A stretch of 64,000 bases of DNA from a virus: the IMG/VR virus record IMGVR_UViG_3300045988_101835; one strand, given 5' to 3'. The translations under genes were made by a program, and so were the position numbers. How positions within the stretch are numbered: position 1 is the stretch's first letter; every line of letters starts with the position of its first letter. This document shows positions 1 through 64,000 of the stretch, piece after piece. Below the pieces are notes generated by a model. The model did no database searches, had not been told where the DNA came from, and saw only the letters and a list, made by a program, of their open reading frames with translations.

Positions 1-10
1 GGGTTCGTCT

Positions 11-2314
11 ATGGTCCTTCCTTTTACGGTTCCGGGAAACCGTGTTACGCCGTGGAAGTTGTACTTGGAGCTTCAGTCGGGTTCTTTCCAGAGCAGTTAC
101 GTTAAGTTGGGTTCGGATGTTCTGTCTTCCAGTGTCTGGGTTTTCGCTCAGGCCCAGAGTAGCTCTACGAGTGACGTTGTGAGTCCGGTCTTTCCTTATA
201 CGAGTTATAATGCGTCTTTGTCGTCTCCGCAGGCTAAGTTGTACAAGGTCCGTGCCTTGTGGGATTATACGACGTGCGTTCTGTTCGGTGATAGTAACTG
301 GGCGCAGCCTGTTTTGCCGTCGCAGTATAATTATACGGTTGTTTGGCTTCAGGGGACCTATAATAGGTTCACTGTATCTTCGGGCAGTCGCCTTGAGGTT
401 ACGACGCCGAGTTATACGGGTTCTTTGCCGCTTTTGTCGTCTTCGGACTCCACGGATCTTGGGTTCTATGTTTCGTCGTCACAGGATGGCGAGACGCAGT
501 CGTTATCATATGCCCGCAATTACCTTCTTAGTGAGGTTTTCAAGAATTCGGGTATTGTCACAGAGTCCCAGATTCGTAATTTCGTATTGAGCTTTCCTAG
601 TGTCCAGAGTTGCTGGCTTGATGTTTCTCCGGGAGTTATTTCCATTTATGTTAAGCCCACGCATGAGGGCGATAGTGCCTTTGAGTTCTTGACGGATTAC
701 TTGTATCAGTACGGGGTTCCGGGTCCTAAGTATAGCACTAGTGTCTCCCAGCCGTTGCTGTTCACGGTTGTTCTGCATGATGTTAGTAGTGCTGGTTCGA
801 GCCAGCTTCCACGTGCTATGTCTTTGCTTCGTGAGTTGTACTCGTACGATAATGTCACGTTGTCGACACAGGTTTCGAGTGCTTTGATCCAGCAGGAGCT
901 TACGTTGCAGGGTATCTCGGGTATTACGGCTACGATTCGTGCCATTGAGGAGCTTACGGAGGAGGTTTCGAACTCTTTGGTTCTGCGGTCTTTGCCGTCG
1001 GAGGGTACTATTGTGCTGTACGACGCTTCGGGGCTTGTTTTGGGCTTTGACTCTACGGGCCGCTTTAAGGAGTATGTGATCTTAGATTCCGGCCTTAGTA
1101 ACGCCTTGAACGCTGCCGATGTTTCGATGTCGGGTTTGGGTGATTACGTTTGGCTTGGCGGGGGCAGCGTAAGTTACTTGGTATCGCTGGATGATGGGCG
1201 CCTTCTTCTTTCGGACTCGTCTGTAGCGCTTCCGCCTTTGTCGGCATCTTTTGCTCCTTATGGTAGTGGCTTGTACGCTATGTGGTATGATGGGGTCGAT
1301 AATGGTACGGATGCTAAGCTTGTTCGTTTGTATCAGGATTCGAGTGTTTTCCATTCGGGTAAGTATTCTATCTTCTCTCATCCGTCGTATGTTACTCCGC
1401 TTTCTAACGGTGTCGGGGGTGTTGACTTCGTAGTTCGTCCCGATTCGTCGTTTACGGTTAACGGTGTTCTTGGTGTTAGTGGTTCGGGGCCGTCTTCGGA
1501 TAGCCTTATTTGCTCTGTCACCTCTACTCAGAGTGTTACGGTCGGTGAGTCTACTTATTATCCTAGTGGTCTTGCTCGCTACCGCCGCACGGGCAGCAAT
1601 TATTACTATGACTTGACGTTGTTGTTGTCTGCTACTCCTGCATCTTATGTGAATGCTTCGGCTTTTTATAATGGGGTATGGTATATGCCTTTGACGGATA
1701 TGTCTTCGTCGGAGGCGGGTCTTACGGGCTTTGACATCTATGCTCCAGATGGGTCTTCTATTGGTGACGGTAGTTCCAACTGGTCTAAGAGCCTTAGCTT
1801 GACTATGCTTAATGCAGGTGTTGGGTCTTTGGAGGGTGCTACACCTTTGTCGCTTCGTGTTGTTGATCCGTCTACGATGTATGCGTTGTATACACGTGGT
1901 TCGGGTGACAGTTTGAAGTACTACTTCGGTGTTGTTTACTTCGTCATTTCCGTTTCGGAGTCTTCGGAGTTCCGTTACAGATTGATCTCGGAGGTTGAGT
2001 TCGGTGCTTCGGCTTACCCGTCTTCTATTTTGTCTGCTTCGAGTGGTTTGGTCACGCTTGGCGGCTTAGTTAACGGCAGTCGTCTTTTCTGGTCGGGTTC
2101 TGCTTCGAGCATTACGGCTTCAGGTTATTCGACACTTGGTGCTGGCTTGAGTTCGAGTTTGGTTTTGTCTACGGTAGGTAGTGTTGACTATTCGACGGGT
2201 ACGATCTACGGCTTGGTTGGCGGTGGTCTTGGTGAGTACGTGGAGTACGAGATTGCTTCCACGCTTACGGGCGGTGCTACTTATCCTTTGTTGTCGGACG
2301 TTGTTGTAGATTAG
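11..2314 (+). CDS. hypothetical Ser/Thr/Gly-rich virion (tail-associated?) protein
   Basis: 767-aa ORF with the phage-typical T/G third-position bias. The frame stays open to the window edge, so the start may lie upstream. No catalytic motif recognised. Confidence 0.6.
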   Translation: MVLPFTVPGNRVTPWKLYLELQSGSFQSSYVKLGSDVLSSSVWVFAQAQSSSTSDVVSPVFPYTSYNASLSSPQAKLYKVRALWDYTTCVLFGDSNWAQPVLPSQYNYTVVWLQGTYNRFTVSSGSRLEVTTPSYTGSLPLLSSSDSTDLGFYVSSSQDGETQSLSYARNYLLSEVFKNSGIVTESQIRNFVLSFPSVQSCWLDVSPGVISIYVKPTHEGDSAFEFLTDYLYQYGVPGPKYSTSVSQPLLFTVVLHDVSSAGSSQLPRAMSLLRELYSYDNVTLSTQVSSALIQQELTLQGISGITATIRAIEELTEEVSNSLVLRSLPSEGTIVLYDASGLVLGFDSTGRFKEYVILDSGLSNALNAADVSMSGLGDYVWLGGGSVSYLVSLDDGRLLLSDSSVALPPLSASFAPYGSGLYAMWYDGVDNGTDAKLVRLYQDSSVFHSGKYSIFSHPSYVTPLSNGVGGVDFVVRPDSSFTVNGVLGVSGSGPSSDSLICSVTSTQSVTVGESTYYPSGLARYRRTGSNYYYDLTLLLSATPASYVNASAFYNGVWYMPLTDMSSSEAGLTGFDIYAPDGSSIGDGSSNWSKSLSLTMLNAGVGSLEGATPLSLRVVDPSTMYALYTRGSGDSLKYYFGVVYFVISVSESSEFRYRLISEVEFGASAYPSSILSASSGLVTLGGLVNGSRLFWSGSASSITASGYSTLGAGLSSSLVLSTVGSVDYSTGTIYGLVGGGLGEYVEYEIASTLTGGATYPLLSDVVVD

Positions 2315-2320
2315 AGTGTC

Positions 2321-4282
2321 ATGACTTTAGATGCTGTTCGTGAGGTTTTCCGGAGTTACTTTTTGGAGGAGCTTAGGGTTGATCCGGGTTGGGATGAGTT
2401 CTTGGATCTCATCCTTTCGAACATGGACCTTCGTGCTCTGGACTTCATGCAGTCTAATGGGGTTCCTTATAGTATTGCTTTTAATGATTTTGGGGATCTG
2501 TTTAAGACGTCGGGTCCTTTCGTCGAGGTTCTACATGTTTCCGGTTCATCACGTTCTTCTGAGGGTTATACTTTGTTGGGCTTCAACATGCCGCTTCGGT
2601 ATAAGTTTCTATCGGAGTCGGGCCTGACTACGACAGACCTTCAGTGGTTTGACTTTACGGCTGCTTCTCTGATGTCGCGTCCTCAGTCTGTGAGCTATTA
2701 TACGAGTACAGATTTGGATGCCGCCCCTCAGTGGTTGCTTCGTCCGTCTTGCTATTACTATGTTCCCCAGACGGAGGAGGAGGCTGTGTCGCTGGATACG
2801 CTTCAGGGTCTTTCTGTTCTTGTCGATCCGGTTGTTCCTATTACATGGTCGGAGCGTGTTGACTTGTTTACGTATGCGGATGGTAAGCCTTGCTGCTTCT
2901 TTGTCAAGATATGGGATTATGTCCATGATGAATCCGGGGCTATTTTGCGCGATGCTGTGTCTGGGGAGTACTTCCCTACCATTCCTGCATTACAGCTCGC
3001 CACAGTGCCCGAAACGCTTAATGGTGCTGAGATTTTGAATGCCCGCCGACGGTCGGGTGCTGGGACTTCTCTGTATGGCACTTCTCCGTATGCGTCTGCT
3101 CTGTTTGGTGCTCTGTTTGGCTTGGGTTTGAACTACGCGGAGGTTCCGTTTCGTATTTACTTGGCGAGTGATGACCGTTTAGGTACTCCTACGGCGTCTT
3201 ATTCGTCGTTCGTTGAGTTCTGGCAGGTTCTGGATGCACTTCATGACTTCTTGCCGCGGTCTGTGTTTTTGAATCCGGAGGTTGTGGGTTTGGTTTCGGC
3301 GGAGGATACACGTGTTGATGCTGTTCGTGATTATTGGGGTACGGGTGATAGTATTGTTTCGTCTTTCTCCACTAAGGATCGTCTTCGTCGCATAGCTACT
3401 CGTTATGGTAGTATTCTTGGCTATGACAAGAAGCTTTGGGTTGTAGGGTCTAATGCTCCTTTCTCGGATTTGAACTTCTTGGGTCATGACGGGGGTGACG
3501 CTTCTGCGCCTTATATCAACACGCTGCCTACGGATATGTACTTTACGCAGTATGGTTCGTCGGCGTCGGCTCCGGGTGGGAGCGTTCGTGTTTTCTCGGA
3601 TGTTGCTGCATGGGAGGCATATGTTTACAACACTTCCGATCCTATTTACATTAGTCCGGTTACCATTAGGCTTGATTTGTCGTCATGGTCGGGTAAGCTT
3701 TTGGTTTCGCCTACCGATGGTTCTGGGGTTACGGATTACCTTGTTACTCCGGATTCTCGTCTTGGTGAGCCAGTTTACGGCATCACTAAGAACTATGTTG
3801 ACATGTCGATTCCGGATGGTTTTATCAACCGTTTAGTTCTGTCTTTTGGTGTTTCGGAGGATACTTTCATTGCTAGTCAGTTCGGCGGAGATAGTGCTGC
3901 TGCGTCCGCTTTTCTTTCTAGGCTTCAGTCTTTGCTTGAGGGTGCGGTTCCAGCCGGGGTTTCGGTTCAGGTTCTTTTTGGCACAGATGCCCATCCCGTT
4001 ACTCTCCGCTTTGCTATGGAGGTTGGTACTCCGGATTTCTTTATACGTGTTAGTCCTAGTGTTGTGACGAGTTCCGGCTCGGAGTCTTTCTCGTCTTCGG
4101 TTAGTGTTGAGTCCAATACTGCATGGCATGTGACGTCTCGCGTTGCGCCTTACATTCGTGTTGGTGCGAATGAGTATGAGACTTCGAGTTCTTACACTGT
4201 AGAGCTGGATCCTACGTCGGGGAGTCCTGCTTCGGTTTATGTTGCCACCAATTCGACGGTAGTAGTTAACGGTTCGGTTTAG
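2321..4282 (+). CDS. hypothetical virion protein with C-terminal BACON-like motif
   Basis: 653-aa ORF starting 6 nt after the upstream stop. The C-terminal 'SVESNTAWHVTS...VYVATN' resembles the Bacteroidetes BACON domain pattern (sNt.W.v.s). Confidence 0.6.
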   Translation: MTLDAVREVFRSYFLEELRVDPGWDEFLDLILSNMDLRALDFMQSNGVPYSIAFNDFGDLFKTSGPFVEVLHVSGSSRSSEGYTLLGFNMPLRYKFLSESGLTTTDLQWFDFTAASLMSRPQSVSYYTSTDLDAAPQWLLRPSCYYYVPQTEEEAVSLDTLQGLSVLVDPVVPITWSERVDLFTYADGKPCCFFVKIWDYVHDESGAILRDAVSGEYFPTIPALQLATVPETLNGAEILNARRRSGAGTSLYGTSPYASALFGALFGLGLNYAEVPFRIYLASDDRLGTPTASYSSFVEFWQVLDALHDFLPRSVFLNPEVVGLVSAEDTRVDAVRDYWGTGDSIVSSFSTKDRLRRIATRYGSILGYDKKLWVVGSNAPFSDLNFLGHDGGDASAPYINTLPTDMYFTQYGSSASAPGGSVRVFSDVAAWEAYVYNTSDPIYISPVTIRLDLSSWSGKLLVSPTDGSGVTDYLVTPDSRLGEPVYGITKNYVDMSIPDGFINRLVLSFGVSEDTFIASQFGGDSAAASAFLSRLQSLLEGAVPAGVSVQVLFGTDAHPVTLRFAMEVGTPDFFIRVSPSVVTSSGSESFSSSVSVESNTAWHVTSRVAPYIRVGANEYETSSSYTVELDPTSGSPASVYVATNSTVVVNGSV

Positions 4283-4295
4283 TATTGTAGGTATC

Positions 4296-4880
4296 ATGAT
4301 AGTTTCTAGTTCTTTGCGTGCCGCGGGCACCACGTCGGTTGTTACGGAGGATGTTGTGGGGATCTTGTCGCGTCTTATGCTTTTGCCGTCTTCGGATGAT
4401 ACTCGCAAGTTGTCGGACTATGCGGTTACGAATGTTCTTTACTTCAAGAAGGACATTCTGTCTACTGCTTCGTCTCTGCTTCGTGGTGCTGCGGGTCTAA
4501 CCTTTTCGGATGTCCAGCCGCATGTTCTGTACTGCGACTCTTTAGCATCGGGCTTAGTTGTTTCTCAGCCGGAGCTTATTAACGAGGAGGGTATCGTTGG
4601 TTATCATACTGTTGTTACGTCCACTCTTGCCGCCGATATTCCTGTAGTAGATGATGGTCTTATTTACGGCATGGGTTTGCTTCTTGGTGGCAATACGGAT
4701 AACCATAGTGCTAATTCGCAGCCTGCGAATCCGTCTTTCTATTATGGTGCGGGGACGTATGACGACATGCGTAATTACCTTTTTGTTGTTACATTGTTTT
4801 CGGCGGATTCTCCCATTTCGAAGGAGGCGGATAAGGTTCTGACTCAGTCTTGGGATGTTCATTATATCTGTGAGCTTTAG
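4296..4880 (+). CDS. hypothetical protein
   Basis: 194-aa ORF, tightly packed after the previous gene, with phage codon style. Confidence 0.55.
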   Translation: MIVSSSLRAAGTTSVVTEDVVGILSRLMLLPSSDDTRKLSDYAVTNVLYFKKDILSTASSLLRGAAGLTFSDVQPHVLYCDSLASGLVVSQPELINEEGIVGYHTVVTSTLAADIPVVDDGLIYGMGLLLGGNTDNHSANSQPANPSFYYGAGTYDDMRNYLFVVTLFSADSPISKEADKVLTQSWDVHYICEL

Positions 4881-4946
4881 TGCTGGCTTCTTGGTTGGTA
4901 CGTTTATGGAGGACATGGCTTCGGTCATGTCTTTTCTTTGTGTGTT

Positions 4947-6569
4947 ATGGGTAGGTTTTTTAAAGACGGTTTTCAGTTATTTCCGGAGCAGATTGAATTG
5001 GCTAAGGGTCTTTCTAGCCGTAAGCGTGCTATCCTGATCGACAGTACGGGTAACGGCAAGACGCTTGTATGTTTATATTCCTACAGTTACTTGAAGTCGA
5101 AGGGTTTAGCAGATTGTCTTTTGGTTCTCACGCCTAAGAATGCTTATGACAAGCGGGTCTGGGCGAAGGATGCTGCGGCTCATACTCATTTGACGTCCAT
5201 TTCTTTGGATGACTTCATCAAGAAGGTTTCTGGTGGTGCTGACGTTCTGGAGCTTCTGAATAGCTATGATGTTGTTTACGGCAAGCATACTCATTGCAAG
5301 ACGGATTACGGTGTCCTTCGTCAGATTTATATGTCTTCTTGTAAGTTGGTTACGGTTCTTGATGAGGTCCATGCCTTCAAGAATTCGAAGGCTCAGCTTA
5401 CTTCCACTATGAGTTTGCTTGTTAAGAACTGCTATGCGTTGTGGGGTGTTACTGCCACGGTGCTGAGTAAGAACTGCATGGATACCTACCATTTGGTTAA
5501 CTTCGTCTATCCTCGGTTTTTCACGTCGGTTCGTGGGTTCCAGAGCCAGTTCTGTAAGGTCGAGGAGAAGGTCATTGGTCGCAATCCGGATAAGACTCTA
5601 CGCAAGGCTCGTATCATTACGGATTATAAGGATAGCGCTGCTTTGATGGACTATCTACGTCCGGTTATGATTGTCGGCACGCCACCTGTTCCTTTAGATA
5701 TTCACTTCATTGATTACACGATGTCGGCTTCTGAGCAGGACTTGTACGCTAAGGTTGCTAATGGTTTGATGTTGTCGGGCGAGAGTGATGACGCCACTTG
5801 GATTCAGCAGGTTGTGTCGCGTTCTGAGATTCGTGAGGGTGCCGTCCGGTCGGTCAAGGACTTGGAGCGTCATAGTTCTCGTTTTATCTATCTTCAGGCG
5901 GTCACGGATGGTTGCTTGAATTCGGATGGTACGTTTGGTGTTGGAGGTTCTCGCAAGCTGGATTCTTTACTGACGCTGGTCAGTGATATTGCTTCTCGGA
6001 ACGAGTCGGTTTTGGTTTATTTCGATTTCTATTCGTCATTGGATGCTGCCATGTATCACCTTCAGCGTTCCGGCATTACGGATTCCCGTGGCAGGTCCAT
6101 TGTCGTTGTTGAGTCTTCGTCTCGGAATGTCCTTAAGCCTACACAGGCTACGGAGTCGCAGTGCTTCATGAATAGTTATGTTATTCTGTGTACTCGTGCC
6201 GCTTCGGAGTCTGCCAATTACACTTACATTAATAATGTCGTATTGTTCGACGTTCCGGTCACGCCTATTCCGTTCCTTCAGTTTATTGGCCGCATTACGC
6301 GCAAGACGAGTAAGTTTTTAGGTGATCTTCATTTGTGGATATTCCGCAGTGATGACATTTCGGAGTATAAGCTTCAGCTTGTAGGCTTCAAGGTTTATAT
6401 GCAGGAGAAGATCAGCTTTGAGATTCATAATTTCCCGCGTGAGTATGTTAAGCCGATGTCGGATGCGGAGCACCTTCGAGTTGCAAAGCAGCATCTGCTG
6501 TGGAAGGGTCGCAAGCCGCGTCTTACGCGGTCGTCTCAGATTGTTCCGCAGGGCGGTACTCTCTTTTAG
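4947..6569 (+). CDS. SNF2/DExH-type superfamily-2 helicase
   Basis: Motif I 'DSTGNGKT', motif II 'LDEVHAF', motif III-like 'GVTAT', motif VI 'QFIGRITRK'. The first in-frame ATG at 4947 was chosen over the TTG at 4938. Confidence 0.75.
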   Translation: MGRFFKDGFQLFPEQIELAKGLSSRKRAILIDSTGNGKTLVCLYSYSYLKSKGLADCLLVLTPKNAYDKRVWAKDAAAHTHLTSISLDDFIKKVSGGADVLELLNSYDVVYGKHTHCKTDYGVLRQIYMSSCKLVTVLDEVHAFKNSKAQLTSTMSLLVKNCYALWGVTATVLSKNCMDTYHLVNFVYPRFFTSVRGFQSQFCKVEEKVIGRNPDKTLRKARIITDYKDSAALMDYLRPVMIVGTPPVPLDIHFIDYTMSASEQDLYAKVANGLMLSGESDDATWIQQVVSRSEIREGAVRSVKDLERHSSRFIYLQAVTDGCLNSDGTFGVGGSRKLDSLLTLVSDIASRNESVLVYFDFYSSLDAAMYHLQRSGITDSRGRSIVVVESSSRNVLKPTQATESQCFMNSYVILCTRAASESANYTYINNVVLFDVPVTPIPFLQFIGRITRKTSKFLGDLHLWIFRSDDISEYKLQLVGFKVYMQEKISFEIHNFPREYVKPMSDAEHLRVAKQHLLWKGRKPRLTRSSQIVPQGGTLF

Positions 6570-6603
6570 TTTTTTTTTTCTGGTGTGTTCTAAACTTAAG
6601 ACT

Positions 6604-8103
6604 ATGGAGGATATGTTTGGTGATTTAGGGATTGTTGACGCGCAGGGTTGGCGTGTCTCCGAGTTTTCTGCTGGCGGTGTTAACTCTCAGAAAGCCCGTC
6701 TTGCTTTAGAAGAGCGGTATTGGCCTATCACCGAAATAACCGAGCGATTTAATCGTCAAAGCGTCAGTTATCAATTAAGCAAAAGAGATTGTCTGCATAA
6801 ATGGTTAAAATACAAGGAGGGTTTTTCTGCCGAGTTGGTCAGTGCCCTTTTGCGTGATTTTCGTTTACAAAAGGGCGATCTAGTAGTAGATCCTTTTATG
6901 GGGTCAGGTACGACGGCTTTAGTATCAATGTTCAATGGGTACAATAGTCTTGGTTTTGATATTTTGCCTATGTCAGAAATTGCTATTCGTGCAAAGACTG
7001 CTATTTATGTATATGATGTATTGGAGCTGAAGGAGCTTCTTAAAGAGGTGGTAAACTTGCACGTTCCGGAAGAGTATGCAGGGCGCACTCCTGAAATAGG
7101 AATTACTAAAGACGGTTATCCCAGTGAGACGAGTCGTGATTTGGCCTATTATAAAGAACATTTTCTCAATTCCAGATATTCTGAGACTACGAAAATGCTT
7201 CTTGAGCTTTGTACTTTGAATGCTTTGGAGCGTATAAGCTACTCTGCAAAAGATGGGCAATATCTTAGATGGGATTATCGCTGTCCCAAGATTACTGCTG
7301 CTTCGGAGGCTAGATTAAGACAGGGTAAGAAGCCTTTTGCTGTCAAATTGGATAAAGGGTCCTTGCCGTCCCTCAAAGAAGTATTACTGGAAGAATTAAG
7401 TGGTGTCCTTCGGGATATAGAATACTTAAATAATACTCCTATTGGGTTTGATACGCAATGTAATTTTATTGAGGGAAGTGCGCTTTTTGAATTACCGAAG
7501 CTTGCAGACGGAACAGTTAGCGCAGTAATATCTTCTCCTCCATACTGTAACCGATATGATTACACTCGCACCTACGCTTTGGAGTTAGCCTATTTGGGGT
7601 TATCCGAGGCTGATGTGCGGGCATTACGTCAGGACTTATTGTCGTGTACAGTTGAGAATAAATCTAAAATTGAGCAACTGCGGGATTATTATCATCAAAT
7701 AGGGCAGGAAGATCATTATGACAGGACAATGAAGATCGTCGATGGAAATGCGGCACTTCAAGAAATAAATAACGCTTTGAAGAGCCGTAATGAAAACGGA
7801 GAGATAAACAATAAGGGAGTCCTTAAAATGGTGGATGGGTATTTCACAGAATTGACCTTTCTGTTTTCTGAGTTGTATCGCGTATGTAAGACTGGTGCAT
7901 ACGTCGCTTTCGTTAATGATAACGTAAGGTATGCGGGCGAAGTTATTCCGGTTGATTTTCTCACTACCAATTTGGCCGAGCAAATAGGTTTTACTCCAGT
8001 AAAGATTTACACTTTAAAGCAACAAAAAGGTAATAGTAGTCAGCAGATGAAGAGATATGGACGAGTAGCTTTGCGAAAAAGCATTACTATTTGGCAGAAA
8101 TAG
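6604..8103 (+). CDS. DNA methyltransferase (N6-adenine or N4-cytosine class)
   Basis: AdoMet motif I 'VVDPFMGSGTT' and catalytic motif IV 'SSPPYCNRYDY' about 200 aa later (alpha-like motif order). ATG at 6604 chosen because the upstream part of ORF 6418-8103 overlaps the helicase. Codon usage is A-rich at third positions, unlike the flanking phage genes. Confidence 0.8.
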   Translation: MEDMFGDLGIVDAQGWRVSEFSAGGVNSQKARLALEERYWPITEITERFNRQSVSYQLSKRDCLHKWLKYKEGFSAELVSALLRDFRLQKGDLVVDPFMGSGTTALVSMFNGYNSLGFDILPMSEIAIRAKTAIYVYDVLELKELLKEVVNLHVPEEYAGRTPEIGITKDGYPSETSRDLAYYKEHFLNSRYSETTKMLLELCTLNALERISYSAKDGQYLRWDYRCPKITAASEARLRQGKKPFAVKLDKGSLPSLKEVLLEELSGVLRDIEYLNNTPIGFDTQCNFIEGSALFELPKLADGTVSAVISSPPYCNRYDYTRTYALELAYLGLSEADVRALRQDLLSCTVENKSKIEQLRDYYHQIGQEDHYDRTMKIVDGNAALQEINNALKSRNENGEINNKGVLKMVDGYFTELTFLFSELYRVCKTGAYVAFVNDNVRYAGEVIPVDFLTTNLAEQIGFTPVKIYTLKQQKGNSSQQMKRYGRVALRKSITIWQK

Positions 8104-8139
8104 CATTATATTTTTTGCGGTTACCTGTGTTGTATGCAT

Positions 8140-8216
8140 TTAACGGGCGTGAAGAGGTCGGTTGTGGCTTCGACGAAGCGTCAATATGTGCAAGTTATTA
8201 ATTGTATATACTCACC
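8140..8216 (+). mobile_element. orphan right-end / omega-RNA-like fragment of the TnpB element family (no tnpB ORF)
   Basis: 'acgggcgtgaagaggtcggttgtggcttcgacgaagcgtcaatatgtgcaagttattaattgtatatactcacc' aligns by eye with the last ~80 nt of the three full elements (28690-28765, 38990-39062, 49322-49397), including the conserved hairpin and the terminal ...tcacc. Confidence 0.7.
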
Positions 8217-8233
8217 TTTTAAAATAGTATTTT

Positions 8234-8581
8234 ATGGATATTACGGGCATTTTTTCGGAGAGCTTTTGGTGGCTTGCTCCGGCACTTTCCGCCGCTACGG
8301 TTTTGCTGGCGGGTGTTGCTAATGGTCTTTTCAAGATCACGAATGGTATCTGGCCGCAGGTTGTGGCTTGGGTTATCGGCACGGCTCTGTCGGTTGACGC
8401 CTACTTTGCGGGCTTGATTGAGATGGGTCAGCCGGAGTGGCTTGGTGTTGTGATGCTGTGTGTAGTCGTTGGTTTGTCTTCGAACGGCATCTACGACATT
8501 CCTGCCATTAAGGCATGGGTTGATGCTTGGTTCGCCAAGAAGCCTACGACCTCTACAGCCAAGAAGAAGACGCAGAAGTAG
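8234..8581 (+). CDS. small membrane protein (holin-like?)
   Basis: 115-aa ORF with about three hydrophobic segments and a Lys-rich C-terminal tail. The function is a guess from architecture only. Confidence 0.55.
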   Translation: MDITGIFSESFWWLAPALSAATVLLAGVANGLFKITNGIWPQVVAWVIGTALSVDAYFAGLIEMGQPEWLGVVMLCVVVGLSSNGIYDIPAIKAWVDAWFAKKPTTSTAKKKTQK

Positions 8582-8671
8582 ATAGTTCTGCTCTGTGTGT
8601 AGGAGTTTAGTCCGGATGACTTTAGTTATATGGACTTTTTTTTTCGTTTAACATTGTTTTTTTTTTATAAA

Positions 8672-8703
8672 TTTGGATTTATAATTTTAATTATCTACTT
8701 TTG
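8672..8703 (+). promoter_or_regulatory. Bacteroides-type promoter (-33 TTTG / -7 TAnnTTTG)
   Basis: TTTG at 8672-8675, a 20-nt spacer, then TACTTTTG at 8696-8703. Preceded by a T-run, with an ATG 42 nt downstream. Confidence 0.6.
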
Positions 8704-8744
8704 TGTTGTAGATATAGTTCTACGGATAATTTAATTTCGATTTG

Positions 8745-9431
8745 ATGGTGCGTGATATTACTAATCTTGTATGTCCTAAGCGTATTTTATACTTGTGGGA
8801 TATTCATAATCAGTTGATCGATGATTCGGGCTATGAGTTGATTAGCGATTTTGAGTATTACAAGAAAGCTATTTCCTCCCACTTGGAGCCTTATGCTGAT
8901 ATTCTAGATTACTCATGTTTGCCTATTTCTGAAGTACAAGCTATTTCTGCTGAGTATAAGTTTGTGCGTGAGCTTGTTCAGTTGAATTACCTACTTAGTT
9001 GCAATGATCCTGTTGTTCGTCATGGTTATATGGACTTGCATTTTTCGGGTAGGTCCTCCTATTTGTTTTCGGGTAGGCATGATGCTTCTCAAGTTTTGTT
9101 TGACGTTAAGTTCCACGATGGTCTTCCTTCGATATCTCAGTTGGAGTTGGTGGCTACGTTTTATACTAAGTCTAAGAATCTTTCTAAGCTTGTCTCTAAG
9201 CGATTAGGTATCGATGCTTTTAAGTCTGCGTCAAATCCGTTGGCTAGTTATATGGATCGTTTGAGCAATGGGTTTGCGTTACATATTTATCGTTCTGTAT
9301 CTGATCGTAGTCGTCATTCTATTTCGGATGTCTCTTTTATATGTGATTTTTATAAGGATATTCCTGAGTTGCGTGTGAAGCATTACATTCCTTCAATTAC
9401 GACCGCTTTAGAGGTGTTTGACTGTTTGTAG
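8745..9431 (+). CDS. hypothetical early protein
   Basis: ORF downstream of a host-type promoter. No motif recognised. Confidence 0.6.
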   Translation: MVRDITNLVCPKRILYLWDIHNQLIDDSGYELISDFEYYKKAISSHLEPYADILDYSCLPISEVQAISAEYKFVRELVQLNYLLSCNDPVVRHGYMDLHFSGRSSYLFSGRHDASQVLFDVKFHDGLPSISQLELVATFYTKSKNLSKLVSKRLGIDAFKSASNPLASYMDRLSNGFALHIYRSVSDRSRHSISDVSFICDFYKDIPELRVKHYIPSITTALEVFDCL

Positions 9432-9464
9432 CTGCAAGTACGTTGATGCTTAAAAATTTTAGTT

Positions 9465-9989
9465 ATGCTTATCACGAAGGATAATATTAAGGATTTCTCT
9501 TTGGGGCTTTCGTTGTCTTCCGGGGACGTTGTTCAGTTTGATATTGACTGCTACCTTCTGGAGTATGTTTATACTTCCGATGTTGAAGGCTGTAAGTTGT
9601 CTTTTCGTGGTGACGCTAATGGCATTTTTAATGCTACGCCTAACCCGGATTACGTTGTTACGGAGGGTGGCATGCTGGGTACGGTCTTACGCTTGTTGGG
9701 TTGTCGTGCCAAGGATATTAAAGTGTTTTATCGTTTGATTTACGGTGCAGACTCGGAGTCAGTTTTTCCTTATTTTCCGCTCGGCTGCCTTCGTTCGACC
9801 TTTAAGTCCGCATGTGCTCCGATGTATGTCCTTAACGCAGTCGTGGCGGTGTTTAGGCTTATGGGTTATTCAGTCCATCCGTCTTTCGATTTAGGTCCGG
9901 AGTTTTATGAGTTTATGGTTAAGATTCGTGATTTATCATATAACGGGCGTAGTGCCTTTGTTTTAGGTTCTAGGTTCACGATAGGTTAG
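9465..9989 (+). CDS. hypothetical protein
   Basis: 174-aa ORF with phage codon style. Confidence 0.55.
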   Translation: MLITKDNIKDFSLGLSLSSGDVVQFDIDCYLLEYVYTSDVEGCKLSFRGDANGIFNATPNPDYVVTEGGMLGTVLRLLGCRAKDIKVFYRLIYGADSESVFPYFPLGCLRSTFKSACAPMYVLNAVVAVFRLMGYSVHPSFDLGPEFYEFMVKIRDLSYNGRSAFVLGSRFTIG

Positions 9990-9998
9990 AAGCTTCAT

Positions 9999-10427
9999 TT
10001 GGCGAATGTAGATGTTTTGTGTAGGTATCATGCTCGCCCAGATCTTCTTAAGCTTGCATGCGTTGTATGTTTTGTTGCAAAAGTAGAGCGTGTTTGTTAT
10101 ACGTGCGATTTTGGTACGGGTGATGTGGATGACTGTATACGTTATACCTTTTATGTAGGTAATAAGCCCTTTTCAGTTTCTATGTACTTATTTAAGGAGT
10201 ATCATGATTTTTTAGTTAAAAATAATAGTTATGGAGAAGAGTGTGAAAATGCTTCTGGATTACAAGAATCAGAAGTTGCTGGACTCGTCCGAGGTGTCGG
10301 ATCGGGATGTTTGCGCTGCCGTGTCGAAGACCGACCTGAGCTTGCAGCAGTCTCTTTTGGAGACGTATGTGGAGTACTTAGATGCTCAGGAGCGTCTTCG
10401 CGTGTTAAAGTCGTCCTACCCTCTTGA
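9999..10427 (+). CDS. hypothetical protein; 3' end uncertain
   Basis: TTG-initiated ORF. The first ~230 nt have phage-like T-rich third positions. The last ~200 nt overlap ORF 10231-10581 and have atypical A-rich third positions. Confidence 0.35.
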   Translation: MANVDVLCRYHARPDLLKLACVVCFVAKVERVCYTCDFGTGDVDDCIRYTFYVGNKPFSVSMYLFKEYHDFLVKNNSYGEECENASGLQESEVAGLVRGVGSGCLRCRVEDRPELAAVSFGDVCGVLRCSGASSRVKVVLPS

Positions 10428-10581
10428 TCTTGAGGCTATCGCTACGGCGTCGGGAGACGTTTCGGAGCTGAAGGCGGGTATTGACTTGATCATGTCGCTT
10501 CGCAAGGAGTTCGGCTTCTCGGAGGTTGATCTGGAGTCCTTCGTTCGGTCATCTAAGACGCAGGATCGGGTCGAGGGTTAG
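10231..10581 (+). CDS. hypothetical coiled-coil-like protein
   Basis: 116-aa ORF. In the overlap zone with ORF 9999-10427 this frame carries the phage T/G third-position signature. Confidence 0.55.
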   Translation: MEKSVKMLLDYKNQKLLDSSEVSDRDVCAAVSKTDLSLQQSLLETYVEYLDAQERLRVLKSSYPLDLEAIATASGDVSELKAGIDLIMSLRKEFGFSEVDLESFVRSSKTQDRVEG

Positions 10582-10741
10582 TTTTCGCCATTGCGCTTGT
10601 AGGCTTCAGTCATATGTAACTTGGTAAAATCCGTATGCGATAAAATTAGCCATTCTAAAGTTAAGGGACAGGCTATCGGGTTGCTTGCATACTTACGAGT
10701 GCTTGCGCCGCGTCAACGACCAAGTAGGAGATGCGGTTTTT

Positions 10742-10827
10742 GCTCGGATGGTGAAATAGGTATACACGCCGGATTTAAGCTCCTGTGATCAGCAATGGTC
10801 GTGCGGGTTCGATTCCCGCTCCGAGTA
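10742..10827 (+). tRNA. tRNA-Leu (anticodon TAA)
   Basis: Hand-folded cloverleaf: acceptor GCTCGGA/TCCGAGT (G1:U72), D stem GTG/CAC, anticodon loop TTTAAGC, 17-nt variable arm, T arm GCGGG-TTCGATT-CCCGC, discriminator A. There is one C:U mismatch in the anticodon stem. Confidence 0.8.
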
Positions 10828-10847
10828 CTTTTTTTTTGCAACAAAGA

Positions 10848-10879
10848 TTTGCAACTTTAAATTAACTTTTTTATCTTTG
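10848..10879 (+). promoter_or_regulatory. Bacteroides-type promoter
   Basis: TTTG at 10848-10851, a 20-nt spacer, then TATCTTTG at 10872-10879. It directly follows the tRNA and a T9 run. Confidence 0.6.
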
Positions 10880-10903
10880 CATCAAGTAAATACTTGTGAT
10901 GGT

Positions 10904-11152
10904 ATGCTCAGAATGATTCATAGTTGGGTTAAGGTGCTTCGTGGCCTTCGTATTCGGGTCAGTGCGGGTTCTTTGCTCTTGCTCAGTTCAGCATCCCCTA
11001 TTGCTGTGGGGTCTCGAGTGTGGCATTCGGACTATGGTATCGGTGTGGTGCGTATTGTTGGGACGTGTGAGTATGTTGTTAGTTTCGAAGCTGGTTTTGA
11101 GAGTTCCACGTACAAGATGTATTGCTGCAGGGTTCTCTGTTCTTTGGGTTAA
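10904..11152 (+). CDS. small protein with Tudor/SH3-like 'HxxFGxGxV' segment
   Basis: 82-aa ORF from the first ATG. 'VWHSDYGIGVVRIV...YVVSFEAG' resembles the small beta-barrel found at UvrD/PcrA C-termini and in DUF3553-like proteins. Confidence 0.45.
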   Translation: MLRMIHSWVKVLRGLRIRVSAGSLLLLSSASPIAVGSRVWHSDYGIGVVRIVGTCEYVVSFEAGFESSTYKMYCCRVLCSLG

Positions 11153-11161
11153 TTTACATTT

Positions 11162-11245
11162 GCCGTCTTGTCGGAATTGGTAGACGAGAAGGTCTCAAAA
11201 ACCTTTGTCCTTTAGGACGTCCGGGTTCGATTCCCGGAGACGGTA
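11162..11245 (+). tRNA. tRNA-Leu (anticodon CAA)
   Basis: Acceptor GCCGTCT/AGACGGT (G1:U72), D arm TCG-GAATTGGTAGA-CGA, perfect anticodon stem AAGGT/ACCTT, loop CTCAAAA, long variable arm, T arm CCGGG-TTCGATT-CCCGG, discriminator A. It closely parallels the E. coli tRNA-Leu layout. Confidence 0.85.
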
Positions 11246-11273
11246 CGACTTCCCGACGTGGTTGCCGGGGGTC

Positions 11274-11304
11274 CCCAGCCTTGAAATGGTAGGTGCTGGG
11301 TTTT
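11274..11304 (+). terminator. weak hairpin plus T-run
   Basis: cccagc (11274-11279) pairs with gctggg (11295-11300) and is followed by tttt. Confidence 0.4.
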
Positions 11305-11789
11305 ATATTGTGCACATTCCGGTTTTAGCTTGGTTTATCCGTCCGGGTGTGGGTGCGTTGCTAGAGGAGTCTTTCCTACCGTAGGTTCCGTTTGCATAGC
11401 TGAATATCAGGCGTGGCGGCTTGGAGTAGCACGGCAACAGCTAAGTATGGGTTCTTTTGTTTTCGCTGCAGTTAACGGACATATGGTTAGTCCTTGCTGG
11501 GTTTCTTATAAAGGGATTTCTCAGGGGTAGTGCAGTGTTTAACGAAGTTTGTTTATGGGGCATTATCCGTTCGCCACTATGCTTTGGCTATAAGGATTCA
11601 TACTTTTTATACGTCTATGGTTTGTGTTCCTTGACATAGTGAAGACGGCACCGTCGAGAGTGATACTCTTTCGCTTTTAACCTTTGGAGCTCACTCATCT
11701 TTTTCTTCAGGCAATTCCTTGTGCATGTTCTGGATTTAGCCTGTCACTCTCACTTGTTAGTGGCGTGTGCTGTCTTCACCTTTTTTTTT
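11305..11789 (+). ncRNA. candidate structured non-coding RNA (family unknown)
   Basis: About 480 nt without a convincing ORF. The 3' part is closed by a 13-bp long-range helix, gtgaagacggcac (11639-11651) with gtgctgtcttcac (11767-11779), followed by T9. Confidence 0.35.
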
Positions 11790-11914
11790 CAGTGGGACCT
11801 GCCTGAAAGTAGAGTAGGGTGTATGTGAATCAGGGGTTCGATTCCTTATACCGACTAAGTTCGTCGCTGGTTGGTGCTGGTTTGCAATATAGTGCCTTCG
11901 GGGTCCTTCTTGTT

Positions 11915-12002
11915 GGAGAGTTGGCGGAGTTGGTCTAACGCGCCTGCCTACTAATCAGGTGTCCGGGTTTCCGGGCCGGGAGTTCGAATCTCTCACTCTC
12001 CG
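11915..12002 (+). tRNA. type-II tRNA, Ser-like, anticodon ACT (A34)
   Basis: Perfect acceptor GGAGAGT/ACTCTCC, D stem GCG/CGC, anticodon stem CCTGC/TCAGG (C31:U39 mismatch), loop CTACTAA, 18-nt variable arm with a 5-bp stem, T arm GGGAG-TTCGAAT-CTCTC, discriminator G. Confidence 0.75.
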
Positions 12003-12271
12003 CGCCGAGTTGTTTCCGGTTGTGCTCTGAATTTAACTGGCGTCGTTCCCGAACGTATCGGGGGATGGTTGAGGTGATACCATCAGAAATCACCTGCGGG
12101 CAGACGCGTATTTGTAGGAGTTGACTTGCGTCTATATCAGCAGGCTGCGGTTAAGATGTATGAGTTCACCGCTACGGTTGACTGTATTAAAACTCTATTC
12201 ATCGGTGCTTGTTAAGCGCGCAATGACAGGCATGACGTCCCTATCTGCAGTGGCGTGCGTAGGGCTTTTTA

Positions 12272-12356
12272 GGAAAGTTGGCAGAGTGGTCGATTGCGCT
12301 GGTCTAGAAAACCAGTGATCCTTTAGGATTCGGGAGTTCGAATCTCTCACTTTCCG
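12272..12356 (+). tRNA. type-II tRNA, Ser-like, anticodon AGA (A34)
   Basis: Perfect acceptor GGAAAGT/ACTTTCC, D stem GCA/TGC, perfect anticodon stem CTGGT/ACCAG, loop CTAGAAA, 16-nt variable arm, T arm GGGAG-TTCGAAT-CTCTC, discriminator G. Confidence 0.8.
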
Positions 12357-13044
12357 CCGCCCCTCCGGTTGTTAGACCTAATTGGAAGTCGACTAAGATT
12401 AGGTTGAGGCAACAGTTGTCTCACTTGCGTTTGCTTAAGTGTGGCAATGAGAGGGTCCCATAGAGGGGTATACTCTTAAGATGTCGATGTAGGCTCTTGT
12501 GATGACGTCGGCAATCCTACGTAGATGCTTAGGAGAGGATACCGGATGGATTCGGTTCCGCCTTTCGGAGGTTGCAAACGATGATTGGTATGGGCTGATG
12601 TATTCCGAGGTTCGAGTCCTCCCTCTATACAATTTAAGCTTGGTTCTTTTTTACATGGAGGGTTTCCTGCATTTTCTAGGCTGGCCCGAAGCCTACTTCG
12701 AAGAAACCACCGACGCGCAAGGTGAGGGGCTACGGAGGATAGTAGACGGGGTGAAATTCCGCCGTCGAAGCCGATGGAACCGGATGCAGATACGGATAAG
12801 GCGTGCGTTCCTTTTGCGAGGTTCGGCGTTTCTGCTACGCTCGTATTCGAGTACGGTACCTTCGAGGTACCGTTTCTTGCCATCCCCTTTTTGGCTGGTT
12901 AGGGTGAAGATCAGTCCGGTGCTGGTACGAGAAGTCAGCAGCAGCCCGTGACGGCTATATTGTTGCGGCGCGGTGAAGCTGTCCGATGTGGGAAATTCGG
13001 AGATCAGCGGGATGTCCTATTCTAGATGTGGGTGTCTGACATTA
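12357..13044 (+). ncRNA. candidate large structured non-coding RNA (family unknown)
   Basis: About 690 nt with only mutually overlapping low-complexity ORFs on both strands. Dense local helices include 12467-12480/12528-12543, 12745-12749/12762-12766 and 12853-12861/12865-12873. A tRNA-like T arm sits at 12606-12622. The tract ends at a strong terminator. Confidence 0.4.
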
Positions 13045-13070
13045 GACGGGTGATTCCCGTCTTTTTTTTT
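13045..13070 (+). terminator. rho-independent terminator
   Basis: gacggg-tgatt-cccgtc followed by T9. Confidence 0.75.
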
Positions 13071-13079
13071 ATGCATTTA

Positions 13080-13111
13080 TTTGGAGTTTTAATTTAACTT
13101 TTCTATATTTG
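13080..13111 (+). promoter_or_regulatory. Bacteroides-type promoter
   Basis: TTTG at 13080-13083, a 20-nt spacer, then TATATTTG at 13104-13111. Confidence 0.6.
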
Positions 13112-13140
13112 TGTGGTGCTACTTTAATCGGTGATTTACT

Positions 13141-13575
13141 ATGGTGTACGAGGATATGGTTGACTTGATGCGGACCTTCGATTCCAACGCTGTGGACGTT
13201 CCTCAGCTTGGCATCTTCTGGTTCTTGCCGGAGTCGGGTTCTTTGTTTGAGGTCCATACGGAGGACTTTGACAGTTCTAAGGTGGTCAATGGTCATTTGT
13301 CTTATGGCAAGCTTCACAAGAATTGGTGGACTAAGGCTCGCATGTCTCGGTCGAAGGGTTCCAACCCTATTTACCAGACTGATTATACTATGATTCCTCG
13401 AGGTAGGGTTTCGTTCGACGATGGCAGGTTTGTGGTGTATGTCGGAAGTTGGTATGCCCCTTATGAGTCTCTGCTTCGTGATCTTATTGTGGATGAGTTC
13501 AACATCCCGTATGATTTCGAGTTCTGTGTTAAGGAGCACTGGGATATCGGTCATGGTTTCAATGAATTGCTGTAG
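13141..13575 (+). CDS. hypothetical early protein
   Basis: 144-aa ORF 30 nt downstream of a host-type promoter. Confidence 0.6.
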   Translation: MVYEDMVDLMRTFDSNAVDVPQLGIFWFLPESGSLFEVHTEDFDSSKVVNGHLSYGKLHKNWWTKARMSRSKGSNPIYQTDYTMIPRGRVSFDDGRFVVYVGSWYAPYESLLRDLIVDEFNIPYDFEFCVKEHWDIGHGFNELL

Positions 13576-13578
13576 GTT

Positions 13579-13791
13579 ATGGGAAAGTCAGGTCTTTATA
13601 GTTTAGCGTTGGTGGTTAGTGCACTTTCTGCTGGTCAGGATTTGGGTATGTTTTCTGCCCGCGCCGGGGGTTGCTCGTCTCAGTGTACGGGTGTCGGAAA
13701 TGATACGCATCCGGTTGGTCACTTTAAACCTAAGAAGAAGCCGTTTGGTGCTCGGCGCCAGAGTAAGAAGGAGCGTTCTCGATCAAGGTAG
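13579..13791 (+). CDS. small protein with hydrophobic N-terminus and basic C-terminus
   Basis: 70-aa ORF with a signal-like 'LALVVSALSAG' and a Lys/Arg-rich tail. Confidence 0.45.
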   Translation: MGKSGLYSLALVVSALSAGQDLGMFSARAGGCSSQCTGVGNDTHPVGHFKPKKKPFGARRQSKKERSRSR

Positions 13792-13826
13792 GTAGTACGT
13801 ATAGGGTACAAAAATCTGTTTTTATT

Positions 13827-14138
13827 ATGCGTTTCGTTCCTAGTGCAGTTGATGCATTGAGTTCCTACGTGAGCGGTCTTGATGCCTTGCGCCATCCGCA
13901 GTTTGTTATCGATAAGATCGAGGTGGTTGAGCTTATGTTGCCTGAGCTTGCTGAGTTGCATGCTGTTCGTCCTAGCGAGGCTGAGGGTGCATGGGGGTCT
14001 GCGTGCTATGACTTGAGTACTACCATTGAGTTTCTTGGGAGTCTCAATCCAGACTTTGTGGATGTTGTATCAGGTCCGGAGAGCGTTCGAGTGCTTATTC
14101 GTCTTCATGAGCTGTTGTCTGCTGTGTTTGTAGATTAG
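13827..14138 (+). CDS. hypothetical protein
   Basis: 103-aa ORF with phage codon style. Confidence 0.55.
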   Translation: MRFVPSAVDALSSYVSGLDALRHPQFVIDKIEVVELMLPELAELHAVRPSEAEGAWGSACYDLSTTIEFLGSLNPDFVDVVSGPESVRVLIRLHELLSAVFVD

Positions 14139-14140
14139 TT

Positions 14141-14317
14141 ATGCTTGTTGAGGAGTTGATCTTGAAGTTGCAGGCTCTCCAACAGTCCCATCCGGAGGCG
14201 CCTATTATCTTTGTTTCAGCTAACGGCGCCCATAAGTATTCTTGTTGCGTGACGAGCGTCTCGGAGGCTGGTTTCATTGTGGTTCGTTTGCAGGAAAATA
14301 TCGTTAAGAAAAGGTAG
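14141..14317 (+). CDS. hypothetical small protein (58 aa, below the ORF-track cutoff)
   Basis: Hand translation gives MLVEELILKLQALQQSHPEAPIIFVSANGAHKYSCCVTSVSEAGFIVVRLQENIVKKR. It starts 3 nt after the upstream stop. Confidence 0.5.
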   Translation: MLVEELILKLQALQQSHPEAPIIFVSANGAHKYSCCVTSVSEAGFIVVRLQENIVKKR

Positions 14318-14327
14318 GGTTTTTATT

Positions 14328-15035
14328 ATGGGTTTGGATTTCGGATGTCCGTTTCGTTCTGCTGCGGGTTGCAAGTCTTGTGACTATGTGATCTACCGGA
14401 AGTGTTCTACTTTCCGCCAGCATCATCTTCGTCGCTGTGCGTCCGAGCTTGTCCCTTTTAAGTTCACTACTATTAAGCGTCAGGATGGTTCTGTGTTTAT
14501 GCCGTCGGCGCCTGTTGTCTGGGGTTTCTGTGAGGTCCCGAACGTTGTGAGTGTTGATATGCTGTATCGCAATAGCACTTATGTTTGGTTATCGGATCGG
14601 TTGAAGTCTTTAGCGGTTCGTGCCGCCATTGAGCGTAATACGGCTTTTCCTGTTCAGTACTTCAATCTGGAGCGCGTCATTAGTTCTTGCTTTGCTTACA
14701 ATCGTGGTGAGTTTGACTTTCAGGATTCCATTTACTTTCTTGAGATTTACAGTCGTGGGAGCCGGGATTCGAAGGCTATTAGCATGGTTGATTCGTTCAT
14801 CAACTTGGCGTTGAGTATGCATGGTCGGGTGTTCTTGCTTTCGTCGTGGTGCCCGCCTACTATTGGGTCAGATTGGTTCGAGCTTCCTGCGCCGCGTATG
14901 GTTCGTCCTGCGGCTACGTCTAGTGTAGGGTCTGCGACTTCGACGTCGGCGCCTTTGTCGTCTGTAGGACCTTCGTCGGGTTTGCTGTCTTCTCCTGAGA
15001 CGCGTCAGTTTCGGGATCATGATGAGATTGTGTGA
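14328..15035 (+). CDS. hypothetical Cys-rich replication-module protein
   Basis: ATG at 14328 preferred over the track start at 14277, which overlaps the small ORF upstream. N-terminal Cys cluster 'CPFRSAAGCKSCDYVIYRKC'. The stop overlaps the helicase start. Confidence 0.55.
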   Translation: MGLDFGCPFRSAAGCKSCDYVIYRKCSTFRQHHLRRCASELVPFKFTTIKRQDGSVFMPSAPVVWGFCEVPNVVSVDMLYRNSTYVWLSDRLKSLAVRAAIERNTAFPVQYFNLERVISSCFAYNRGEFDFQDSIYFLEIYSRGSRDSKAISMVDSFINLALSMHGRVFLLSSWCPPTIGSDWFELPAPRMVRPAATSSVGSATSTSAPLSSVGPSSGLLSSPETRQFRDHDEIV

Positions 15036-16411
15036 TGCTAGGTTTTGAGATTTACTTTTACACGTGTGCGGGCAAGAAGTCGCATCCTGATTTTGACGAT
15101 TGGTTTTCTCGCTTTTTACAGATTCCTAATTTATCCAAGAATGACAGGCAGGTTCTAGAGTATACGCTTTCCTGTTCTGCTGCTGGGTGCTATCCGTCTT
15201 GGGCATGGTATGGTAAGTATTACCCTACTCCGGACCATGCCTATAATCTCGGTGAGCTTAGTGTTGCGTATGCGGACATTGTAGATGGCTATAGCCGCCT
15301 TAAGTTGGCTACGGATGTCACGGGTTCCCTTAGTAGCACTTCGACTACTAAGGAGCTTGCGGAGGAGCTTAAGCGTGCGCTTCAGTCTGTTAGTGTTGCT
15401 TCGGATGCGAGTGTCGCTGACTTTAGTTCATGGTCCTACGGCGAGGAGCTTAATACGCCTTACGGTGACGGTCTTTCTCTGGGTGTTCCGGAGGTAGATT
15501 CATTGACCAATGGTTTCCAGCCGGGTACGGTTGCTAGTATTTGTGCTTTCACGGGCGGCGGCAAGACACAGCTTTGTTTGTCTATGCTGTTCAAGAATGC
15601 CAAGGCGGGTCGTAAGATTGTTTATGTGTCTTTGGAGCTTGAGCCTAAGATGGTTTGGCTTATGCTTGAGACTCGGTACATGTATGAGGTTAAGGGCATC
15701 CAGTTGGATTCTCAGGACTTGCTTTTTCATAAGTTGTCGGGCGATAAGTTGAAGGCGGTTCTTGCTGCCGAGGATGACTTCAAGCGGGACTTCGTTCCTA
15801 ACGTTCTTGTTGTAGATACTTCGTTGTTCACGAAGTCGGTTTTCACCAATGTCGATAGCCTTGTTACTTTGTATGGGGTTCTGGATAAGCATTTAGGGGG
15901 TCTTGACTGCATTATTTACGACCATGTCAATCAGTTTGACCTTCTGTTTCAGGATCGTGGTAAGGGCTTAGGAAATTCTATCATTGTCAATCTTCGAGCC
16001 GCTTGTTTAGCTTTCACCAATAGTGCGGGTAGTAAGTGCACTACGGTTTTTGCCGTTCAGGTTAACCGTGCGGGTTTTACCCGTGCGGGTCGTCGTGGCG
16101 GGGCTTATGACCTTACAGCTATCTCGGACTTGAATGAGATCGAGCGCACGAGTGCCTACTGTGTTTTCATGTATACGGGTTTGGACGTTGCGGAGACTCA
16201 GGAGACGAAGATCTGTATGATTAAGCATCGTCTTGGTCGCATCTTGCCGGAACCTGTTACGGCTCAGTTTTTGCCGAAGGTTGTTCTTGTGGGTGATAAT
16301 GTCGAGTTTATCTCTTACGAGGGTGAGTTTGCGCAGTTGGGTTCTATGGACGATTTTGGTTCTTCTAGCGACTCTCTTACGGCGGAGCTTACAGCCGATC
16401 TAGGTCTATAG
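15032..16411 (+). CDS. DnaB-like replicative helicase (RecA-fold)
   Basis: Walker A 'AFTGGGKTQL', Walker B-like 'LDCIIYDHVNQF', 'FAVQVNRAG'. The start is coupled to the upstream gene by an ATGA overlap. Confidence 0.7.
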   Translation: MMLGFEIYFYTCAGKKSHPDFDDWFSRFLQIPNLSKNDRQVLEYTLSCSAAGCYPSWAWYGKYYPTPDHAYNLGELSVAYADIVDGYSRLKLATDVTGSLSSTSTTKELAEELKRALQSVSVASDASVADFSSWSYGEELNTPYGDGLSLGVPEVDSLTNGFQPGTVASICAFTGGGKTQLCLSMLFKNAKAGRKIVYVSLELEPKMVWLMLETRYMYEVKGIQLDSQDLLFHKLSGDKLKAVLAAEDDFKRDFVPNVLVVDTSLFTKSVFTNVDSLVTLYGVLDKHLGGLDCIIYDHVNQFDLLFQDRGKGLGNSIIVNLRAACLAFTNSAGSKCTTVFAVQVNRAGFTRAGRRGGAYDLTAISDLNEIERTSAYCVFMYTGLDVAETQETKICMIKHRLGRILPEPVTAQFLPKVVLVGDNVEFISYEGEFAQLGSMDDFGSSSDSLTAELTADLGL

Positions 16412-16431
16412 CAATTATATATCCCACAAAT
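16411..16431 (+). promoter_or_regulatory. conserved phage motif GCAATTATATATCCyAyAAAT (putative phage-specific promoter)
   Basis: gcaattatatatcccacaaat, 37 nt upstream of the ATG at 16448. One of five near-identical copies in the window. Confidence 0.5.
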
Positions 16432-16447
16432 CAAAATTTTGTAGGAT

Positions 16448-16894
16448 ATGCGATTTCCGATTGAGGTTCATAATAAGTTCCTTCCCTTTCCGGGGTTTAG
16501 TTGGATGACGTGGCTTGTGTTCTGTTTCACGCGCAAGCCGAAGGACGTCCATCTGGAGGGTACTACTCGCCGACACGAGTTGGTTCACGTGGTGCAACAG
16601 GGGGAATTAAGCGTCTTGTTTACCGTCATCCTCCTTCCCATAGCCATCCATTTTAGCTTTGCATGGTGGGCTTGGGTTCTGACGATTCTGGGTATTCTGT
16701 TTGCGGGTTGGATTTGCTATGGTATTAGTAATGCCATAGAGTTCTTTTGTCCTCCGTTTGGCAAGAGCTATTATTACACGTGCTGGGAGACGGAGGCTTA
16801 TAATCACGAGGGCGATCCGGGGTACTTGCGTCGTAGGATTCCGATCTGGGGTTCTTTGAAGCACATTCCGAATCGGCTTGTGCGTCATAAATAG
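16448..16894 (+). CDS. small membrane protein with HExxH motif
   Basis: 'RRHELVHVVQQGE' followed by two or three hydrophobic helices. A metallopeptidase-like assignment is tentative. Confidence 0.5.
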   Translation: MRFPIEVHNKFLPFPGFSWMTWLVFCFTRKPKDVHLEGTTRRHELVHVVQQGELSVLFTVILLPIAIHFSFAWWAWVLTILGILFAGWICYGISNAIEFFCPPFGKSYYYTCWETEAYNHEGDPGYLRRRIPIWGSLKHIPNRLVRHK

Positions 16895-16913
16895 TGTTTA
16901 CTTTTTGGTTCGA

Positions 16914-16958
16914 GCATTATATATCCAACATCTTGTAAGACCACATAGAGTGGTCTTA
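16914..16958 (+). promoter_or_regulatory. variant phage motif followed by a perfect 9-bp hairpin
   Basis: gcattatatatccaac (16914-16929), then taagaccac (16936-16944) pairing with gtggtctta (16950-16958), upstream of the 1220-aa gene. Confidence 0.4.
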
Positions 16959-16992
16959 TGAGGTGTTTTTATTAAAATAAGGTTTCTTTGTT

Positions 16993-19900
16993 ATGGGTGA
17001 TTTTTATACTCATGTTGTAGCGATCGATGATGATTCGATTGGTACGGCTCCGGAGTCCACGGGTGTTCGCCGTGTTGGTGACTCTGTTAGTTCGTTCCTG
17101 CAGGTGGAGTCGGGTGCTTCGCGTCGTGTTACGGACGCGCGTCGTGGTGGTTTCACTGATGGGGAGATTCACAAGGTGGCTTGTAGTCTTTGCAGCATGT
17201 CGCGTGGCAGTCGCCGTGCGTCTTTGGCTAAGATGAGCGCTCCTTTGCGTCGTCGTCTTCTTGCGGAGGGTAAGCGCATTCAGTCTGTTGTTGCGGATTC
17301 GTTTATCGAGTACACGCCGGAGGTTTGCTGGGCCATCAATGACATTATAGAGAATGACTCGTCTGCGGGTTATGACATCTTGAAGTCTAAGTACCGTTCT
17401 TTGCCGCCGGAGGTTAAGACGTTCTATGACGAGTTTTTGAAGAACCGTTACTCTCCTGCTGCTGTTCGTGCTCAGGAGATGTTGGGTCCTTATCGTCTTG
17501 TTCAGGATGACGCTCGTGTGGAGGCATTCCTTGAGGGTGGTTCTACGCAGGAGGGTGCTTTGGATGAGGTTATCGAGGCGGCTTCTGTTTCTGGCGAGGA
17601 GCTGTACGAGACTACTCAGGAGAAACTTGACGAGCTTGGCGAGCGTGCTCAGTCGGCAGCTATGACTTTCATTGAGGAGGTTTCTAATATCTACGAGGAG
17701 GGCATTGCGGATGTTGTTTCGGCCCAGACGTTGGCTTCCGCCGAGGAGGCTACGGAGGATGTCTTGGAGGCACCTATTCCGGAGGAGGATGTTGATGCCC
17801 TTCCTGATCCGAATGTGGATGATACGGATGCCGGAGCTTCTTCGGAGGTTCAGGATTCTGCCGCGTCTCCGGAGTTTGTTGTTCATGGTACTATTGATCC
17901 CGTAGATGATCCCGATTGGGCGTCTAAGAGTAAAGCTACCAATTGGGATATTGTAGACCTTGCTAGTTACACTCAGCGTCAGGAGTTCTTGGGTTCGCTT
18001 GGGAAGAAGGATGCTAAGGGTCGTGATCTTTATGGTCTTCGTTACTATTCTCCCAATGGTCGCAATTCGAGTGTTGCGGAGTTGATCTTCGAGGATTACT
18101 CTCGTTTGCTTGATCGTGCTAAGGCAGCATCATCGTCTAAGCCTGTTGCCGATGACGTCGATGGCTTGGTGTTGGCTTCGGAGCTTTCCGCTCAGCCGCT
18201 GCCTGCTGCTCAGGCGGCTCCAGTTGTTGAGGGTGCTATGTCGCAGGCTGTTCCGTCCGTTCCGGTTAACGTTGGTACTACGGTTCAGGTTTCGTATTTG
18301 GGTAATGTTTATTCGGGTGTCATCACTTCTGTTGGCAATGGTGTTGCCGTCATCGAGGGTCTTCCTTTTGAGTACTTCTCCTTGCGTCAGGCCGAGGGTG
18401 CCTTCACGGGTTCTGATGATGACGTGACTTTCGCCCTTGCGGATGTCGTTCCGGTTCAGATTGTCGAGGAGACGTCTGTTGCACCTTCGTCGAATGATGC
18501 TGACGTTATTATGGCTTCGGAGGATGTTGTTGAGGGCGATGATGCTCCGATAAGTGCGCCGGAGGAGACTCAGGTTACGGAGGATGAGATTATCGAGGAT
18601 TCTGCTTCAGAGGAGTCTTCTAAGCTGATGGGTCGCATTCTTAATGCCTACTTGGACCGGGGTGCTGCTGACGAGTTCGACGTCTATTTGACGGACGATA
18701 AGAGTGGTGGTCCTCGCCTGCATATCGTGTGCGGGGATGATTCGCTTCATGCTTCTATTTTCTATCGTGGTAATCGTGGCTGGAATAAGGTTTATACCTT
18801 CGAGTCGGATGACGCTGCTATTGAGGCTGTCGAAGAGCTGACGGACGATGTTCTTGCGAAGCTTCCCGGCGTCATGGCGGAGCCTGTAGATGCTTCTGCT
18901 CTGCTGTTCGATAGTGTTCGTGACGATGTCGATCCTGCTGTTGTTTCGGAGTTCGAGTCTGTCGTGGGTCCTGAGATTCTCAACGACGTTGCTCCGCTTA
19001 TTCATGTAGTTCATACGACCGAGGATGATGTTGTTCGACGGAGTGTATGGTCTTCGTTGAAGTCCATTGCGGAGGATATTATTCTGGACTTTGGTGACAC
19101 TTTGGGTGGGTTGTCTGTAGGTGATATCTTGTCTATCTTCAATAGTCACAAGTTTTCTACGCCGTGGGGTGCTGTTGTAGACTCTGCTGTTTCGGATGCT
19201 GCCGTTAACTTCACGGTCGATCAAATTATGACGGCTTTGCGCAATGGGGTTGACATTGCTAATGCGGATGATTCTGTATCTATCGTTTTTGATGATGGTG
19301 ATGGTCTTGGTGATGTATTCGTATTCACCACGCCGTCGGGGTCGGTTGTTAAGGATGGCTCCGAGGCTGTTGCTTACTTGTCGGATCATCTTGCTGAGTT
19401 TAAGGACGCTATTTCGAATTCCTATGACGATATTTCAAAGGCTTTGGCTTCTGCGGGGTCCCCTACAGGCGAGGTTCCTGTGGAGGATGCGGAAGGCGAT
19501 GTTTCTCCTGAAGTTGTGGTTGAAGATGCACCGCATGCCGTAGACGAGACTTCCGATCCTGCAGCTATTGACTGGGGTGCTGTGGCTTTGGTTCTGAAGG
19601 ACTGGGGTCTTGCTAATTGCTTCACTTTGGCTCAGACGCCCGATCAGACTCATTTGGTTTCCGCTGCGGAGGCTTTGGCTTCGGCATTGTCTTCGGATAC
19701 CCGTCTGGAGACTCGTCTTGATGCTTCTGTTCCTCGTATTCTTTGCAAGGATCAACGGTTTATTGACATCAAGGCCGATGGTGTCTATGTAGGCACTACG
19801 TTGTTTGTTTACCAGACTGCCGATGATGCTATTGTTACCTTCGCGTCTACCATGTCGAATGCTGCTATTCAGCTTGCTCATAAGATTTACGATGCTACGG

Positions 19901-20655
19901 CTTCGGATGTTGTTGCTGAGGTTGCGAATGAGTTATCGGAGGAAGAGGAGATCGCTCTGCTGCAGGATTCTTTGGAGACGGTTCGTTCGAAGGCTGATTG
20001 GAAGGATCGCCCGTGGGCACAGCATGCATCTTTCCTCCAGAAGTACCCGCGTCTTCGTATGGTGATTGATGACGAGAGTATCTTGTCGGACGCCGCTAAG
20101 CAGGAGGTTCTGCGGTCTATCGAGAACGAGATTTCGGAGGCTTTGAAGTCTAAGAACATTTTGATTGAGGATTCTGCGTCTCTGGCGATTGATCCGGATA
20201 AGGTGAAGGATAGTGCTCCTAACACTTTGGACATTCCTCATACGGCTTCGACTTATCATCGTGTTCGCAATACCCGGAAGGTTCTGGATTCGGTTCTTTC
20301 TGTTGCTTCTGAGATCATGGGCGAGCGCATTAGTGCCGCTAACTACAAGAGTCTCTGCAAGTCTTCGAGTAAGGCCGCTAAGGCGAAGGTTCAGCGTGTT
20401 GTGGATACCGCCGTTGTTATGAACGAGTTGGACTTGATTTGTCCTGACTTATACAAGCGCAAGTTAACGGATTCCTATTGGGTTTGCGACAATGCATCGC
20501 GTGTTTCGGATTCGTTCAAGCTGAATGCTTCGTTTGCTGCGGGTCACGGTTGCTTGGTGTCTAATGCTCCGTTGGATGCGGACGTTGTTGCGGACCGGGA
20601 GGTTTCGAGCTTCAAGCTCAAGAATGGCTCTGAGCTTCACGTGGTTTTAGTTTAA
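16993..20655 (+). CDS. large acidic hypothetical protein (1220 aa)
   Basis: Long uninterrupted ORF, rich in Asp/Glu/Ser/Ala. No motif recognised. Confidence 0.65.
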   Translation: MGDFYTHVVAIDDDSIGTAPESTGVRRVGDSVSSFLQVESGASRRVTDARRGGFTDGEIHKVACSLCSMSRGSRRASLAKMSAPLRRRLLAEGKRIQSVVADSFIEYTPEVCWAINDIIENDSSAGYDILKSKYRSLPPEVKTFYDEFLKNRYSPAAVRAQEMLGPYRLVQDDARVEAFLEGGSTQEGALDEVIEAASVSGEELYETTQEKLDELGERAQSAAMTFIEEVSNIYEEGIADVVSAQTLASAEEATEDVLEAPIPEEDVDALPDPNVDDTDAGASSEVQDSAASPEFVVHGTIDPVDDPDWASKSKATNWDIVDLASYTQRQEFLGSLGKKDAKGRDLYGLRYYSPNGRNSSVAELIFEDYSRLLDRAKAASSSKPVADDVDGLVLASELSAQPLPAAQAAPVVEGAMSQAVPSVPVNVGTTVQVSYLGNVYSGVITSVGNGVAVIEGLPFEYFSLRQAEGAFTGSDDDVTFALADVVPVQIVEETSVAPSSNDADVIMASEDVVEGDDAPISAPEETQVTEDEIIEDSASEESSKLMGRILNAYLDRGAADEFDVYLTDDKSGGPRLHIVCGDDSLHASIFYRGNRGWNKVYTFESDDAAIEAVEELTDDVLAKLPGVMAEPVDASALLFDSVRDDVDPAVVSEFESVVGPEILNDVAPLIHVVHTTEDDVVRRSVWSSLKSIAEDIILDFGDTLGGLSVGDILSIFNSHKFSTPWGAVVDSAVSDAAVNFTVDQIMTALRNGVDIANADDSVSIVFDDGDGLGDVFVFTTPSGSVVKDGSEAVAYLSDHLAEFKDAISNSYDDISKALASAGSPTGEVPVEDAEGDVSPEVVVEDAPHAVDETSDPAAIDWGAVALVLKDWGLANCFTLAQTPDQTHLVSAAEALASALSSDTRLETRLDASVPRILCKDQRFIDIKADGVYVGTTLFVYQTADDAIVTFASTMSNAAIQLAHKIYDATASDVVAEVANELSEEEEIALLQDSLETVRSKADWKDRPWAQHASFLQKYPRLRMVIDDESILSDAAKQEVLRSIENEISEALKSKNILIEDSASLAIDPDKVKDSAPNTLDIPHTASTYHRVRNTRKVLDSVLSVASEIMGERISAANYKSLCKSSSKAAKAKVQRVVDTAVVMNELDLICPDLYKRKLTDSYWVCDNASRVSDSFKLNASFAAGHGCLVSNAPLDADVVADREVSSFKLKNGSELHVVLV

Positions 20656-20677
20656 CGAAGTTTACATACGTTGAGAA

Positions 20678-20710
20678 GGTTGCTAGGGATGTTCCTAGCA
20701 ACCTTTTTTT
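20678..20710 (+). terminator. rho-independent terminator
   Basis: Perfect 10-bp stem ggttgctagg/cctagcaacc with a 6-nt loop, followed by T7. Confidence 0.8.
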
Positions 20711-20721
20711 ATGTGCACCGC

Positions 20722-21234
20722 ATGGAAGTTAAGAGTGATTTTGCTTATAAGTCTCCTTTGGGGGGCGTTAGTCTTCAAGTGACGTTTGCGGTTCCGGATG
20801 AGGTTGATGACTTAGACTTCATACCTCGGGTTGCGGATAGTGTTTCCGTTTTATGCGACCGGACTTTCACCGTTGGTGACTTTGTTGTTCGAGGCATGGT
20901 TGCGAAGTACCCTTCGGAGTCGCTTCCGGAGTTAGCTTCTACGCTGTACACGGTTTGGGTTTATGTTTATTGCCAGCCGGAGGATTTCTTTTCGGCCGTA
21001 GGTACCGACTCTGCTCAGGACATTATGATCCAGCGTTGGAATTCGGATTCTATTCATGGGTTCGTTTCTAAGCGTTTGGTTTCGCTTGGGTCGTTTCCGT
21101 CTTCGTCGTTGCTGTCTACGGAGATCCAGAAGTCACTGGGTATTGCTATGTGTACGTGGTGGCACGTGTGCCTTCAGGACATTTACTGGCGACATATGGA
21201 GTCGCTTAAGGTTCCCGCTCTGGTTGTAGATTAG
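20722..21234 (+). CDS. hypothetical protein
   Basis: ATG at 20722 chosen because the track start at 20671 runs through the terminator hairpin. Confidence 0.55.
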   Translation: MEVKSDFAYKSPLGGVSLQVTFAVPDEVDDLDFIPRVADSVSVLCDRTFTVGDFVVRGMVAKYPSESLPELASTLYTVWVYVYCQPEDFFSAVGTDSAQDIMIQRWNSDSIHGFVSKRLVSLGSFPSSSLLSTEIQKSLGIAMCTWWHVCLQDIYWRHMESLKVPALVVD

Positions 21235-21248
21235 TCACCTGCTTCCCT

Positions 21249-21644
21249 ATGGGCCGCTTCAATCCTAAGTTAGCACAGTGGGTAAATTCCAACTTATCGT
21301 TCCGTGATGAGTATAAGGCTATTTTCGGCAAGGAGTTGGATTACGGTACTTGCTACTGTCCTTTTCATGCTAACACGGATACGAAGGCAGCTAAGCTATA
21401 TGGTAATTGGTTGAAGTGCTATGGTGAATGCCAGCGGTCTTATAGTGTTTATGACTTGCTTTGTAAGTTCAATCCTGATCGCCTCCGTGAGTTGCGTTAC
21501 TCGGGTGTTTTGCCGGAGCAGGGTGTTGTCTTTCGCAATGACGTTAAGCCAGTAGTTTTTTCCTACGCTTCGGCGTCGGATATACCTTCGGATTTGGTTC
21601 CGGGGTCTTTTGAGTTTTATACTTTCATTTCGGATTTTCAATGA
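21249..21644 (+). CDS. primase-type CHC2 zinc-finger protein
   Basis: 'CYCPFHANTDTKAAKLYGNWLKCYGEC' matches the DnaG-type CPFH...CxxC zinc-binding pattern. No TOPRIM domain was seen in this ORF. Confidence 0.6.
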   Translation: MGRFNPKLAQWVNSNLSFRDEYKAIFGKELDYGTCYCPFHANTDTKAAKLYGNWLKCYGECQRSYSVYDLLCKFNPDRLRELRYSGVLPEQGVVFRNDVKPVVFSYASASDIPSDLVPGSFEFYTFISDFQ

Positions 21645-21817
21645 GTGCTTTGCAGAAGAAGACGTTGGTGTACGTCGATGGTCATACGGAGGATGTCATT
21701 ATACTTTTCACTTTGGAGATGTGCTACGTTGTTCTGGCTTCTAACCGCCGGGTTGTTTTGGTTTCCCGTGGTGTTGTCAAGAACGTTGTTCCTTACGTTA
21801 AGCGCCAGAAGGAATAG
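21641..21817 (+). CDS. hypothetical small protein (58 aa, below the ORF-track cutoff)
   Basis: ATGA overlap with the upstream stop. Hand translation gives MSALQKKTLVYVDGHTEDVIILFTLEMCYVVLASNRRVVLVSRGVVKNVVPYVKRQKE. Confidence 0.5.
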   Translation: MSALQKKTLVYVDGHTEDVIILFTLEMCYVVLASNRRVVLVSRGVVKNVVPYVKRQKE

Positions 21818-21823
21818 ATCTCT

Positions 21824-23815
21824 ATGTTGTGGGGCACTTTTAATGGGTACAAGGTTGGCTTGGTTCAGAGTCTGTCGGATTTGGATTACATCCGGGCAGA
21901 TTTGCATGCCAATATAGTGGCTGGTTTGGATTCGGAGACGACGAGCTTATCTTTTGTTCACGGTCGAGTGGTAGGGGTATGTATCGCTACGGGTAAGACT
22001 TACAGCAAGGATGACTACTGTGGTTATTACATTCCGATTCGTCATGTGGGCTATCACGCCAATCTTCCGGTTGACCTTGTTATTGCTTTCGTGCAGTATG
22101 TCGTCGATAATTATATGACGATGTGGTGGAACCGGAGTTTCGACTTTTCTATGTTGGAGCTTGACGGGTTCAAGGCACCTTTTGTTGGTAAGACTCATGA
22201 CGTCCAGTTCATGGCGCATGAGATTTTCAATGAGCGTTATCCTAAGCTGAAGGTCTTTGCTAAGCGTCTTTTTGGGTTTAAGACTATCGACTTCGAGGAT
22301 AATAATGCGGTTAATGGTAACTTCGGCTCACTCGACCCGGAGGTCTCTTTCATCTATGCTGCTGCCGACCCTCTCATCACGACACTGTGTGGTCTCCGTA
22401 TTTGGAGTGACTATCCTCATATTCGTCAAATTTACCCGCTGGATAACGAGTCCGGTGAGGCTGTTCGTCGCTTGGCTAAGGCGGATATCCTTCTTGATTA
22501 TGATTTCTTGGATCAGGAGGTCATTCGCACTTCTGCCCGCATGGAGGATGTCCGGCAGCGTATCTATCAGCTTGTGGGCTACGTTTTCAACATCAGTAGT
22601 GAGGATGACAAGGCGGATGCCTTGAGCCGCTTTGTCACGTTGACGGTCCGTACTAAGAGTGGCAAGTTCAAGACGGATAAGAATGTCTTGGCGACGATAG
22701 ATCATCCGTTAGCTAAGCTTATGCTGGAGTATAATGCCTTGAGCACTTACTTGAAGTCTTTCGTTTCCAAGATGGTTTCGTGGCGTCATCGTCAGATTCC
22801 GGTTCATATTAATTATAACCTTGTCGTGGCGTTGACGGGTCGTATGAGTAGCTCCGGGTCGGAGGGTAATGACTTCTACGTTCCTTTTAATGGCCAGAAC
22901 TGTGTTCGTGGTTCTAATACTACAGTTTTCACTCGTTCCGGGTCCAAGTTGATTTCGGAGGTTGTTGTTGGTGACGAGGTTTGGGATGGCGATGCTTTTC
23001 GGCGCGTGTCTGCGGTTTTGGATCAGGGTGTGCGTGAGATTTACCGTTTGACTTTGGAGGATGGTCGTTTCTTGGACGCGACATCAGATCACCCGGTTCT
23101 CACGGCTTCGGGGTTCCACGAGGTTTCTACGTTACTCGGGGTCGATGTTTTGGTGAGTGAGAACCCTCATGTTTTCCTGACTGGTGTAGATTGTGGTCCC
23201 GCTAGGTACTTATGTAGGGTTGTGTCGATCCACCCTATTGGCTATGATCGTGTTTATGACATTACGGTCGATGTATCAGAGCGTTTTGTGGCCAACGGTA
23301 TTATAGTTCATAATTGCCCGAAGGTTTCTTTGAAGATGTATTTGCATACAGATCCTCTTATAGGCTACTGTTTGAAGCATGAGGCGGAGGGTGCTGTGTG
23401 TGATGAGTCGGGCAAGCCTATTAAGTATAAGACGAAGGGAGGACTTCGTGATGCCTTCTTGGCCAACCCGCCGGGGGAGGATGACTGGGTAATGGTTGGC
23501 AACGATTATTGTATTCATCCGGATACATTAGTATCGACACCTTCGGGAGATGTTCGAATAGGTGATATGGTTGGTTGTGAGTTCGAGGTTTCTACGCCTT
23601 ATGGTCCTTGCGTTGCTTCTAATGTTCACCATACTGGTCGTCGCAAGCAGTATCGTATAGAGTTGTCGGACGGTGCGGTTCTGGTTTGCTCTCCAGATCA
23701 TCGTTTGTGGGTGTGTCGTGATGACGTAGATATGTGGGTTAAGGCTTCTGAGCTTTTGAGTAGTGATTATATTTACACTCAGTCTGATGTTACTTATCCG
23801 GAGATTGTGAGCTAG
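21824..23815 (+). CDS. family-A DNA polymerase, N-terminal part (3'-5' exonuclease through motif A) with one complete and one half intein
   Basis: Exo I 'GLDSETTSL'. 'TGRMSSS...NGQN' corresponds to Pol I TGRLSS..NLQN. 'GNDY' is the start of motif A (DYSQIELR). The ORF ends inside an intein N-domain. Confidence 0.85.
   Translation: MLWGTFNGYKVGLVQSLSDLDYIRADLHANIVAGLDSETTSLSFVHGRVVGVCIATGKTYSKDDYCGYYIPIRHVGYHANLPVDLVIAFVQYVVDNYMTMWWNRSFDFSMLELDGFKAPFVGKTHDVQFMAHEIFNERYPKLKVFAKRLFGFKTIDFEDNNAVNGNFGSLDPEVSFIYAAADPLITTLCGLRIWSDYPHIRQIYPLDNESGEAVRRLAKADILLDYDFLDQEVIRTSARMEDVRQRIYQLVGYVFNISSEDDKADALSRFVTLTVRTKSGKFKTDKNVLATIDHPLAKLMLEYNALSTYLKSFVSKMVSWRHRQIPVHINYNLVVALTGRMSSSGSEGNDFYVPFNGQNCVRGSNTTVFTRSGSKLISEVVVGDEVWDGDAFRRVSAVLDQGVREIYRLTLEDGRFLDATSDHPVLTASGFHEVSTLLGVDVLVSENPHVFLTGVDCGPARYLCRVVSIHPIGYDRVYDITVDVSERFVANGIIVHNCPKVSLKMYLHTDPLIGYCLKHEAEGAVCDESGKPIKYKTKGGLRDAFLANPPGEDDWVMVGNDYCIHPDTLVSTPSGDVRIGDMVGCEFEVSTPYGPCVASNVHHTGRRKQYRIELSDGAVLVCSPDHRLWVCRDDVDMWVKASELLSSDYIYTQSDVTYPEIVS
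22901..23314 (+). other. mini-intein 1 (138 aa) inserted after the Pol I ...QN motif
   Basis: Cys1 'CVRGSNTTVF', block B 'LDATSDHPVLT', blocks F/G 'VYDITVDVSERFVANGIIVHN', followed by +1 Cys. No endonuclease domain. Confidence 0.8.
23510..23812 (+). other. split-intein N-fragment (101 aa) at PolA motif A
   Basis: 'DY|CIHPDTLVSTPSGDVRIGDM' (block A) and 'LVCSPDHRLWV' (block B). The ORF stops with TAG at 23813. Confidence 0.7.
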
Positions 23816-23818
23816 TGT

Positions 23819-23935
23819 ATGGGACGCGCTTCTAATATAAAATCCATTTCGGTATTACAGGATGAAGTTGACATGATTGACTTCTCTGTTGCGGGTGCTC
23901 ATTGCTACTATGCCAATGGTATGTTGGTCCATAAC
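23819..23935 (+). other. split-intein C-fragment (39 aa)
   Basis: 'MGRASNIKSISVLQDEVDMIDFSVAGAHCYYANGMLVHN', followed by +1 Cys. Blocks F/G are present. Confidence 0.7.
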
Positions 23936-26743
23936 TGCTCTGAGGAAATCGCCCTTGTAGCTAACATGTCCCGTGAGGAGGGTTTCTTGTATCCGCTGCG
24001 TCATGATCTCGATGTCCATATGTACGTTGCGGAGACGCGCTTCCATGTTTCGGACCCTGAGTTTCGTGATAAGTCTAAAGCTGTCTCGTTCGGTAAGATT
24101 TACGGTGGTGGTCCTACGATGATCGCTAACCGACTTGGTATTTCGAAGCAGGAGGCCAATAAGATCATCTATGACTACGATACGGGTATGCCTGTTTTTG
24201 CTAGGTGGCAGAAGGCTTTGCAGAAGCAGGCAAAACGTACGGGTTTTGCTAAGACGTTCTTTGGGCGCACTATTTACTTGGCTCGGTGGTTTAATTCTCC
24301 GGATAACGGATTGCGCGCTTATGCTGACCGAGTTGCTCTCAACAGTCCAATTCAGGGTCCCACGCCCCCTAACACTCTGATTTTGACCACTTTAGGCTAT
24401 GTTCCTATTAAGCATTTATATACCTTAGATGTTGCAGGGCAGCTTGCTCCATATGGTGTTAAGTGTTGGAATGGTGTTCGATGGTGCGATTTTCATGTTG
24501 TTGATGCGGGGTTAGGTGATATCCTTCGTTTTAAGTTCAAGCGTGGCAACTATGTTGACGTTGACGTTCGCCATCAGTTTAAGGTTTGGACTTCGGATGG
24601 GTGTGTTTTTGAGGATGCTACTAAGTTGTCGGTTGGGGATCGTGTTGCGGGGTCTTTGTGCCGTCGCCTTGAGTTCCCGGCACTGACGTTCTGTTGTTCT
24701 TCACAGTCGCGGTTGAAGGGTCTGCTTATCTCTCATTCTCCCCGTACCCTTTCCTACGAGGATAGCGTGACTTTGATGTGGTGGGTCGGTTATGCTTTAG
24801 GTGATGGTAACTTTAGTACGCCTAATGCTATTCGGTTTACATTAGGGGCTACGGAGACTTTCCGGTATGACGATGCTTCGGCTTTCTTTCCGTCTATTGG
24901 TTGTACGGTTGGTAAGTTGAATCATTGTACGGCAGATATGCCGGGGCGTAAGGGTGAGTGTTACACGTTCGTTGTGTATGGTGTCGATGTTATGCGGTGC
25001 TTGCGGCGCTTGGGTCTTGATTTTCGTTGGCGTCATCACACTAAGCGCATTCCGTGGCGACTGTGTTGTTCGTCTATTGCCCAGCGCAAGGCTTTGGTTG
25101 ATGGATTGTTTGCTTCAGATGGCTGTAAGACAGAGGAACAGTTCATGTGGCATATGTGCCAGTCGGACATTCTTCGTGACTTGCAGCGGTTGCTTCGGAC
25201 TTTAGGGTTTGATAGTACTTTGTATGCTGCGCCAGATGGTAAGTCCTATCGCTTGGTTGTGTGTGCGACTCAGGATTTCGCTCGGTTTATGGGTTATCCT
25301 TTGAAGGAGCAAGCGGGTCGTATTGGTCCGGGTCGCTGGAATGATCGTCGGATGGTTCCGTCGGTTTTGTGCCAGCGGTTTGTCTCTTGGCAGCAATCGC
25401 ACGGAGGTCCGTCGCCTGATCTGCCCTCTAAGCGTCGCCAGTCGGATATGGCATTAATGAGTCGCCTTCGTCATGGTGGTTCTGTTTCGTTTTCGACTTT
25501 CGAGAGCTTGGCTTCGGATTATGGCTATACGGAGTATCAGACGTGGGATGACTATCTGGAGGCTCAGGAGATCGTTGATATTGTTTCTTTGCCGCCGGAG
25601 AACTGCTATTGCCTTTCGTTGGATGATGAAAGCCATTGCTACGACACGGATGGTCTTATTTCTCATAATTGTTTACCTCGGTCCTTGTATTCGCCGTCGC
25701 AGGATGGTAAGGTTTATTCTCCGTGGCAGTCGTTCGTCGGCCACCGTATGACTTTCCAGACTCGGTCGGACGGCGCACGTGTTGGCGTTCCTACGTTCCG
25801 GGGTGAGCACGACCTTCATGTTGCTTTGTTCGATACGGGTGACTTCTGTGTTTGCAATCTGGGTCATAAGTTCGTTAAGTATGGTACGGATCGCGTCTTG
25901 CTTGGTTTGGATGAGATAGGTACTGCGCCTGTTGCTTTGATTCCGCCTATGCGCAAGAGTAAGTGGGGCTGGTTGAAGGGCTTGTTTAGTAGCCATAAGT
26001 GGACTTTGGAGTCGCTTCTTGCGCATGGTAAGATGGGCCGTGACATCCGCACGGACGATTGGGCTGTCTGCTGGTGTATGCTGAAGGCATTTATGACGCG
26101 AAAACGGGTCCATACGCGGTCGATGTTATCCGCAATGATCCTACGGTCCATCTGCGATCTTTTCGGCTGGAATTTGGTCTACGATTTGCGCCATTCGGTT
26201 GTTGATGATTATGCTTTCAAGTTACGGTGGGGTCGTCGGCGTAAGGGTCACGCTATTTTCGCCACGGAACTTGGAATTCGGGATAACGTTATTTCTCCGT
26301 CCATGTCTTCGGGCCTTCAGACTTACCCGTTGTGTGGCTTCATTCATAAGAACACGGGTGGTGACTTGATTCGCCGTGACTTGGTTAAGTTCGAGCGTTT
26401 GAATGATCTGCTCCCGGAGTGGCGTGAGAACGTCCGCTTCGTGGTTACGGTTCACGATGAGGTCCAGTTCCGTGTTCGCCGTAAGTATTTGTTCAAGGCT
26501 ATTCCTATCATCCAGAAGGTCATGAACTTCTGGCCTAAGAATTTTGAGACTCCGGTTGTTGTTGAGCCGGGTGTTGGTTTCCGCTGGGGCGGTGAGCTTG
26601 ATATTGACGCTGTTCTGGATGACGGTCGTATTGTTCCTAAAGGTTACATGCCGCCGCCGGAGTACTTCGAGGGCCACGAGGTCTATTGGCTTCGTTCGTG
26701 GAAGGAGGAAGAGGAGAAGAAGCGTGGTTTGTCTAAGAAGTGA
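23819..26743 (+). CDS. family-A DNA polymerase, C-terminal part (motifs A-rest, B, C) with intein insertions
   Basis: After 'VHN' the sequence 'CSEEIALVANMS' completes motif A. Motif B is 'KSKAVSFGKIYGG', 'NSPIQG' ... 'TGGDLIRR' corresponds to Pol I PMQGTAADIIK, and motif C is 'VTVHDEVQF'. Confidence 0.85.
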   Translation: MGRASNIKSISVLQDEVDMIDFSVAGAHCYYANGMLVHNCSEEIALVANMSREEGFLYPLRHDLDVHMYVAETRFHVSDPEFRDKSKAVSFGKIYGGGPTMIANRLGISKQEANKIIYDYDTGMPVFARWQKALQKQAKRTGFAKTFFGRTIYLARWFNSPDNGLRAYADRVALNSPIQGPTPPNTLILTTLGYVPIKHLYTLDVAGQLAPYGVKCWNGVRWCDFHVVDAGLGDILRFKFKRGNYVDVDVRHQFKVWTSDGCVFEDATKLSVGDRVAGSLCRRLEFPALTFCCSSQSRLKGLLISHSPRTLSYEDSVTLMWWVGYALGDGNFSTPNAIRFTLGATETFRYDDASAFFPSIGCTVGKLNHCTADMPGRKGECYTFVVYGVDVMRCLRRLGLDFRWRHHTKRIPWRLCCSSIAQRKALVDGLFASDGCKTEEQFMWHMCQSDILRDLQRLLRTLGFDSTLYAAPDGKSYRLVVCATQDFARFMGYPLKEQAGRIGPGRWNDRRMVPSVLCQRFVSWQQSHGGPSPDLPSKRRQSDMALMSRLRHGGSVSFSTFESLASDYGYTEYQTWDDYLEAQEIVDIVSLPPENCYCLSLDDESHCYDTDGLISHNCLPRSLYSPSQDGKVYSPWQSFVGHRMTFQTRSDGARVGVPTFRGEHDLHVALFDTGDFCVCNLGHKFVKYGTDRVLLGLDEIGTAPVALIPPMRKSKWGWLKGLFSSHKWTLESLLAHGKMGRDIRTDDWAVCWCMLKAFMTRKRVHTRSMLSAMILRSICDLFGWNLVYDLRHSVVDDYAFKLRWGRRRKGHAIFATELGIRDNVISPSMSSGLQTYPLCGFIHKNTGGDLIRRDLVKFERLNDLLPEWRENVRFVVTVHDEVQFRVRRKYLFKAIPIIQKVMNFWPKNFETPVVVEPGVGFRWGGELDIDAVLDDGRIVPKGYMPPPEYFEGHEVYWLRSWKEEEEKKRGLSKK
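24359..25669 (+). other. intein 3 (437 aa) with LAGLIDADG homing-endonuclease domain; no N-terminal nucleophile (Pro1)
   Basis: Begins right after 'PIQG' with a block-A-like 'PTPPNTLILTTLGYVPIKHL'. Block B is 'VDVRHQFKVW'. LAGLIDADG motifs are 'WWVGYALGDGNF' and 'ALVDGLFASDGC'. Blocks F/G are 'NCYCLSLDDESHCYDTDGLISHN', followed by Cys. Confidence 0.6.
25670..26353 (+). other. intein-like insertion 4 (228 aa), directly abutting intein 3
   Basis: Cys1 'CLPRSLYSPSQDGKVYS' (block-A spacing), 'CNLGHKFVKY' (block-B-like), ending '...LCGFIHKN' before the +1 Thr of 'TGGDLIRR'. The penultimate residue is Lys, not His. Confidence 0.45.
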
Positions 26744-26755
26744 GTACGTTGATTT

Positions 26756-26980
26756 ATGGAGTGCTGTTACAGTCCCGGCGACTTGGTTTCCGGCAGTTGG
26801 GTTGCCGTGGGGACGTTTAAGTCTTGCGGTGCAGTTTGTGGGAGTTACATTTGCCTTCTTTCGGATATGTCGGAGGTTCGTCTCTATTGGGATGGCTCCG
26901 GCTTTTTGAAGGACTTGGGTTCCTTTTACGTGGCGGCGCTGGAGGAGGATTTTGTAGTTTCGGTTTTATGCACGATGTAG
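26756..26980 (+). CDS. hypothetical small Cys-rich protein
   Basis: 74-aa ORF; the other frames in this region look like shadows. Confidence 0.45.
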   Translation: MECCYSPGDLVSGSWVAVGTFKSCGAVCGSYICLLSDMSEVRLYWDGSGFLKDLGSFYVAALEEDFVVSVLCTM

Positions 26981-27053
26981 GTATGCATGAGTTTGTAGCA
27001 GATTGGGAGTTGGTTATTATTCCTGTTGAGGAATGTTTTAATAGTGAGGTGGT

Positions 27054-27365
27054 ATGGGCTTTTTAAGTGTGCTGGCATGGTGCTTGGGTAGTTACTATGC
27101 CCTTTCGTACTTTGTTTTCGTTCTTATTCTTTGGAATCTGAATGACATGTATAAGTCGGAGAATGGTATTCCGTGGGGTTATGCTAAGATAGTTGCCATT
27201 CCGTTTATAGGGTTCTGGCTCTTTGTTATGGTTGTCATAGGGGACATTGCTCGCCATCGTGACAATGAGCTTCTGAAGGCTCAGAATGCTAAGGATCGAA
27301 ATGGTTCTATGCACACCGGGTCGGACACTCGTTTCCATCGTGGTGGAGGCGATACGGAGGATTAA
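27054..27365 (+). CDS. small membrane protein
   Basis: 103 aa with three hydrophobic segments and a polar tail. Confidence 0.55.
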   Translation: MGFLSVLAWCLGSYYALSYFVFVLILWNLNDMYKSENGIPWGYAKIVAIPFIGFWLFVMVVIGDIARHRDNELLKAQNAKDRNGSMHTGSDTRFHRGGGDTED

Positions 27366-27381
27366 CTGGTGTTGTGTGGCC

Positions 27382-27412
27382 GGCGTCGCATTAAAGTGCA
27401 AAATTGTATATA
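27382..27412 (+). repeat. degenerate right-end-like fragment of the TnpB element family
   Basis: 'ggcgtc...gtgcaaaattgtatata' shares gcgtc, gtgcaa and aattgtatata with the element 3' ends ('gcgtcaatatgtgcaagttattaattgtatata'), with a 6-nt gap. Confidence 0.35.
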
Positions 27413-27473
27413 GCTGTATGCTAAAGATGGGAATCTTTGGCTGTTGGGATAAAAAATAGGCGTTCTGTCTGTT

Positions 27474-27502
27474 CCTCCGCGAATTCTTTGCGGAGGTTTT
27501 TT
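27474..27502 (+). terminator. rho-independent terminator
   Basis: cctccgc-gaattcttt-gcggagg followed by T6. Confidence 0.7.
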
Positions 27503-27535
27503 GTTGAGGTAATCATATACAATTTTATTCTGCCG

Positions 27536-27567
27536 TTTGTAATAGACGTAAAATAATTATAACTTGC
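27536..27567 (+). promoter_or_regulatory. Bacteroides-type promoter inside the element left end
   Basis: TTTG at 27536-27539, a 20-nt spacer, then TAACTTGC at 27560-27567, 4 nt before the tnpB ATG. The same geometry occurs at 37833-37864 and 48168-48199. Confidence 0.4.
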
Positions 27568-27571
27568 AGCC

Positions 27572-28750
27572 ATGAAGAAGACATTCAAATATCGCATCTA
27601 CCCGAACAAAGCCCAGCAGGCTTTGTTACAGGCGACGTTTGGATGCTGCCGCTTCGTTTACAACAAAACGCTTGATATTAGGAAGACGGCTTACGAGACC
27701 GACAAGATGAAGCTTAGTAAGTTCGATTGCATCAATCGGATGACTGCGTTGAAGGATGAGTATACGTGGTTGCGTGCCGTTCCTGCGGTTTGCTTGGTTC
27801 AGGCTGTTGACAACATGGATACAGCCTACCAAAACTTCTTCAAATCTGGTAAAGGTTATCCGAAGTTTAAGTCGAAGCATCGTAGCCGTAAGTCCTGTAA
27901 GTTTATGGTGCCTAAGTGTGTTGTATTGCAAGATATTAGTCGTTTAAAGCTTTCTAAGTTAGGGTTAGTCAAGTACAAGAAAGACCGGGAGTTCGTTGGC
28001 GCTTTGCGTCACATTGTGGTTACACAAGAAAACGATGGTAAGTACTACGCGTCGTGCTTGGTGGAGACGGGCGTTGAAGCACCTAAGCCAAAGCCCGTTG
28101 ATGATAGCACAACGGTCGGCATTGACTTGGGGCTGAAAGACTTTATCGTCACGTCCGACGGGCGCAAGATACCTAACCCGCGCTTTTATGCTACTATTGA
28201 CCGACGCATAGCTAGGTTACAGAAGCATGAAGCACGAAAGACGAAAGGCTCGAAGCGTCGTGCCCGCATTCGCTTAAAGATTAACAAACTTTATATCAAG
28301 AAGCAAAACTTAATTAAGAATTATATTTACCATGCCGTCAAGACGTTACTGCGTGAGAGTCAAACGATAGTAATGGAGAATCTTAATGTTGGCGGCATGG
28401 TTAAGAATCATAGTTTAGCTAAATCCATACAGAACATTTGCTGGGGTGAACTTCGCAGAGTGTTAGAGTATAAGTCTCAATGGCTTGGTCATAACCTTAT
28501 TTTCATAGATCGTTGGGCACCGAGTACGAAGACTTGTAGTTGTTGCGGCTTTAAGAATGATATATTAACACTTTCAGATCGTTCGTGGACATGTCCGGGT
28601 TGTGGTACGCATCACGACAGAGATGTTAACGCTGCCCTCAACATTAAGCGTATGGGTTTAGAAAAGTTATTGCCTACGGTGAGTGGGTTCGACGGACGTG
28701 GAGAGATCGGTTACGATCTCGACGAAGCGTCAATATGTGCAAGTTATTAA
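27572..28750 (+). CDS. tnpB: TnpB (OrfB) RNA-guided nuclease family protein
   Basis: N-terminal 'YRIYPNKAQQALLQATFGCCRFVYN', RuvC-I 'GIDLGLKDF', RuvC-II 'VMENLN', zinc finger 'CSCCG...CPGCG', RuvC-III 'HHDRDVNAALNI'. Confidence 0.9.
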   Translation: MKKTFKYRIYPNKAQQALLQATFGCCRFVYNKTLDIRKTAYETDKMKLSKFDCINRMTALKDEYTWLRAVPAVCLVQAVDNMDTAYQNFFKSGKGYPKFKSKHRSRKSCKFMVPKCVVLQDISRLKLSKLGLVKYKKDREFVGALRHIVVTQENDGKYYASCLVETGVEAPKPKPVDDSTTVGIDLGLKDFIVTSDGRKIPNPRFYATIDRRIARLQKHEARKTKGSKRRARIRLKINKLYIKKQNLIKNYIYHAVKTLLRESQTIVMENLNVGGMVKNHSLAKSIQNICWGELRRVLEYKSQWLGHNLIFIDRWAPSTKTCSCCGFKNDILTLSDRSWTCPGCGTHHDRDVNAALNIKRMGLEKLLPTVSGFDGRGEIGYDLDEASICASY

Positions 28751-28765
28751 TTGTATATAATCACC
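28636..28765 (+). ncRNA. putative omega-RNA (reRNA) scaffold overlapping the tnpB 3' end
   Basis: By analogy with characterised TnpB systems. The conserved hairpin gagatcg-gtta-cgatctc (28703-28720) shows compensatory changes in the other copies. The 5' boundary is a guess. Confidence 0.4.
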
Positions 28766-28781
28766 CTTTGTTTGTAGAATA

Positions 28782-28813
28782 TTTGGATTATTAATTTAAC
28801 TTTACTATCTTTG
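28782..28813 (+). promoter_or_regulatory. Bacteroides-type promoter
   Basis: TTTG at 28782-28785, a 20-nt spacer, then TATCTTTG at 28806-28813. Confidence 0.6.
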
Positions 28814-28856
28814 TGGTGTGGTAATAGTGCCGCGCATAACTAATTTGGATTGTATC

Positions 28857-29192
28857 ATGCCTAAGCGTAAGATTTCCGTCGGCTCTTATGTCTATTTGCC
28901 GCTTCCGGGTATTCAGAGTTGTTCTTTAGGAGTTTGTGCTCGTGTCGTCTTGTTGTACTCCACTCCTTGTGAGGAGTGCGTTGCCGTTGGGGATCGTTAT
29001 TATGATCCTGTTTCGGGTGAGTCGGGCGACCTGTCTTCTCATTCGCATATTGTAGTTCGTCCTGCGAGTTACTTGACGGGATATGGCCTTGAGGATTGCC
29101 AGCAAGTTGTTGCGATCTTTTCGCGGAGCATGATAAGCCCTACGAAGCCGTCTCCGTCTATTGTTCGTTTAGCACGTTATGCAGGAGTCTAG
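28857..29192 (+). CDS. hypothetical early protein
   Basis: First ATG downstream of the promoter. The track start at 28818 falls at or before the expected transcription start. Confidence 0.5.
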   Translation: MPKRKISVGSYVYLPLPGIQSCSLGVCARVVLLYSTPCEECVAVGDRYYDPVSGESGDLSSHSHIVVRPASYLTGYGLEDCQQVVAIFSRSMISPTKPSPSIVRLARYAGV

Positions 29193-29195
29193 GCT

Positions 29196-29630
29196 ATGGA
29201 GTCGAGAGCTACTTTTCTAGATTTTCACAATCTGGTCCGAGCTTATTATGGTCCGTATGTGGATTCGAAGCCGCTGTTGCGTTCGGATGCTGCGTCGGGT
29301 GCTCATTGCTTCGACTTCTTAGCGTGTAGCTTTCTGCCGCATTCTCTGGAGCGTGTTTTGGTTCGTGTGACGGCTATCACTAGACCGTGGGGTTATTCTG
29401 AGGTTTTGTCCGCCTGCTTAGACGCTTATGATATCAATTCTCTACGTGTTTCCTTAGAGTGCGGGAACTATCGTTGTGAGTGGATCTATTCGGATTTAGT
29501 GTCTGGTTCGGTATTAGAGCGTCTGTTCGATGTCTGTGCTATGCTTCCTACGCTTAAGTCTGCTTATGATGTTGTCACGCTGCATCGTCGTCTTAGTTTG
29601 GTTCTGCGGTCTTGGGGTTATACGAAGTAG
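29196..29630 (+). CDS. hypothetical protein
   Basis: 144-aa ORF, tightly packed. Confidence 0.55.
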   Translation: MESRATFLDFHNLVRAYYGPYVDSKPLLRSDAASGAHCFDFLACSFLPHSLERVLVRVTAITRPWGYSEVLSACLDAYDINSLRVSLECGNYRCEWIYSDLVSGSVLERLFDVCAMLPTLKSAYDVVTLHRRLSLVLRSWGYTK

Positions 29631-29638
29631 TCTTTGCT

Positions 29639-30184
29639 ATGGATTCCTATCGCCGCATACCGTTGTCTAAGCCTTTTGAGGGTGCCCGGAGGATTTCTCC
29701 GGAGCTTTACATGTCGGGAGTTGCTTCGGCCTTTCTGGGTTATCAACTTGGTCGCACTAAGAGCGTAGATGACTTTTACCGTATCTTGGAGGATCACTTA
29801 ATTTCGGTCCGCAATGTTTGGCGGTCGCCGGATTATGATGCTAGCCGTGTAGTGTGCTGCTTTGTGAAGTTGGAGTCGCAGGCTATTTCCGTCAACCATC
29901 GTGAGATTATGCGCGTTCTTAGTTCTGCTTTGGGTCTTGAGTACCGGGAGGTCCGTGGTACTACGTCTCGTAATGCTCGCATCTTTGATGTTATGGGTCC
30001 GGACTATTCGGTTTTGGCTTTCTTGCCGCTCTTTAGCTACACGTTGATTTCGTATGATCGTATAACACGTAGGGTCATTAAGAACATGCGTGGGGATCGT
30101 TTTGCGAAGTTTGCATGGCGTGCGGATTTCACTTCGGAGTTTCTCCGCCGCATTCAGGAGATAGTGTTGAATGTTTTAAAGTGA
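29639..30184 (+). CDS. hypothetical protein
   Basis: First ATG after the upstream stop. Confidence 0.55.
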   Translation: MDSYRRIPLSKPFEGARRISPELYMSGVASAFLGYQLGRTKSVDDFYRILEDHLISVRNVWRSPDYDASRVVCCFVKLESQAISVNHREIMRVLSSALGLEYREVRGTTSRNARIFDVMGPDYSVLAFLPLFSYTLISYDRITRRVIKNMRGDRFAKFAWRADFTSEFLRRIQEIVLNVLK

Positions 30185-30196
30185 GTTTTGGGTAAT

Positions 30197-30604
30197 ATGG
30201 ATTCTGCTTTTTTCAGGTCTAATGTCAACTTCTGTGCTGAGTCGCATTTGGATACTGTTAATTATTCACAGGAGTATGCTGATAATAATTTTCGTCTTTT
30301 CGGCAATAAGCTTTCTCTTATTGAGGGTAAGCTTGATGCATGGCGCGCTTGTGGTTTCCGCGATGCACTTGGGGCTTTCAAGGTTCTTCGTATGATTAGA
30401 GCTTTGTGCGGGGACGGGCGCCTTACGAAGCTTGGCTGTAGTGGCGCTTTGCTTACATACGGAGATTATACTATGAGCCTTAATAGGTATGTGTTTTTGC
30501 TTTGCCATAACGACAAGGTTCTTTTTCGGTGGTTTACTTTGGACTATGACTGGATTTACCTGTTGCCGTCATTGTTGGGTTTAGATATTGAGAGTCATGA
30601 ATAA
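30197..30604 (+). CDS. hypothetical protein
   Basis: First ATG in ORF 30188-30604. Confidence 0.5.
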   Translation: MDSAFFRSNVNFCAESHLDTVNYSQEYADNNFRLFGNKLSLIEGKLDAWRACGFRDALGAFKVLRMIRALCGDGRLTKLGCSGALLTYGDYTMSLNRYVFLLCHNDKVLFRWFTLDYDWIYLLPSLLGLDIESHE

Positions 30605-31064
30605 GGAACTGTTGTGTGTATCGGCCATTAGGTTTGCCTGTGGTCCTCGGGGTTCACGCCTTATGGATAGCAGCTTTGCTGCGCAGGTTGTTGACTTGAG
30701 TCTTCGAAGGTTCGGGGCGTCCTTGCGCCCGCTTCGTGAGTTCTGCTTCTACGCTTCGCCTGCTAATATTCCTTTGGCTGCTTACGATCTTAGAGATATT
30801 GCTTATCTGATTTCGGCGTTTCTTTTAGATTATGATATCAAGCCACTGCATAAGGTTTCGTCATTAGATGATACTGCAGATTGGAGTGTTCAGCATGGTG
30901 ACTTGGTGGTTCGTATTTCTACGGATCAGATTCGGTTTTTTGATTTGTCATCTTCGGAGTCTTTCATTCTGGGTGTAGACACAGGCGCTTGGTTGATCTG
31001 GATTCATTTAATTCCTTATATCTTTGGATTAATGGATGGCGCATACGTAGATGATATTGTCTAA
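30597..31064 (+). CDS. hypothetical protein
   Basis: The ATG overlaps the upstream stop region. Confidence 0.5.
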   Translation: MNKELLCVSAIRFACGPRGSRLMDSSFAAQVVDLSLRRFGASLRPLREFCFYASPANIPLAAYDLRDIAYLISAFLLDYDIKPLHKVSSLDDTADWSVQHGDLVVRISTDQIRFFDLSSSESFILGVDTGAWLIWIHLIPYIFGLMDGAYVDDIV

Positions 31065-31083
31065 CTGTTTATGATGATATTCT

Positions 31084-31404
31084 ATGGCTTATCGAGGATA
31101 TAAGTTTGTGCGTACTGAGGGTTCTGGGGCTGAGTTGGTTCCGGTTAAGTATTCCACGGCGATTACGCAGTTGGTTCCGGGTGATCGCTATTTGCTTCAC
31201 GCTCCGGTTCGTGTTTTGAATGCGGGTCAGTGGGTTACGGGTCAGTATGTTGATACGACTTTAGCAGGTATGGCGCGTTTTACGGCGTTGTGTGGCTCGG
31301 CCGATACCATTGCTCGCTTGGTTCCGGATGACGATGGTCTTTTCCCTTATCCGGAGGCGGATTTGCTTAGTAGCAAGACGTTCGTTCCGACATATGGTCT
31401 TTAG
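31084..31404 (+). CDS. hypothetical protein
   Basis: 106-aa ORF followed by a terminator. Confidence 0.55.
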   Translation: MAYRGYKFVRTEGSGAELVPVKYSTAITQLVPGDRYLLHAPVRVLNAGQWVTGQYVDTTLAGMARFTALCGSADTIARLVPDDDGLFPYPEADLLSSKTFVPTYGL

Positions 31405-31414
31405 TGCAGCTTAG

Positions 31415-31444
31415 GACGGAGGTTTATCCTCCGTCTTTTTTTTC
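31415..31444 (+). terminator. rho-independent terminator
   Basis: gacggagg-tttat-cctccgtc followed by T8. Confidence 0.8.
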
Positions 31445-31453
31445 TATTGGTCT

Positions 31454-31491
31454 GGTTTTCCTTCGTGGGTTTTCCTTCGTGGGTTTCCTCC
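31454..31491 (+). repeat. 14-nt direct tandem repeat (2.7 copies) in a pyrimidine-rich spacer
   Basis: ggttttccttcgtg occurs twice (31454-31467 and 31468-31481), followed by a partial ggtttcctcc. Confidence 0.7.
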
Positions 31492-31544
31492 TTTTTCTTT
31501 TCGTCTTTTGCCTGCATCTTCTGGAGGTGTTTGTCCTAGTTTTC

Positions 31545-31570
31545 CGGCCCGGTTTTTCCGGGCCGTTTTT
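31545..31570 (+). terminator. rho-independent terminator
   Basis: cggcccgg-ttttt-ccgggccg followed by T5. Confidence 0.75.
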
Positions 31571-31576
31571 GTTGTT

Positions 31577-31597
31577 GCAATTATATATCCGATAAAT
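31577..31597 (+). promoter_or_regulatory. conserved phage motif (putative phage-specific promoter)
   Basis: gcaattatatatccgataaat, 35 nt upstream of the GTG at 31612. Confidence 0.5.
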
Positions 31598-31611
31598 AAA
31601 AATAGTTCGTT

Positions 31612-32820
31612 GTGTACAGGTCGCAGTTGCTAACATATCTTAGTGCTCTTTTTAGTAGCGGCAATCCGTCGGCGTCTGATTTTCAGAAGTTGATTCAGGG
31701 TTTGGGTAGCGAGTCGGATAGGCCTCATATTGTGTGTGTATCGTCTGCGTCTAACATTCCTGATGATCAGCTTCTGACTTCGACCTATGACATGCCTACA
31801 ACTACTTCTGGTTCGGGTTGTGGTTCTACGGGTGTTTCACCTGCGCCGTCGGGTTGTGGTTGTCCTCCTGCGCCGACGCCGCCTACCCCGCCGCTTCCTA
31901 CGACTCGCAAGGAGAAGGTTATCAATGTTCTGTGCGATTGGTTCCGTGAGGGTTGGCTTCTGGATTGTATTGGCATTTGTACGGGTACTGATGCTGCTCG
32001 CGCCTACTATTGGGTTGTTAGCATGGACTCGGATGCAGGCACCTACGAGATACTGTCTGTCCAGTTTAATAACCCGGGTTTTGGCAAGGGCGGCTTTGCT
32101 TCGGAGAACGCTATCCGCCTTCTGCGCCTTGTTTACAATCGCTCTACGCAGACGGTTGTTTCTACGGATGCCCGTCTGGTTATTACGGAGCTTACGAATG
32201 CCGTCATGTCGGAGGACGTCCGTGAGATTAAGATTGTTTACTCGACGCCGCCTATGCAGGAGGATGGTGTTCTGTATGTCCAGATGTCGCTTCCTAAGCT
32301 TGATAAGCCTGATGTCTCGGTTTCTGCTGTTACTCAGACGTCGTGCGTCCTTAGCTGGCCTAGCATTGCAGGCGCTGCAGGTTATAGGTTTGCGATTGAG
32401 GGCACGGACATTTCGGCCATTGTGTCTTCGCCTTACATGGTCACGAATTTGAAGCCTAGCCGTTCTTATGTTTTCACGGTCACGGCTCTTGGTGATGGTG
32501 TTAAGTCGAGTGACTCGGAGGCATCGAGTGTCAACGTCTTGACTCCTGCAGCAAGCATTCTGTCTGCTCCGGTTCCTGTAGTGTCTAATTTGAGTTCTAC
32601 TTCTGCCGTTGTTTCGTGGTCTGCTGCCCGTGGTGGCGATAGTTACACATACAGGCTTAATAACGGTCCTTTGGTTTCGGAGGTTATGCCTCCTGTTACT
32701 TTGGATGGTTTGACTCCGGGTTTCCGTTACACGTTTGCTGTTAAGGCTATTTCCACGTCGCCTGCAGTTCTGGACTCGGATTGGGGTTCTACTGATTTTG
32801 TCACGGAGAGTGGCGATTGA
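31612..32820 (+). CDS. virion protein with two fibronectin type III-like repeats
   Basis: GTG start; there is no in-frame ATG nearby. The repeats are 'PDVSVSAVTQTSCVLSWPSIAGAAGYRF...' and 'PVPVVSNLSSTSAVVSWSAARGGDSYTYRL...'. A Pro/Gly/Cys-rich linker lies upstream. Confidence 0.65.
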   Translation: MYRSQLLTYLSALFSSGNPSASDFQKLIQGLGSESDRPHIVCVSSASNIPDDQLLTSTYDMPTTTSGSGCGSTGVSPAPSGCGCPPAPTPPTPPLPTTRKEKVINVLCDWFREGWLLDCIGICTGTDAARAYYWVVSMDSDAGTYEILSVQFNNPGFGKGGFASENAIRLLRLVYNRSTQTVVSTDARLVITELTNAVMSEDVREIKIVYSTPPMQEDGVLYVQMSLPKLDKPDVSVSAVTQTSCVLSWPSIAGAAGYRFAIEGTDISAIVSSPYMVTNLKPSRSYVFTVTALGDGVKSSDSEASSVNVLTPAASILSAPVPVVSNLSSTSAVVSWSAARGGDSYTYRLNNGPLVSEVMPPVTLDGLTPGFRYTFAVKAISTSPAVLDSDWGSTDFVTESGD

Positions 32821-32847
32821 TTGTTGATTGGTTTTTGTTGCTGGGTC

Positions 32848-33078
32848 ATGACGCCTTCTGTTGTTCGTTCGGATAATAATGTGTGGGTTTTGCTCACGGC
32901 GTTGAGTGTTGTTTTCAACGCGGAGGAAGCATTGCGCTGTTGGCTTAACGGTCAGATTGTCTGGGAGCGGAAGGGTCCTTATCTGGAGGTTTCTCCGGAT
33001 GTTGTATGGTTTGCGTCGGCTGCGGGGAGTTCCGGCAGTTTTAAGATTACTAGCAATACGGACTGGGTAATTATTTAG
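32848..33078 (+). CDS. small BACON-like domain protein
   Basis: C-terminal 'GSSGSFKITSNTDWVII'. The start is uncertain (TTG at 32821 or ATG at 32848). Confidence 0.45.
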   Translation: MTPSVVRSDNNVWVLLTALSVVFNAEEALRCWLNGQIVWERKGPYLEVSPDVVWFASAAGSSGSFKITSNTDWVII

Positions 33079-33100
33079 TATTCCTTTTTTTTTTTGCATT

Positions 33101-33748
33101 ATGGCAATACCTTCTTGGCTAACGCTATCACAGCTTTCGGGTAATGGTGACGAGAACATTAACGTCACGGGTACTGAGCATACTGGTCGTGTTGTTCGTA
33201 CCTACACCTTGACGGTTACCGCTACGGGTCCTGCGGCTTGTAAGGTGACTACGAATCAGACTCCTACTGCTGAGTTCTGTACTTTTGATTCTAACACCGC
33301 TTCTATTGGTAAGGAGGGCGGTGTTCTTACCATTACGGGTAAGTCTAACTCTTCTAAGCTTACGTTTGCGGTTACGGAGGGCGGTTCTTTGGAGCTTACG
33401 CTTCCGAGCAACTACAAGGCTTCTGGTCTTGACACGGCTAACGGTGTTGTTATTGCGGGTGACCCCGGTGCTGCTGCTGCTTTTAGTTTCTCGATTGAGT
33501 TTACGGTTGATCTGAATACTACTATCGAGTCTAAGACGGCTACGGTTACGGTTACGGATGCGGGCGGTACTTCTGCGGGTGCGGGTCAGTACCATTCTTG
33601 CGTTGTCACTCAGAATGCAGGTGATGCTTACCTGTATGTCAACGATGAGGGCACTACGACGGCTACGATTACCATTCCCGCTGCGGGCGGTTCTGGTAAT
33701 CAGACGCAGTTCTCCGTAATTTCTAATACGGACTGGGTCATATCGTAG
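33101..33748 (+). CDS. BACON-like repeat protein
   Basis: 'LSGNGDENINVTGTEHTGRVVRTYTLTVTA' and C-terminal 'NQTQFSVISNTDWVIS'. Confidence 0.6.
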   Translation: MAIPSWLTLSQLSGNGDENINVTGTEHTGRVVRTYTLTVTATGPAACKVTTNQTPTAEFCTFDSNTASIGKEGGVLTITGKSNSSKLTFAVTEGGSLELTLPSNYKASGLDTANGVVIAGDPGAAAAFSFSIEFTVDLNTTIESKTATVTVTDAGGTSAGAGQYHSCVVTQNAGDAYLYVNDEGTTTATITIPAAGGSGNQTQFSVISNTDWVIS

Positions 33749-33774
33749 TGATTTTCAGACACTTACGCTATCGG

Positions 33775-33805
33775 GTCGGGATTGGTTTTCCAGTCCCGAC
33801 TTTTT
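33775..33805 (+). terminator. rho-independent terminator
   Basis: gtcggga ... tcccgac followed by T5. Confidence 0.65.
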
Positions 33806-33823
33806 ATTTTACTTTTTTTTTTC

Positions 33824-33854
33824 TTTCATTTATAGATTAATCTTTTTATATTTG
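33824..33854 (+). promoter_or_regulatory. Bacteroides-type promoter (imperfect -33)
   Basis: TATATTTG at 33847-33854, with only a 3/4 match (TTTC) at the -33 position. Confidence 0.45.
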
Positions 33855-33875
33855 TGCAAATAAATTCCGTTGGTT

Positions 33876-34097
33876 ATGGTGACTCATAAAGCTCAAAAGA
33901 TTCGTGCAGGTCATTACTTGTACCGTGGTTTCCATGTGTATTCCGTCGGCTATTATGAGCCGGAGGGTTGTGTGTGCTGGGAAGCAGTTGATCATGATGG
34001 GTGTGGCTTCGCTCATTCACACTCTTTACGCGATACGAAGGCTATGATTGATGCCGAGCTTAATTCCCCTCGGTTTTCCCCTTCCCTTCAGCGTTAG
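33876..34097 (+). CDS. hypothetical small protein
   Basis: 73-aa ORF from the first ATG. It sits between a host-type promoter and a phage-motif promoter. Confidence 0.5.
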   Translation: MVTHKAQKIRAGHYLYRGFHVYSVGYYEPEGCVCWEAVDHDGCGFAHSHSLRDTKAMIDAELNSPRFSPSLQR

Positions 34098-34120
34098 ACG
34101 TTGCCTCCGGCGGCATTGAT

Positions 34121-34141
34121 GCAATTATATATCCTATAAAT
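34121..34141 (+). promoter_or_regulatory. conserved phage motif (putative phage-specific promoter)
   Basis: gcaattatatatcctataaat, 29 nt upstream of the ATG at 34150. Confidence 0.5.
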
Positions 34142-34149
34142 TGCATTCG

Positions 34150-35988
34150 ATGTCTTCGGTTAGGGTTGTAAGTATTCCGTCTGACGGTGGTATTTCGTTA
34201 GCTGCATCTCATAGTTACACCGCTGATTTTCCGTGGGAGGATGACAGCGGTCAGTATGTTCGTATGGGTGCAGACTCTAATACGGGTCCTGTTTCTACTG
34301 CTGATTTCTGGTCGGACGAGAATCTTTCGGGTAAGCGTCGGTCTATGCTTATCGACCTCTGTGCTGGCGGTTCGTCTTCCGTTTATCGGACACGTGTTAA
34401 GGTCACTCAGGATTCCGCTTACCTTAGTGCGGACGTTGCTTCCTACACGCTTCCTGCAGAGGCGGGGTCTTCTGTTGATCTTTCGTTCACCTCTACGGTT
34501 TCGTCCCTAGGTATCATTACGATTGAGAGTTCGGATACGTCTTTGTATACTGTTTCTAACCGTCGTCAGGGTGGTCGTGTTGTGACGGTTACGGTTACGG
34601 CGGTTAAGTCGTGGTCTTCGACTACGACTACGGGTAATGCTGCTGTTATTACGGCGAGTGTTCATGGTGTTGGGGGTAAGGTTACGCTTTCTGCTGTGAC
34701 GTACGTTCGTCAGGCTCCGAGTACGTTCCGGGGGTATGTGGGTGTTTCGTCTTCGGTCAATTCCTATACGTCTTCTAGCTTCAGCTTTGATCAGCAGAGC
34801 ACATCGAGTCCTGTTGAGGTTCCGGTTTCTATTTCGGAGGGTAGCACGTGTAGCTATGTTTTTAATTCTGTCTCTATTGTCGAGCAGTGGGGCGACGGTG
34901 AGAAGCTTGTTCCTATTTCTAGCTTTGCTTCTCGTATTACCCTTTCGGCTTATGGTCCTTTTACGGACTTCCAGTCGCCTACGACGTCTGTATCTTTGGT
35001 TGGTGATGATATCCATACTACATGGAACTCTTTGGACTTGACTTCCAATGCAGCTCCGTCGGTTTCGGGCTACGTTGTTGTAGCCGTTTCTTTGGATGAC
35101 AAGTTGCTTGGCACACTTCGGTCCTTTGAGTTTACGCGAAGTGCTAATCGTCCTGTTTCTACCTATGGGGCTTTAGCTTACCGTCTTCGTTACTCGCAGG
35201 CGGGGGTTATCGCTTCGGAGTTATCCGCGGAGGCTACTACCACTAGCAATGATGGTGGCAATCCTCAGTATTTCGAGTTCTACCGTCCTGAGACGGTAAC
35301 CTATACTTCGGGTACGGTTTTGACCCGCGACGCTCTTGTTGCTATGGACCCGTCTAAGGGTGGCGCTGTGTCTTTGAGTTCCGACATGCTGAAGGATGGT
35401 TATACTACGTTCCGCTCTGCAGGTGCTTCTGTTCCTTATTCGCAGTGGGACGTATGGAATCCGGATCGGACACCGTTCATAGGCCCTCGTTATTACGAGT
35501 CAGGTCTTACGGCGATTGCTCCGGGGGGTGCTGCTATTTCGGGTTCCGCTCGTAACTTGACACGTGCTGCGGGGTTGTTTTCGAGTACGGTTCCTTACTC
35601 GGTTTACTTTGTTTTTGGTCGCTGGCCGTCGGATGTTCCTACGTCTACACAGTTGGACGTTTATTATAAGTTAACCTCCTCGGATGACTCTGCGACTACG
35701 GATTACGTTTATCTTCAGTCCATTTTTTTGGGCGTCCAGCCGGGTTCGGATAATTACTGGGTTTCTATTCCGGGAGGTCCTACGTCGTTGTTGATTCAGG
35801 CGTTGTCTTCTACGCAGCTTGGCTCTCGCCCTGTGCAGTATGGGGACGCTATAGGCTTCAACTTGCGTCTGTTTGGTCAGGATCATGGTTTCTTTTCGGG
35901 TACGGGCAGTAACTATCCGTGGAAGTTAATCCAGCACGATGGGGTTGGTTCTAGCTTGTCTAATCCGTTCTATATGATTTATGAGTAG
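34150..35988 (+). CDS. virion protein, paralog A
   Basis: The N-terminal 'IPSDGGISLAASHSYTADFPWEDDSGQYV' parallels the next gene. Ser/Thr-rich. Confidence 0.65.
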   Translation: MSSVRVVSIPSDGGISLAASHSYTADFPWEDDSGQYVRMGADSNTGPVSTADFWSDENLSGKRRSMLIDLCAGGSSSVYRTRVKVTQDSAYLSADVASYTLPAEAGSSVDLSFTSTVSSLGIITIESSDTSLYTVSNRRQGGRVVTVTVTAVKSWSSTTTTGNAAVITASVHGVGGKVTLSAVTYVRQAPSTFRGYVGVSSSVNSYTSSSFSFDQQSTSSPVEVPVSISEGSTCSYVFNSVSIVEQWGDGEKLVPISSFASRITLSAYGPFTDFQSPTTSVSLVGDDIHTTWNSLDLTSNAAPSVSGYVVVAVSLDDKLLGTLRSFEFTRSANRPVSTYGALAYRLRYSQAGVIASELSAEATTTSNDGGNPQYFEFYRPETVTYTSGTVLTRDALVAMDPSKGGAVSLSSDMLKDGYTTFRSAGASVPYSQWDVWNPDRTPFIGPRYYESGLTAIAPGGAAISGSARNLTRAAGLFSSTVPYSVYFVFGRWPSDVPTSTQLDVYYKLTSSDDSATTDYVYLQSIFLGVQPGSDNYWVSIPGGPTSLLIQALSSTQLGSRPVQYGDAIGFNLRLFGQDHGFFSGTGSNYPWKLIQHDGVGSSLSNPFYMIYE

Positions 35989-37801
35989 GCAAAAAATAAA
36001 AGGCTTGACTCCGGTTGTTCCGGGTTCTGCTTCAGTTTCGATGCTGGATGTTCCGTCGGAGGGCGGTTCTTTTCCGGTGTCGGGGTTGTCTTCGGATTCG
36101 GATGTTGTGACTTATGCTGCGGGTTCCTATCCGTGGGAGGATGGTAGTGGTCAGAGTGTTACTGTTACTCCGTCTTCGGGTGTTGGGAGTATTAGTGACG
36201 TTGTGATTTCTGTTCCTGAGAATTTCACGTCGCGTTCCCGCCGGATGGAGTTGGACTTTACTTTGGATATGGACCCTACGAAGCAGGTTACGGTTTACTT
36301 GTCTCAGTCTTACGCTTCGTTTTACGCGGAGTCTGCGGAGGTTATTGCTCCTACGGCTGCTGGGTCTCCGTTCCGTGTTTACTTTGTGACGTCTGCGTCT
36401 TCTATTGCTGCTGGGGGTTCTGTTTCGGGTGGGTCTAAGGATGAGAGTCTTTATACTTACTATAACTCTGGTATTGATCCGGATAATCCCAAGCGCATGT
36501 GGGTTGAGTTCCTTACTGTGCAGTCATGGAATTCGAGTACTCCGGGTAATACGGCTACTTTGTACGCTAGGTTTGGCTTACTGCAGGCCACGGTTTCGGT
36601 TTCCCAGCAGGCAGACTCTGTAGTGTCCTATACGGGCTTGGGTTGCACTACGATCTCTGTTACGTCTGAGTCTGGGAATGTTGAGGTTCTGGATGCTCCT
36701 TATACGGGTGTTGGTGCTATTAATATTCCTATTACTGCTGCCGAGACTATCACGCAGACTTTCGATGACGCTTACTTGATAGCTTTGTATTCGTCGGGTC
36801 GTGAGGATCATGTCCCCTTGTCGTCGCTTAGTGCTTCGCGCTTACGTGTTGAGTTCGCGGGGTCTTCGGAGTGGTCTTCTTATCTTGAGGACAGCAGTGC
36901 TTCTGTTGTCAATAGTAAGTTGACCTATTCTTTCTCTACTACTTATGCGGGTTCGGAGCTTCGTCCGTCTACGAGTGGCTCTGTTTCAATTCGTGTCTAC
37001 TATAACGATCAGGCCGTCGGTACTTTGTCGAGTCGTGTCTTTGAGTTGCCTGCTAATGAGAAGTCGGAGTTGGTTTACACGTCTATTGCCGCCGATCCAT
37101 TGTCTTTGTATTATCTTGACGCGCCAGTTTACGCAGGTATCGTTGCCACATACAGGGAGGAGTATACCTCTGGTGCCGCTAATAGTGGTCGTACACGGTT
37201 TACGTCGCCCTCGGATATTACGGTTACGCAGCAGCCTTATGCGTCTGGGTTCTACACTTTGGGGTCTAATGCCTCCGGGTATTATGTTTCCTTTGCCACC
37301 CCCAATGATTTAGGAGGAGCTATTTACTATCGGGATTCGGGACTTGCAGGTTTGGACATGAAGTTTATTCCTACGGGAGGTACGACTACTTGTGCTGTGG
37401 CTTATGTGGGTCGCGGCTTTGCGGATTCGGGGACTTTGTACTTCAAGGTTAATAAGTCGGAGTGGACTTCGTCGAGTTCGCTTCCTGTAGGTCAGTTGTA
37501 TTTAGACTGGACTGTGCCGTCGGGTCCTTCTTTAAATTCGGACTGCGGGGTGACGACATCGGCTTCGGGTCCAGATTCGTCTTACTTTTACTTTTCCATT
37601 CCGTGCGGCAGTTACTCTAAGATGGCTAATAGTCTTTCTTTTGGTTGGGATGAAGGTGTTGTTTACAACTGGGGTCAGAGCGGTGTTTTCCGTCTTGAGA
37701 TTAGCGGGGCTAACGCTGCTGCTTTCAAGAGCTTTAGCTTTAATGCCGCTTATGGTACCTACGGCACTCCGGAGGATGCTTGTTTGATGACACGAGTTTA
37801 G
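35981..37801 (+). CDS. virion protein, paralog B
   Basis: 'VPSEGGSFPVSGLSSDSDVVTYAAGSYPWEDGSGQSV' parallels the previous gene. Overlaps the upstream gene by 8 nt. Confidence 0.65.
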   Translation: MSRQKIKGLTPVVPGSASVSMLDVPSEGGSFPVSGLSSDSDVVTYAAGSYPWEDGSGQSVTVTPSSGVGSISDVVISVPENFTSRSRRMELDFTLDMDPTKQVTVYLSQSYASFYAESAEVIAPTAAGSPFRVYFVTSASSIAAGGSVSGGSKDESLYTYYNSGIDPDNPKRMWVEFLTVQSWNSSTPGNTATLYARFGLLQATVSVSQQADSVVSYTGLGCTTISVTSESGNVEVLDAPYTGVGAINIPITAAETITQTFDDAYLIALYSSGREDHVPLSSLSASRLRVEFAGSSEWSSYLEDSSASVVNSKLTYSFSTTYAGSELRPSTSGSVSIRVYYNDQAVGTLSSRVFELPANEKSELVYTSIAADPLSLYYLDAPVYAGIVATYREEYTSGAANSGRTRFTSPSDITVTQQPYASGFYTLGSNASGYYVSFATPNDLGGAIYYRDSGLAGLDMKFIPTGGTTTCAVAYVGRGFADSGTLYFKVNKSEWTSSSSLPVGQLYLDWTVPSGPSLNSDCGVTTSASGPDSSYFYFSIPCGSYSKMANSLSFGWDEGVVYNWGQSGVFRLEISGANAAAFKSFSFNAAYGTYGTPEDACLMTRV

Positions 37802-37806
37802 TTTTA

Positions 37807-39062
37807 GGTAATTATTTACTTTTTCATTTTCATTTGCAATAAATGTAAAATAATTGTAACTTGCAGTCGTGAAGAAGGCATTTAAATATCGCATTTATCC
37901 GAACAAGGCCCAGCAGGCTTTGTTGCAGGCGACGTTTGGGTGCTGTCGCTTCGTGTATAATAAAACGCTAGACATCAGGAAGACGACGTATGAGAGGGAT
38001 AAGACGCAGCTTAGCAAGTTTGACTTAACCAAGAAGATACCGCTGCTTAAAGAAGAGTTTCCGTGGTTGCGCGACGTTCCGGCGGTATGCTTGCCGCAAG
38101 CAGTCGGCGATATGGATGATGCCTATCAGAAGTTCTTTAAGTCCGGTAATGGTTATCCTAAGTTTAAGACGAAGCATCGCAGCCGTAAGTCTTGTCGTTT
38201 TCCGGGCCAGAGTTGTGCGGTATTGCAAGACATTAGTCGTTTAAAGTTTCATAAGTTAGGCTTAGTCAAGTATAAGAAGGATCGTGAGTTCGTCGGTACT
38301 TTACGTCACATTGTGGTTACACAGGAAAGTGACGGTAAGTACTACGCTTCGTGTGTAGTAGAGACGGGTGTCGAAGCACCTAAGCCACAATCCGCAGAAG
38401 CTAGTACGACGGTCGGTATTGACTTAGGACTCAAAGACTTTATCGTTACGTCGGACGGACGCAAGATAGCTAACCCGCGGTTCTACGCTACTATTGACCG
38501 TCGTATAGCTCGGTTGCAGAAGCACGAAGTTAGAAAGACGAAAGGGTCTAAGCGTCGTGCACGCATCCGATTGAAAATTAACAAACTTTATGTTAAGAAA
38601 CGCAACTTAATCAAAAATTATATTTACCATGTTGCCAAGACGTTACTGCGTGAAAGCCAAACGTTAGTAATGGAAAATCTCAATATTGTCGGCATGGTTA
38701 AGAATCATAGTTTAGCTAAATCCATCCAGAATATTTGTTGGGGTGAACTGCGTAGAGTGTTGGAGTACAAGTCTCAATGGCTTGGCCACAATCTCATCCT
38801 CATAGATCGTTGGGCACCGAGTACGAAGACTTGTAGTTGTTGCGGTTTCCACAATTCTATGTTGACGCTTTCAGATCGTTCGTGGGTTTGTCCGGGTTGC
38901 GGTACGCATCACGACAGAGACGTCAATGCTGCGATTAATATTAAGCGTATGGGTTTAGAGTCATTATTGCCTGCGGTGGGCGGGTTTGACGGACGTGGAG
39001 AGGTTGGTTACAACTTCGACGAGGCGTCAATATGTACAGTGTAGAAATTGTATGCATTCACC
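37807..39062 (+). mobile_element. TnpB-only insertion element, copy 2
   Basis: Left end ggtaattatttac... and right end ...aattgtatgcattcacc. Its ends are more decayed than those of copies 1 and 3. Confidence 0.75.
37869..39044 (+). CDS. tnpB: TnpB family protein (GTG start)
   Basis: Full set of motifs as in copy 1: GIDLGLKDF, VMENLN, CSCCG...CPGCG, HHDRDVNAAINI. The start codon is GTG where the other copies have ATG. Confidence 0.85.
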   Translation: MKKAFKYRIYPNKAQQALLQATFGCCRFVYNKTLDIRKTTYERDKTQLSKFDLTKKIPLLKEEFPWLRDVPAVCLPQAVGDMDDAYQKFFKSGNGYPKFKTKHRSRKSCRFPGQSCAVLQDISRLKFHKLGLVKYKKDREFVGTLRHIVVTQESDGKYYASCVVETGVEAPKPQSAEASTTVGIDLGLKDFIVTSDGRKIANPRFYATIDRRIARLQKHEVRKTKGSKRRARIRLKINKLYVKKRNLIKNYIYHVAKTLLRESQTLVMENLNIVGMVKNHSLAKSIQNICWGELRRVLEYKSQWLGHNLILIDRWAPSTKTCSCCGFHNSMLTLSDRSWVCPGCGTHHDRDVNAAINIKRMGLESLLPAVGGFDGRGEVGYNFDEASICTV

Positions 39063-39387
39063 TTGGTTTAGCGCCATTGAGGCCGAGATTGAGCTTTATG
39101 TTGAGGTTGTGGACTTGTCTGAGTCGTTGTCGGAAGTTCGCTGGAGACCTTACGATAGTAAGACGCCGAACGTGACGCAGAGCCGCCGTTATCCTCGGTC
39201 TATTGCTCATTCTATGTATCGTCGTCTTCGTCGTGAGTACATGGCTCATGTTTACTACGACTTTTTGAAAGGTTACTCTAAGACACACTTAGATTCGCAG
39301 TCTAAGTTTTCGCGTTGGTATGTTTCTCATCGCAAGTGGTTCTCGCCACGTTGGGTTCTTGCTAAGTTTTTGCATATTTATATTTGA
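39052..39387 (+). CDS. hypothetical protein whose only upstream in-frame ATG lies inside the element right end
   Basis: The ORF 38986-39387 frame reads through the right end. The ATG at 39052-39054 is part of 'attgtATGcattcacc'. Confidence 0.4.
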   Translation: MHSPWFSAIEAEIELYVEVVDLSESLSEVRWRPYDSKTPNVTQSRRYPRSIAHSMYRRLRREYMAHVYYDFLKGYSKTHLDSQSKFSRWYVSHRKWFSPRWVLAKFLHIYI

Positions 39388-39881
39388 TGGTCATGGAGTT
39401 GGGTACCATTCGGTCTTCGTCGCGTCAGTCTGTGCTGCGAGAGTTGAAGACTTTCTTTAAGATTCAGGAGCTTGTATGCTCTCATGTTTATAATCGGTTT
39501 GGTGAGAATGCATGGCAGTTCTTGGATACCGATTTGCTTCGTTTTCTGCTGTGGGTTCGTCTGCTTACGGATAAGCCTATCACGGTAAATAACTATCATT
39601 CTGGGGGTAGTTATTCTCAGCGTGGTCTTCGTTGTAACAAGTGTGACCTTGTTGCCACTAAGACGTACGCCTATGTTTCTGCTCATATTCTCGGCAAGGC
39701 GGTTGACATGACGGTTGAGGATATGGATGTGGAGGAGGTTAGATCGCTCATCAAGGAGAATAAGAGTTCGCTTCCGTGCCAGCTTCGCCTTGAGGAGGGT
39801 GTTTCGTGGGTTCATGGCGACGTTCGGTCTTCTATGGGCTACGATAGTGATGACTATTGCATTATCACGTTCACGGATTAG
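39387..39881 (+). CDS. peptidase M15-type (zinc D-Ala-D-Ala carboxypeptidase fold) endolysin
   Basis: 'SAHILGKAVDM' (H..G.A.D) and 'WVHGDVR' (H.D) match the M15 metal-ligand pattern. Confidence 0.65.
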   Translation: MVMELGTIRSSSRQSVLRELKTFFKIQELVCSHVYNRFGENAWQFLDTDLLRFLLWVRLLTDKPITVNNYHSGGSYSQRGLRCNKCDLVATKTYAYVSAHILGKAVDMTVEDMDVEEVRSLIKENKSSLPCQLRLEEGVSWVHGDVRSSMGYDSDDYCIITFTD

Positions 39882-39940
39882 TGTACGTATACATAATGTG
39901 CCTTTGGTAACAACGAGGCGCTGTTTCATATTTTTGGGCG

Positions 39941-39978
39941 ACGGCGGGGAGCGTTGAGGCGCGCTTCCTGCCGTTTTT
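39941..39978 (+). terminator. rho-independent terminator
   Basis: 13-bp stem (39941-39953 with 39962-39974, two G:U pairs) with an 8-nt loop, followed by tttt. Confidence 0.65.
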
Positions 39979-39991
39979 AATTTTGTCGGTT

Positions 39992-40570
39992 ATGGGTAAG
40001 ACTTTCTGGCAGGTTGTAGCTATTCTGCTTCTTTTGGGTTTGATCTTCGGCGGTGGATACTACTTGGGTTACAAGTCTGTCTCGGTCACGGAGCGTGTTG
40101 TTGAGAAGTTGGTTCCGGGGGATACTATTAGGGATAGCATTAGATTTCCGGTTCCGGTGTATGTTGACCGTTGGCATCCGGGCAAGGTCGATACGGTTTA
40201 TTTTCCGGCTCCTACGTCTCCTATAGATTCTGCTTCTGTTGTGGAGGACTATTTTGCTACACGGGATTACCTTTTGGATTTCAGTTCGGATTCTTGTGGT
40301 ACTTTCAAGGTTTCCTGTAAGGTTACACGGAATCAGCTTGTGGATGCTTCGTCTATGATTGTTCCCATGTACCGTTATGTTGAGAACGTTCGTGAGGTCC
40401 GTACGACTCGTTTCTTTCAGCCGTGGGCTATGGTTGGTACAGACTTCCGATTTGGCACGCAGCAGCTTATGTTAGGTGGTGACTTTCGTGAGAAGTATAA
40501 GGTCGGAGTTAGTGGCATACGTATAGGTGATAATTATGGTTGGACCCTGAATGTTGGCTTCAACTTTTAG
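39992..40570 (+). CDS. N-terminally membrane-anchored protein (spanin-like?)
   Basis: A single N-terminal TM 'FWQVVAILLLLGLIFGGGYYLG' just downstream of the endolysin. The function is inferred from position only. Confidence 0.5.
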   Translation: MGKTFWQVVAILLLLGLIFGGGYYLGYKSVSVTERVVEKLVPGDTIRDSIRFPVPVYVDRWHPGKVDTVYFPAPTSPIDSASVVEDYFATRDYLLDFSSDSCGTFKVSCKVTRNQLVDASSMIVPMYRYVENVREVRTTRFFQPWAMVGTDFRFGTQQLMLGGDFREKYKVGVSGIRIGDNYGWTLNVGFNF

Positions 40571-40579
40571 CTGTGTTGT

Positions 40580-40807
40580 ATGGGTAGTGCGTTAGTTAAT
40601 CCGCCACGTGTTGTTGAGCCGTCGGGGTCGGATTATTGCCGTTCAGATAGATATACGTTTTTCATGACCGCGGAGGAGCTTAGCTTGTACATTGCAGAGA
40701 CGGCCCTCCGTTGTGCGGCTTATCAGGAGCAGTCTTTGCACCGAGGTTATCATCGTGGTCGTCGCGGCAAGGCTTTAAGTTCAAGTTCTAATGAGGATGA
40801 TAGATAG
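40580..40807 (+). CDS. hypothetical small protein
   Basis: 75-aa ORF. Confidence 0.45.
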   Translation: MGSALVNPPRVVEPSGSDYCRSDRYTFFMTAEELSLYIAETALRCAAYQEQSLHRGYHRGRRGKALSSSSNEDDR

Positions 40808-40823
40808 TTAATGGTGATTATAC

Positions 40824-41693
40824 ATGGAAGATTTTAACTGTGACATTTATAGGCGCTGGGATATTGACACGCCGCGTGAGGAGGTTGTTCGTAGCATGGT
40901 TGACGTTATCATGTGGGCGGACGAGAATGGTAATGGTTCCGAGGAAGGTTCTCCCATTTCGGGTCTTCATATGGACGACTTTGCCTTCGCGGGTAACAAT
41001 TCGATGTGGGCGCGTCGCTTCGATGCTACTCCGGATGGGTCTTTCTGGCGAGTTCTTGTTGCTGCCAACCGTGGTCGTTTCTTGATCGAGGTTCGCCAGA
41101 GTGATTCTGCGGTTACAGCGTGGCTTGCTACGCTTCGTTCTTGGCTTTGTGGGGGTGATTATAAATCCCGCTTCGCTTATTTAGAGAAACACTACGCTGG
41201 TGCGCTTCAGCGGGCTTTGAGCGCTGCAGAGTCTACTGCGAAGGATGTTGGTCTTCGTAAGGGCTTTGCTGAGGCTGCGGTTCCGGTTGTTGCTCAATAT
41301 TTGGAGTGCGCTTCTATGGTTAATGTCTTCGGCTTGCTTCCTACGCAGCGGCGTCCGGTCTTCACGGAGAAGTATAGCTTCCCTGCGGAGGTTAGTTTTC
41401 TGCAGATGCTAGCTCCTTTGATGTATGGCAAGGATGAGCTTGCTTTCGCTGATGGTAGCTTCCCGGAGGAGGTTTACTATATCCATCGATTCCTTCGTAT
41501 GGCTTACGAGCAGATCCTGCGTCGTCTTAGTAAGTTCTACTATGATGATATTCATCAGTACCGTAAGTTTAAGAACGACTATTGCCTTGAGCTGGGTACG
41601 ATGTTCTATGCTGCTCTGAAGCCTTGTCTGCAGGCGGGTCAGGGTAAGTGGTCCAATTCGTTGACGCCTGTTTTGTTCGACTTCTATGCTTAA
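40824..41693 (+). CDS. hypothetical protein
   Basis: 289-aa ORF. Confidence 0.6.
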   Translation: MEDFNCDIYRRWDIDTPREEVVRSMVDVIMWADENGNGSEEGSPISGLHMDDFAFAGNNSMWARRFDATPDGSFWRVLVAANRGRFLIEVRQSDSAVTAWLATLRSWLCGGDYKSRFAYLEKHYAGALQRALSAAESTAKDVGLRKGFAEAAVPVVAQYLECASMVNVFGLLPTQRRPVFTEKYSFPAEVSFLQMLAPLMYGKDELAFADGSFPEEVYYIHRFLRMAYEQILRRLSKFYYDDIHQYRKFKNDYCLELGTMFYAALKPCLQAGQGKWSNSLTPVLFDFYA

Positions 41694-42825
41694 AAGCACG
41701 GGTTTGGGCCATGATGGTCTGGTGGTTGATCCGCTGAGCGGTCCTACTGCTATCTTTGCCACATTGGAGCCGGATCAGGTTGATTTCAGTGATACGAAGT
41801 TTAAGTCTGTCTTCGAGTGGGGTAAGTCTTCGGGGTTCTTGGAGTCGGCGCCGCATGAGTGTACGGTGCGTGACGGCATGCTTTTCTTTCCTGCTGCCAA
41901 CACTGTCGGTTATTCTGTTTCGCTTCCGGATGGAGATACGGTCTGGCTTCTCATGTATGTTGCTAAGGACTTCTGCTGCGTCTTTGATAGTCTTCAGGAT
42001 TCGTCTGATAGCCCGGCGGCTTTTCAGGAGGGGTTGGCTGCTAAGTTACTGGCTATGAACCTTTTCGGCTCGTCTGCTTCTGCTCCACGTAAGGTAGAGT
42101 TCTTTGATAATACTACTTGGACGGAGTTGAGGGATTCTATCGTCTCTAGTGATTTGTCCTGCGATTATGATCGCTTTGCTCGCTACGTTGCTATGTGGTT
42201 CCATCACGAGCTGCTTCGCGGTCTTTTCGACTCGGAGGTTCATACTTCCATAGGCGTTGTCGATCATGCTTGGGAGCGTGAGATTCTTTCCGTTCTGTGT
42301 AGTACTTTAAATGGTGCTGTTTTCAAGTCGGTTCCTAATAATCCCTATGCTTATGAGATGACGTTGCCGTGGGACGGTGAGCGTGTACTTCGTCGTGTTG
42401 CTAGTCTGCTTAGTAGTTTCATCATGGCTTTCATGAGCGTTGTCGAGACGGGTGTTGTTGCAGTCACACAGGATGCTTCTGGCTTTGCCGCTTCCCGTGT
42501 TCCTATGTTCAGTGCTTTGCTGAAGGTCATGCTCTGCTCTTTTCTTTCGGAGCTTTATTGGAGTCTTAGTTCCTTCGGGTTCCTTACGCGCCGTGTTTTG
42601 GTCATGGAGGAGGGTGATATTAATGCTGTGCTAGGGTTTCCTACGTCTTCCTGCATGGAGGTCCAGTCGGGTGCTTGGGGTTGCTCGGGTAGCATTACCG
42701 ACTTCGGTTTTTCGGATATAGCACAGCTTATGTCTCATCTGGAGTCTACTGTTGGGTCTCTTTCTCCTGCGCCGTCTCCAGATTCTATTGTCATCCCGAT
42801 TAAGGGTTCCGGCAAGGTGTCGTAG
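41686..42825 (+). CDS. hypothetical protein
   Basis: 379-aa ORF that overlaps the upstream stop. Confidence 0.6.
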   Translation: MLKSTGLGHDGLVVDPLSGPTAIFATLEPDQVDFSDTKFKSVFEWGKSSGFLESAPHECTVRDGMLFFPAANTVGYSVSLPDGDTVWLLMYVAKDFCCVFDSLQDSSDSPAAFQEGLAAKLLAMNLFGSSASAPRKVEFFDNTTWTELRDSIVSSDLSCDYDRFARYVAMWFHHELLRGLFDSEVHTSIGVVDHAWEREILSVLCSTLNGAVFKSVPNNPYAYEMTLPWDGERVLRRVASLLSSFIMAFMSVVETGVVAVTQDASGFAASRVPMFSALLKVMLCSFLSELYWSLSSFGFLTRRVLVMEEGDINAVLGFPTSSCMEVQSGAWGCSGSITDFGFSDIAQLMSHLESTVGSLSPAPSPDSIVIPIKGSGKVS

Positions 42826-42883
42826 TTGCAGTACGTTTATTCAGTGTGTTTTTCCGGCATGATTTTAAATTAATAAGAAGAGG

Positions 42884-42913
42884 GCGTCCGGCTTTGCCGG
42901 GCGTTTTTTTTTT
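42884..42913 (+). terminator. rho-independent terminator
   Basis: GC-rich stem gcgtccggc/gccgggcgt around a ttt loop, followed by about T10. Confidence 0.7.
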
Positions 42914-42930
42914 AATTTATTGACATTTTA

Positions 42931-42962
42931 CTTGCGAGTTTGAATATGATTTTGTAGTTTTG
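42931..42962 (+). promoter_or_regulatory. Bacteroides-type promoter (imperfect -33)
   Basis: CTTG at 42931-42934, a 20-nt spacer, then TAGTTTTG at 42955-42962. Confidence 0.5.
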
Positions 42963-43007
42963 TGACGTTGGTGCTTGAGCGCCAGCAGAAGGAAAAACAC
43001 ACTTAAA

Positions 43008-43829
43008 ATGGATACTAATTTTGTTCGCACGTTTCTTCGTGGTTCTACGGAGGTTGAGCTTATCGGCTCGGGATTATCATCAACAGACATCTGGGTTCAT
43101 TGTTTAGGTCGTCGCGGTGTCGGCAGTTACGACATTACGCTAGAGGACCTTCGTGCGCGCCTTTTCGATCTTGTCCGCGAGAGTGTTCGTATGGACCTGC
43201 ATCGTTTCTGGCCTACGTTCGATGGTGACTGGATGGACTTGGTCCATATGTTCTACTACGGTTATATGACGCCTAAGTGTCGATATAAGGGTAAGAAGTA
43301 CTACTTCGACGGTGACTATATGAAGGCACTTCAGGAGGGCATTCCTTACCTGACGCTTATTGATCGCTATGCCAATAGCACTCATGTAAGCTTTGAGACT
43401 TACGTCCGGGGTTGCGTTAAGAATCGTCTTCTTGACGGCATCCGTGGGGGTGTTAAGGGCTACGACGCTGCGGGCCGCAAAGTATCCGTTGATGAGTCTC
43501 TGGAGGCGTGTGGTGATAGCACGCTTGTTAAGTTCGGGCTGCTGTGCTCGCAGGACGGTTTCCTTGATGATTCCTCGGCGGAGATATGGCATGATCCGCG
43601 CGCTGCTGCTCGGTGTCACGAACAAATGGCCGTTATCCGGGAGCAGGATGCCGCTACGGCGCGTCGGATGCTTGTTTCGTATATTAAGATGCGTTCGTCT
43701 TTAGAGGCCGACATTCGGGCGTTTTTTGACTTTACGTTCGAGGTTCCGGATAGCACGGAGGATTCTCCGGAGTTTCAGGCTTTCGTAGTTTCTAACAGGC
43801 TTGGTCGTTACTTCTCATCAAGTTGCTGA
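43008..43829 (+). CDS. hypothetical early protein
   Basis: First ATG in ORF 42975-43829. No secure motif. Confidence 0.55.
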   Translation: MDTNFVRTFLRGSTEVELIGSGLSSTDIWVHCLGRRGVGSYDITLEDLRARLFDLVRESVRMDLHRFWPTFDGDWMDLVHMFYYGYMTPKCRYKGKKYYFDGDYMKALQEGIPYLTLIDRYANSTHVSFETYVRGCVKNRLLDGIRGGVKGYDAAGRKVSVDESLEACGDSTLVKFGLLCSQDGFLDDSSAEIWHDPRAAARCHEQMAVIREQDAATARRMLVSYIKMRSSLEADIRAFFDFTFEVPDSTEDSPEFQAFVVSNRLGRYFSSSC

Positions 43830-43846
43830 TTTTATATTTTGTGCTT

Positions 43847-43957
43847 ATGAAAAAGCAGGATGATTATCGCAAGTGGTTCGCCTACGGCGGCCAGTTGTTT
43901 CTGGAGATTGTTGTATGCTTTGTGCTGGTGTATGGTCTTCTCCTTCTCTTAAGCTAA
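43847..43957 (+). CDS. possible 36-aa single-pass membrane peptide
   Basis: Hand translation gives MKKQDDYRKWFAYGGQLFLEIVVCFVLVYGLLLLLS. Below the track cutoff. Confidence 0.3.
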   Translation: MKKQDDYRKWFAYGGQLFLEIVVCFVLVYGLLLLLS

Positions 43958-44124
43958 CTTAACACTTTCGGGAGTTGTGATTCGTTGGGTTCCACTACTG
44001 CGTGCCTTGTTGTGACACGTAGGGTCTTTTCTTGTCGGCTTTATCATAGTCGTATGGTTCATTATTGTCATGGGCGCAGTTGTCGTATTTATTTTGCGCG
44101 ATGTTGGAATTTGTCCCCCTTAGA

Positions 44125-44156
44125 TTTGGATTATTAAATTAACTTTTCTATCTTTG
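44125..44156 (+). promoter_or_regulatory. Bacteroides-type promoter
   Basis: TTTG at 44125-44128, a 20-nt spacer, then TATCTTTG at 44149-44156. Confidence 0.6.
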
Positions 44157-44201
44157 TAGTGTAGAAATAGTTCTACAGATAATTTAATATGGATTTGAGC
44201 T

Positions 44202-44579
44202 ATGCGCGTTTTCGAAACATTAACCAAGCTTATTTTATACGCAGTAGGTTTTGCTATTGAGCTTGCAAGTTTTCTTGTGTTCTTGTATGCTTCCATTTTC
44301 ACGGTTTTCTGCGTAACTCGTCCCGGTACTTACTTCAAGGAGCCGTTTCTTTCTATGCCTTATGCTATCTGGGGTGCTATTGGCGGGGCTGTTGTCTACT
44401 TGGTTTTCGTCTTCCTGAATAAGAGCTTCTACGTAAGTTTCATTAAGCAGGTTTCGACTTCTAGTCTTATGATGTTCTTCACCTGTCTTATTCTTCGTTG
44501 GAAGTATGTTATCTTCTGGTGGGTTATGTATACCTTCTTCGTTTACATTGTCTTTGGAGTTGATCCCTATGGCGTATGA
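44202..44579 (+). CDS. multi-pass membrane protein
   Basis: 125 aa with four hydrophobic segments. Confidence 0.55.
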   Translation: MRVFETLTKLILYAVGFAIELASFLVFLYASIFTVFCVTRPGTYFKEPFLSMPYAIWGAIGGAVVYLVFVFLNKSFYVSFIKQVSTSSLMMFFTCLILRWKYVIFWWVMYTFFVYIVFGVDPYGV

Positions 44580-44827
44580 GAATGAGACATCATATGGCTA
44601 TGCACCTTGCGGGGTGCTTGGAGCACTTTCGGCGGCGCCGCATGACGGGTCTTTTTACGGATGATACGGGCCGTCCTTTGTCGGATTCGGAGGCCCGCGA
44701 GTATATTCGTCAGTGTATGCTGAATGGCTGGAATTACGTTCCTTTGTGTCCGTCGTCGGAGTGTCCGGATTTCGATTATATCACGGGTGAGTGTCCGGGT
44801 CATCCATTACCAGATGAGGAGGAGTAG
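44576..44827 (+). CDS. hypothetical small protein
   Basis: ATGA-coupled to the upstream gene. Cys/His-rich. Confidence 0.5.
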   Translation: MRMRHHMAMHLAGCLEHFRRRRMTGLFTDDTGRPLSDSEAREYIRQCMLNGWNYVPLCPSSECPDFDYITGECPGHPLPDEEE

Positions 44828-44829
44828 TT

Positions 44830-45186
44830 ATGGCTTGGTTTCGGTCTATGTTCGAGATGCTTTTCAGTACTTCTGTAGGGTATTCACTTGATCTTCTTGA
44901 CTCGGAGGACTGGTGTATCAACCCTCGGAATATGAATACACCGCGTGCGTCGCTTCCGGCAGAAGGAGCATTGGTGGTGGCTACGTATAGTGTTGTGCGC
45001 GATAACGTTGTAGGTCGTAGGAGCTATTCGCTTATGACCCGCCGAGGTGATCGCTGGTACTCGGATGCCTTTCGTGGTCGCTACTTCGTCCCGGAGTTCA
45101 TGTATGCTTCTTGCTGTGCTGATAGTAGATGCGCAGGCTTTGTTTCATCGTGGGAGTCAATACCGCGTTATATTGATAATGCTTAG
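44830..45186 (+). CDS. hypothetical protein
   Basis: 118-aa ORF. Confidence 0.5.
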   Translation: MAWFRSMFEMLFSTSVGYSLDLLDSEDWCINPRNMNTPRASLPAEGALVVATYSVVRDNVVGRRSYSLMTRRGDRWYSDAFRGRYFVPEFMYASCCADSRCAGFVSSWESIPRYIDNA

Positions 45187-45197
45187 TTTTTGATTAT

Positions 45198-46154
45198 ATG
45201 GGTTTTATTGGGGATGCTATTCAGCAGATTGATAGTGAAGATTTGACTGTAGGTGCTTCGTGGGTTTGCAGATTTTACAATTACCGAAGTAGCGGGACTG
45301 CGTCGGAGCTGGAGCCTTCGTTGTTGTCGTGTTTCAAGGATGAGTCGGATGCGCTTAGGGTTTTCAATAAGGAGATGACTGCGAATGCGAAGGCCATCAA
45401 GGAGGAGGGAGGTTTATTCTTTTTTCGTGGTGCTGATCCGATGCATCCGGCGGTTAATTCATTATCGGGTCAGGCATTATCGTCTTGTCAGGCTATGGGG
45501 GTTCCGGTTAACTTCTGTACGACATATTGGGAGTGGGCTAAGGATTACCCGGGTTACGCTGCCATGCTTGGCATCGACAAGGGCTTAGTGGCATTTGGCG
45601 CTGATATTGGTCGTCCTTTTTATTCGGGCAAGGTATCCTCTCTTGAGGTTGTGACGGAGGGTCTTGCTTCGCTTCATAAGTACAGGTTCAAGACTTGGGC
45701 GTTGTTTACTCCATGCGTTTCCGTGAATTCTGATGATCCGTATGCTTCGGATTACGATGTAGCTAAGTCGGAGGAGGTATTCAAGAGCATTGTTCCTTTT
45801 ATTGACTTTGTTCGGATTTGGCTTACTCCGGTTGCGGTCTTGACGGATGCTGAGTTGCATGGTGTTTCTCAGATTCTCAATAAGATTACTTCTCTGGCCA
45901 AGAAGTATAAGGTCCATGTGATCTTGGATTCTACGGTTCGAGATGTCGTAGGTTTCCCGGATGCTTCCTCACCTTCGGCTCCTAAGTGGTCCAAGTACAA
46001 GTATTTGAATACGGGTCAGTGGCCACGGTTCGAGGTTTCATTTGACGATACCCGCGAGGCGGGCAATATCGAGGCTGCGGTTAAGGAGGCTATGGATGCC
46101 ACGAGCGAGGCCGCTATGCGCCAGCATGAGCGTCGGTCTAAAAAGAATAAGTAA
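45198..46154 (+). CDS. hypothetical protein
   Basis: 318-aa ORF. Confidence 0.6.
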   Translation: MGFIGDAIQQIDSEDLTVGASWVCRFYNYRSSGTASELEPSLLSCFKDESDALRVFNKEMTANAKAIKEEGGLFFFRGADPMHPAVNSLSGQALSSCQAMGVPVNFCTTYWEWAKDYPGYAAMLGIDKGLVAFGADIGRPFYSGKVSSLEVVTEGLASLHKYRFKTWALFTPCVSVNSDDPYASDYDVAKSEEVFKSIVPFIDFVRIWLTPVAVLTDAELHGVSQILNKITSLAKKYKVHVILDSTVRDVVGFPDASSPSAPKWSKYKYLNTGQWPRFEVSFDDTREAGNIEAAVKEAMDATSEAAMRQHERRSKKNK

Positions 46155-46156
46155 CG

Positions 46157-46393
46157 ATGATGCAGAAAATCTGTTTGTTTCTGGCCGTGGTGCTGGGTTT
46201 TACGTTGTTTCTCGGCGGCTTGGGATTAACTGCTGCTCTTATATCGTACTGCACAGAACTTAGCTCTGTTGAGTTCTTAACGGTTGTGGGTCTTGTTGTG
46301 CTCTTTGGAGCGTGCGCAGCTATTGTCTTAGGAGGTCTTTCCATGCTGTTCTCAGCAGTTGCCATTCTTTCATTAAATGGTCGTGAGCGATGA
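46157..46393 (+). CDS. small two-pass membrane protein
   Basis: 78 aa, strongly hydrophobic. Confidence 0.5.
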   Translation: MMQKICLFLAVVLGFTLFLGGLGLTAALISYCTELSSVEFLTVVGLVVLFGACAAIVLGGLSMLFSAVAILSLNGRER

Positions 46394-46689
46394 TTTTGGA
46401 TTGTTACCATACGTCTCTCTTGCCGTTCCCGGCTCACTTATCGATTACACGCACGCAGGTTGCGTCGGATGATCCTCATAGCGACGTTTATTACTTCGTA
46501 AATCCGCATTCTGGGGGTTGCGCAATTAAGTCATCTAATGGCGATGTTATTTCCATTAATGCTACTCATTTAGTGCTTCACAGGTCTACAGGTGAGTGGG
46601 AGCTGTGGTATAAATTAATTTCGTCTAATTCTCGTAGAGGTGCTCCTATGCGTCAGCTTCTGGGGTGTCGGGTCGAGGAAGTCAAGTAG
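46390..46689 (+). CDS. hypothetical protein
   Basis: ATGA-coupled 99-aa ORF. Confidence 0.5.
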   Translation: MILDCYHTSLLPFPAHLSITRTQVASDDPHSDVYYFVNPHSGGCAIKSSNGDVISINATHLVLHRSTGEWELWYKLISSNSRRGAPMRQLLGCRVEEVK

Positions 46690-46699
46690 GATATGCGCG

Positions 46700-46734
46700 C
46701 ATATGTAAAGAAAAGTCGATTTTCTTTACATATG
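46700..46734. promoter_or_regulatory. perfect 15-bp inverted repeat (hairpin or operator)
   Basis: catatgtaaagaaaa (46700-46714) pairs with ttttctttacatatg (46720-46734) around a 5-nt loop. No T-run follows. Confidence 0.6.
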
Positions 46735-46772
46735 TCAAGTGATATAGAAAAATAATTGCAAAATCTTTTCAT

Positions 46773-48119
46773 ATGGTAAAAGCAGATTATGTAAGTTTGT
46801 GGTCCGTAAAGCAGGAGTTCTACCAGCCTCGGCTGCTCAGTAGTCTTTTGACGCCTACGGGTCGAGGCGGTTCGGTTGTGATCCGGGATTACGTTCGGGC
46901 TTTGAAGTGGCTTACGGCTTTGGAGTCTGCGATGCATTCTCTGGGTCATCCTATTACGAAGGGTACTTGCTCTCAGGTAGGCTCACTGCAGGACTTGTGC
47001 TCTATGCTCCATCCGTCGGATAAGTTCCGGCTTGGTATGGACATGTGCCTTTGTGGTACCTTGAGTAGCCTTCCGGATGATCGCCAGACGGAGATTCTGG
47101 AGTCTTCGTCGTGGCTTGCTACGGAGAAGATACGAGGTGTCCGGGCTTTGCTCTTGAGTTACGCGGCACCGGGGCGTGGTTCACGGTTCAGTCTTTACTC
47201 TCGGTTCTTGTCGGACGACTGTGGTCTTATAGATTGGGGTCCTAAGCTTTGGCAGCAGCACAACTTCGGTCAGGGGGTTACGGCGGTGGATGTTGAGATT
47301 TGCTATCCTCACTCTATGGATGACTTCAAGACTTTGTTCGAGGGTGCTGAGAATTTGGCTTCTACTTCTACGGGTGTTGTGGAGTACGTTCTTAGTCTTC
47401 CGGAGAATCAGGCTTTGGGTATCCAGTCTCAGTTTTACGCTAAGTACCAGCGTCATATGTTCTCGCTTATGGTTATTTGTCCTATTTTCTACGAGAAGGT
47501 CAACTACCTCAAGCAGCCCTTGCGTGCGGGGTGGGATGTGTATACGCAGGTCGTTTCTCATCTTCGTTCCGCGGGCTTAAATGCCTTCGAGGTTAACCGC
47601 TGCTTTGGTGGCAAGTTCGAGAAGGTCTCGTTCTTGGACTCTATTCTTAACCGAGGCGGCGAGGGTGTTGTGCTTCATAACGGAGATGCCTTCTACGACA
47701 TTACAGGGTCCCGTGATTCTAATGTCATGGTTAAGATTAAGAACCGTGTCGGCGGCCCTGCTAAGCGGATTATGGACGATACGTTCGACGCTTTCATTAC
47801 GGGCGGTTCGGGCGCCGCGTCTTCTATTCTCCGCCTTGAGCTTAGCATCATCTGTGAGAATGAGGACGGCTACCAGCATCGTCAGGTTCTGGGCTTCCTG
47901 CCTATTAGTGGTGATCTTTCACTGCAGGCTACGATTCTGGATAGTGGTGTTCCACGATTGAATCCTGACTTTATGGATAAGGTCGTTGAGGTTCAGGCCC
48001 GTGCTTTGGATAACAACTTCCATTTGATTGATCCTACTTTGATTCGTCTTCGTCACGACAAGGCCGCTTCGGACTGTGTCTATACGGCTACATATTTACG
48101 GTCCTTGCCGCGGGGTTAA
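46773..48119 (+). CDS. ATP-dependent ligase-like nucleotidyltransferase (DNA or RNA ligase)
   Basis: Motif I-like 'TEKIRGVR', motif III-like 'AVDVEICY', motif IV 'GGEGVVLH', motif V 'VMVKIKN'. Motif I has Arg where KxDG ligases have Asp. Confidence 0.5.
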   Translation: MVKADYVSLWSVKQEFYQPRLLSSLLTPTGRGGSVVIRDYVRALKWLTALESAMHSLGHPITKGTCSQVGSLQDLCSMLHPSDKFRLGMDMCLCGTLSSLPDDRQTEILESSSWLATEKIRGVRALLLSYAAPGRGSRFSLYSRFLSDDCGLIDWGPKLWQQHNFGQGVTAVDVEICYPHSMDDFKTLFEGAENLASTSTGVVEYVLSLPENQALGIQSQFYAKYQRHMFSLMVICPIFYEKVNYLKQPLRAGWDVYTQVVSHLRSAGLNAFEVNRCFGGKFEKVSFLDSILNRGGEGVVLHNGDAFYDITGSRDSNVMVKIKNRVGGPAKRIMDDTFDAFITGGSGAASSILRLELSIICENEDGYQHRQVLGFLPISGDLSLQATILDSGVPRLNPDFMDKVVEVQARALDNNFHLIDPTLIRLRHDKAASDCVYTATYLRSLPRG

Positions 48120-48122
48120 GGG

Positions 48123-48139
48123 GCAGTTATATATCCCAA
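48123..48139 (+). promoter_or_regulatory. variant of the conserved phage motif, abutting the element left end
   Basis: gcagttatatatcccaa, immediately followed by the copy-3 left end at 48140. Confidence 0.4.
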
Positions 48140-49397
48140 GGTGATTATATGCAACTTTATATCATCGTTTGCAGTAAATGTAAAATAATTGTAATTTTCA
48201 GACATGAAGAAAGCATTCAAATATCGCATCTACCCGAACAAGGCTCAGCGGGCTTTGTTTCAGGCGACGTTTGGATGTTGCCGTTTCGTTTACAACAAAA
48301 CGCTTGATATCAGAAAGACAGCTTATGCGATGGATAAGACGCAGCTTAGCGAGTTTGATCTCATCAAGAAAATAAAGCCGCTTAAAGAAGAGTTCCCGTG
48401 GCTGCGTGACGTTCCAGCGGTTTGCTTACCTCAAGCAGTTGGTGATATGAATGATGCTTTCCGTGATTTCTTTAAGTCGGGTAAGGGTTACCCTAAGTTC
48501 AAGACGAAGCATCGTAGTCGGAAGTCTTGTCGTTTTCCCGGCCAGAGTTGTGCAGTGTTGCAAGACATTAGTCGCTTAAAGCTTCCCAAGCTTGGTTTAG
48601 TTAAGTACAAGAAAGATCGTGAGTTCATTGGCACTTTACGGCATATAGTGATTACGCAAGAAAGTAATGGCAAGTATTATGCTTCGTGCTTGGTTGATAC
48701 GGGCGTCGAAGCACCGAATCCGAAGCCAGTAGAAGCTAGTACGACGGTCGGCATTGACTTGGGGCTTAAAGACTTTATCGTCACGTCGGATGGGTGTAAG
48801 ATGCCCAATCCACGTTTTTATGTTACTATCGACCACTCCATCGCCCGCTTGCAGAAGCACGAAGCGCGGAAGATGAAAGGATCGAAGCGTCGTGCGCGCA
48901 TTCGGTTAAAGATTAACAAACTTTACAGTAAGAAACGGAATTTAATCAAGAATTATATTTATCATGTCGTCAAGACATTACTGCGCGAAAGCCAAACGCT
49001 AGTAATGGAGAACCTTAACATTGTTGGCATGGTAAAGAATCATAGTTTAGCTAAATCCATCCAGAATGTTTGCTGGGGTGAGCTTCGCAGAGTACTGGAG
49101 TACAAGTCGCAGTGGTTGGGTCACAACTTAATCTTCATAGATAGGTGGGCGCCTAGTACGAAGACTTGCAGCCATTGCGGGTTCCATAATTCTACGTTAA
49201 CGCTTTCAGATCGTTCATGGACATGTCCGGGGTGTGGTACACATCACGACCGGGACATCAACGCCGCGATTAACATTAAACGTATGGGTTTAGAGACATT
49301 ACTGCCCGCGGTGAGCGGGTTCGACGGGCGTGGAGAGGTCGGTTACGGTCTCGACGAAGCGTCAATATGTGCAAGTTATTAACTGCATGTAATCACC
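48140..49397 (+). mobile_element. TnpB-only insertion element, copy 3
   Basis: Ends ggtgattatatgcaact and aactgcatgtaatcacc are 14/17 inverted repeats. The element is flanked on both sides by tcccaa (48134-48139 and 49398-49403). Confidence 0.8.
48204..49382 (+). CDS. tnpB: TnpB family protein
   Basis: GIDLGLKDF, VMENLN, CSHCG...CPGCG, HHDRDINAAINI. Confidence 0.9.
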   Translation: MKKAFKYRIYPNKAQRALFQATFGCCRFVYNKTLDIRKTAYAMDKTQLSEFDLIKKIKPLKEEFPWLRDVPAVCLPQAVGDMNDAFRDFFKSGKGYPKFKTKHRSRKSCRFPGQSCAVLQDISRLKLPKLGLVKYKKDREFIGTLRHIVITQESNGKYYASCLVDTGVEAPNPKPVEASTTVGIDLGLKDFIVTSDGCKMPNPRFYVTIDHSIARLQKHEARKMKGSKRRARIRLKINKLYSKKRNLIKNYIYHVVKTLLRESQTLVMENLNIVGMVKNHSLAKSIQNVCWGELRRVLEYKSQWLGHNLIFIDRWAPSTKTCSHCGFHNSTLTLSDRSWTCPGCGTHHDRDINAAINIKRMGLETLLPAVSGFDGRGEVGYGLDEASICASY

Positions 49398-49852
49398 TCC
49401 CAATGGCCAATTGAGATGGTCTGTTGTTGACGGTTTTTTTTTTCTTTTCTTCTTGAGGACTTACGCTGTGACGGTGCGAGTCCTCTTTCTTTTACGTATA
49501 TGCCAGCAAGGCTTTCTGCGGTTTTCCGCAGTTGGTCTGGTTAGTTTTCCATCATTTCGTGTGGGGTTCTTCTGCTGAGATAGCATGAGTCTCCATTTTG
49601 CAGATTGCTTTGTAGAATTTTTTCATGTCCTCCGTAGCTTTGTGTGTTCTTGCTGCGGAGGTTTTCGTTGTACGTATATGTATTTGCGTTACATTTTGTA
49701 AGTGTTTAGTGTGACGCATGTCATCGTATGGTTATGTACCTTTCGTCGTGAGATGCGAGTACATATGACGCAGGTCCTGTTTTTCCATTTTGTATAGCAC
49801 CTTCACTTTCCTTCACGTGACCTGCGTTCCTTCTTCAATTCGTTTGGAGTTT

Positions 49853-49883
49853 CCGCCGAGGCTAGAGTGACCTCGGCGGTTTT
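49853..49883 (+). terminator. rho-independent terminator
   Basis: Perfect 9-bp stem ccgccgagg/cctcggcgg, followed by tttt. Confidence 0.75.
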
Positions 49884-49885
49884 GT

Positions 49886-49906
49886 GCAATTATATATCCT
49901 ATAAAT
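49886..49906 (+). promoter_or_regulatory. conserved phage motif (putative phage-specific promoter)
   Basis: gcaattatatatcctataaat, 37 nt upstream of the ATG at 49923. Confidence 0.5.
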
Positions 49907-49922
49907 ATTTATCAGGGTTACT

Positions 49923-52900
49923 ATGGCAAAGAAATCGCTCAAGACGGCTCGTCTTGCTTTGGAGACGTCGCCTACGCCGAAGGCTTCTGGGGATGTTCCT
50001 ACGCAGACGGTTACGCCGTTGAATGATCTTCCTATTCTCATATCGTCTACGGGTCAGAATGTCAATCTGGACACGTCTTTTGTTGTAGGTTACGCTCATG
50101 ATTCTACGGGATCGCCTTATGCTGTTCGCATGACGCTTCGCCAGCTTATGGCCTACGTCGGTGGGTCTGGTGGTTCGGACGGTAGCGGTGGAGGTAGTGG
50201 TGAGCCGGGTGCTACGGGTGACTACACATCCTTTGCCTTCAAGAAGAGTGATGATCAACCTGCCACGCCACAGAGTTCGAGTCCGCTTCCTGCGGGTTGG
50301 TCTGTGCTTCCGGATAGTGACGGTAAGTGGTGGATTTCGAGTTCTAAGGTTTCGGGTTCCACGAATACGACGTATGGTGGCTGGGGTCTTCCTCAGCCTA
50401 TTACCGCGGAGGATGGTGCTCCGGGGTCTATGGGTCCGGCGGGTCCTTTCATTGAGACACGCTACGCTGCTAATAATAGCTATACGGAGGCTCCTGCGTT
50501 AGCCAATCCTGCACTTCGTGATCCGGAGGGGTGGGTTGTCGGCAGTCAGTTTGATGCTGGTGACTTGAAGGCCGTATGGACTATCAATGCTAAGATTTCG
50601 TCGGAGACGGATGCCTTGATGACTAATTGGTCTACGCCTTTCTGCCTTACGGGCGGTGTTCCGGATTATCAGATCAACCGTTTTAAGAAGAGCGACACGG
50701 CGCCGTCGGCTCCTACGTCTCAGTCTCAGAATCCGTCGGGTTGGTTGGAGGCTCCTGATTCTACGGGTAAGTGGTGGATGACGGTTGGCTTGGTTAATGG
50801 CGCTGACGGTCTTGTTAAGGGCTGGTCTACGCCTATTCAGGCTACGGGTGAGGATGGTGTTGCTTCGGATTATTACAACTTCAAATATGCTGTCAATCAG
50901 GACCCGAATAATGCTCCTGCTGTAAATTCGACGAGTACCGATCCGGGTGAGGCTTGGGGCGACATTGTTCCTACTACGAATAAGGGTTGGTATTTGTGGA
51001 TGATTATTGGAAAATTCCACGAGGGTAAGTTGGAAGGTAACTGGTCTACTCCTGTTCGTTTGACGGGTCAGGATGGCACTAATGGTACTAACGGTACTGA
51101 TGGTACGGATGGTCATACGATTACTTCTCGTTATCAGATTACGAGTAGTCCGGATGACACGCCTAGTGTTAACCGCACGAATGCCAATCCGGGTTCTTTG
51201 TGGGCTGTTTCTGTAGATACTCCTGAGCTTGGTGAGGCCGTCTGGATGATTACTGCAGAGTTTACGGGTTCCGGGTCGCTTGTCGGCGAGTGGCAGGGTC
51301 CGTTCTGTATGACGGGTACGAAGGGTGAGCCGGGCACCTCTCCTACGCCGCCTAATTATACTTTCACGGTTTATGCTAAGAGTTCCTCGCAGCCGAGTGC
51401 TCCTGTGTCTCTTGATCCGGATGATTACAGTCCTTCGACTACTCCGTGGATGACGATTCCGGATTCGTCGGATGGCACTTGGTGGCAGTGTCTTGGTGTT
51501 GTTCTGGGGTCCACGGGTAAGGTTGATGAGTGGGGTTCTGTTTTGCCTTTGAATGGTAAGGACGGTACTGCTCAGAATGGCCGAGAGTCACGTCTTATCT
51601 TCAAGAAGACGAATAGCTGGTCGGAGGCTCCTGCTTTGGATACGAGTGCTGTGAATCCTCCGGGTTGGACTACGGATCAGTCTTCGTTGATGCCGCTTGG
51701 GGATGATGAGTACCTCTGGATGTCTTCGGGTATCATTGAGTCTACGGGTACTTCTATGTACCAGCCGTGGAGTACTCCTTGCTGCATCACTGTTCCGGGT
51801 CCTCAGGGTCAGCAGGGTCCTATTGGTGAGACGGGTAATCCGGGCGCTATGGGTCCGTCAGGGGTTCCGGGGGTTAGTATTGAGATTCGTTATAGTTTAG
51901 GGTCAGCTACTGCTTCCCTTGCTGCCGCTCCGGTTGGTAATGTTCGCAATCCGGAGGGCTGGTCTCTCACGCCGCCTACGCCGTCTTCGGGTGATGAGAC
52001 GAACATTTACATTTGGTTTGTTCAGGCTCGGTTGACGGATTACGTTCCGGGCGAGTCGGATGGTACGGTTATGGATGGTTGGTCCACTCCTGCACGTCTT
52101 TCGGGAGTTAATGGTGTTGATGGTATTGGCACGCCGGGCCGTGCGGGTCAGATTGTTTATCCTGCGGGTTTGTATTCTCCGGATGTTGTTTATACCTGCA
52201 CGGATAAGATAGCGCCTTATGTGTACGACACCTCGTCTAGTCCGGCTGCTTACTATGTTTTAAACACTATAGGTAACTGGCAGGGTTCTATTCAGCCTGC
52301 GGGATCTAACACTCCGTCTACGAGTGAGGACTGGGTTCTTATTGAGGCGTTTGATGCTATCATTACGAAGCTTGGTATCATTGCTAATGCTTTGATTGGG
52401 TCTGCTGTTTTTAACGGCGACTACATGTTTAGCATGCAGGGCATTAATGCAAAAGGCGCGTCTACCACTAATTACGAGAAGTTCAATGCGGGCAATCCGG
52501 ATGAGGTCTTCCGGGTTTACTGCTATGGTGGTTTATCCACTCTGTCTAAGCCTACGAGTACCGATCCTAGTTCTTTCCCGTCGGGGTCGGGTTCTAGTTG
52601 GCAGCGCTATCCGACTTCCACTAACGGTTGGTATGTTTGTAGCGGTATTATCGACGGCGATACGGGTCAGATTTCCGAGTGGGGTGACGTTCAGGTTTAC
52701 TCTAATTCTCAAGTGGGTTATACGACTATTTGGGCTTACGGTGATTCTTATTTGTCAGCTCCGCCGCTGGATAAGTACTCTGCCAATCCTGCAGGGTGGA
52801 CTTCGGATTTCAGTTCGCTTTCCGGCAGTGGTTACTTGTGGTTCGCCACGGGTTACAGTAAAGTGGGAGTAGTTGATGACGAGACTAGTAATGTTACTCC

Positions 52901-53966
52901 GTGGCAGTATCCGCAGTGCGGTAATGCACCTATTGCTACGGGTCCGGCATTTACTCCTAACATCATGTTTAACTTCGCTACGGGTGAGGGGCACCTTGCT
53001 GCAGGTAAGATCAAGTTTGCTTCGGATGGTAGTGTTATACTTAATAACCTTCTCATTAAGAATTCAATAATGCAGGACTTCACTTCGTATGATATTAGTG
53101 ATGGTGCTGAGTTTTCGATTACTGCCTTGCATTCTGCCATTGAAGGTTATCCGTCGTCTCCGTCGTTAGGTTACATTAATGGTACTTTTAATTTTTATGG
53201 TCTAGGGCTATCGGCTAAGGAGACTTATTCTGGTTCTATTCGTAATGATTCCACAGCGACGGTTCGTCTGTCTTACTCTTATTTTGGTTCTGGTTCGGGT
53301 ACTAATGTTCAGATAATTAATGGTATTTTCTTGCCGTGTTCCTCGTCTTCGAATGTGTCTTCGAGTAATTCGTCGATAGCTCATTTCATTGATAAGGTTC
53401 AGTTGCAACCGGGGGCTTCTATGAAGTTCAATCTTGCTGTAGGTAACTTGGATTATCCGGTTTCAGGTCAGATGTCAGCTCGGATGTATATTACGAATGC
53501 TAGTGATTTTGAGTACTCTTATACTTCCAATTCGGCTTCGGGTCGTCCGCCTAGAATAGGCGGTGCGAATTTCCGAGGCGCTGACTTCTCTGTAGCTTCG
53601 TCATTGGTAGGCATATTACGTTATGAGTATGATGGTAATGGGGATCGTCTTTCCACTATTATTGTAAATAAACTTCGTTCGGGGTTGCAGTATAATGTCG
53701 TTTCGGAGAGTAAGTTTTCTATTACGTTTTCGCTTTCCGGTACAGATTGTCCTACAGGTCAGAGTTTAGCGGTTCTAGCTCAGTCCTCTCGTTCGAAGAG
53801 CGGTTCTTTTATGTATCCTGTATATGCCTGTGTTGATTATGATAGGACTGCTTCCCCTATTCAGTTTACTGTTTCAACTATAGCAGGTGCTTCAGGGTCT
53901 TCTTTGGATTATGGCGGTGCTGTTTTAGTGTTTATCTATGATATGGGCGATACTTCATCCTTGTAG
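49923..53966 (+). CDS. tail-fibre-like protein with collagen-like Gly-X-Y segments (1347 aa)
   Basis: 'GQDGTNGTNGTDGTDG' (about 51066-51113) and 'GPQGQQGPIGETGNPGAMGPSGVPG' (about 51795-51872). A recurring 'GW...P...GKWW' module occurs in the N-terminal third. Confidence 0.7.
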   Translation: MAKKSLKTARLALETSPTPKASGDVPTQTVTPLNDLPILISSTGQNVNLDTSFVVGYAHDSTGSPYAVRMTLRQLMAYVGGSGGSDGSGGGSGEPGATGDYTSFAFKKSDDQPATPQSSSPLPAGWSVLPDSDGKWWISSSKVSGSTNTTYGGWGLPQPITAEDGAPGSMGPAGPFIETRYAANNSYTEAPALANPALRDPEGWVVGSQFDAGDLKAVWTINAKISSETDALMTNWSTPFCLTGGVPDYQINRFKKSDTAPSAPTSQSQNPSGWLEAPDSTGKWWMTVGLVNGADGLVKGWSTPIQATGEDGVASDYYNFKYAVNQDPNNAPAVNSTSTDPGEAWGDIVPTTNKGWYLWMIIGKFHEGKLEGNWSTPVRLTGQDGTNGTNGTDGTDGHTITSRYQITSSPDDTPSVNRTNANPGSLWAVSVDTPELGEAVWMITAEFTGSGSLVGEWQGPFCMTGTKGEPGTSPTPPNYTFTVYAKSSSQPSAPVSLDPDDYSPSTTPWMTIPDSSDGTWWQCLGVVLGSTGKVDEWGSVLPLNGKDGTAQNGRESRLIFKKTNSWSEAPALDTSAVNPPGWTTDQSSLMPLGDDEYLWMSSGIIESTGTSMYQPWSTPCCITVPGPQGQQGPIGETGNPGAMGPSGVPGVSIEIRYSLGSATASLAAAPVGNVRNPEGWSLTPPTPSSGDETNIYIWFVQARLTDYVPGESDGTVMDGWSTPARLSGVNGVDGIGTPGRAGQIVYPAGLYSPDVVYTCTDKIAPYVYDTSSSPAAYYVLNTIGNWQGSIQPAGSNTPSTSEDWVLIEAFDAIITKLGIIANALIGSAVFNGDYMFSMQGINAKGASTTNYEKFNAGNPDEVFRVYCYGGLSTLSKPTSTDPSSFPSGSGSSWQRYPTSTNGWYVCSGIIDGDTGQISEWGDVQVYSNSQVGYTTIWAYGDSYLSAPPLDKYSANPAGWTSDFSSLSGSGYLWFATGYSKVGVVDDETSNVTPWQYPQCGNAPIATGPAFTPNIMFNFATGEGHLAAGKIKFASDGSVILNNLLIKNSIMQDFTSYDISDGAEFSITALHSAIEGYPSSPSLGYINGTFNFYGLGLSAKETYSGSIRNDSTATVRLSYSYFGSGSGTNVQIINGIFLPCSSSSNVSSSNSSIAHFIDKVQLQPGASMKFNLAVGNLDYPVSGQMSARMYITNASDFEYSYTSNSASGRPPRIGGANFRGADFSVASSLVGILRYEYDGNGDRLSTIIVNKLRSGLQYNVVSESKFSITFSLSGTDCPTGQSLAVLAQSSRSKSGSFMYPVYACVDYDRTASPIQFTVSTIAGASGSSLDYGGAVLVFIYDMGDTSSL

Positions 53967-53990
53967 TTAGATTGTGTATCATTTTGTTTT

Positions 53991-54025
53991 CGTGGCTGCT
54001 GTTCTGGCAGCCACGTTTTTTTTTT
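53991..54025 (+). terminator. rho-independent terminator
   Basis: cgtggctgc/gcagccacg stem followed by T10. Confidence 0.8.
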
Positions 54026-54286
54026 GCAATTATTAAGGTTGTTCCTGAGACCGTGGGGGTCTTTACAGGATTCCGGACGCGTGAGGGCTTGCATCCTATT
54101 TTCGATGGCGATGTGATTTTTGATAGGGTTAACAATGTGTATAACGTAGAGTGTCGTGTTGGAGGTGTTTATGTAGTTTCTGGTGGAATTTCTATGTTAC
54201 TATCGTCCTGTGCGGATGCTAACGCTACCGTTGACTTAACGTTGGTTGAGACACACTTTTTGTGATGCTTAGTACGTTTACGAGGC

Positions 54287-54520
54287 ATGCGTTCAGGTGT
54301 TGTTCTACATCGTCGGGTCCGGGGCTTTTCTGAGTCTAAGCTCATCTCTGCTGCGTGCGGTTCAGGTGTTTATGCTCATGTTCGGTCGGAGTCGGTTCCA
54401 CATGGCAAGAGCTTTGTGCGATTCATCTGGTTCAAGCATTTACTTTCGGATCGTTATTGGTGGGTTCGTTGCACCCGTAATGGGTGGGTGTCTGAAGGCT
54501 ATACTGAGGAGTTAACTTAA
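54287..54520 (+). CDS. hypothetical small protein; frame ambiguous
   Basis: Two overlapping open frames (54287-54520 and 54297-54515) both have acceptable third-position bias, and I cannot choose between them by eye. Confidence 0.3.
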   Translation: MRSGVVLHRRVRGFSESKLISAACGSGVYAHVRSESVPHGKSFVRFIWFKHLLSDRYWWVRCTRNGWVSEGYTEELT

Positions 54521-54534
54521 CTTTTTTCTTAATA

Positions 54535-55317
54535 ATGAGTAATTCTATTTGCGTTTCATACGCTGATTTAATCAGCATTAGTCCGGCTACGGATATTTCG
54601 AATGTTGCTTTTGAGTCTGTAGCTTTGTCGCCTGCGCAGGTTCATGATTACGCTGCTAGTTGTTATGCTACTAGTAAGCGTAACGGCTTCTGGGCGGAGG
54701 ACTGGCCTATCACTCGCAATACGGCTATGATGACTTGCGAGATGGCGGAGGTTCTGGAGGTCTTTCGTAAGAGTTCGGATCGTGTTAAGGCTGGTGTTGA
54801 TGTTCCTAGAGACACCCTCATTGCCCTCATGGAGGAGAGTGGTCTTTTCCTTCGTCATGGCGAGCCTGCGGATGAGCTTTCGGATGATGCTGCGGATCAG
54901 TGGTATAAGGATGCTTACGCTAAGATTGTGAAGGGCTATCCTCAGGAGGAGATTACAGATGTTGCTATTTATCTTCTGGATGCTATTGGTCACAATAATT
55001 GGGGTGTGCTATTCGATTGTGCCGAGGATGGTATTAATCATTTTCTCGCGCAGTCTAGTATTGAGAGATGTAATCCATTCTTTAATTCGGTTTCGTCGGA
55101 GTATATGTTCCGCAATGCGCATCCTACGGAGATTGCATGCGAGTTCTATGCTATTTTGTTTGCATTTAAGGGTCCTGTGGAATACCACGCGGGCTTTCTG
55201 CTGCGTTTCTTGGAGAAGTGGATGTTCAGTATGGGTTGGGACTTCCAGTGGCACCTGCGGGCTAAAATGCTCTATAACAATTTGCGCTCCCCTATGCATG
55301 GCGGGAAGAAGTTCTAG
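54535..55317 (+). CDS. MazG-like nucleotide pyrophosphohydrolase domain protein
   Basis: 'MTCEMAEVLEVFRK' (ExxE) and 'EEITDVAIYLLDAIG' (E..D) resemble the all-alpha NTP-PPase metal-binding helices. Confidence 0.45.
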   Translation: MSNSICVSYADLISISPATDISNVAFESVALSPAQVHDYAASCYATSKRNGFWAEDWPITRNTAMMTCEMAEVLEVFRKSSDRVKAGVDVPRDTLIALMEESGLFLRHGEPADELSDDAADQWYKDAYAKIVKGYPQEEITDVAIYLLDAIGHNNWGVLFDCAEDGINHFLAQSSIERCNPFFNSVSSEYMFRNAHPTEIACEFYAILFAFKGPVEYHAGFLLRFLEKWMFSMGWDFQWHLRAKMLYNNLRSPMHGGKKF

Positions 55318-55350
55318 GAGACGTAGGGCATTTCCATCTTTTAGTTTCAA

Positions 55351-55375
55351 GCTCCGGTGTTAGCCGGGGCTTTTT
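55351..55375 (+). terminator. rho-independent terminator
   Basis: gctccgg/ccggggc stem (one G:U pair) followed by T5. Confidence 0.6.
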
Positions 55376-55396
55376 GTTTGGGTTCTAGGGGCAATC

Positions 55397-55417
55397 GCAA
55401 TTATATATCCCATAAAT
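55397..55417 (+). promoter_or_regulatory. conserved phage motif (putative phage-specific promoter)
   Basis: gcaattatatatcccataaat, 34 nt upstream of the ATG at 55431. Confidence 0.5.
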
Positions 55418-55430
55418 GTTTTAGAGGCGT

Positions 55431-55865
55431 ATGTGGGGATTTTTGAAGTCGGTTTTTTGTAGCGCGTGGGGTTTCTGCGTGGCGTACTTTGCTCCTACAT
55501 GGCATGTTCTTACGATCCTGTCTATTTTGGTTGTTGCGGACTGGGTTACGGGTATTTTCGCATCTCGTAAGGCGAATATTGATATTACGAGTCGTCGTCT
55601 CACGCACTCTGTTGTTAAGTGGTTATGTTACATTACGGCCATTTTGCTGACGTTCATGGCGGAGCAGGCGTTGACTTTGGAGTTTAATTTTTATTTGTTC
55701 ACGGCGGGTTACATTTACGGTTGTGAGATTCTGAGTATCTTTGAGAACCTTGCGGTCATTTCGGATTCGGATGTTTACCTTCGTATTTTGGCGGTCATTC
55801 GTGGTAAGAGCAAAGACATGGCGGGCGTCAAGGATGCTCTTAATGAAGAGATGAAGGGGAAGTAG
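55431..55865 (+). CDS. holin (Phage_holin_4_1-like)
   Basis: 'ILVVADWVTGIFASRKA...S..L..SVVKW' and 'YIYGCEILSIFENLAVIS' match the toxin-secretion/phage-lysis holin family pattern (D..TG...A ... E.iSi.EN). Three TM segments. Confidence 0.7.
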   Translation: MWGFLKSVFCSAWGFCVAYFAPTWHVLTILSILVVADWVTGIFASRKANIDITSRRLTHSVVKWLCYITAILLTFMAEQALTLEFNFYLFTAGYIYGCEILSIFENLAVISDSDVYLRILAVIRGKSKDMAGVKDALNEEMKGK

Positions 55866-55866
55866 G

Positions 55867-56247
55867 ATGTTCGATGTTTTTCATAGCAGCGTTGGTTTTT
55901 TCTATCGTCAGGAGGAGATAGACTTGTCGTTTACGCTCATGAAGTGTGACGACGCGGTCTATGTTAAGGATTACGATATTGAGGTTTGTGTTTACACGTC
56001 TCAGCTCAGCAACCGCCTTTGGGTTGTGGACTATAGCGCGGGGTTCGTTCCGGAGTCGGAGCGTCACATTTCGGAGTCGGGTGCTTCTATTGTTCGGCGT
56101 CGTGAGAATTGGTATTTGATCTTGACGCCGGAGTTTCTTCACTTTTTGGAGCCGGGGGTCCTGACCTTCGGTATCCGGTATGTAGGTAGTTCATTTGATA
56201 CGGCTTCGGTCATTAAGACGCAGGAGCTTCGTGACATTCGTTTTTAA
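55867..56247 (+). CDS. hypothetical protein
   Basis: 126-aa ORF. Confidence 0.55.
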   Translation: MFDVFHSSVGFFYRQEEIDLSFTLMKCDDAVYVKDYDIEVCVYTSQLSNRLWVVDYSAGFVPESERHISESGASIVRRRENWYLILTPEFLHFLEPGVLTFGIRYVGSSFDTASVIKTQELRDIRF

Positions 56248-56771
56248 TGTTTGAGATTATGGCGAATCCGATTTCCAAGTTTCAGTATGCCGATCCGAAT
56301 GATCTCATGAATCCGTACGCTTACGGTGTTCGTGAGGCCTATTGTGGTTACTATACTGTCTGCTATGCTTTGCCGTCGCGTCCGTCGTTTGCTCCGGTTC
56401 CGGCGGATAGCATTACTTTGTCTTCGGCGGGTGTTTCTCTCAGTGTCATGGACCGTCGCAAGTGTATTGATATTGTCTCCTATCCTGCTGTTGACGTTTC
56501 GTTTTCGCAGGATGTTACTTCTCTGGGTGTGAATGACTACGGCGCTCAGGAGTGGCGTTGGTATTTTGATCCGGATCATCCTGATTCGTTCATTTGCTTT
56601 CAGTTGGTTGTTCATGGTGATCCGTCGGATGTTGATATGGTCAATCAGTGTTTTGTCATTGACGTATGCCCGGCGTCGCCTTACATTCCTGCAGGTGCTA
56701 TGACGTGCACTTTCAGCACGGGTCAGGTTTTGTCGTCGGTTGATGTTTCTATAGAGGCAACATGGGTATAG
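56247..56771 (+). CDS. hypothetical protein
   Basis: 174-aa ORF whose start abuts the upstream stop. Confidence 0.55.
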   Translation: MFEIMANPISKFQYADPNDLMNPYAYGVREAYCGYYTVCYALPSRPSFAPVPADSITLSSAGVSLSVMDRRKCIDIVSYPAVDVSFSQDVTSLGVNDYGAQEWRWYFDPDHPDSFICFQLVVHGDPSDVDMVNQCFVIDVCPASPYIPAGAMTCTFSTGQVLSSVDVSIEATWV

Positions 56772-56774
56772 AGT

Positions 56775-59700
56775 ATGGCTTCAGTAAGTGGTGATTTTAA
56801 AGAGGGAGGCCAGTGGACAGCCACGGCTTCGTCGTTTTCGGGTAATCAGACGGTTTCGTTGTCTGCCGATGTTAATCCGTTGTCTAAGGTTCGGACGGCG
56901 GATTTGACTATTTCGGCGGCGGGTGTTTCTAAGTCTTGTACGGTTAGTCTTACGCAGGAGGCTTCGGTGTTCGAGGCCGAGCTTACGGTGGTAGCCATTC
57001 CGGCTTTTGCTGCAGGAGGTAGTTCTTATACTGCTACTTCTACTAGTGGTCATATTACTATTAAGCGTAATGGTGTAGTTATTGACGACAGAAACGTAAT
57101 GCCTGCGTTTAGGTTTAAGTCGGGTTCTGAGGTGTCGTGGGTTACGCTTTCCGGTGGGAGTGGCAGTTGGGTTTATACTATTACGGCGGAGAATCGTGCT
57201 TTGGTCGCGGGTGGTGCTCGGAGTGCTGCTATTGAGGCTCAGTACTCTCTTGACGTTGGTGGTGTCCAGACTTTGTTGGTTTGTGATGTTCCTATTAGTC
57301 AAGCTGCCAACTTCGTAGAGACGGTTTCGGTTTCCGATGCTTCGTTTGCTTACAGCACCATTGCGGCTAAGGGTGCGACTGTCACTCCGACTACGGATTC
57401 GACTATCGTGGTTACGATGTCTTCGGGTTCTGTTTTGTCGTCTGCATCCGCTATTGCTGGATATACATATGCTCTCACGCCGTCGTTCTCTATGACTAAC
57501 GGTAGTGGCTTCACTTTGAATAGCACTACTACGGGATCGCTTACGGCAGCTTCTATGGGTACGACGCTTGGTTCTCGCCAGTCACCGACTATTACTTATT
57601 CTCTTTCGTTGACTTACACTCCTTCTTCGGAGTTGTCGGCTTTAGGTGCTAAGACCGTTTCGGGTTCTGATTCGAGTACGGGTACGGCCACGCAGGGTGT
57701 TAACGAGGTTACGAGCAGTACGCTTGCAGTTACAGCATTTAATTATCAGGGTACGGTTGCGGCTTCAGGCGGGACGTCGGTTGCTCCTAACATCAGGGTA
57801 CAGAAGAATCGTGTTTACACTTCTGGTGCTACGGATTCTGTTCCTGTCACGACCTATACTAAGACTTTCAGTATTGTTAACGATTACGATTCGGGCGCTA
57901 CGATTGATACCTCTACGGGTCTGGTTACGTTCCCGTCCCGTGGTACGACGGTGGGTCTATTACTGAATATACAAGTTGGTCTTGTTGTTTCGGCAGATGG
58001 GCTGTCTGTATATTCGCATGCGGGTTGTACTCAGGCTATGAATAAGATCGAGTCGTTCGTTGTCATGGACATTTCGTTTGACTGGCCGCAGTTCTCACCT
58101 GCGGGTGAGTCTCATTTGCCTACGCATGTTGGCGAGTGGTGTCAGGCGACTTATTCGAGTGGTGTTACGGGCGAGCGTGCTAAGCCGCCCGTGGGTTATA
58201 CTATTGCTTCTAATACTGCGGTTTACTCTTTGGCCGAGTCATCTTCGGTCTTTACGATTGTAGATGCTTCTACGGGTGAGGTTTCGGCAGCGAATATGGG
58301 AACTACTCTTGGCTCCCGCACGTCGCCGTATATTTGGAAGGATATAACGATTGTTTTAGCTGCGGGTTCTTGGGCTAATGGGACTGTTGAGAATATCAGT
58401 GGTACGGGTCGTGCACGTAATGTTGCCAATCAGGGTGTCAATGAGATTACTTATAGTGATCTTACCATTAAGACTTTTTCGTATTTTGATACGTCTACGG
58501 TTTTGGCATCGGGAGGCACGTCGGTTCCGCGTTTGTTTGCTACGGAGACTCAGACCTATACTTCGGGTTCTGTTGTTTCAGATGTTCCAGTCACGGGTGG
58601 TTCCTTCGCGTTGACTACTTCGGGTCATGGTGCTTCTGTCGATTCAAGTACGGGCGTTGTTACGTATGCTTCGCGCGGATCTGTAGCAGGAGATGCTTGG
58701 TCTGATAGTGTCACTTGGACTTTGACGTCGCATGGTCTTACTGCTACGAAGTCAGCTTCTGTTTCGCAGGAGGCTAACGTTGCTGTTTATGGCCCCCCCG
58801 TTGTATCTCTTTCTTACTCTGACGTTCCGGCCAAGGGTGGCAGCGTTGCTCCCACGAAGTCTTTCCGTCAGACTGTGACTTATACTTCCGGTAGTACGGG
58901 TACTCCGGTTACGTCGGGCGGTTCTTGGAGTTATAGTGGCACCAATGTCAACACCTCTACAGGTGCGGTATCTGCTAGCGCATTAGGAGTTACTGTTAAG
59001 GCTCGTACGAAGATTACGGATGCTACCGCTACGGTGACGGTGAACGGCAAGTCGGGTTCTGCTAGTGCTGCTGTTTACCAGCAGGAGAACTACGTTTTGT
59101 CGATTGCGATTAAGGGTCAGAACTGGGTTACGCCTGTCAGTCCTACGTTGTCTTTCCCGGCTGAAGGCGCTACGAATTCTTATACATGTTACGGGACCTT
59201 TACTTCCGGCACGGTTAGAGTTCAGAACTTCGCTTTGGATGACTGGGATCTTTCGAACTCGGCATTTACTAAGGTTTTAAATACTAACGTGCTGCTTACC
59301 GTGACTGCTCCGTCTCGCGGGACTACGGTAGGTGCTGCTCGGACTTCGACTTTGACGGTAACGCTGAATAATAGCAACACGAATAATAAGACGCTGACGG
59401 ATTCTGTTACTCTCACGCAGGAGGCTAATGCTATTGTTTCGTATGGCACTCCGGTTGTGTCGGTGTCTTACGCAGATATTCCTGCGGGTGGTGGTAGTGT
59501 TACGCCGTCGAAGTCCTTCACGCAGGCAACAACTTATACTTCAGGTTCTACGGGTTCTATCAGTTCTGGAGGTTCGTGGTCTTATAGTGGTACTGGCGTC
59601 AATACTTCCACGGGTGCTGTATCGGGGACTTCGTTAGGCACCACTGAGGTTTCCCGCACGAAGAAGACGGATGCCACGGCCACCGTCACTATTAACGGCA

Positions 59701-61139
59701 AGTCTGGCAGTGCCACGGTTGCTGTTTATCAGGAAGCGAATACGATTGTCACTGCGGGTCCTGTTACGATTACGGATGCCGAGGTTGACGATATTCCGGC
59801 TAGTGGTGGCACCGTTTCGGAGTTCTCGTCGTATGACTGGACTCAGGATGTGACTTATACGTCTGGTGCCACTGGCACTTCTAATTACCATACTACTAGT
59901 TACTCTGCTCCTGTCACTGCTTCGTCGCTTGGCACTACAGTCAAGTCTCGCGCGAAGGTTGGTACTTTGACTTTAGAAGTTGTTGGTGAGAAGAATGAGT
60001 CTGCTACTCTTACTTTGGATGTGTATCAGGAGGCTAACACGGCCGCTTATGCTAGTCCGTCCATTACGGCTTCTTATGATGATGACATTCCTGCAGGTGG
60101 TGGTACGGTTTCGCTCTCCAAGTCTTTCACTCAGAATGTGACTTACACTTCTGGTTCTACTAGTACGGTATCTTCTGGTGGGTCATGGTCTTATTCTCAG
60201 ACTTCGGGTTCTGGTCTTAACACGAGTACGGGTGCAGTTACTGCTGCTAGCTTGGGCACTACGGCTAAGGCTCGCTCTCAGGTTGCAAGTGTTCGCGTTC
60301 AGTTGACTGCTAATAGTAAGACTGAGGCGGTAATGGCTTCTGCTTATCAGGAGGCAAATAGCAGAACATGGGGTACTCCTACGATTACGACTTTCGAGTA
60401 TCGAGGCACTCCTGCGGTCAATACGCTTTCGGCGGGTGCCGACAACCGCACCCCGACTTTGTTAGCTACTCAGACTGGTACGTGGACTTCGGGTGAAACC
60501 GAAACGGCATCGCTTATAAGTTCTAAGACGTTCACGGGTGGTGATGTTAATACCTCTACGGGTAACTATACGGTTACAAGCTTGGGCAACGTGGTTACGG
60601 CTCGTCAGCTGGAGGCTACCATTACGGTTAATATAACCATGAACGGTAAGACAGCGTCGGATTCGTTGTCCCTCTATCGTGAGGCCAATGAGGTTACGTA
60701 CTCCGATCCTGTTGTTACACATACGTCGCCCATCAGTGTTGACGCTTCTGCTGGGCAGTATCAGTTAAAGCCCCACTTCACGCAGCGTGCTTACTATACT
60801 TCGGGTTCTGAGACGCCTATTTTGTCCGGGTCCTTCACCTACGCGGTCAAGACTGCTCTTACGGGCTTTACTCTCGCTCCCCCTAGTGGTATTGTATCTT
60901 ATACTGCAAACCCGTCCGTTTCTCCGCGTAATGGTTTCGTTGTGACGATTACGGGTTCCGGCAACGGCAAGTCGGGTACTACGGATGTGACCTTCAATCA
61001 GGCGGGTGCTAATCCTACGATTTGGGTATCTTTGAATGGCACGTCGTATGGCAGCAGTGTTACGGTGAACTTAGAGGGCAAGAGTGCTTCCGAGGTTAGT
61101 GTCTATGTCAAGACGAATGATACGTTCGACGTTTCTTAA
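56775..61139 (+). CDS. giant repeat-domain virion/adhesin-like protein (1454 aa)
   Basis: Recurrent modules of about 100-110 aa are joined by a 'QEAN' linker (codons at 58766, 59418, 59730, 60027, 60348, 60678). Each has '...IPAGGGTVS...TYTSGSTG...SGGSWSYS...NTSTGAV...LGTT...R'. The N-terminus is BACON-like. Confidence 0.7.
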   Translation: MASVSGDFKEGGQWTATASSFSGNQTVSLSADVNPLSKVRTADLTISAAGVSKSCTVSLTQEASVFEAELTVVAIPAFAAGGSSYTATSTSGHITIKRNGVVIDDRNVMPAFRFKSGSEVSWVTLSGGSGSWVYTITAENRALVAGGARSAAIEAQYSLDVGGVQTLLVCDVPISQAANFVETVSVSDASFAYSTIAAKGATVTPTTDSTIVVTMSSGSVLSSASAIAGYTYALTPSFSMTNGSGFTLNSTTTGSLTAASMGTTLGSRQSPTITYSLSLTYTPSSELSALGAKTVSGSDSSTGTATQGVNEVTSSTLAVTAFNYQGTVAASGGTSVAPNIRVQKNRVYTSGATDSVPVTTYTKTFSIVNDYDSGATIDTSTGLVTFPSRGTTVGLLLNIQVGLVVSADGLSVYSHAGCTQAMNKIESFVVMDISFDWPQFSPAGESHLPTHVGEWCQATYSSGVTGERAKPPVGYTIASNTAVYSLAESSSVFTIVDASTGEVSAANMGTTLGSRTSPYIWKDITIVLAAGSWANGTVENISGTGRARNVANQGVNEITYSDLTIKTFSYFDTSTVLASGGTSVPRLFATETQTYTSGSVVSDVPVTGGSFALTTSGHGASVDSSTGVVTYASRGSVAGDAWSDSVTWTLTSHGLTATKSASVSQEANVAVYGPPVVSLSYSDVPAKGGSVAPTKSFRQTVTYTSGSTGTPVTSGGSWSYSGTNVNTSTGAVSASALGVTVKARTKITDATATVTVNGKSGSASAAVYQQENYVLSIAIKGQNWVTPVSPTLSFPAEGATNSYTCYGTFTSGTVRVQNFALDDWDLSNSAFTKVLNTNVLLTVTAPSRGTTVGAARTSTLTVTLNNSNTNNKTLTDSVTLTQEANAIVSYGTPVVSVSYADIPAGGGSVTPSKSFTQATTYTSGSTGSISSGGSWSYSGTGVNTSTGAVSGTSLGTTEVSRTKKTDATATVTINGKSGSATVAVYQEANTIVTAGPVTITDAEVDDIPASGGTVSEFSSYDWTQDVTYTSGATGTSNYHTTSYSAPVTASSLGTTVKSRAKVGTLTLEVVGEKNESATLTLDVYQEANTAAYASPSITASYDDDIPAGGGTVSLSKSFTQNVTYTSGSTSTVSSGGSWSYSQTSGSGLNTSTGAVTAASLGTTAKARSQVASVRVQLTANSKTEAVMASAYQEANSRTWGTPTITTFEYRGTPAVNTLSAGADNRTPTLLATQTGTWTSGETETASLISSKTFTGGDVNTSTGNYTVTSLGNVVTARQLEATITVNITMNGKTASDSLSLYREANEVTYSDPVVTHTSPISVDASAGQYQLKPHFTQRAYYTSGSETPILSGSFTYAVKTALTGFTLAPPSGIVSYTANPSVSPRNGFVVTITGSGNGKSGTTDVTFNQAGANPTIWVSLNGTSYGSSVTVNLEGKSASEVSVYVKTNDTFDVS

Positions 61140-61145
61140 TTTCTC

Positions 61146-61174
61146 AGCATGGGTGAATCTCACCCATGCTTTTT
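61146..61174 (+). terminator. rho-independent terminator
   Basis: Perfect 11-bp stem agcatgggtga/tcacccatgct followed by T5. Confidence 0.8.
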
Positions 61175-61198
61175 AAAAATCTTAAAAACATTTATTTC

Positions 61199-62386
61199 AT
61201 GGCAACTGTTTCTAAGAAGATTCTTTGGGGATCGAGTTCCACTGACTACATTACGGTCACGATGGATGATGCGGTTCAGGATCAGATTATAAAGGTTGAC
61301 TCGACGGATAATCCGTCGTCTTCGGCGCGGTCGAAGTCGGTCATACTTTCTACGTCCAGCGATTCGTCGGTCACGGCGTCGTTGAACGTCATGCAGGCTG
61401 CGGGGGCTTTGCCTGTGGGTATGGCTTTGGAAATTCGTCCTGTGGATTCTGCGAATAGCTTAAAGGGACGCAATGTTTACATTAAGCTTTACAATCAAAC
61501 TAGAGGTAAAACTTATAAAACGCCTGTGCTTTATCCTTTAGATTCTTCTACTGGTCAGTACATCTTAGTAAATGCCACTTCGATATTTGAGTCAGTTTCT
61601 GTAGTTGACGGGGATGTCATCTATGTTGAGCTTTATAGTGTTGGAAATGTTTTGTTAGGTTCTTCTAAGAGCAAACCTACTACTGTGGATATATCTATCT
61701 CTAATCAGGTATGCCAGTATGCTCAAATGTTCGATATTTATCGTTTGGATTTGACGAACACTTTGGATATGGCGGTTAGTCTCTATGATCAGTTTGGTTA
61801 CCAGAGTGCCACGACTATTGAGGCTGGTGAGATGAACATGTTCAATTTGGTTTACTCAGATGCTATTGAGTATATTGCGCTTGATCCAGTTCTGGAGGAT
61901 GTAGGTCGCCCGGTTCAGTTTGTTGTTGGTCCTAATGTTACTGATACTGTTGTCTCCGCGTATGTTCTTGATGAGGGTTATCAGGAGTGGCATATTCTGC
62001 AGACGGATATTGTAAATGCTCTCGCCGAGACGGGGGCGCAGGCGTGTGAGCTTCGCTACCTATCCTATCCTAACCGAATCGTAAATTTCACGGTTCAAGG
62101 GTTCTATTCGGTTAATGGTAGTGCATCGTCACTTGTTCCTTCTGATTGTACTGTTACGATTAATTACATGAACGTTGACGGCAAGTCTATTACAGTAAGA
62201 GGTACTACGAATTCGCAGGGTTTTGCTGCATTCCGCCGTGCTGACGTGGCTAAGGTTAGCCAGCAGGTTGTTGCTACGGTTACGCCTCCATTATTGGAGG
62301 CTGAAAAAGGCACTACGACTTTAAGTATTGATGCTACTGTTACTACTGTACACTTTGTGGTTATGTGTGAGTACGTAGTGTCGTAG
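61199..62386 (+). CDS. hypothetical virion protein
   Basis: ATG at 61199 chosen because the track start at 61166 lies in the terminator. From about 61440 onward the codon usage looks more A-rich than the phage norm. Confidence 0.6.
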   Translation: MATVSKKILWGSSSTDYITVTMDDAVQDQIIKVDSTDNPSSSARSKSVILSTSSDSSVTASLNVMQAAGALPVGMALEIRPVDSANSLKGRNVYIKLYNQTRGKTYKTPVLYPLDSSTGQYILVNATSIFESVSVVDGDVIYVELYSVGNVLLGSSKSKPTTVDISISNQVCQYAQMFDIYRLDLTNTLDMAVSLYDQFGYQSATTIEAGEMNMFNLVYSDAIEYIALDPVLEDVGRPVQFVVGPNVTDTVVSAYVLDEGYQEWHILQTDIVNALAETGAQACELRYLSYPNRIVNFTVQGFYSVNGSASSLVPSDCTVTINYMNVDGKSITVRGTTNSQGFAAFRRADVAKVSQQVVATVTPPLLEAEKGTTTLSIDATVTTVHFVVMCEYVVS

Positions 62387-62398
62387 TTTTATAAGGAT

Positions 62399-62447
62399 CC
62401 GCATTTGAAAACCCCTAAATCTTTAGTTTAGGGGATGAAAAATGCGG
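62399..62447. repeat. nested imperfect palindrome (IS200/IS605-type subterminal hairpin)
   Basis: Outer arms ccgcattt (62399-62406) and aaatgcgg (62440-62447); inner arms cccctaaa (62412-62419) and tttagggg (62427-62434). Confidence 0.7.
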
Positions 62448-62457
62448 GGTAGCGTAG

Positions 62458-62865
62458 CTACCCTTGGTTTTCAATGTACTTTCTGATAGTCTCCTGACTT
62501 ACGTTTCCGACTGACGACACAAAATAACCATCCGTCCAAAATGTGTTTTCCCTGTAAAATAGATGCCTGAGATAATTTTCATGCCTTTTCCAGATAGCCT
62601 TTGTTGACATTTGCTTGAGTCTCCTTACAATTTGTAGCGGAGATAGTTTCGGTTCGCTGCAAATCATCATGTGAATATGGTCTTTGTCTGTTTCCATGAC
62701 CTCAATATCAAAGTCTGACAAGTCTGATATGTTCTGCATGATTTGCTTCATGTCATATTCTACCGCTCCGACAAGCAGTTTCTTCCTGTATTTGCATACA
62801 AGTATCACATGGTACTTGATGAGGAACTTCGAGTGATTCTTTGAAATGTATTCTTTTTGTATCAT
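62458..62865 (-). CDS. tnpA: IS200-type Y1 (HUH) transposase TnpA
   Basis: 135 aa. 'YHVILVCKYRKKLL', HUH motif 'DHIHMMI', and the catalytic-Tyr region 'FWTDGYFVSSVG'. Confidence 0.9.
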   Translation of the reverse strand: MIQKEYISKNHSKFLIKYHVILVCKYRKKLLVGAVEYDMKQIMQNISDLSDFDIEVMETDKDHIHMMICSEPKLSPLQIVRRLKQMSTKAIWKRHENYLRHLFYRENTFWTDGYFVSSVGNVSQETIRKYIENQG

Positions 62866-62895
62866 TGTTTCGTTTTAAATCGTTGCATTTGCCGT

Positions 62896-64000
62896 ATGTT
62901 ACGTGCCTACCAGTATAGAATCTGCCCGACTGATGAGCAAAAGGTCTTGTTCGCAAAGACTTTTGGCTGTTGTCGTTTTGTCTATAATTGGGCATTGAAT
63001 CTGAAAATCACGGCATATAAGGACCGTAATGAAACACTCGGCAACGTGTACCTTACCAACCTGATGAAAAGCGAGCTGAAAGCGGAGCATGAATGGTTGT
63101 CGGAAGTTAACTCCCAATCCTTGCAGAGTGTGCTACGTAATCTCGACACTGCTTACACCAACTTTTTCCGTAACACCAAGGCTGTAGGATTCCCAAAATT
63201 CAAGTCACGCAAGGACCGGCAGAGTTTCCTTTGCCCCCAGCATTGCCGTGTGGATTTTGAGAAAGGAACAATCACAATTCCCAAGGCAAAAGATATTCCT
63301 GCCGTGCTGCACCGCAAATTTAAGGGAACGGTAAAGACCGTTGCTGTCAGCATGACACCTTCAGGCAAGTACTTCGCATCAGTATTGGTCGACACCCCTG
63401 TTCAAGAACTTCCGGCAACACCCATACAGGATGATACGGCTTTGGGAATTGACTTGGGTATCAAGTCGCTTGCCGTATGTTCTGACGGGCGCACGTTTGA
63501 CAACCCGAAGAACTTGCAGAGAAGCCTTGATCGTTTGAAGCTGTTTCAAAAGCGGTTGAGTCGCAAACAGAAAGGCTCGGCAAACCGTAACAAGGCTCGC
63601 GTCAGGGTAGCCCGGTTGCAGGAACACATAGCCAACAGCCGAAAAGACAGCCTTCACAAAATCACCCATGCGCTTACGCACGACAGCCAAGTGCGCACCA
63701 TCTGCATGGAGGATTTGAACGTGAAGGGGATGCAGCGCAATCACCATTTGGCACAAGCCGTGGGGGATGCCTCTTTCGGTATGTTCCTGACGCTGCTTGA
63801 ATACAAATGCAGTTGGTATGGCGTGAACCTCGTCAAGATAGACCGATTTGCCCCAAGTTCAAAGACCTGTGGCAAATGCGGCTACGTGTATAAAGGATTG
63901 AGGCTAAGTGAGAGAAGCTGGACATGCCCGGAGTGTGGTACACACCACGACCGGGACTTCAATGCCGCTTGCAACATAAAAGAATTTGGCTTGAAAGCCC
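62896..64000 (+). CDS. tnpB: TnpB family protein, second lineage, 3'-truncated by the window edge
   Basis: Absent from the ORF track because it has no stop in the window. Hand translation gives MLRAYQYRICPTDEQKVLFAKTFGCCRFVYNWALN..., then GIDLGIKSL, CMEDLNVKGM, CGKCG...CPECGTHHDRDFNAACNI. Confidence 0.85.
   Translation, partial: MLRAYQYRICPTDEQKVLFAKTFGCCRFVYNWALNLKITAYKDRNETLGNVYLTNLMKSELKAEHEWLSEVNSQSLQSVLRNLDTAYTNFFRNTKAVGFPKFKSRKDRQSFLCPQHCRVDFEKGTITIPKAKDIPAVLHRKFKGTVKTVAVSMTPSGKYFASVLVDTPVQELPATPIQDDTALGIDLGIKSLAVCSDGRTFDNPKNLQRSLDRLKLFQKRLSRKQKGSANRNKARVRVARLQEHIANSRKDSLHKITHALTHDSQVRTICMEDLNVKGMQRNHHLAQAVGDASFGMFLTLLEYKCSWYGVNLVKIDRFAPSSKTCGKCGYVYKGLRLSERSWTCPECGTHHDRDFNAACNIKEFGLKA

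Follow-up and report, generated by a model that had tools for sequence, protein, structure and literature searches.

Why does the tail of a TnpB element lie, with no tnpB gene attached, between an orphan DNA methyltransferase gene and a small membrane protein gene of a phage? The initial annotation of this locus offered three explanations, namely that the fragment is debris, that it is a stand-alone guide RNA that TnpB proteins from other loci of the genome could use in trans, or that it marks the 3' end of an element in which the methyltransferase had replaced tnpB as cargo. The whole stretch of DNA that we analysed (64,000 nt, hereafter the window) belongs to a crAss-like phage of the human gut, and in the databases it comes closest to contigs of human faecal phages and to crAss-like phages. 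Almost all of its genes lie on the + strand, the coding strand being strongly T-rich, with an AT skew of about -0.25 to -0.4.

The sequence at the centre of the question is a genuine, though truncated, TnpB mobile-element tail. The right end (RE) of the first full element copy in the window aligned by blastn to positions 8143-8216 with 87.8% identity over 74 nt (E 3.5e-21). An HMM built from eleven full right ends and run against the whole window matched 8124-8216 (E 4e-20), and a covariance model of the right end scored the remnant at 70.4 bits (E 2.5e-20). In a repeat search, 8121-8220 grouped in one family with the three resident right ends. Identity to these resident right ends is only 78-87%, and the nearest right end among those retrieved is that of L025, at 90.7%. 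Homology reaching back to 8121, which would amount to 100 nt of right end, was considered and rejected. Two related genomes that have no right end at this site (L011 and L012, described below) contain the stretch 8121-8141, and the confidence of the HMM alignment is low there and high only from ~8141; the breakpoint was therefore set at ~8142-8149. At the other side, the remnant terminates with ...ACTCACC at 8216, 113 nt past the methyltransferase stop. This boundary is the true terminus of the element, since the family alignment ends at TCACC and homology to the related genomes L001-L004 resumes at 8217; TCACC is likewise the insertion boundary relative to L011 and L012. When the remnant was folded alone, helices 5-7 formed as in the full copies, all three intact, and the conserved hairpin was kept through wobble and compensatory changes. 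The limits of 8140-8216 given in the initial annotation were thus essentially right, as were its statements that no tnpB is present, that the conserved hairpin and the terminal tcacc survive, and that the fragment follows directly on the methyltransferase gene and precedes the start codon of the membrane protein gene (gene 8234) by 17 nt. No intact IS200/IS605-type element is present at 6570-8216, where there is no match to the left-end HMM and the sole ORF is the methyltransferase. A search of the phage database revealed nothing similar to the remnant sequence itself. The features of the locus and the full elements in the window are listed in Table 1.

Table 1. Coordinates of the features at the methyltransferase-gene 8234 locus and of the full TnpB elements in the window.
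Feature	Position	Strand	Basis or remark
Left junction of the methyltransferase cassette (T-run plus leader)	6570..6603	+	Directly after the SNF2 stop; not a left end
Orphan N4/N6 DNA methyltransferase gene, from a bacterial BsoBI-type restriction-modification system	6604..8103	+	Pfam N6_N4_Mtase (PF01555)
Methyltransferase 3' flank, with RE-terminus-like 16-mer at 8129-8144	8104..8141	+	Common to L011/L012; not detectably element-derived
Solo right-end (RE) remnant of an ISDra2-like TnpB element	8142..8216	+	Last 75 nt; 3' part of the omega-RNA scaffold; TCACC end
Proposed deletion junction, microhomology ACGGG(C/T)GT in the L011/L012 methyltransferase 3' flank and in the tnpB 3' end	8142..8149	+	Three-way comparison of window, L011/L012 and elements
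Outer stem 8146-8150/8178-8182 around covarying hairpin 8154-8160/8165-8171	8146..8182	+	Family helices 5 and 6 (RNAalifold, pair counts on ten full right ends)
Subterminal RE hairpin 8185-8193/8202-8210, then tail CUCACC 8211-8216	8185..8210	+	Family helix 7
Ancestral phage sequence, 5' leader of gene 8234; start of the would-be guide	8217..8233	+	Homology to remnant-less relatives resumes exactly here
Small membrane protein gene, 115 aa (gene 8234)	8234..8581	+	Weak holin match (phrog_1299, E 0.005)
Full element copy 1 (left end, tnpB, right end)	27508..28765	+	Empty site in L062
Full element copy 2	37807..39062	+	Absent from L058
Full element copy 3	48140..49397	+	Clean empty site in L045

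TnpB genes have already been reported in crAss-like phages (PMC11054128). The window has three intact tnpB ORFs, at 27572-28750, 37869-39044 and 48204-49382, and each encodes the full TnpB domain set of HTH_OrfB_IS605, OrfB_IS605 and Cas12f1-like TNB domains, in agreement with the three resident TnpB proteins that had been annotated. The copy-1 protein matches ISDra2 TnpB with an E value of 3.5e-67, and the RuvC motifs (D/E/D in the resident TnpBs) are present. The full elements measure 1.26 kb; the left end (LE) begins GGTRAT... and has the family sequence GGTRATYATATRCAA, and the right end finishes ...AATCACC. An LE HMM scored the three true left ends at 60-72 bits. The ends of IS200/IS605 elements carry similar top-strand hairpins on both sides, and the apparent inversion of the LE start relative to the RE tip is a likeness of this kind; terminal inverted repeats were accordingly rejected. 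A TAM search of eleven left flanks and three empty sites found no consistent motif beyond a terminal A, which closes most of the left flanks. When GTDB was scanned for bacterial copies of the TnpB family, the only genome recovered was a 'Muribaculaceae' MAG (L064-L068; CANQWS010000007.1, CANQWS010000032.1). One 88-kb contig of this MAG holds four copies and probably derives from a crAss-like phage that was binned together with its host.

Near-identical strains differ in the elements that they carry (L050 and L052 against the window), indicating that gain and loss of elements are ongoing. A further full element is located in the tRNA region of some strains, including window-type ones (L003:12574-13830, L050:6768, L052:6764), where it replaces ~300 nt of the window (11611-11908) and is not a simple insertion. 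Several element sites were compared for flanking repeats. Copy 3 is flanked by TCCCAA on both sides (48134-48139 and 49398-49403) and the L045 empty site has one TCCCAA; copy 1 duplicates TTTGTT relative to L062 (about 27498-27503 and 28767-28772); and the element in L017 has TAATTGCA on either flank. No flanking duplication was seen for the copies in L064, L065 and L025, and the element-less L058 has 17 unrelated nt at the copy-2 site. Canonical IS200/IS605 transposition is not known to make such short direct duplications. The window ends within a fourth and more divergent tnpB (MLRAYQYRICPTDEQ...; ~62900-64000), in a region with a local AT skew of +0.14, and partial matches to the RE HMM and the covariance model were found at 63919-64000.

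The history of the site can be read from related phages, which fall into three arrangements between the SNF2 helicase gene and gene 8234: type A (L001-L004), type B (L011 and L012) and type C, the arrangement of the window. L002-L004 are 95-97% identical to the window over positions 1-6569; their homology ends right after the SNF2 stop codon, and all four type A genomes resume at 8217, L001 being a short contig that covers only from 8217 onward. In between, L002-L004 have 1043 bp that hold a host-type promoter and three small genes and end ...GGTTTTCA|TTTTAG.... The type B genomes have a methyltransferase at the same site as the window (96% aa identity for L011 and 89% for L012), with an identical left junction consisting of a T-run plus ctggtgtgttctaaacttaagactATG. 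They match the window from 8104 to ~8146 and then continue with ~245 nt of ordinary phage intergenic DNA, which includes a TTTG-N19-TAnnTTTG promoter and ends ...GGTTTTTCA|TTTTAT... before the membrane protein gene. No RE-like part was found in this ~245-nt stretch by HMM or covariance model. The uninterrupted junction ...GGTTTTTCATTTTA... (TTTTCA|TTTTA) is kept in L011 and L012 as well as in the methyltransferase-less L003. The type C arrangement was found in L013, L014, L028 and ten further contigs, from different samples, and its 130-nt spacer is identical in them except for the length of the T-run. Among the relatives, the site thus occurs with the methyltransferase only (L011/L012) and with neither methyltransferase nor right end (L001-L004), and none has a full element there. 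A junction pattern for a full element at this site gave 0 matches in IMG/VR and retrieved only another window-type contig from the metagenome collection, and the exact membrane protein was examined in ten contexts, each of them window-type with no full element at the site.

The whole SNF2-to-membrane-gene interval (6570-8233 in the window, L003:8941-9983) is a swap site, occupied by three small genes and a promoter in L002-L004 and, in L011, L012 and the window, by the methyltransferase cassette; the corresponding intervals vary in length in the more distant L005-L008. Further downstream, gene 8742-9431 (229 aa, no Pfam or PHROG match; region 8722-9431) is absent from L001-L003, which have ~15 nt in its place.

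Collectively, these comparisons make it likely that the remnant is a solo right end left behind by an insertion and a subsequent deletion. The debris option of the initial annotation is thereby supported, as L011/L012 and L001-L004 together allow a simple path to be rebuilt. Because ...TTTTCA-TTTTA... is common to types A and B it is ancestral, and type C, with its RE|TTTTA junction, has the derived state; because type B has the methyltransferase with no right end, the methyltransferase would have arrived first. The homology, both junctions and the two other arrangements are observed in the sequences. In the order of events and the deletion mechanism that we infer from them, the orphan methyltransferase would already have been present in an ancestor, flanked by the SNF2 helicase and small membrane protein genes as in L011 and L012. 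A TnpB element of the resident family would then have inserted at ...TTTTCA|TTTTA..., 17 nt before the membrane protein gene and in the orientation of the phage genes. A later deletion would have joined two copies of ACGGG(Y)GT, one ~40 nt past the methyltransferase stop and the other in the last codons of tnpB, removing ~245 nt of intergenic DNA together with the host-type promoter in it, plus the left end and ~1.18 kb of element sequence that took in nearly all of tnpB, so that only the last 75 nt of the element survived. As far as TAACGGG the window agrees with type B, and from ACGGGCGTG on with the element family; ACGGG(T/C)GT is found in both partners, the type B flank and the element. 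Such a deletion would account for the lack of a host-type promoter in the window from the SNF2 gene to gene 8234, and since then the remnant would have been a passive part of the transcript that runs on from the methyltransferase to gene 8234. Today it most likely represents inert debris.

Homologous recombination between two right ends was considered as another route to the same junction. An older degenerate right end after the methyltransferase of L011/L012 would be needed, and this candidate was rejected as no HMM or covariance-model match was obtained at E<=10. The sequence 'GCGATTATATATCC' of L011/L012 was likewise rejected as a right-end relic, since it fits the phage's own repeated motif GCAATTATATATCC (family D13) better. 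Stacked insertions had also been suggested by the initial annotation from a resemblance of 8127-8141 to the copy-2 right end. The resemblance itself is exact over eleven nucleotides, as 'tgttgtatgcattta' shares the 11-mer TTGTATGCATT (8130-8140) with the copy-2 RE tip, and 8129-8144 fits the RE-terminus pattern at 13 of 16 positions, the sole such match in the window outside true element ends. Neither the HMM nor the covariance model supports a right-end origin for 8129-8144. The RE-less L011 and L012 also carry the 16-mer, with 12 of 16 positions matching; were it a relic, it would therefore be older than the remnant. Stacked insertions may have occurred in the methyltransferase 3' flank; they are not demonstrable from this motif. 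A further degenerate right-end piece had been proposed at 27382-27412. This claim did not hold, as the segment shares only the 11-mer AATTGTATATA (shuffle p about 0.007), gave no HMM or covariance-model match at E<=10 and is conserved in relatives that lack copy 1.

A scar in the 5' leader of a gene could have acquired a function in cis, and we considered whether the remnant serves gene 8234, for example as a site of processing or TnpB binding or as a stabiliser. If so, expression of gene 8234 would be coupled to the methyltransferase transcript. The promoter comparison speaks in favour of this, as no host-type promoter was found between 6570 and 8233 in the window and both type A (L003) and type B (L011) have one; gene 8234 would have lost its own promoter in the deletion. 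TnpB is known to process its RNA on the 5' side (PMC10097598), and the remnant has a stable predicted fold (-20.5 kcal/mol), although its folding z-score is only -1.8. The remnant is also invariant in all window-type contigs: it is 100% identical in 12 others, which came from different samples. This invariance is not significant against background diversity, because the contigs were picked via near-identical proteins and the background is ~2.6 variable sites per 130 nt; fixation is thus compatible with selection, yet uninformative. No terminator-like or promoter-like signal was found in the remnant, and there is no independent instance of an RE remnant used as a cis element. Taken together, a co-opted cis role appears improbable, and inert debris remains our preferred reading. 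Elsewhere in the window, Bacteroidetes-type -33/-7 promoters (TTTG-N19-TAnnTTTG) were observed at 8672, 10848, 13080, 28782 and 44125, and a phage-specific motif, GCAATTATATATCCnATAAAT, at 16403, 31569, 34113, 49878 and 55389, 14-17 nt before start codons. Copy 3 and the elements in L017 and L023 are directly beside the phage-specific motif, and copy 1 is 17 nt before a Bacteroidetes-type promoter.

A related and more speculative idea is that the truncated right end, as part of the transcript from the methyltransferase to the membrane protein gene, is still bound or cut by the TnpB proteins, either as a decoy or RNA processing site that links expression of the putative holin to TnpB or as a minimal trans-acting guide against rival phages without the insertion; we regard this as very unlikely. 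Slightly less probable again is the stand-alone guide RNA of the initial annotation. In that scheme the remnant would be loaded in trans by a resident TnpB and direct cutting of insertion-less phages upstream of gene 8234, which, if true, would bias inheritance in co-infection. The three apparently intact TnpB genes with D/E/D motifs in the same genome would supply the protein, a read-through transcript would present the scaffold followed by the flank as helices 5-7 and the exact 3' terminus are kept, and the phage lineage in which the remnant is fixed is a widespread one. Omega-RNAs provided in trans by protein-less IS200/IS605 derivatives have moreover been described (PMC10055086).

The structure of the family omega-RNA argues against such a function. 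A model built from ten full right ends was 96.7% paired, compared with 28-47% in slid controls, and had 7 compensatory pairs compared with 1.5 in shuffles (0 of 500 reached 7). The family layout consists of a hairpin with a GGUGA loop (-87..-83), an outer stem around the covarying hairpin, and a 3' hairpin. The GGUGA loop and the UCACC tail are 100% pairable, but both are invariant in the family, and the pseudoknot predicted between them is based on this invariant complementarity and on analogy with ISDra2 and not on covariation. In the 116-nt scaffold of the ISDra2 omega-RNA, positions -5..-3 form a pseudoknot with -105..-103 of the stem-1 loop (PMC10097598). This scaffold has been described as necessary and sufficient, and truncation within the pseudoknot inactivates it (PMC11844463). 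The remnant starts at -75 and retains only the last 75 nt of a scaffold of ~94 nt or more. The stem-1 equivalent and the GGUGA loop are gone, and the window bases at the loop position read GTTGT. A complete scaffold, with stem 1 and pseudoknot as taken from ISDra2, is thus absent, and as the 5' third of the scaffold is missing, guide function has most likely been lost. Together with the divergence of the remnant from the resident right ends, the target sequence also speaks against a working guide. The would-be guide after 8216 is TTTTAAAATAGTATTTTATG (matching DNA TTTTAAAATAGTATTT); over 20 nt it differs from the site of each related phage retrieved by at least 4 mismatches, two of which fall at positions 6 and 7 in L003-type and L011-type sites, and it has no other match within the window. 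No promoter-like site was found near the remnant, and no omega-RNA family in Rfam matched it.

The remaining explanation concerns the methyltransferase, which had been proposed as the cargo of a mobile unit from ~6582 to 8216. Its bacterial homologues (82-87% aa and 86% nt identity) directly follow an Endonuc-BsobI gene (PF09194), a neighbour seen in L015 and L038-L044, and these homologues together with the N4/N6 domain identify it as a BsoBI-type methyltransferase. No endonuclease gene appeared in the gene and domain listing of the window. The annotation had noted that the methyltransferase shares the non-phage style of the elements. Both are indeed compositionally foreign, with AT skews of -0.02 for the phage methyltransferase and ~0 for tnpB compared with -0.25 for the phage genes and +0.11 for the bacterial copies; the shared composition is explained by two independent acquisitions and not by a common element. 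Although the block absent from L001-L004 extends exactly from the SNF2 stop to the right-end terminus, and the RE-terminus-like 16-mer also follows the methyltransferase in L011 and L012, the cargo reading is the least probable of all, because no left end was found by the LE HMM upstream of the methyltransferase (the 'ggtg' motif thought to resemble one scored -1.5 bits compared with 60-72 for true left ends), L011/L012 have the gene and the identical left junction with no right end, the bacterial copies are M genes of BsoBI-type restriction-modification pairs with no element ends, the 16 nt before the ATG match bacterial loci at 11/16 and the left end at ~6-7/16 by hand count, and the only other viral copy of the methyltransferase (L010) is in a different context. 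Judged from these sequence comparisons, METHYLTRANSFERASE (the methyltransferase) would not be cargo of the element, and the methyltransferase and the remnant are adjacent through separate events. Two further observations concern the methyltransferase gene itself. Its ORF is split in two window-type contigs, L053:1871-3370 (77+417 aa) and L056:1870-3370 (65+422 aa), which suggests that the gene is decaying, or that a later start is used, in part of the population. In the last 64 nt of the gene, eight linked variable sites at 8040-8076 form two haplotypes among eleven window-type genomes, and this pattern just upstream of the remnant looks like the boundary of a recombination tract.

As the scar of an insertion sequence, the remnant carries little weight in itself and serves as a dated marker of what happened at this site. 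It points to TnpB elements of this crAss-like lineage inserting into gene leaders and being lost by short-repeat deletions that can take phage promoters along. It also marks an interval between the SNF2 and membrane protein genes in which three small genes have been exchanged for a host-derived orphan methyltransferase. For annotation the locus is a warning, as similarity to a right end is by itself no ground for calling a stand-alone omega-RNA, and completeness of the scaffold should be checked.

Compared with known systems, the right-end RNA of the family resembles the omega-RNA of ISDra2 TnpB (reRNA, PDB 8H1J and 8EXA) in its layout, with a stem-1 loop predicted to pair with the last 5 nt. 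In the remnant, helices 5 and 6 resemble stems 2 and 3 of the ISDra2 omega-RNA, but stem 1 and the 5' strand of the pseudoknot are missing. The remnant is also like the palindrome-associated transposable elements (PATEs) in being a protein-less derivative of a TnpB element beside intact TnpB genes (PMC10055086). PATEs, however, keep both ends and stay mobilisable, whereas the remnant has no left end and its right end is cut at an internal breakpoint, so that it does not qualify as a PATE- or MITE-like derivative. The adjacent methyltransferase is comparable to orphan phage methyltransferases captured from host restriction-modification systems (M.BsoBI-like), a likeness that concerns the neighbouring gene and not the remnant. 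The closest counterparts of the remnant are the solo-end scars of IS200/IS605 elements (TnpB-only, IS1341-type), with which it shares terminal homology to intact copies in the same genome, an exact terminus on one side and an internal breakpoint on the other, and the lack of a transposase or TnpB gene. It differs from typical scars of this kind in that it is located in a crAss-like phage and not in a bacterial chromosome, that the deletion would have taken a phage promoter, and that it is fixed in a widely sampled lineage. The remnant is thus an ordinary kind of object, a solo right-end scar, here with a well-resolved history.

Follow-up and report, generated by a model that had tools for sequence, protein, structure and literature searches.

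Why might a bacteriophage encode serine tRNAs with adenosine at wobble position 34? Bacterial tRNA sets read UCU and AGU by wobble. In the 64,000-nucleotide stretch of gut phage DNA analyzed here (the window), two neighboring tRNA genes carry the anticodons ACU, which serves a split codon box, and AGA, which serves the UCN family box. A 2026 preprint describes the seven tRNA(ANN) species of 2-codon boxes as universally absent, and the seven of family boxes as absent from bacteriophages and from prokaryotes except for some bacterial Leu(AAG) and Thr(AGU) (bioRxiv 10.64898/2026.05.15.725136). Non-ACG ANN genes numbered 695 among 246,393 bacterial tRNA genes, 19% of the 695 coming from 2-codon boxes (bioRxiv 10.64898/2026.05.15.725136). 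A literature text search found no paper describing a phage Ser(ACU), and a review table lists tRNA-Ser(ACU) for chlorovirus ATCV-1 (PMC4810235). On balance, we favor the view that both genes of the window are functional Ser tRNAs with unmodified A34, which would act as specialists for U-ending codons and supplement the host set.

Genes for tRNAs were detected in the window with ARAGORN and the Rfam RF00005 covariance model (gathering score 29). Both methods found tRNA-Ser(ACU) at 11915..12003 (+ strand, anticodon 11950-11952, 50.9 bits) and tRNA-Ser(AGA) at 12272..12358 (+ strand, anticodon 12306-12308, 54.5 bits), each with a Rfam E-value of about 1e-9. The covariance alignment gave 7-nt anticodon loops, CUACUAA and CUAGAAA, with A34 at 11950 and 12306, respectively. 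The original prediction of two type-II Ser tRNAs with these anticodons is hence borne out by two programs; covariance folding might have moved the triplet, and positions 34-36 stayed ACU and AGA. Both tRNAs have U33 and a purine at position 37, with an otherwise ordinary loop (C/U32, U33, A37, A38), a variable arm of 15-17 nt with a paired stem and a G73 discriminator. Neither gene encodes CCA. The anticodon stem is fully paired in Ser(AGA); in Ser(ACU), it contains a C31-U39 mismatch shared with distant relatives. By score, long variable arm, G73 and loop, the two genes are bacterial-type class II tRNA-Ser. SerRS identity lies in the long variable arm and G73, and the enzyme ignores the anticodon; most other NNY-box tRNAs are recognized in part through G34. 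SerRS would thus be expected to charge both tRNAs through variable arm and G73 without reading the anticodon.

The two genes belong to an array of about 3.6 kb (10.6-14.2 kb) that lacks convincing long ORFs and is surrounded by genes on the + strand. It begins with tRNA-Leu(UAA) at 10742..10828 (+; ARAGORN, Rfam 51.2 bits), followed by tRNA-Leu(CAA) at 11162..11246 (+; ARAGORN, 52.1 bits in the sensitive Rfam scan), so that all four tRNAs of the window are class II, either Ser or Leu. The loop of Leu(UAA) is UUUAAGC, with G37 and C38, and reads CUUAAAA in distant relatives. Additional tRNAs were sought in the long spacers with ARAGORN, allowing introns and lowered thresholds, and with a sensitive Rfam scan; these searches gave weak T-arm-like relics only. 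The relics, at about 11830-11860 and 12533-12630, are possibly decayed genes and were not counted as tRNAs.

Flanking signals suggest how the array may be expressed. The promoter-like motif TTTG followed by TAnnTTTG gave 7 matches against 2.7 expected, and five of the seven have an extended 32-nt consensus, TTTGGATTATTAATTTAACTTTTCTATCTTTG, in common. One of these five copies, a putative Bacteroidota-type promoter, lies just 3' of Leu(UAA) at 10848..10879 (+) and probably drives Leu(CAA), Ser(ACU) and Ser(AGA) as a single transcription unit. That unit probably ends at an intrinsic-terminator-like hairpin at 13044..13070 (+), which has a 7-bp stem with five GC pairs followed by TTTTTTTTAT. A second copy of the phage promoter consensus, detected by repeat and pattern search, sits at 13080..13111 (+), directly 3' of this good terminator candidate, whose extent is also given as 13044-13062, and may start the downstream gene block; a direct repeat, D1, ties the promoter at 10848-10879 to the copy at 13062-13111.

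The window contains replication genes with matches to a helicase, a DnaB-like helicase, a DNA polymerase in two ORFs and a DNA methyltransferase, and also a tail-fibre protein. In IMG/VR, related contigs measure either 67-88 kb, with about 99% identity, or 102-142 kb, with a helicase of 58-59% identity. When the helicase was compared by tblastn with a collection of 50,697 phage records, nothing matched, and the phage has no named relative there. Among cellular proteins, those closest to the phage methyltransferase carry the names Alistipes and Bacteroidaceae, and the same phage, at 94-99% identity, was binned in a Muribaculaceae MAG. Together with the promoter type, these observations suggest that the host probably belongs to the Bacteroidales. 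Assignment of the host by the TnpB genes was given up, since their close homologues all lie on phage-sized contigs and the match in the Muribaculaceae MAG is the same phage, which is a weak host hint. Recoding of TAG was also considered, with TAG being the commonest stop and several gene pairs lying in frame. However, 10 of 22 pairs in frame, each with an ATG 3-36 nt downstream, point to ordinary tight packing.

How old are the wobble adenosines? Three distant relatives (L003, L006 and L007) contain a syntenic array of Leu(UAA), Leu(CAA), Met, sometimes Phe, Ser(UGA), Ser(ACU) and Asp. They retain Ser(ACU) despite a DnaB-like helicase that is only 58-59% identical. The Ser(ACU) anticodon arm, CCTGC CTACTAA TCAGG, is kept and the variable arm has undergone compensatory changes, for example from C-G to A-T, from which we conclude that A34 of Ser(ACU) is old and maintained in the clade. 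The Ser(ACU) of the window is the nearest relative of other ACU genes. Ser(AGA) is confined to close strains (window, L001/L020, L004/L015, L008 and MT839121) and is identical in sequence in L001, L004, L008 and L032. Outside these strains, its seven nearest tRNAs are all Ser(UGA), with 77-84% identity. Judged by these relationships, Ser(AGA) descends from a Ser(UGA) gene and arose recently by a U34-to-A34 change. In the lineage with Ser(AGA), TCA accounts for 5% of the Ser codons, versus 10% in the lineage keeping Ser(UGA).

The same comparison reveals an unstable array. A near-identical strain, L345, is missing 11909-14002 including both Ser genes, other strains have insertions of about 1.26 kb, and the array as a whole is an indel hot spot. 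A further distant relative, L005, is without Ser(ACU). Given this strain and the deletion in L345, the tRNA genes are dispensable and accessory. In L001 and L004, the neighboring Leu(UAA) has lost A58, has an acceptor-stem mismatch and looks decayed. One might hence suppose that A34 results from G-to-A or T-to-A substitutions, neutral or mildly harmful, that were tolerated under weak selection on phage tRNA genes, and that it has no special decoding role; the natural deletion strain, the decayed Leu(UAA) and the indel hot spot would all suit such an origin. We nevertheless consider it very unlikely, as A34 was kept over deep divergence with compensatory stem changes, and as the wider survey described below shows a pattern that drift would not readily give.

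For this survey, IMG/VR was scanned with a class II tRNA pattern with a YTACTAA loop, and the matches listed were passed to ARAGORN. Ser(ACU) was confirmed in 98 of 114 loci among the matches listed, the true total being at least 98. GCU rarely accompanies ACU, being present in only five of these 98. Together with loci from other scans, the YTACTAA matches listed yielded at least 76 unique phage ACU sequences. The 76 unique tRNAs have 39 different anticodon stem-loops, in which the pairs 28-42, 29-41 and 30-40 are paired in 100% of cases with two to four pair types each. With clade-wide retention and compensatory changes, these always-paired stem positions suggest purifying selection on Ser(ACU). 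Among the matches listed, and as an indication only, GCU genes are always more than 10% distant from any ACU gene (median 23%), while the nearest ACU gene lies at a median of 10%, which again speaks against neutral drift.

To relate A34 to G34, the same pattern was run with N at position 34 on matches listed in a fixed order, and ratios alone were taken from the ARAGORN-confirmed genes. Among the first 80 matches listed for viral contigs, the Ser AGY box contained 9 ACU (12%) and 66 GCU genes, as compared with 0 ACU and 116 GCU among the matches listed for bulk metagenome contigs (Fisher p = 1.6e-4). In the same phage loci, the Phe, Tyr, His, Asn, Asp, Cys and Ile boxes had 3 A34 versus 479 G34 genes (0.6%), which differs from the Ser AGY box with p = 1.5e-6 and, at 3/482, excludes general drift. 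The high frequency of A34 is thus particular to Ser(ACU) and, within that box, to phages; Ser(ACU) is a recurrent, conserved and phage-enriched gene class, and one which current accounts call absent. The original prediction had called Ser(ACU) very unusual. This is true for cells but not for phages, where it makes up about 12% of the AGY-box Ser tRNA genes among the viral matches listed. The contrast of 12% with 0.6% fits a tRNA-Ser in which position 34 is free to change because SerRS ignores the anticodon.

Cultured phages carry the gene as well: we found Ser(ACU), annotated only as tRNA-Ser, in Fusobacterium phage phiPaco, whose retrieved region has no other annotated tRNA, and in the Xanthomonas jumbo phage XaC1. 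An exhaustive YTAGAAA scan gave 77 pattern matches and 34 confirmed Ser(AGA) genes, which represent about a dozen backbones and include two genes from giant-virus MAGs. Ser(AGA) is thus rarer than Ser(ACU) but likewise recurrent. Both A34 Ser species together were found only in the strain group of the window itself.

If Ser(ACU) and Ser(AGA) specialize in U-ending codons, what is the demand for them? The coding strand of the phage is composed of 33% T, 27.5% G, 20% C and 19.4% A, and the bias is more pronounced at codon position 3 (T 44.5%, G 30.5%, C 17.7%, A 7.2%). Serine accounts for 11% of 17,217 codons (1898), with TCT as its commonest codon (602), followed by TCG (569), AGT (319), TCC (174), AGC (147) and TCA (87); AGT makes up 68% of AGY. 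The preference for T-ending codons and the high frequency of TCT and AGT, at first noticed by eye, are thereby confirmed. For the two Leu tRNAs, a match with abundant TTA and TTG codons had been proposed as well; TTG is indeed the commonest Leu codon (36%), but TTA, with 12%, is not abundant.

As host proxies we used two 10-kb bacterial chromosome segments that hold the closest cellular methyltransferase homologues and whose kinship to the true host is uncertain. Genes for DnaA, ribosomal protein L25, LepA and glycoside hydrolases are among the neighbors, and one of the two homologues bears the name Bacteroidaceae. The GC contents of 49% and 53% bracket that of the phage, and codon position 3 is C-rich with 14-18% T. 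Against these proxies, TCT (37.6 versus 5.0 per 1000) was enriched 7.1-fold and AGT (18.3 versus 5.9) 3.0-fold, as had been expected relative to the host; TTA (8.3 versus 2.1) and TTG (31.1 versus 12.1) showed ratios of 3.4 and 2.5. All four codons are in the top 12 of 61 by phage/proxy ratio (hypergeometric probability about 0.001). In the codon-compensation model of phage tRNAs, reportedly put forward by Bailly-Bechet, Vergassola and Rocha in 2007, cognate codons are commoner in the phage than in the host, and this is what we find against the proxy segments. GTT, GGT, GAT and GCT show a larger phage excess yet have no phage tRNA, and the tRNA set is therefore selective rather than complete. 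That the set is tailored to the phage and not randomly captured, as originally proposed, agrees with the enrichment of the cognate codons and with the UGA-to-AGA change in a lineage where TCA fell. Likewise, TCA made up 0.21 of TCN in AGA carriers versus 0.33 in UGA carriers (p = 0.0002, a value that ignores kinship). For Ser(ACU), no such link with AGT preference was found across phages among the matches listed: AGT/(AGT+AGC) was 0.62 in ACU phages versus 0.65 in GCU phages, at the same GC content. Codon matching alone hence does not explain why ACU is common.

The decoding range of the two tRNAs depends on the state of A34. Schmitt et al. (2024) measured decoding with an orthogonal tRNA in E. 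coli (PMC11066159). The AGA anticodon read UCU with 19.7% and UCC with 1.4%, UCA and UCG being below detection, and the ACU anticodon read AGU with 9.4% and AGG with 0.36%, AGC and AGA being below detection (PMC11066159). In E. coli, inosine was unseen in the ACU and AGA anticodons, and deamination was limited to ACG, AAG and AUG, each of which has G36 (PMC11066159). A genomic Ser-tRNA(AGA) of E. coli was mature, unmodified and functional, and cells grew better when Ser-tRNA(ACU) was overexpressed, an effect that the authors link to a low likelihood of mistranslation (bioRxiv 10.64898/2026.05.15.725136). By analogy, A34 probably stays unmodified in the phage tRNAs, which would make them Watson-Crick readers, AGA for UCU and ACU for AGU.

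Alternatively, the host TadA or an unrecognized enzyme could convert A34 to inosine. Ser(IGA) would then read UCU, UCC and UCA, and Ser(ICU) would read AGU, AGC and some AGA, that is, both would be broad readers functionally near GGA and GCU tRNAs. A single base, at position 36, separates the Ser(ACU) loop CUACUAA from CUACGAA, the loop of the TadA substrate, and the 2-codon-box tRNA Phe(AAA) appeared deaminated in E. coli (bioRxiv 10.64898/2026.05.15.725136). An equal AGT/AGC ratio in ACU and GCU phages is expected if ICU reads both codons. Use of AGA would fit an avoidance of I-A misreading, being 1.1% in ACU phages versus 1.5% in GCU phages among the matches listed (p = 0.046) and as low as 0.2% in this phage (38 of 17,217 codons). 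Nevertheless, we think deamination rather unlikely. The TadA recognition loop with G36 is not matched, since ACU has U and AGA has A at this position, and the E. coli data cited above show neither anticodon deaminated. Moreover, ICU would place Ser at AGA arginine codons, and a TadA-like deaminase motif (H[AV]E...PCxxC) was not found in six frames of the window and 12 related loci, while the E. coli TadA control matched. Inosine thus seems the less likely state of A34, by analogy with E. coli TadA, from which the specificity of the Bacteroidales enzyme may differ. It appears still more doubtful that Ser(ACU), through inosine or superwobble, reads AGA and possibly AGG as Ser and so corrupts host proteins, the phage being spared by its 0.2% AGA; were this the case, the widespread Ser(ACU) genes of phages would serve as a translational weapon, or mark a step to codon reassignment, rather than supplement the host set.

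The phage enrichment of ACU irrespective of AGT preference might also point to host defense. A34 could let the phage tRNAs escape a tRNA-targeting defense system or toxin, such as an anticodon nuclease acting on Ser(GCU) or Ser(UGA), and the phage copies would replace the depleted host tRNAs. There are documented phage tRNAs whose anticodon-loop changes should, by prediction, confer resistance to anticodon nucleases, and Ser tRNAs are among the targets of VapC toxins (PMC10264068). It would suit this reading that all four tRNAs of the window are class II Ser and Leu species. However, VapC cleaves NGA anticodons at the GA dinucleotide, which AGA keeps, and a U34-to-A34 change would give no protection. 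The phage tRNAs differ from standard Ser tRNAs in the loop at position 34 only, the other bases being ordinary, and no defense or counter-defense gene is linked to the array within the window. We know of no nuclease specific for Ser(GCU), and hold an escape of this kind to be quite unlikely. A bacterial Schlafen was considered as class II tRNA nuclease and dismissed, since the characterized enzyme cuts Lys, Met, Ala and other tRNAs and not specifically Ser and Leu.

We therefore return to unmodified Ser tRNAs as readers of U-ending codons. Transcribed from the phage promoter in one unit with tRNA-Leu(CAA), the two tRNAs would provide extra decoding capacity for T-ending Ser codons that the phage overuses and for which a Bacteroidales host would have only G-U or modified-U wobble. 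Specialists for a single codon would be affordable to a phage because the host tRNA set would still read the other codons. In a cell whose only tRNA-Ser(GCU) became ACU, reading of AGC would be lost. Such a loss threatens a cell that has one Ser(GCU) gene but not a phage, for which the host set covers AGC; this would account for the frequency of ACU in phages and its near absence from cells. This picture is tempered by the equal AGT/AGC ratio in ACU and GCU phages, by the dispensability of the genes and by the uncertain relation of the proxies to the host.

Unmodified wobble-A tRNAs are a long-standing gap in the adaptor set of the genetic code, for which the window provides a clean natural example with two Ser tRNAs. 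Phage Ser(ACU) genes offer natural material for studying A34 decoding in vivo and the avoidance of A34 in cells, and the idea that only a supplementing genome affords a specialist tRNA becomes testable. Our results also suggest that phage genome annotation should report tRNA anticodons and not the amino acid alone.

How do these genes compare with known systems? Like codon-compensating arrays of the T4 type, the window has a small tRNA array in a lytic-looking phage, with cognate codons overrepresented versus host-like DNA. In such arrays, however, the usual Ser tRNAs are UGA and GCU, which read two or more codons, whereas here both are A34 species that would read one U-ending codon each. With bacterial tRNA-Arg(ACG) and the lineage-specific tRNA-Leu(AAG), in which TadA makes I34, the Ser tRNAs share a gene-encoded A34 and the loop context YUA..AA. 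They differ by U or A instead of G at position 36, by the missing phage deaminase in the loci searched and, for ACU, by the split box in which inosine would misread AGA. Unmodified A34 in an active tRNA, as proposed here, is also a feature of Mycoplasma tRNA-Thr(AGU). It recurs in the engineered E. coli tRNA(ANN) sets of Schmitt 2024 and Raval 2026, where ACU and AGA read essentially the U-ending codon only (PMC11066159; bioRxiv 10.64898/2026.05.15.725136). Those cases are a minimal-genome oddity or laboratory constructs, in contrast to the natural, conserved and phage-borne genes described here. Eukaryotic tRNA-Ser(AGA), which becomes IGA via ADAT2/3, has the same anticodon and amino acid. 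Yet the backbone in the window is bacterial-type and nearest to phage Ser(UGA) at 77-84%, there is no ADAT, and the U34-to-A34 change appears recent. The chlorovirus ATCV-1 tRNA-Ser(ACU) is likewise virus-encoded with an ACU anticodon, but its host is a eukaryotic alga and it was recorded without comment (PMC4810235).

The region of the window that carries the tRNA genes is an indel hot spot. In L345, a strain 94–99% identical to the window phage and binned in a Muribaculaceae MAG, 66 nt (9558–9623) stand in place of window positions 11909–14002. This exchange removes 2.1 kb, and both Ser tRNAs are therefore absent from L345. Extra DNA of about 1.26 kb is inserted in other strains, ahead of tRNA-Leu(UAA) in L001 and near 11609–11911 in L008.

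The homologues of the window tRNA-Leu(UAA) gene (10742–10828) in the close strains L001 (2657–2743) and L004 (5626–5712) are read by ARAGORN with a four-base anticodon (taag). Since both combine an A58-to-C change in the T-loop with a 2–71 mismatch, this gene is probably decaying in these strains. TTA makes up only 11–12% of Leu codons. Among relatives with helicases of only 58–59% identity, the spacer 3' of tRNA-Leu(CAA), at 11246–11504, still shows about 70% conservation; the other spacers are not conserved. The conserved spacer could contain a small gene or specify a structured RNA. Furthermore, T-arm-like fragments, GGTTCGATTCC and GGTTCGAGTCC, occur at about 11830–11860 and 12533–12630. 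Their tRNA-like scores are weak (Rfam tRNA-Sec, 20 bits, E = 1.6), and they may be remnants of tRNAs for Met, Phe or Asp, which occur in distant relatives.

A putative phage promoter consensus of 32 nt, TTTGGATTATTAATTTAACTTTTCTATCTTTG, features Bacteroidota-type −33 and −7 elements and occurs five times on the plus strand of the window (8672–8703, 10848–10879, 13080–13111, 28782–28813 and 44125–44156). Across positions 1–64000, the coding strand contains 33% T, 27.5% G, 20% C and 19.4% A. This strand asymmetry is extreme, with an AT skew that reaches −0.4 and only 7% A at codon position 3, and could stem from the mutational bias of a genome transcribed from one strand or from selection. TAG is the most used stop codon, found in about 40 of 73 ORFs, and a test across the whole window gave no sign of TAG recoding. 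The neighboring ORFs 21824–23815 and 23819–26743 share one frame, with TAG and one codon between them, and match consecutive profile positions of the DNA polymerase family phrog_17. They represent either a split polymerase or a case of read-through.

An N6/N4 DNA methyltransferase of atypical composition (6418–8103; PF01555) has bacterial homologues of 59–71% identity in Alistipes and Bacteroidaceae. Because these homologues adjoin a BsoBI-family restriction endonuclease, the phage enzyme probably is an orphan methylase with an anti-restriction role, and it also hints at the host. Three IS605-type TnpB/OrfB copies (27572–28750, 37869–39044 and 48204–49382; PF12323, PF01385 and PF07282), about 80–85% identical in DNA, are far less skewed in base composition than the remaining phage. 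All TnpB homologues with 83–100% identity lie on phage-sized contigs of at most 145 kb, and this family thus looks as if it were multiplying within the clade of the window phage.

Beyond Ser, non-Arg tRNA genes with A34 are found at appreciable frequency relative to their G34 counterparts among the IMG/VR phage loci L033–L342. These phage contigs hold 7 Leu(AAG) versus 8 Leu(GAG) genes, 8 Thr(AGU) versus 18 Thr(GGU) genes, and 2 Gly(ACC) versus 41 Gly(GCC) genes. The presence of Leu(AAG), Thr(AGU) and Gly(ACC) runs counter to claims that these tRNAs are absent from phages.

Follow-up and report, generated by a model that had tools for sequence, protein, structure and literature searches.

Phage tRNA islands repeatedly carry non-coding RNAs of unknown function, among them the stable RNAs of T4, GOLLD and ROOL. 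GOLLD is characterized by a conserved 3' domain and more than about 600 nt, ROOL by a multi-pseudoknot fold of about 580 nt. The tRNA cluster of T4 co-encodes stable RNAs, called species 1 and 2 or RNA C and D, whose function is unknown; they share a transcription unit with the phage tRNAs and are presumably freed by tRNA-processing enzymes. A study of T4 describes how plastic its tRNA region is, together with the homing endonuclease of that region (PMC2330249). GOLLD and ROOL are found in phage or prophage DNA, often close to tRNA islands (PMC12286853), and a survey of csRNAs (Fremin & Bhatt 2023) reported many tRNA-like candidates in IMG/VR phages (PMC10690425).

We analyzed a phage genome fragment of 64,000 nt (the window; IMG/VR record IMGVR_UViG_3300045988_101835) and within it the tract 12357-13070, which a preliminary description had proposed to be one structured RNA of about 0.7 kb. 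The tract shares the phage tRNA-island setting of GOLLD and ROOL, but it matches neither covariance model and does not form one conserved fold. A neighboring RNA at 11247-11620 is conserved and structured, but is about 375 nt long and is likewise matched by neither model. On balance we consider it probable, though well short of assured, that 12359-13070 is an untranslated modular 3' trailer of a phage tRNA operon rather than one large RNA. The coordinates of all features are given in Table 1.

Table 1. Features of the tRNA island and of the tract that follows it; positions are those of the window
Feature	Position	Strand	Basis or remark
tRNA-Leu(UAA)	10742	+	ARAGORN, Rfam
Promoter motif, Bacteroidota-type TTTG..N20..TAnnTTTG	10848-10879	+	pattern match
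tRNA-Leu(CAA)	11162	+	ARAGORN, Rfam
Two-domain structured RNA, ~375 nt, directly 3' of tRNA-Leu(CAA)	11247-11620	+	covariation
5' domain of the ~375-nt RNA	11259-11443	+	
3' domain of the ~375-nt RNA	11444-11604	+	closed by 13-bp helix, then U-run
tRNA-Ser(ACU)	11915	+	ARAGORN, Rfam
tRNA-Ser(AGA), last canonical tRNA of the island	12272-12358	+	ARAGORN, Rfam 54.5 bits
Y module, three-way junction, ~95 nt	12361-12455	+	fold and covariation
Y module, outer stem	12361-12366/12450-12455	+	
Y module, hairpin 1	12368-12413	+	
Y module, hairpin 2	12415-12448	+	
tRNA-derived or tRNA-like segment, ~170 nt	12460-12630	+	MFE, alignment z, T-arm
Acceptor-like 7-bp stem	12460-12466/12622-12628	+	MFE
Small hairpin AGAG/CUCU	12463-12477	+	cross-clade conservation
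Long hairpin of the tRNA-like segment	12467-12543	+	
Second arm of the tRNA-like segment	12544-12606	+	
T-arm GAGG-UUCGAGU-CCUC	12607-12621	+	sequence motif
Most conserved block of the tract	12660-12790	+	pairwise diversity 0.01-0.03
Clade-specific run of local hairpins	12800-13008	+	fold and few compensatory changes
Hairpins of this run	12800-12830, 12853-12873, 12893-12916, 12944-12971, 12978-13008	+	
Predicted intrinsic terminator AGACGGG-tgatt-CCCGTCT + T9	13044-13070	+	terminator scan
Promoter motif of the next gene (144-aa protein, 13141-13575)	13080-13111	+	pattern match

The long ORFs of the window all lie on the + strand, and the region 10582-13141 is nearly free of ORFs, the sole coding exception being a 91-aa ORF at 10877-11152. 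This ORF-poor zone extends beyond 12357-13070 and holds four tRNAs that were found by both ARAGORN and Rfam. The tract had been placed directly after tRNA-Ser(AGA), and we located that tRNA at its 5' border. The tRNA genes of the island do not encode CCA; the discriminator is followed by CCG. A promoter motif occurs in five near-identical copies in the window, at 8672, 10848, 13080, 28782 and 44125, with the consensus TTTGGAnTTTTAATTTAACTTTTCTATCTTTG, and the pattern gave seven matches where 2.7 were expected. By their resemblance to Bacteroidota promoters these copies may act as promoters, and transcription of the tRNA operon probably starts at the copy at 10848. The terminator reported at 13045-13070 was recovered one base longer as a 7-bp stem (five G-C pairs) that encloses a 5-nt loop and is followed by T9, and it was unchanged across all relatives. 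The next promoter motif begins ten bases past it and is kept in distant clades as well. Upstream of both tRNA-Ser genes, a long hairpin followed by T9 was seen at 11639-11791; it could end transcripts before the tRNA-Ser pair, which would then need an unrecognized promoter. The promoter type, a Muribaculaceae-labeled MAG contig with the same locus (L060) and the named sources of the flanking protein's homologs together suggest a host among the Bacteroidales. Three TnpB (IS605 OrfB) genes lie within the window, and in relatives TnpB insertions occur inside the tRNA island.

The sequence between the last tRNA and the terminator, 12359-13043, is non-coding. In 22 real genes of the window third-position G+T was 0.76 ± 0.04, whereas each of the three + strand frames of the tract gave 0.58-0.59, which bears out the earlier remark that the tract is poor in ORFs and free of the codon signature of the phage. 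Just two long ORFs are present, 12476-12883 on the minus and 12499-12951 on the plus strand; they overlap each other and have third-position G+T values of 0.39 and 0.56, respectively. When the 150-aa translation of the latter was searched against 5.8 billion proteins, seven clusters were returned, all of them the same locus in close phages. The homologous 'proteins' have an invariant core with flanks that switch reading frame, and such switching around a nucleotide-conserved core indicates conservation of nucleotides and not of a protein. The only conserved ATG in the tract, at 12655, is directly followed by TAG in two relatives (L023 and L033), and a 200-nt insertion splits the 150-aa ORF in several genomes. 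A PHROGs search with both ORFs gave no match. Frame conservation, the codon bias of the genome and a match to a protein family were thus all lacking in the tract.

The fold of the tract as a whole was compared with that of dinucleotide shuffles. Its MFE of −253.3 kcal/mol stands against −242.9 ± 7.6 for the shuffles (z = −1.38), two of 20 shuffles folded as stably, and the minus strand gave z = −0.78. The individual helices that had been pointed out are indeed present (12467-12480/12528-12543, bulged; 12745-12749/12762-12766, GACGG/CCGTC; 12853-12861/12865-12873, a perfect 9-bp helix), but the helix density ascribed to the tract does not exceed chance over its full length and the signal is local. 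This was also seen when RNAalifold folds were compared with those of column-shuffled alignments, which gave z = −2.7 for 12359-12458, −3.65 for 12459-12635 (−0.7 on the other strand), +0.5 for 12636-12850 and −2.7 for 12840-13043. In the last segment the signal was equal on both strands, so that an origin at the DNA level or by chance is possible. With the whole tract aligned within one narrow clade, 10 of 227 predicted pairs were double-changed, about two of them owing to one misaligned row, compared with 1-3 in slid controls, a covariation signal that is weak to moderate. The long-range pairs predicted by RNAalifold, 12456-12459/13009-13012, are invariant and have no covariation support.

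The comparison with known RNA families that had been suggested for the tract gave nothing. In cmscan at the Rfam gathering thresholds GOLLD, ROOL, HEARO, tmRNA and group I/II introns were unmatched, and so they were at E ≤ 10 with permissive filters over 10400-13300 and 12357-13075. Apart from tRNAs, the Rfam searches of the window, the tract, the upstream element and two loci of sister clades yielded nothing but sub-threshold noise, with 23 bits for leuA-Halobacteria and 20 bits for tRNA-Sec. No tmRNA was found by ARAGORN at default settings or by Rfam; a relaxed ARAGORN call at 10736-11475 was rejected as a spurious permuted call across real tRNAs.

Relatives of the tract were collected from GenBank, IMG/VR, ENA and Logan, which gave 15 distinct copies that are 89-99% identical. 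In the GenBank phage collection the sole blastn match was MT839121, a 4.5-kb unannotated fragment of the same phage, and the matches from a 17-mer scan of IMG/VR were largely due to chance. The tract is modular. Two relatives (L003/L004) are without exactly 12358-12458, about 200 extra nucleotides are present at 12650 in L003/L004, L023 and L033/L034, and 324 extra nucleotides are present at 12739 in L043/L044. Since a short direct repeat bounds the block at 12650, it was probably lost in the lineage of the window. Free indels through the helices, which the preliminary description had named as evidence against a structured RNA, were thus encountered in part, as whole modules that differ among genomes of 89-99% identity. 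The contigs of L002 and L023 end at a hypervariable spot, and these ends look like assembly breaks. Pairwise diversity was lowest in 12359-12471 and 12672-12751 (0.01-0.02, as in the tRNA itself) and highest in 12792-12951 (0.06-0.12). Divergence of the tract from three relatives (L003, L038 and L039) was 5-9%, compared with 14-17% at the 4-fold sites of the adjacent gene 13141-13575; a fourth, L035, goes the opposite way with a tract more diverged than the neighboring genes, and the mosaic nature of the genomes makes this comparison with synonymous divergence a rough one. In three comparisons the tract changes at roughly half the rate of adjacent 4-fold sites; this and the compensatory changes described below argue against pure junk.

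The flanking 144-aa protein, whose homologs there are 54-59% identical, led to more distant phages. In these the gene order is kept, with a larger tRNA set (Leu, Leu, Met, 'Phe', Ser(UGA), Ser(ACU) and Asp). Neither blastn nor nhmmer detected a homolog of 12480-13043 in these syntenic sister clades, where a different conserved element of about 420 nt, with its own terminator, fills the slot after tRNA-Ser(UGA); the same slot is occupied there by other non-coding elements. Sequences of the tract beyond its first module come from one narrow clade and have limited statistical power. The tract was also compared by nhmmer with the upstream 375-nt RNA and with the sister-clade element X; neither was detected, and an origin of the tract as a diverged copy of one of them was rejected. 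The similarity of 11630-11870 to the tRNA-like module was unconvincing as a sign of paralogy. A replication origin or packaging site appears unlikely as well, given that iterons, repeats and a change in skew are absent.

The first module begins 3 nt past tRNA-Ser(AGA) and is predicted to fold into a three-way junction (the Y module) with a single-sequence z of −2.57. L050 and L054, both from a sister clade, carry homologs directly after tRNA-Ser(UGA). In an alignment of six distinct sequences, the 37 predicted pairs were 97.7% paired, compared with 38-46% when the pairing was slid, and nine of the 37 were compensatory, compared with 0-1 in the slid controls. The many G-U pairs identify the transcribed strand as the + strand. 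Every genome that carries the Y module has it between tRNA-Ser and CAUAGAG, and it is cleanly missing from L003/L004. These data are solid evidence that the Y module is an RNA structure under selection, and within the tract an excess of compensatory changes across lineages was found at 12361-12455 only. The module belongs to no Rfam family, and its membership in the loosely defined group of tRNA-island phage RNAs is well supported.

The second module may be read as a tRNA-derived element, either a relic or a working mimic. The single-sequence MFE structure of 12455-12635 is a cloverleaf-like four-way junction, and the consensus fold of 12459-12635 lies 3.65 standard deviations below that of column shuffles on the + strand only. 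Directly after a T-arm comes a 7-nt stretch that is complementary to 12460-12466. GGTTCRANYCC, the T-loop motif, is confined to two of the annotated tRNAs, each a tRNA-Leu, to 11835-11845 and to this segment, and 16-19 nt of the T-arm are identical to that of the sister-clade tRNA-Met. In L003 the T-loop is altered to UUCGCAU. The best match in the tRNA clan (CL00001) was tRNA-Sec with 20.2 bits (E = 0.27), for which the gathering threshold is 47 bits (29 bits for RF00005); the Infernal alignment covers the D-arm, the T-arm and part of the acceptor and leaves the anticodon and variable arms unmatched. Neither a full cloverleaf nor a score at the gathering threshold of RF00005 or CL00001 was obtained for 12460-12630. 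A 'tRNA-Cys with intron' called by ARAGORN at 12518-12630 (introns allowed, 90% threshold) was rejected for its mismatched acceptor. The acceptor-like pairing is invariant and so has no covariation support, and a small hairpin of four pairs at 12463-12477, conserved across clades with 100% pairing and one compensatory pair, competes with it for the same 5' strand.

Comparison with tRNAs and related structures shows what the second module shares with them. With viral tRNA pseudogenes and tRNA-like structures it has in common the canonical UUCGAGU T-loop, an acceptor-like stem and a position in a tRNA array; it differs from viral tRNA-like structures in the absence of an anticodon arm and in its far sub-threshold Infernal score. 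In place of the D and anticodon arms of a tRNA it has two inner arms of about 60-75 nt. Like the tRNA-like domain of tmRNA it has an acceptor stem and a T-arm and no anticodon, but it has no tag frame, pseudoknots or encoded CCA and is 170 nt long instead of about 360 nt.

The remainder of the tract, up to the terminator, contains its most conserved block, in which neither significant predicted structure (z = +0.5) nor a conserved reading frame was detected. A part of this block, 12672-12751, is as conserved as tRNA itself. The hairpins that follow are specific to the clade and show compensatory changes at 12803/12827 (G-C/A-U), at 12858/12868 (A-U/G-C, in hairpin 12853-12873, with G-C in most relatives) and at 12900/12909 (U-G/G-C).

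The strongest case for a large RNA in the island was found outside the tract, 1 kb upstream of it. The RNA of about 375 nt at 11247-11620 is better conserved than the tract and is a real large structured RNA of the tRNA island. The alignment comprised 17 distinct sequences from three clades, in all of which the RNA is kept even where the flanking protein is only about 54% identical. Indels of 1 nt between its conserved blocks rule out coding. RNAalifold predicted 77 pairs in 14 helices that form two domains; 97.8% of the cells were paired (39-48% when slid), 26 pairs were compensatory (1-3 when slid) and the covariation score was 0.405 (0.04-0.07 when slid). The RNA is present as a single copy per genome. 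There was no match to Rfam in any clade, a two-block pattern search gave two chance loci, L053 and L059, and looser pattern searches checked with nhmmer revealed no further true homologs. Like the Y module, this RNA is new with respect to Rfam and a well-supported member of the loosely defined group of tRNA-island phage RNAs of unknown function; it may be among the more than 10,000 unnamed candidates of the csRNA survey (PMC10690425). The earlier proposal of a structured RNA that accompanies the phage tRNAs therefore stands for the Y module and, elsewhere in the island, for 11247-11620, but it fails for the tract as a whole in view of the modular indels, the blank Rfam searches and the lack of signal in 12636-12850.

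Several other explanations of the tract were weighed. A single large ornate RNA of the GOLLD or ROOL kind, working as one folded unit, is highly improbable: the tract adjoins phage tRNAs, as those RNAs often do (PMC12286853), and has many local helices, but Rfam is blank even at E ≤ 10, the whole-tract z is −1.38, 12636-12850 lacks a structural signal, whole modules are gained or lost between near-identical genomes, 12480-13043 has no homolog in the syntenic sister clades, and the predicted long-range pairs 12456-12459/13009-13012 never vary. A coding role of the tract, with one or several small proteins such as one starting at ATG 12655 or the 150-aa product of ORF 12499-12951, is hardly credible. 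Third-position G+T of the 150-aa ORF is 0.56 against 0.76 ± 0.04 in real genes, its homologs are separated by frame-shifting indels, the ATG runs directly into TAG in L023/L033, the 200-nt insertion interrupts the frame in several genomes and PHROG matches are nil; in its favor the ORF does exist and is predicted by gene callers in public assemblies.

The modules could also be non-autonomous IS200/IS605-type elements (PATE- or MITE-like) or remnants of TnpB omega-RNA, with hairpins that act at the DNA level. The three TnpB genes of the window, the TnpB copies inside the tRNA island of relatives and the precise presence or absence of the two-hairpin Y module would fit such an origin. We regard it as very unlikely, because the tract is single-copy in the window, unlike the ends and flanks of the three TnpB elements, the Y module occupies the same orthologous site in every carrier genome, and its helices are rich in G-U pairs, which form only on the transcribed strand. 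More weight is due to the view that the tract is functionless debris made up of decayed tRNA genes, scars of recombination or deletion, and hairpins that are there by chance or hitch-hiking, in a tRNA island of extreme plasticity. We hold this to be unlikely overall but with an appreciable chance of being correct. The nine compensatory pairs of the Y module across clades, the compensatory changes in three further hairpins, the tRNA-like conservation of 12672-12751 and a divergence about half that of adjacent 4-fold sites in three comparisons all speak against debris; the indel polymorphism and mosaic recombination, the sub-threshold tRNA relic, the TnpB insertions into the island of relatives, the confinement of most of the tract to one clade and the non-significant single-sequence fold energy are what debris would be expected to show.

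The modular 3' trailer that we favor would consist of the Y module of about 95 nt, about 170 nt of tRNA-gene remains, about 400 nt of lineage-specific sequence and the intrinsic terminator, in this order. The second module would combine a T-arm with an acceptor-like closure and enlarged inner arms; the third would contain several hairpins besides an unstructured block of very high conservation. Judging from the promoter and terminator motifs, these modules would be co-transcribed with the tRNAs. As CCA is not encoded, the tRNAs would be cut out by host endonucleases, with RNase P forming the 5' ends and cleavage of the RNase Z/E type occurring after the discriminator. Individual small RNAs would result from such cuts, namely the Y module, the tRNA-like segment and the tail capped by the terminator, and the hairpins and the terminator may shield them from 3' exonucleases. 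The sequences show the non-coding nature, the modularity, the conserved structure of the Y module and the terminator; co-transcription, processing, stability and any role in trans are inferred. That near-identical genomes lack or gain whole modules argues for an accessory rather than an essential role. Released trailer modules would be analogous to the stable RNAs of the T4 tRNA cluster, with the difference that they are lineage-specific and variably present.

A bolder proposal, which we consider doubtful, is that this group of gut phages, probably of Bacteroidales, carries a toolkit of tRNA-linked structured RNAs that are released by the host and act in trans. It would comprise the RNA of about 375 nt, the Y module, the tRNA mimic and the sister-clade element X. 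If this were true, the tract would hold two effectors and not spacer RNA, and the toolkit could provide decoys or inhibitors of host defenses that target tRNA, or modulators of translation.

Taken alone, the tract is of modest interest, and 12357-13070 adds no new giant RNA. What it shows is that in one tRNA island of a gut phage the 'spacers' form a mosaic of exchangeable RNA modules, which calls for caution in annotation: by default, such tracts should be taken neither for junk nor for one large RNA. Two modules of this island, the Y module of about 95 nt and the RNA of about 375 nt, combine clear covariation with the lack of an Rfam family, and they are targets for transcriptomics and for covariance models.

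The structured RNA that directly follows tRNA-Leu(CAA) is a stronger candidate than the non-coding tract 3' of tRNA-Ser(AGA) (12357-13070) that had been singled out in the preliminary description. This RNA is predicted to fold into two domains, is kept across three phage clades and has 26 compensatory pairs. A match for it was not found in Rfam. Within the tract 3' of tRNA-Ser(AGA), two blocks are polymorphic among relatives of the phage: a low-GC insertion, and a block that is flanked by the short direct repeat TTT(T/AC)ATGG; each may be either mobile or ancestral. The sister clades carry a non-coding element of their own, here called element X, which is conserved, ca. 420 nt long and located between tRNA-Ser(UGA) and tRNA-Ser(ACU). 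Its 3' part of ca. 215 nt is highly conserved and has a terminator at its end. Element X is not present in the window.

Features of the window and of other loci; bare coordinates refer to the window, L numbers to loci of relatives or sister clades
Feature	Location	Remarks
Structured RNA, ~375 nt	11247-11620	Immediately 3' of tRNA-Leu(CAA)
Insertion, 324 nt	L043/L044 961-1285	Site at 12739
Block, ~200 nt	L003 5312-5511	Inserted at 12650
Element X	L050 11614-12045(-); L045 1927-2355(-); L024 100-533; L046 4350-4755; L026 4398-4596	Sister clades
Very long imperfect hairpin	11639-11791	GUGAAGACGGCACCGUCGAGAGUGA ... UCACUCUCAC..GUCUUCAC, then T9
Promoter-like motif, ~32 nt	8672, 10848, 13080, 28782, 44125	TTTGGAnTTTTAATTTAACTTTTCTATCTTTG
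Small ORF, 91 aa	10877-11152	Between both tRNA-Leu genes, directly after promoter motif
tRNA-Ser(ACU)	11915-12003
tRNA-Ser(AGA)	12272-12358
tRNA-like elements	L026 3312-3414 and 3680-3786	No ARAGORN call
TnpB (IS605 OrfB / Cas12f-like) genes	27572-28750, 37869-39044, 48204-49382
Further TnpB copies	L004 1398-2659; L023 1293-2468(-); L036 75-1253; L038 711-1889	Relatives

In the anticodons of the two tRNA-Ser genes the wobble base is A, which is unusual among bacterial-type tRNAs and agrees with the T-ending codons favored by the phage; in the sister clades the anticodon UGA replaces AGA. One of the two tRNA-like elements in a sister-clade locus (L026) possesses an acceptor stem together with a D-arm and has its CCA encoded; its RF00005 score of 24.8 bits is below the gathering score. 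The other combines a 7 bp acceptor stem with a T-arm. A 'tRNA-Phe' called by ARAGORN in the same locus (3891-3963) was without Rfam support.

The three TnpB genes of the window are ca. 80% identical, and the extra copies in relatives are insertions within the tRNA island. The copy in L004 lies directly 5' of a tRNA-Leu(UAA) for which ARAGORN reported an abnormal 4-base anticodon (taag). In several relatives a TnpB element interrupts the long hairpin. Folding of the stretch that includes this hairpin (11636-11866) gave an MFE z of −3.19, and the hairpin may be an internal terminator, with one transcription unit of the tRNA island on either side of it.

The small ORF is kept in relatives and is probably a real gene inside the tRNA island, since change at codon position 3 (0.085) exceeds that at positions 1 and 2 (0.024 and 0.049). 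Separately, the family A DNA polymerase ORF (21824-23815) was found to contain an intein splicing domain (Pfam PF14890).

All five copies of the promoter-like motif agree with the Bacteroidota -33/-7 consensus. Judged from sequence, these copies would mark transcription units of the phage, and their fit to the consensus points to a Bacteroidales host.
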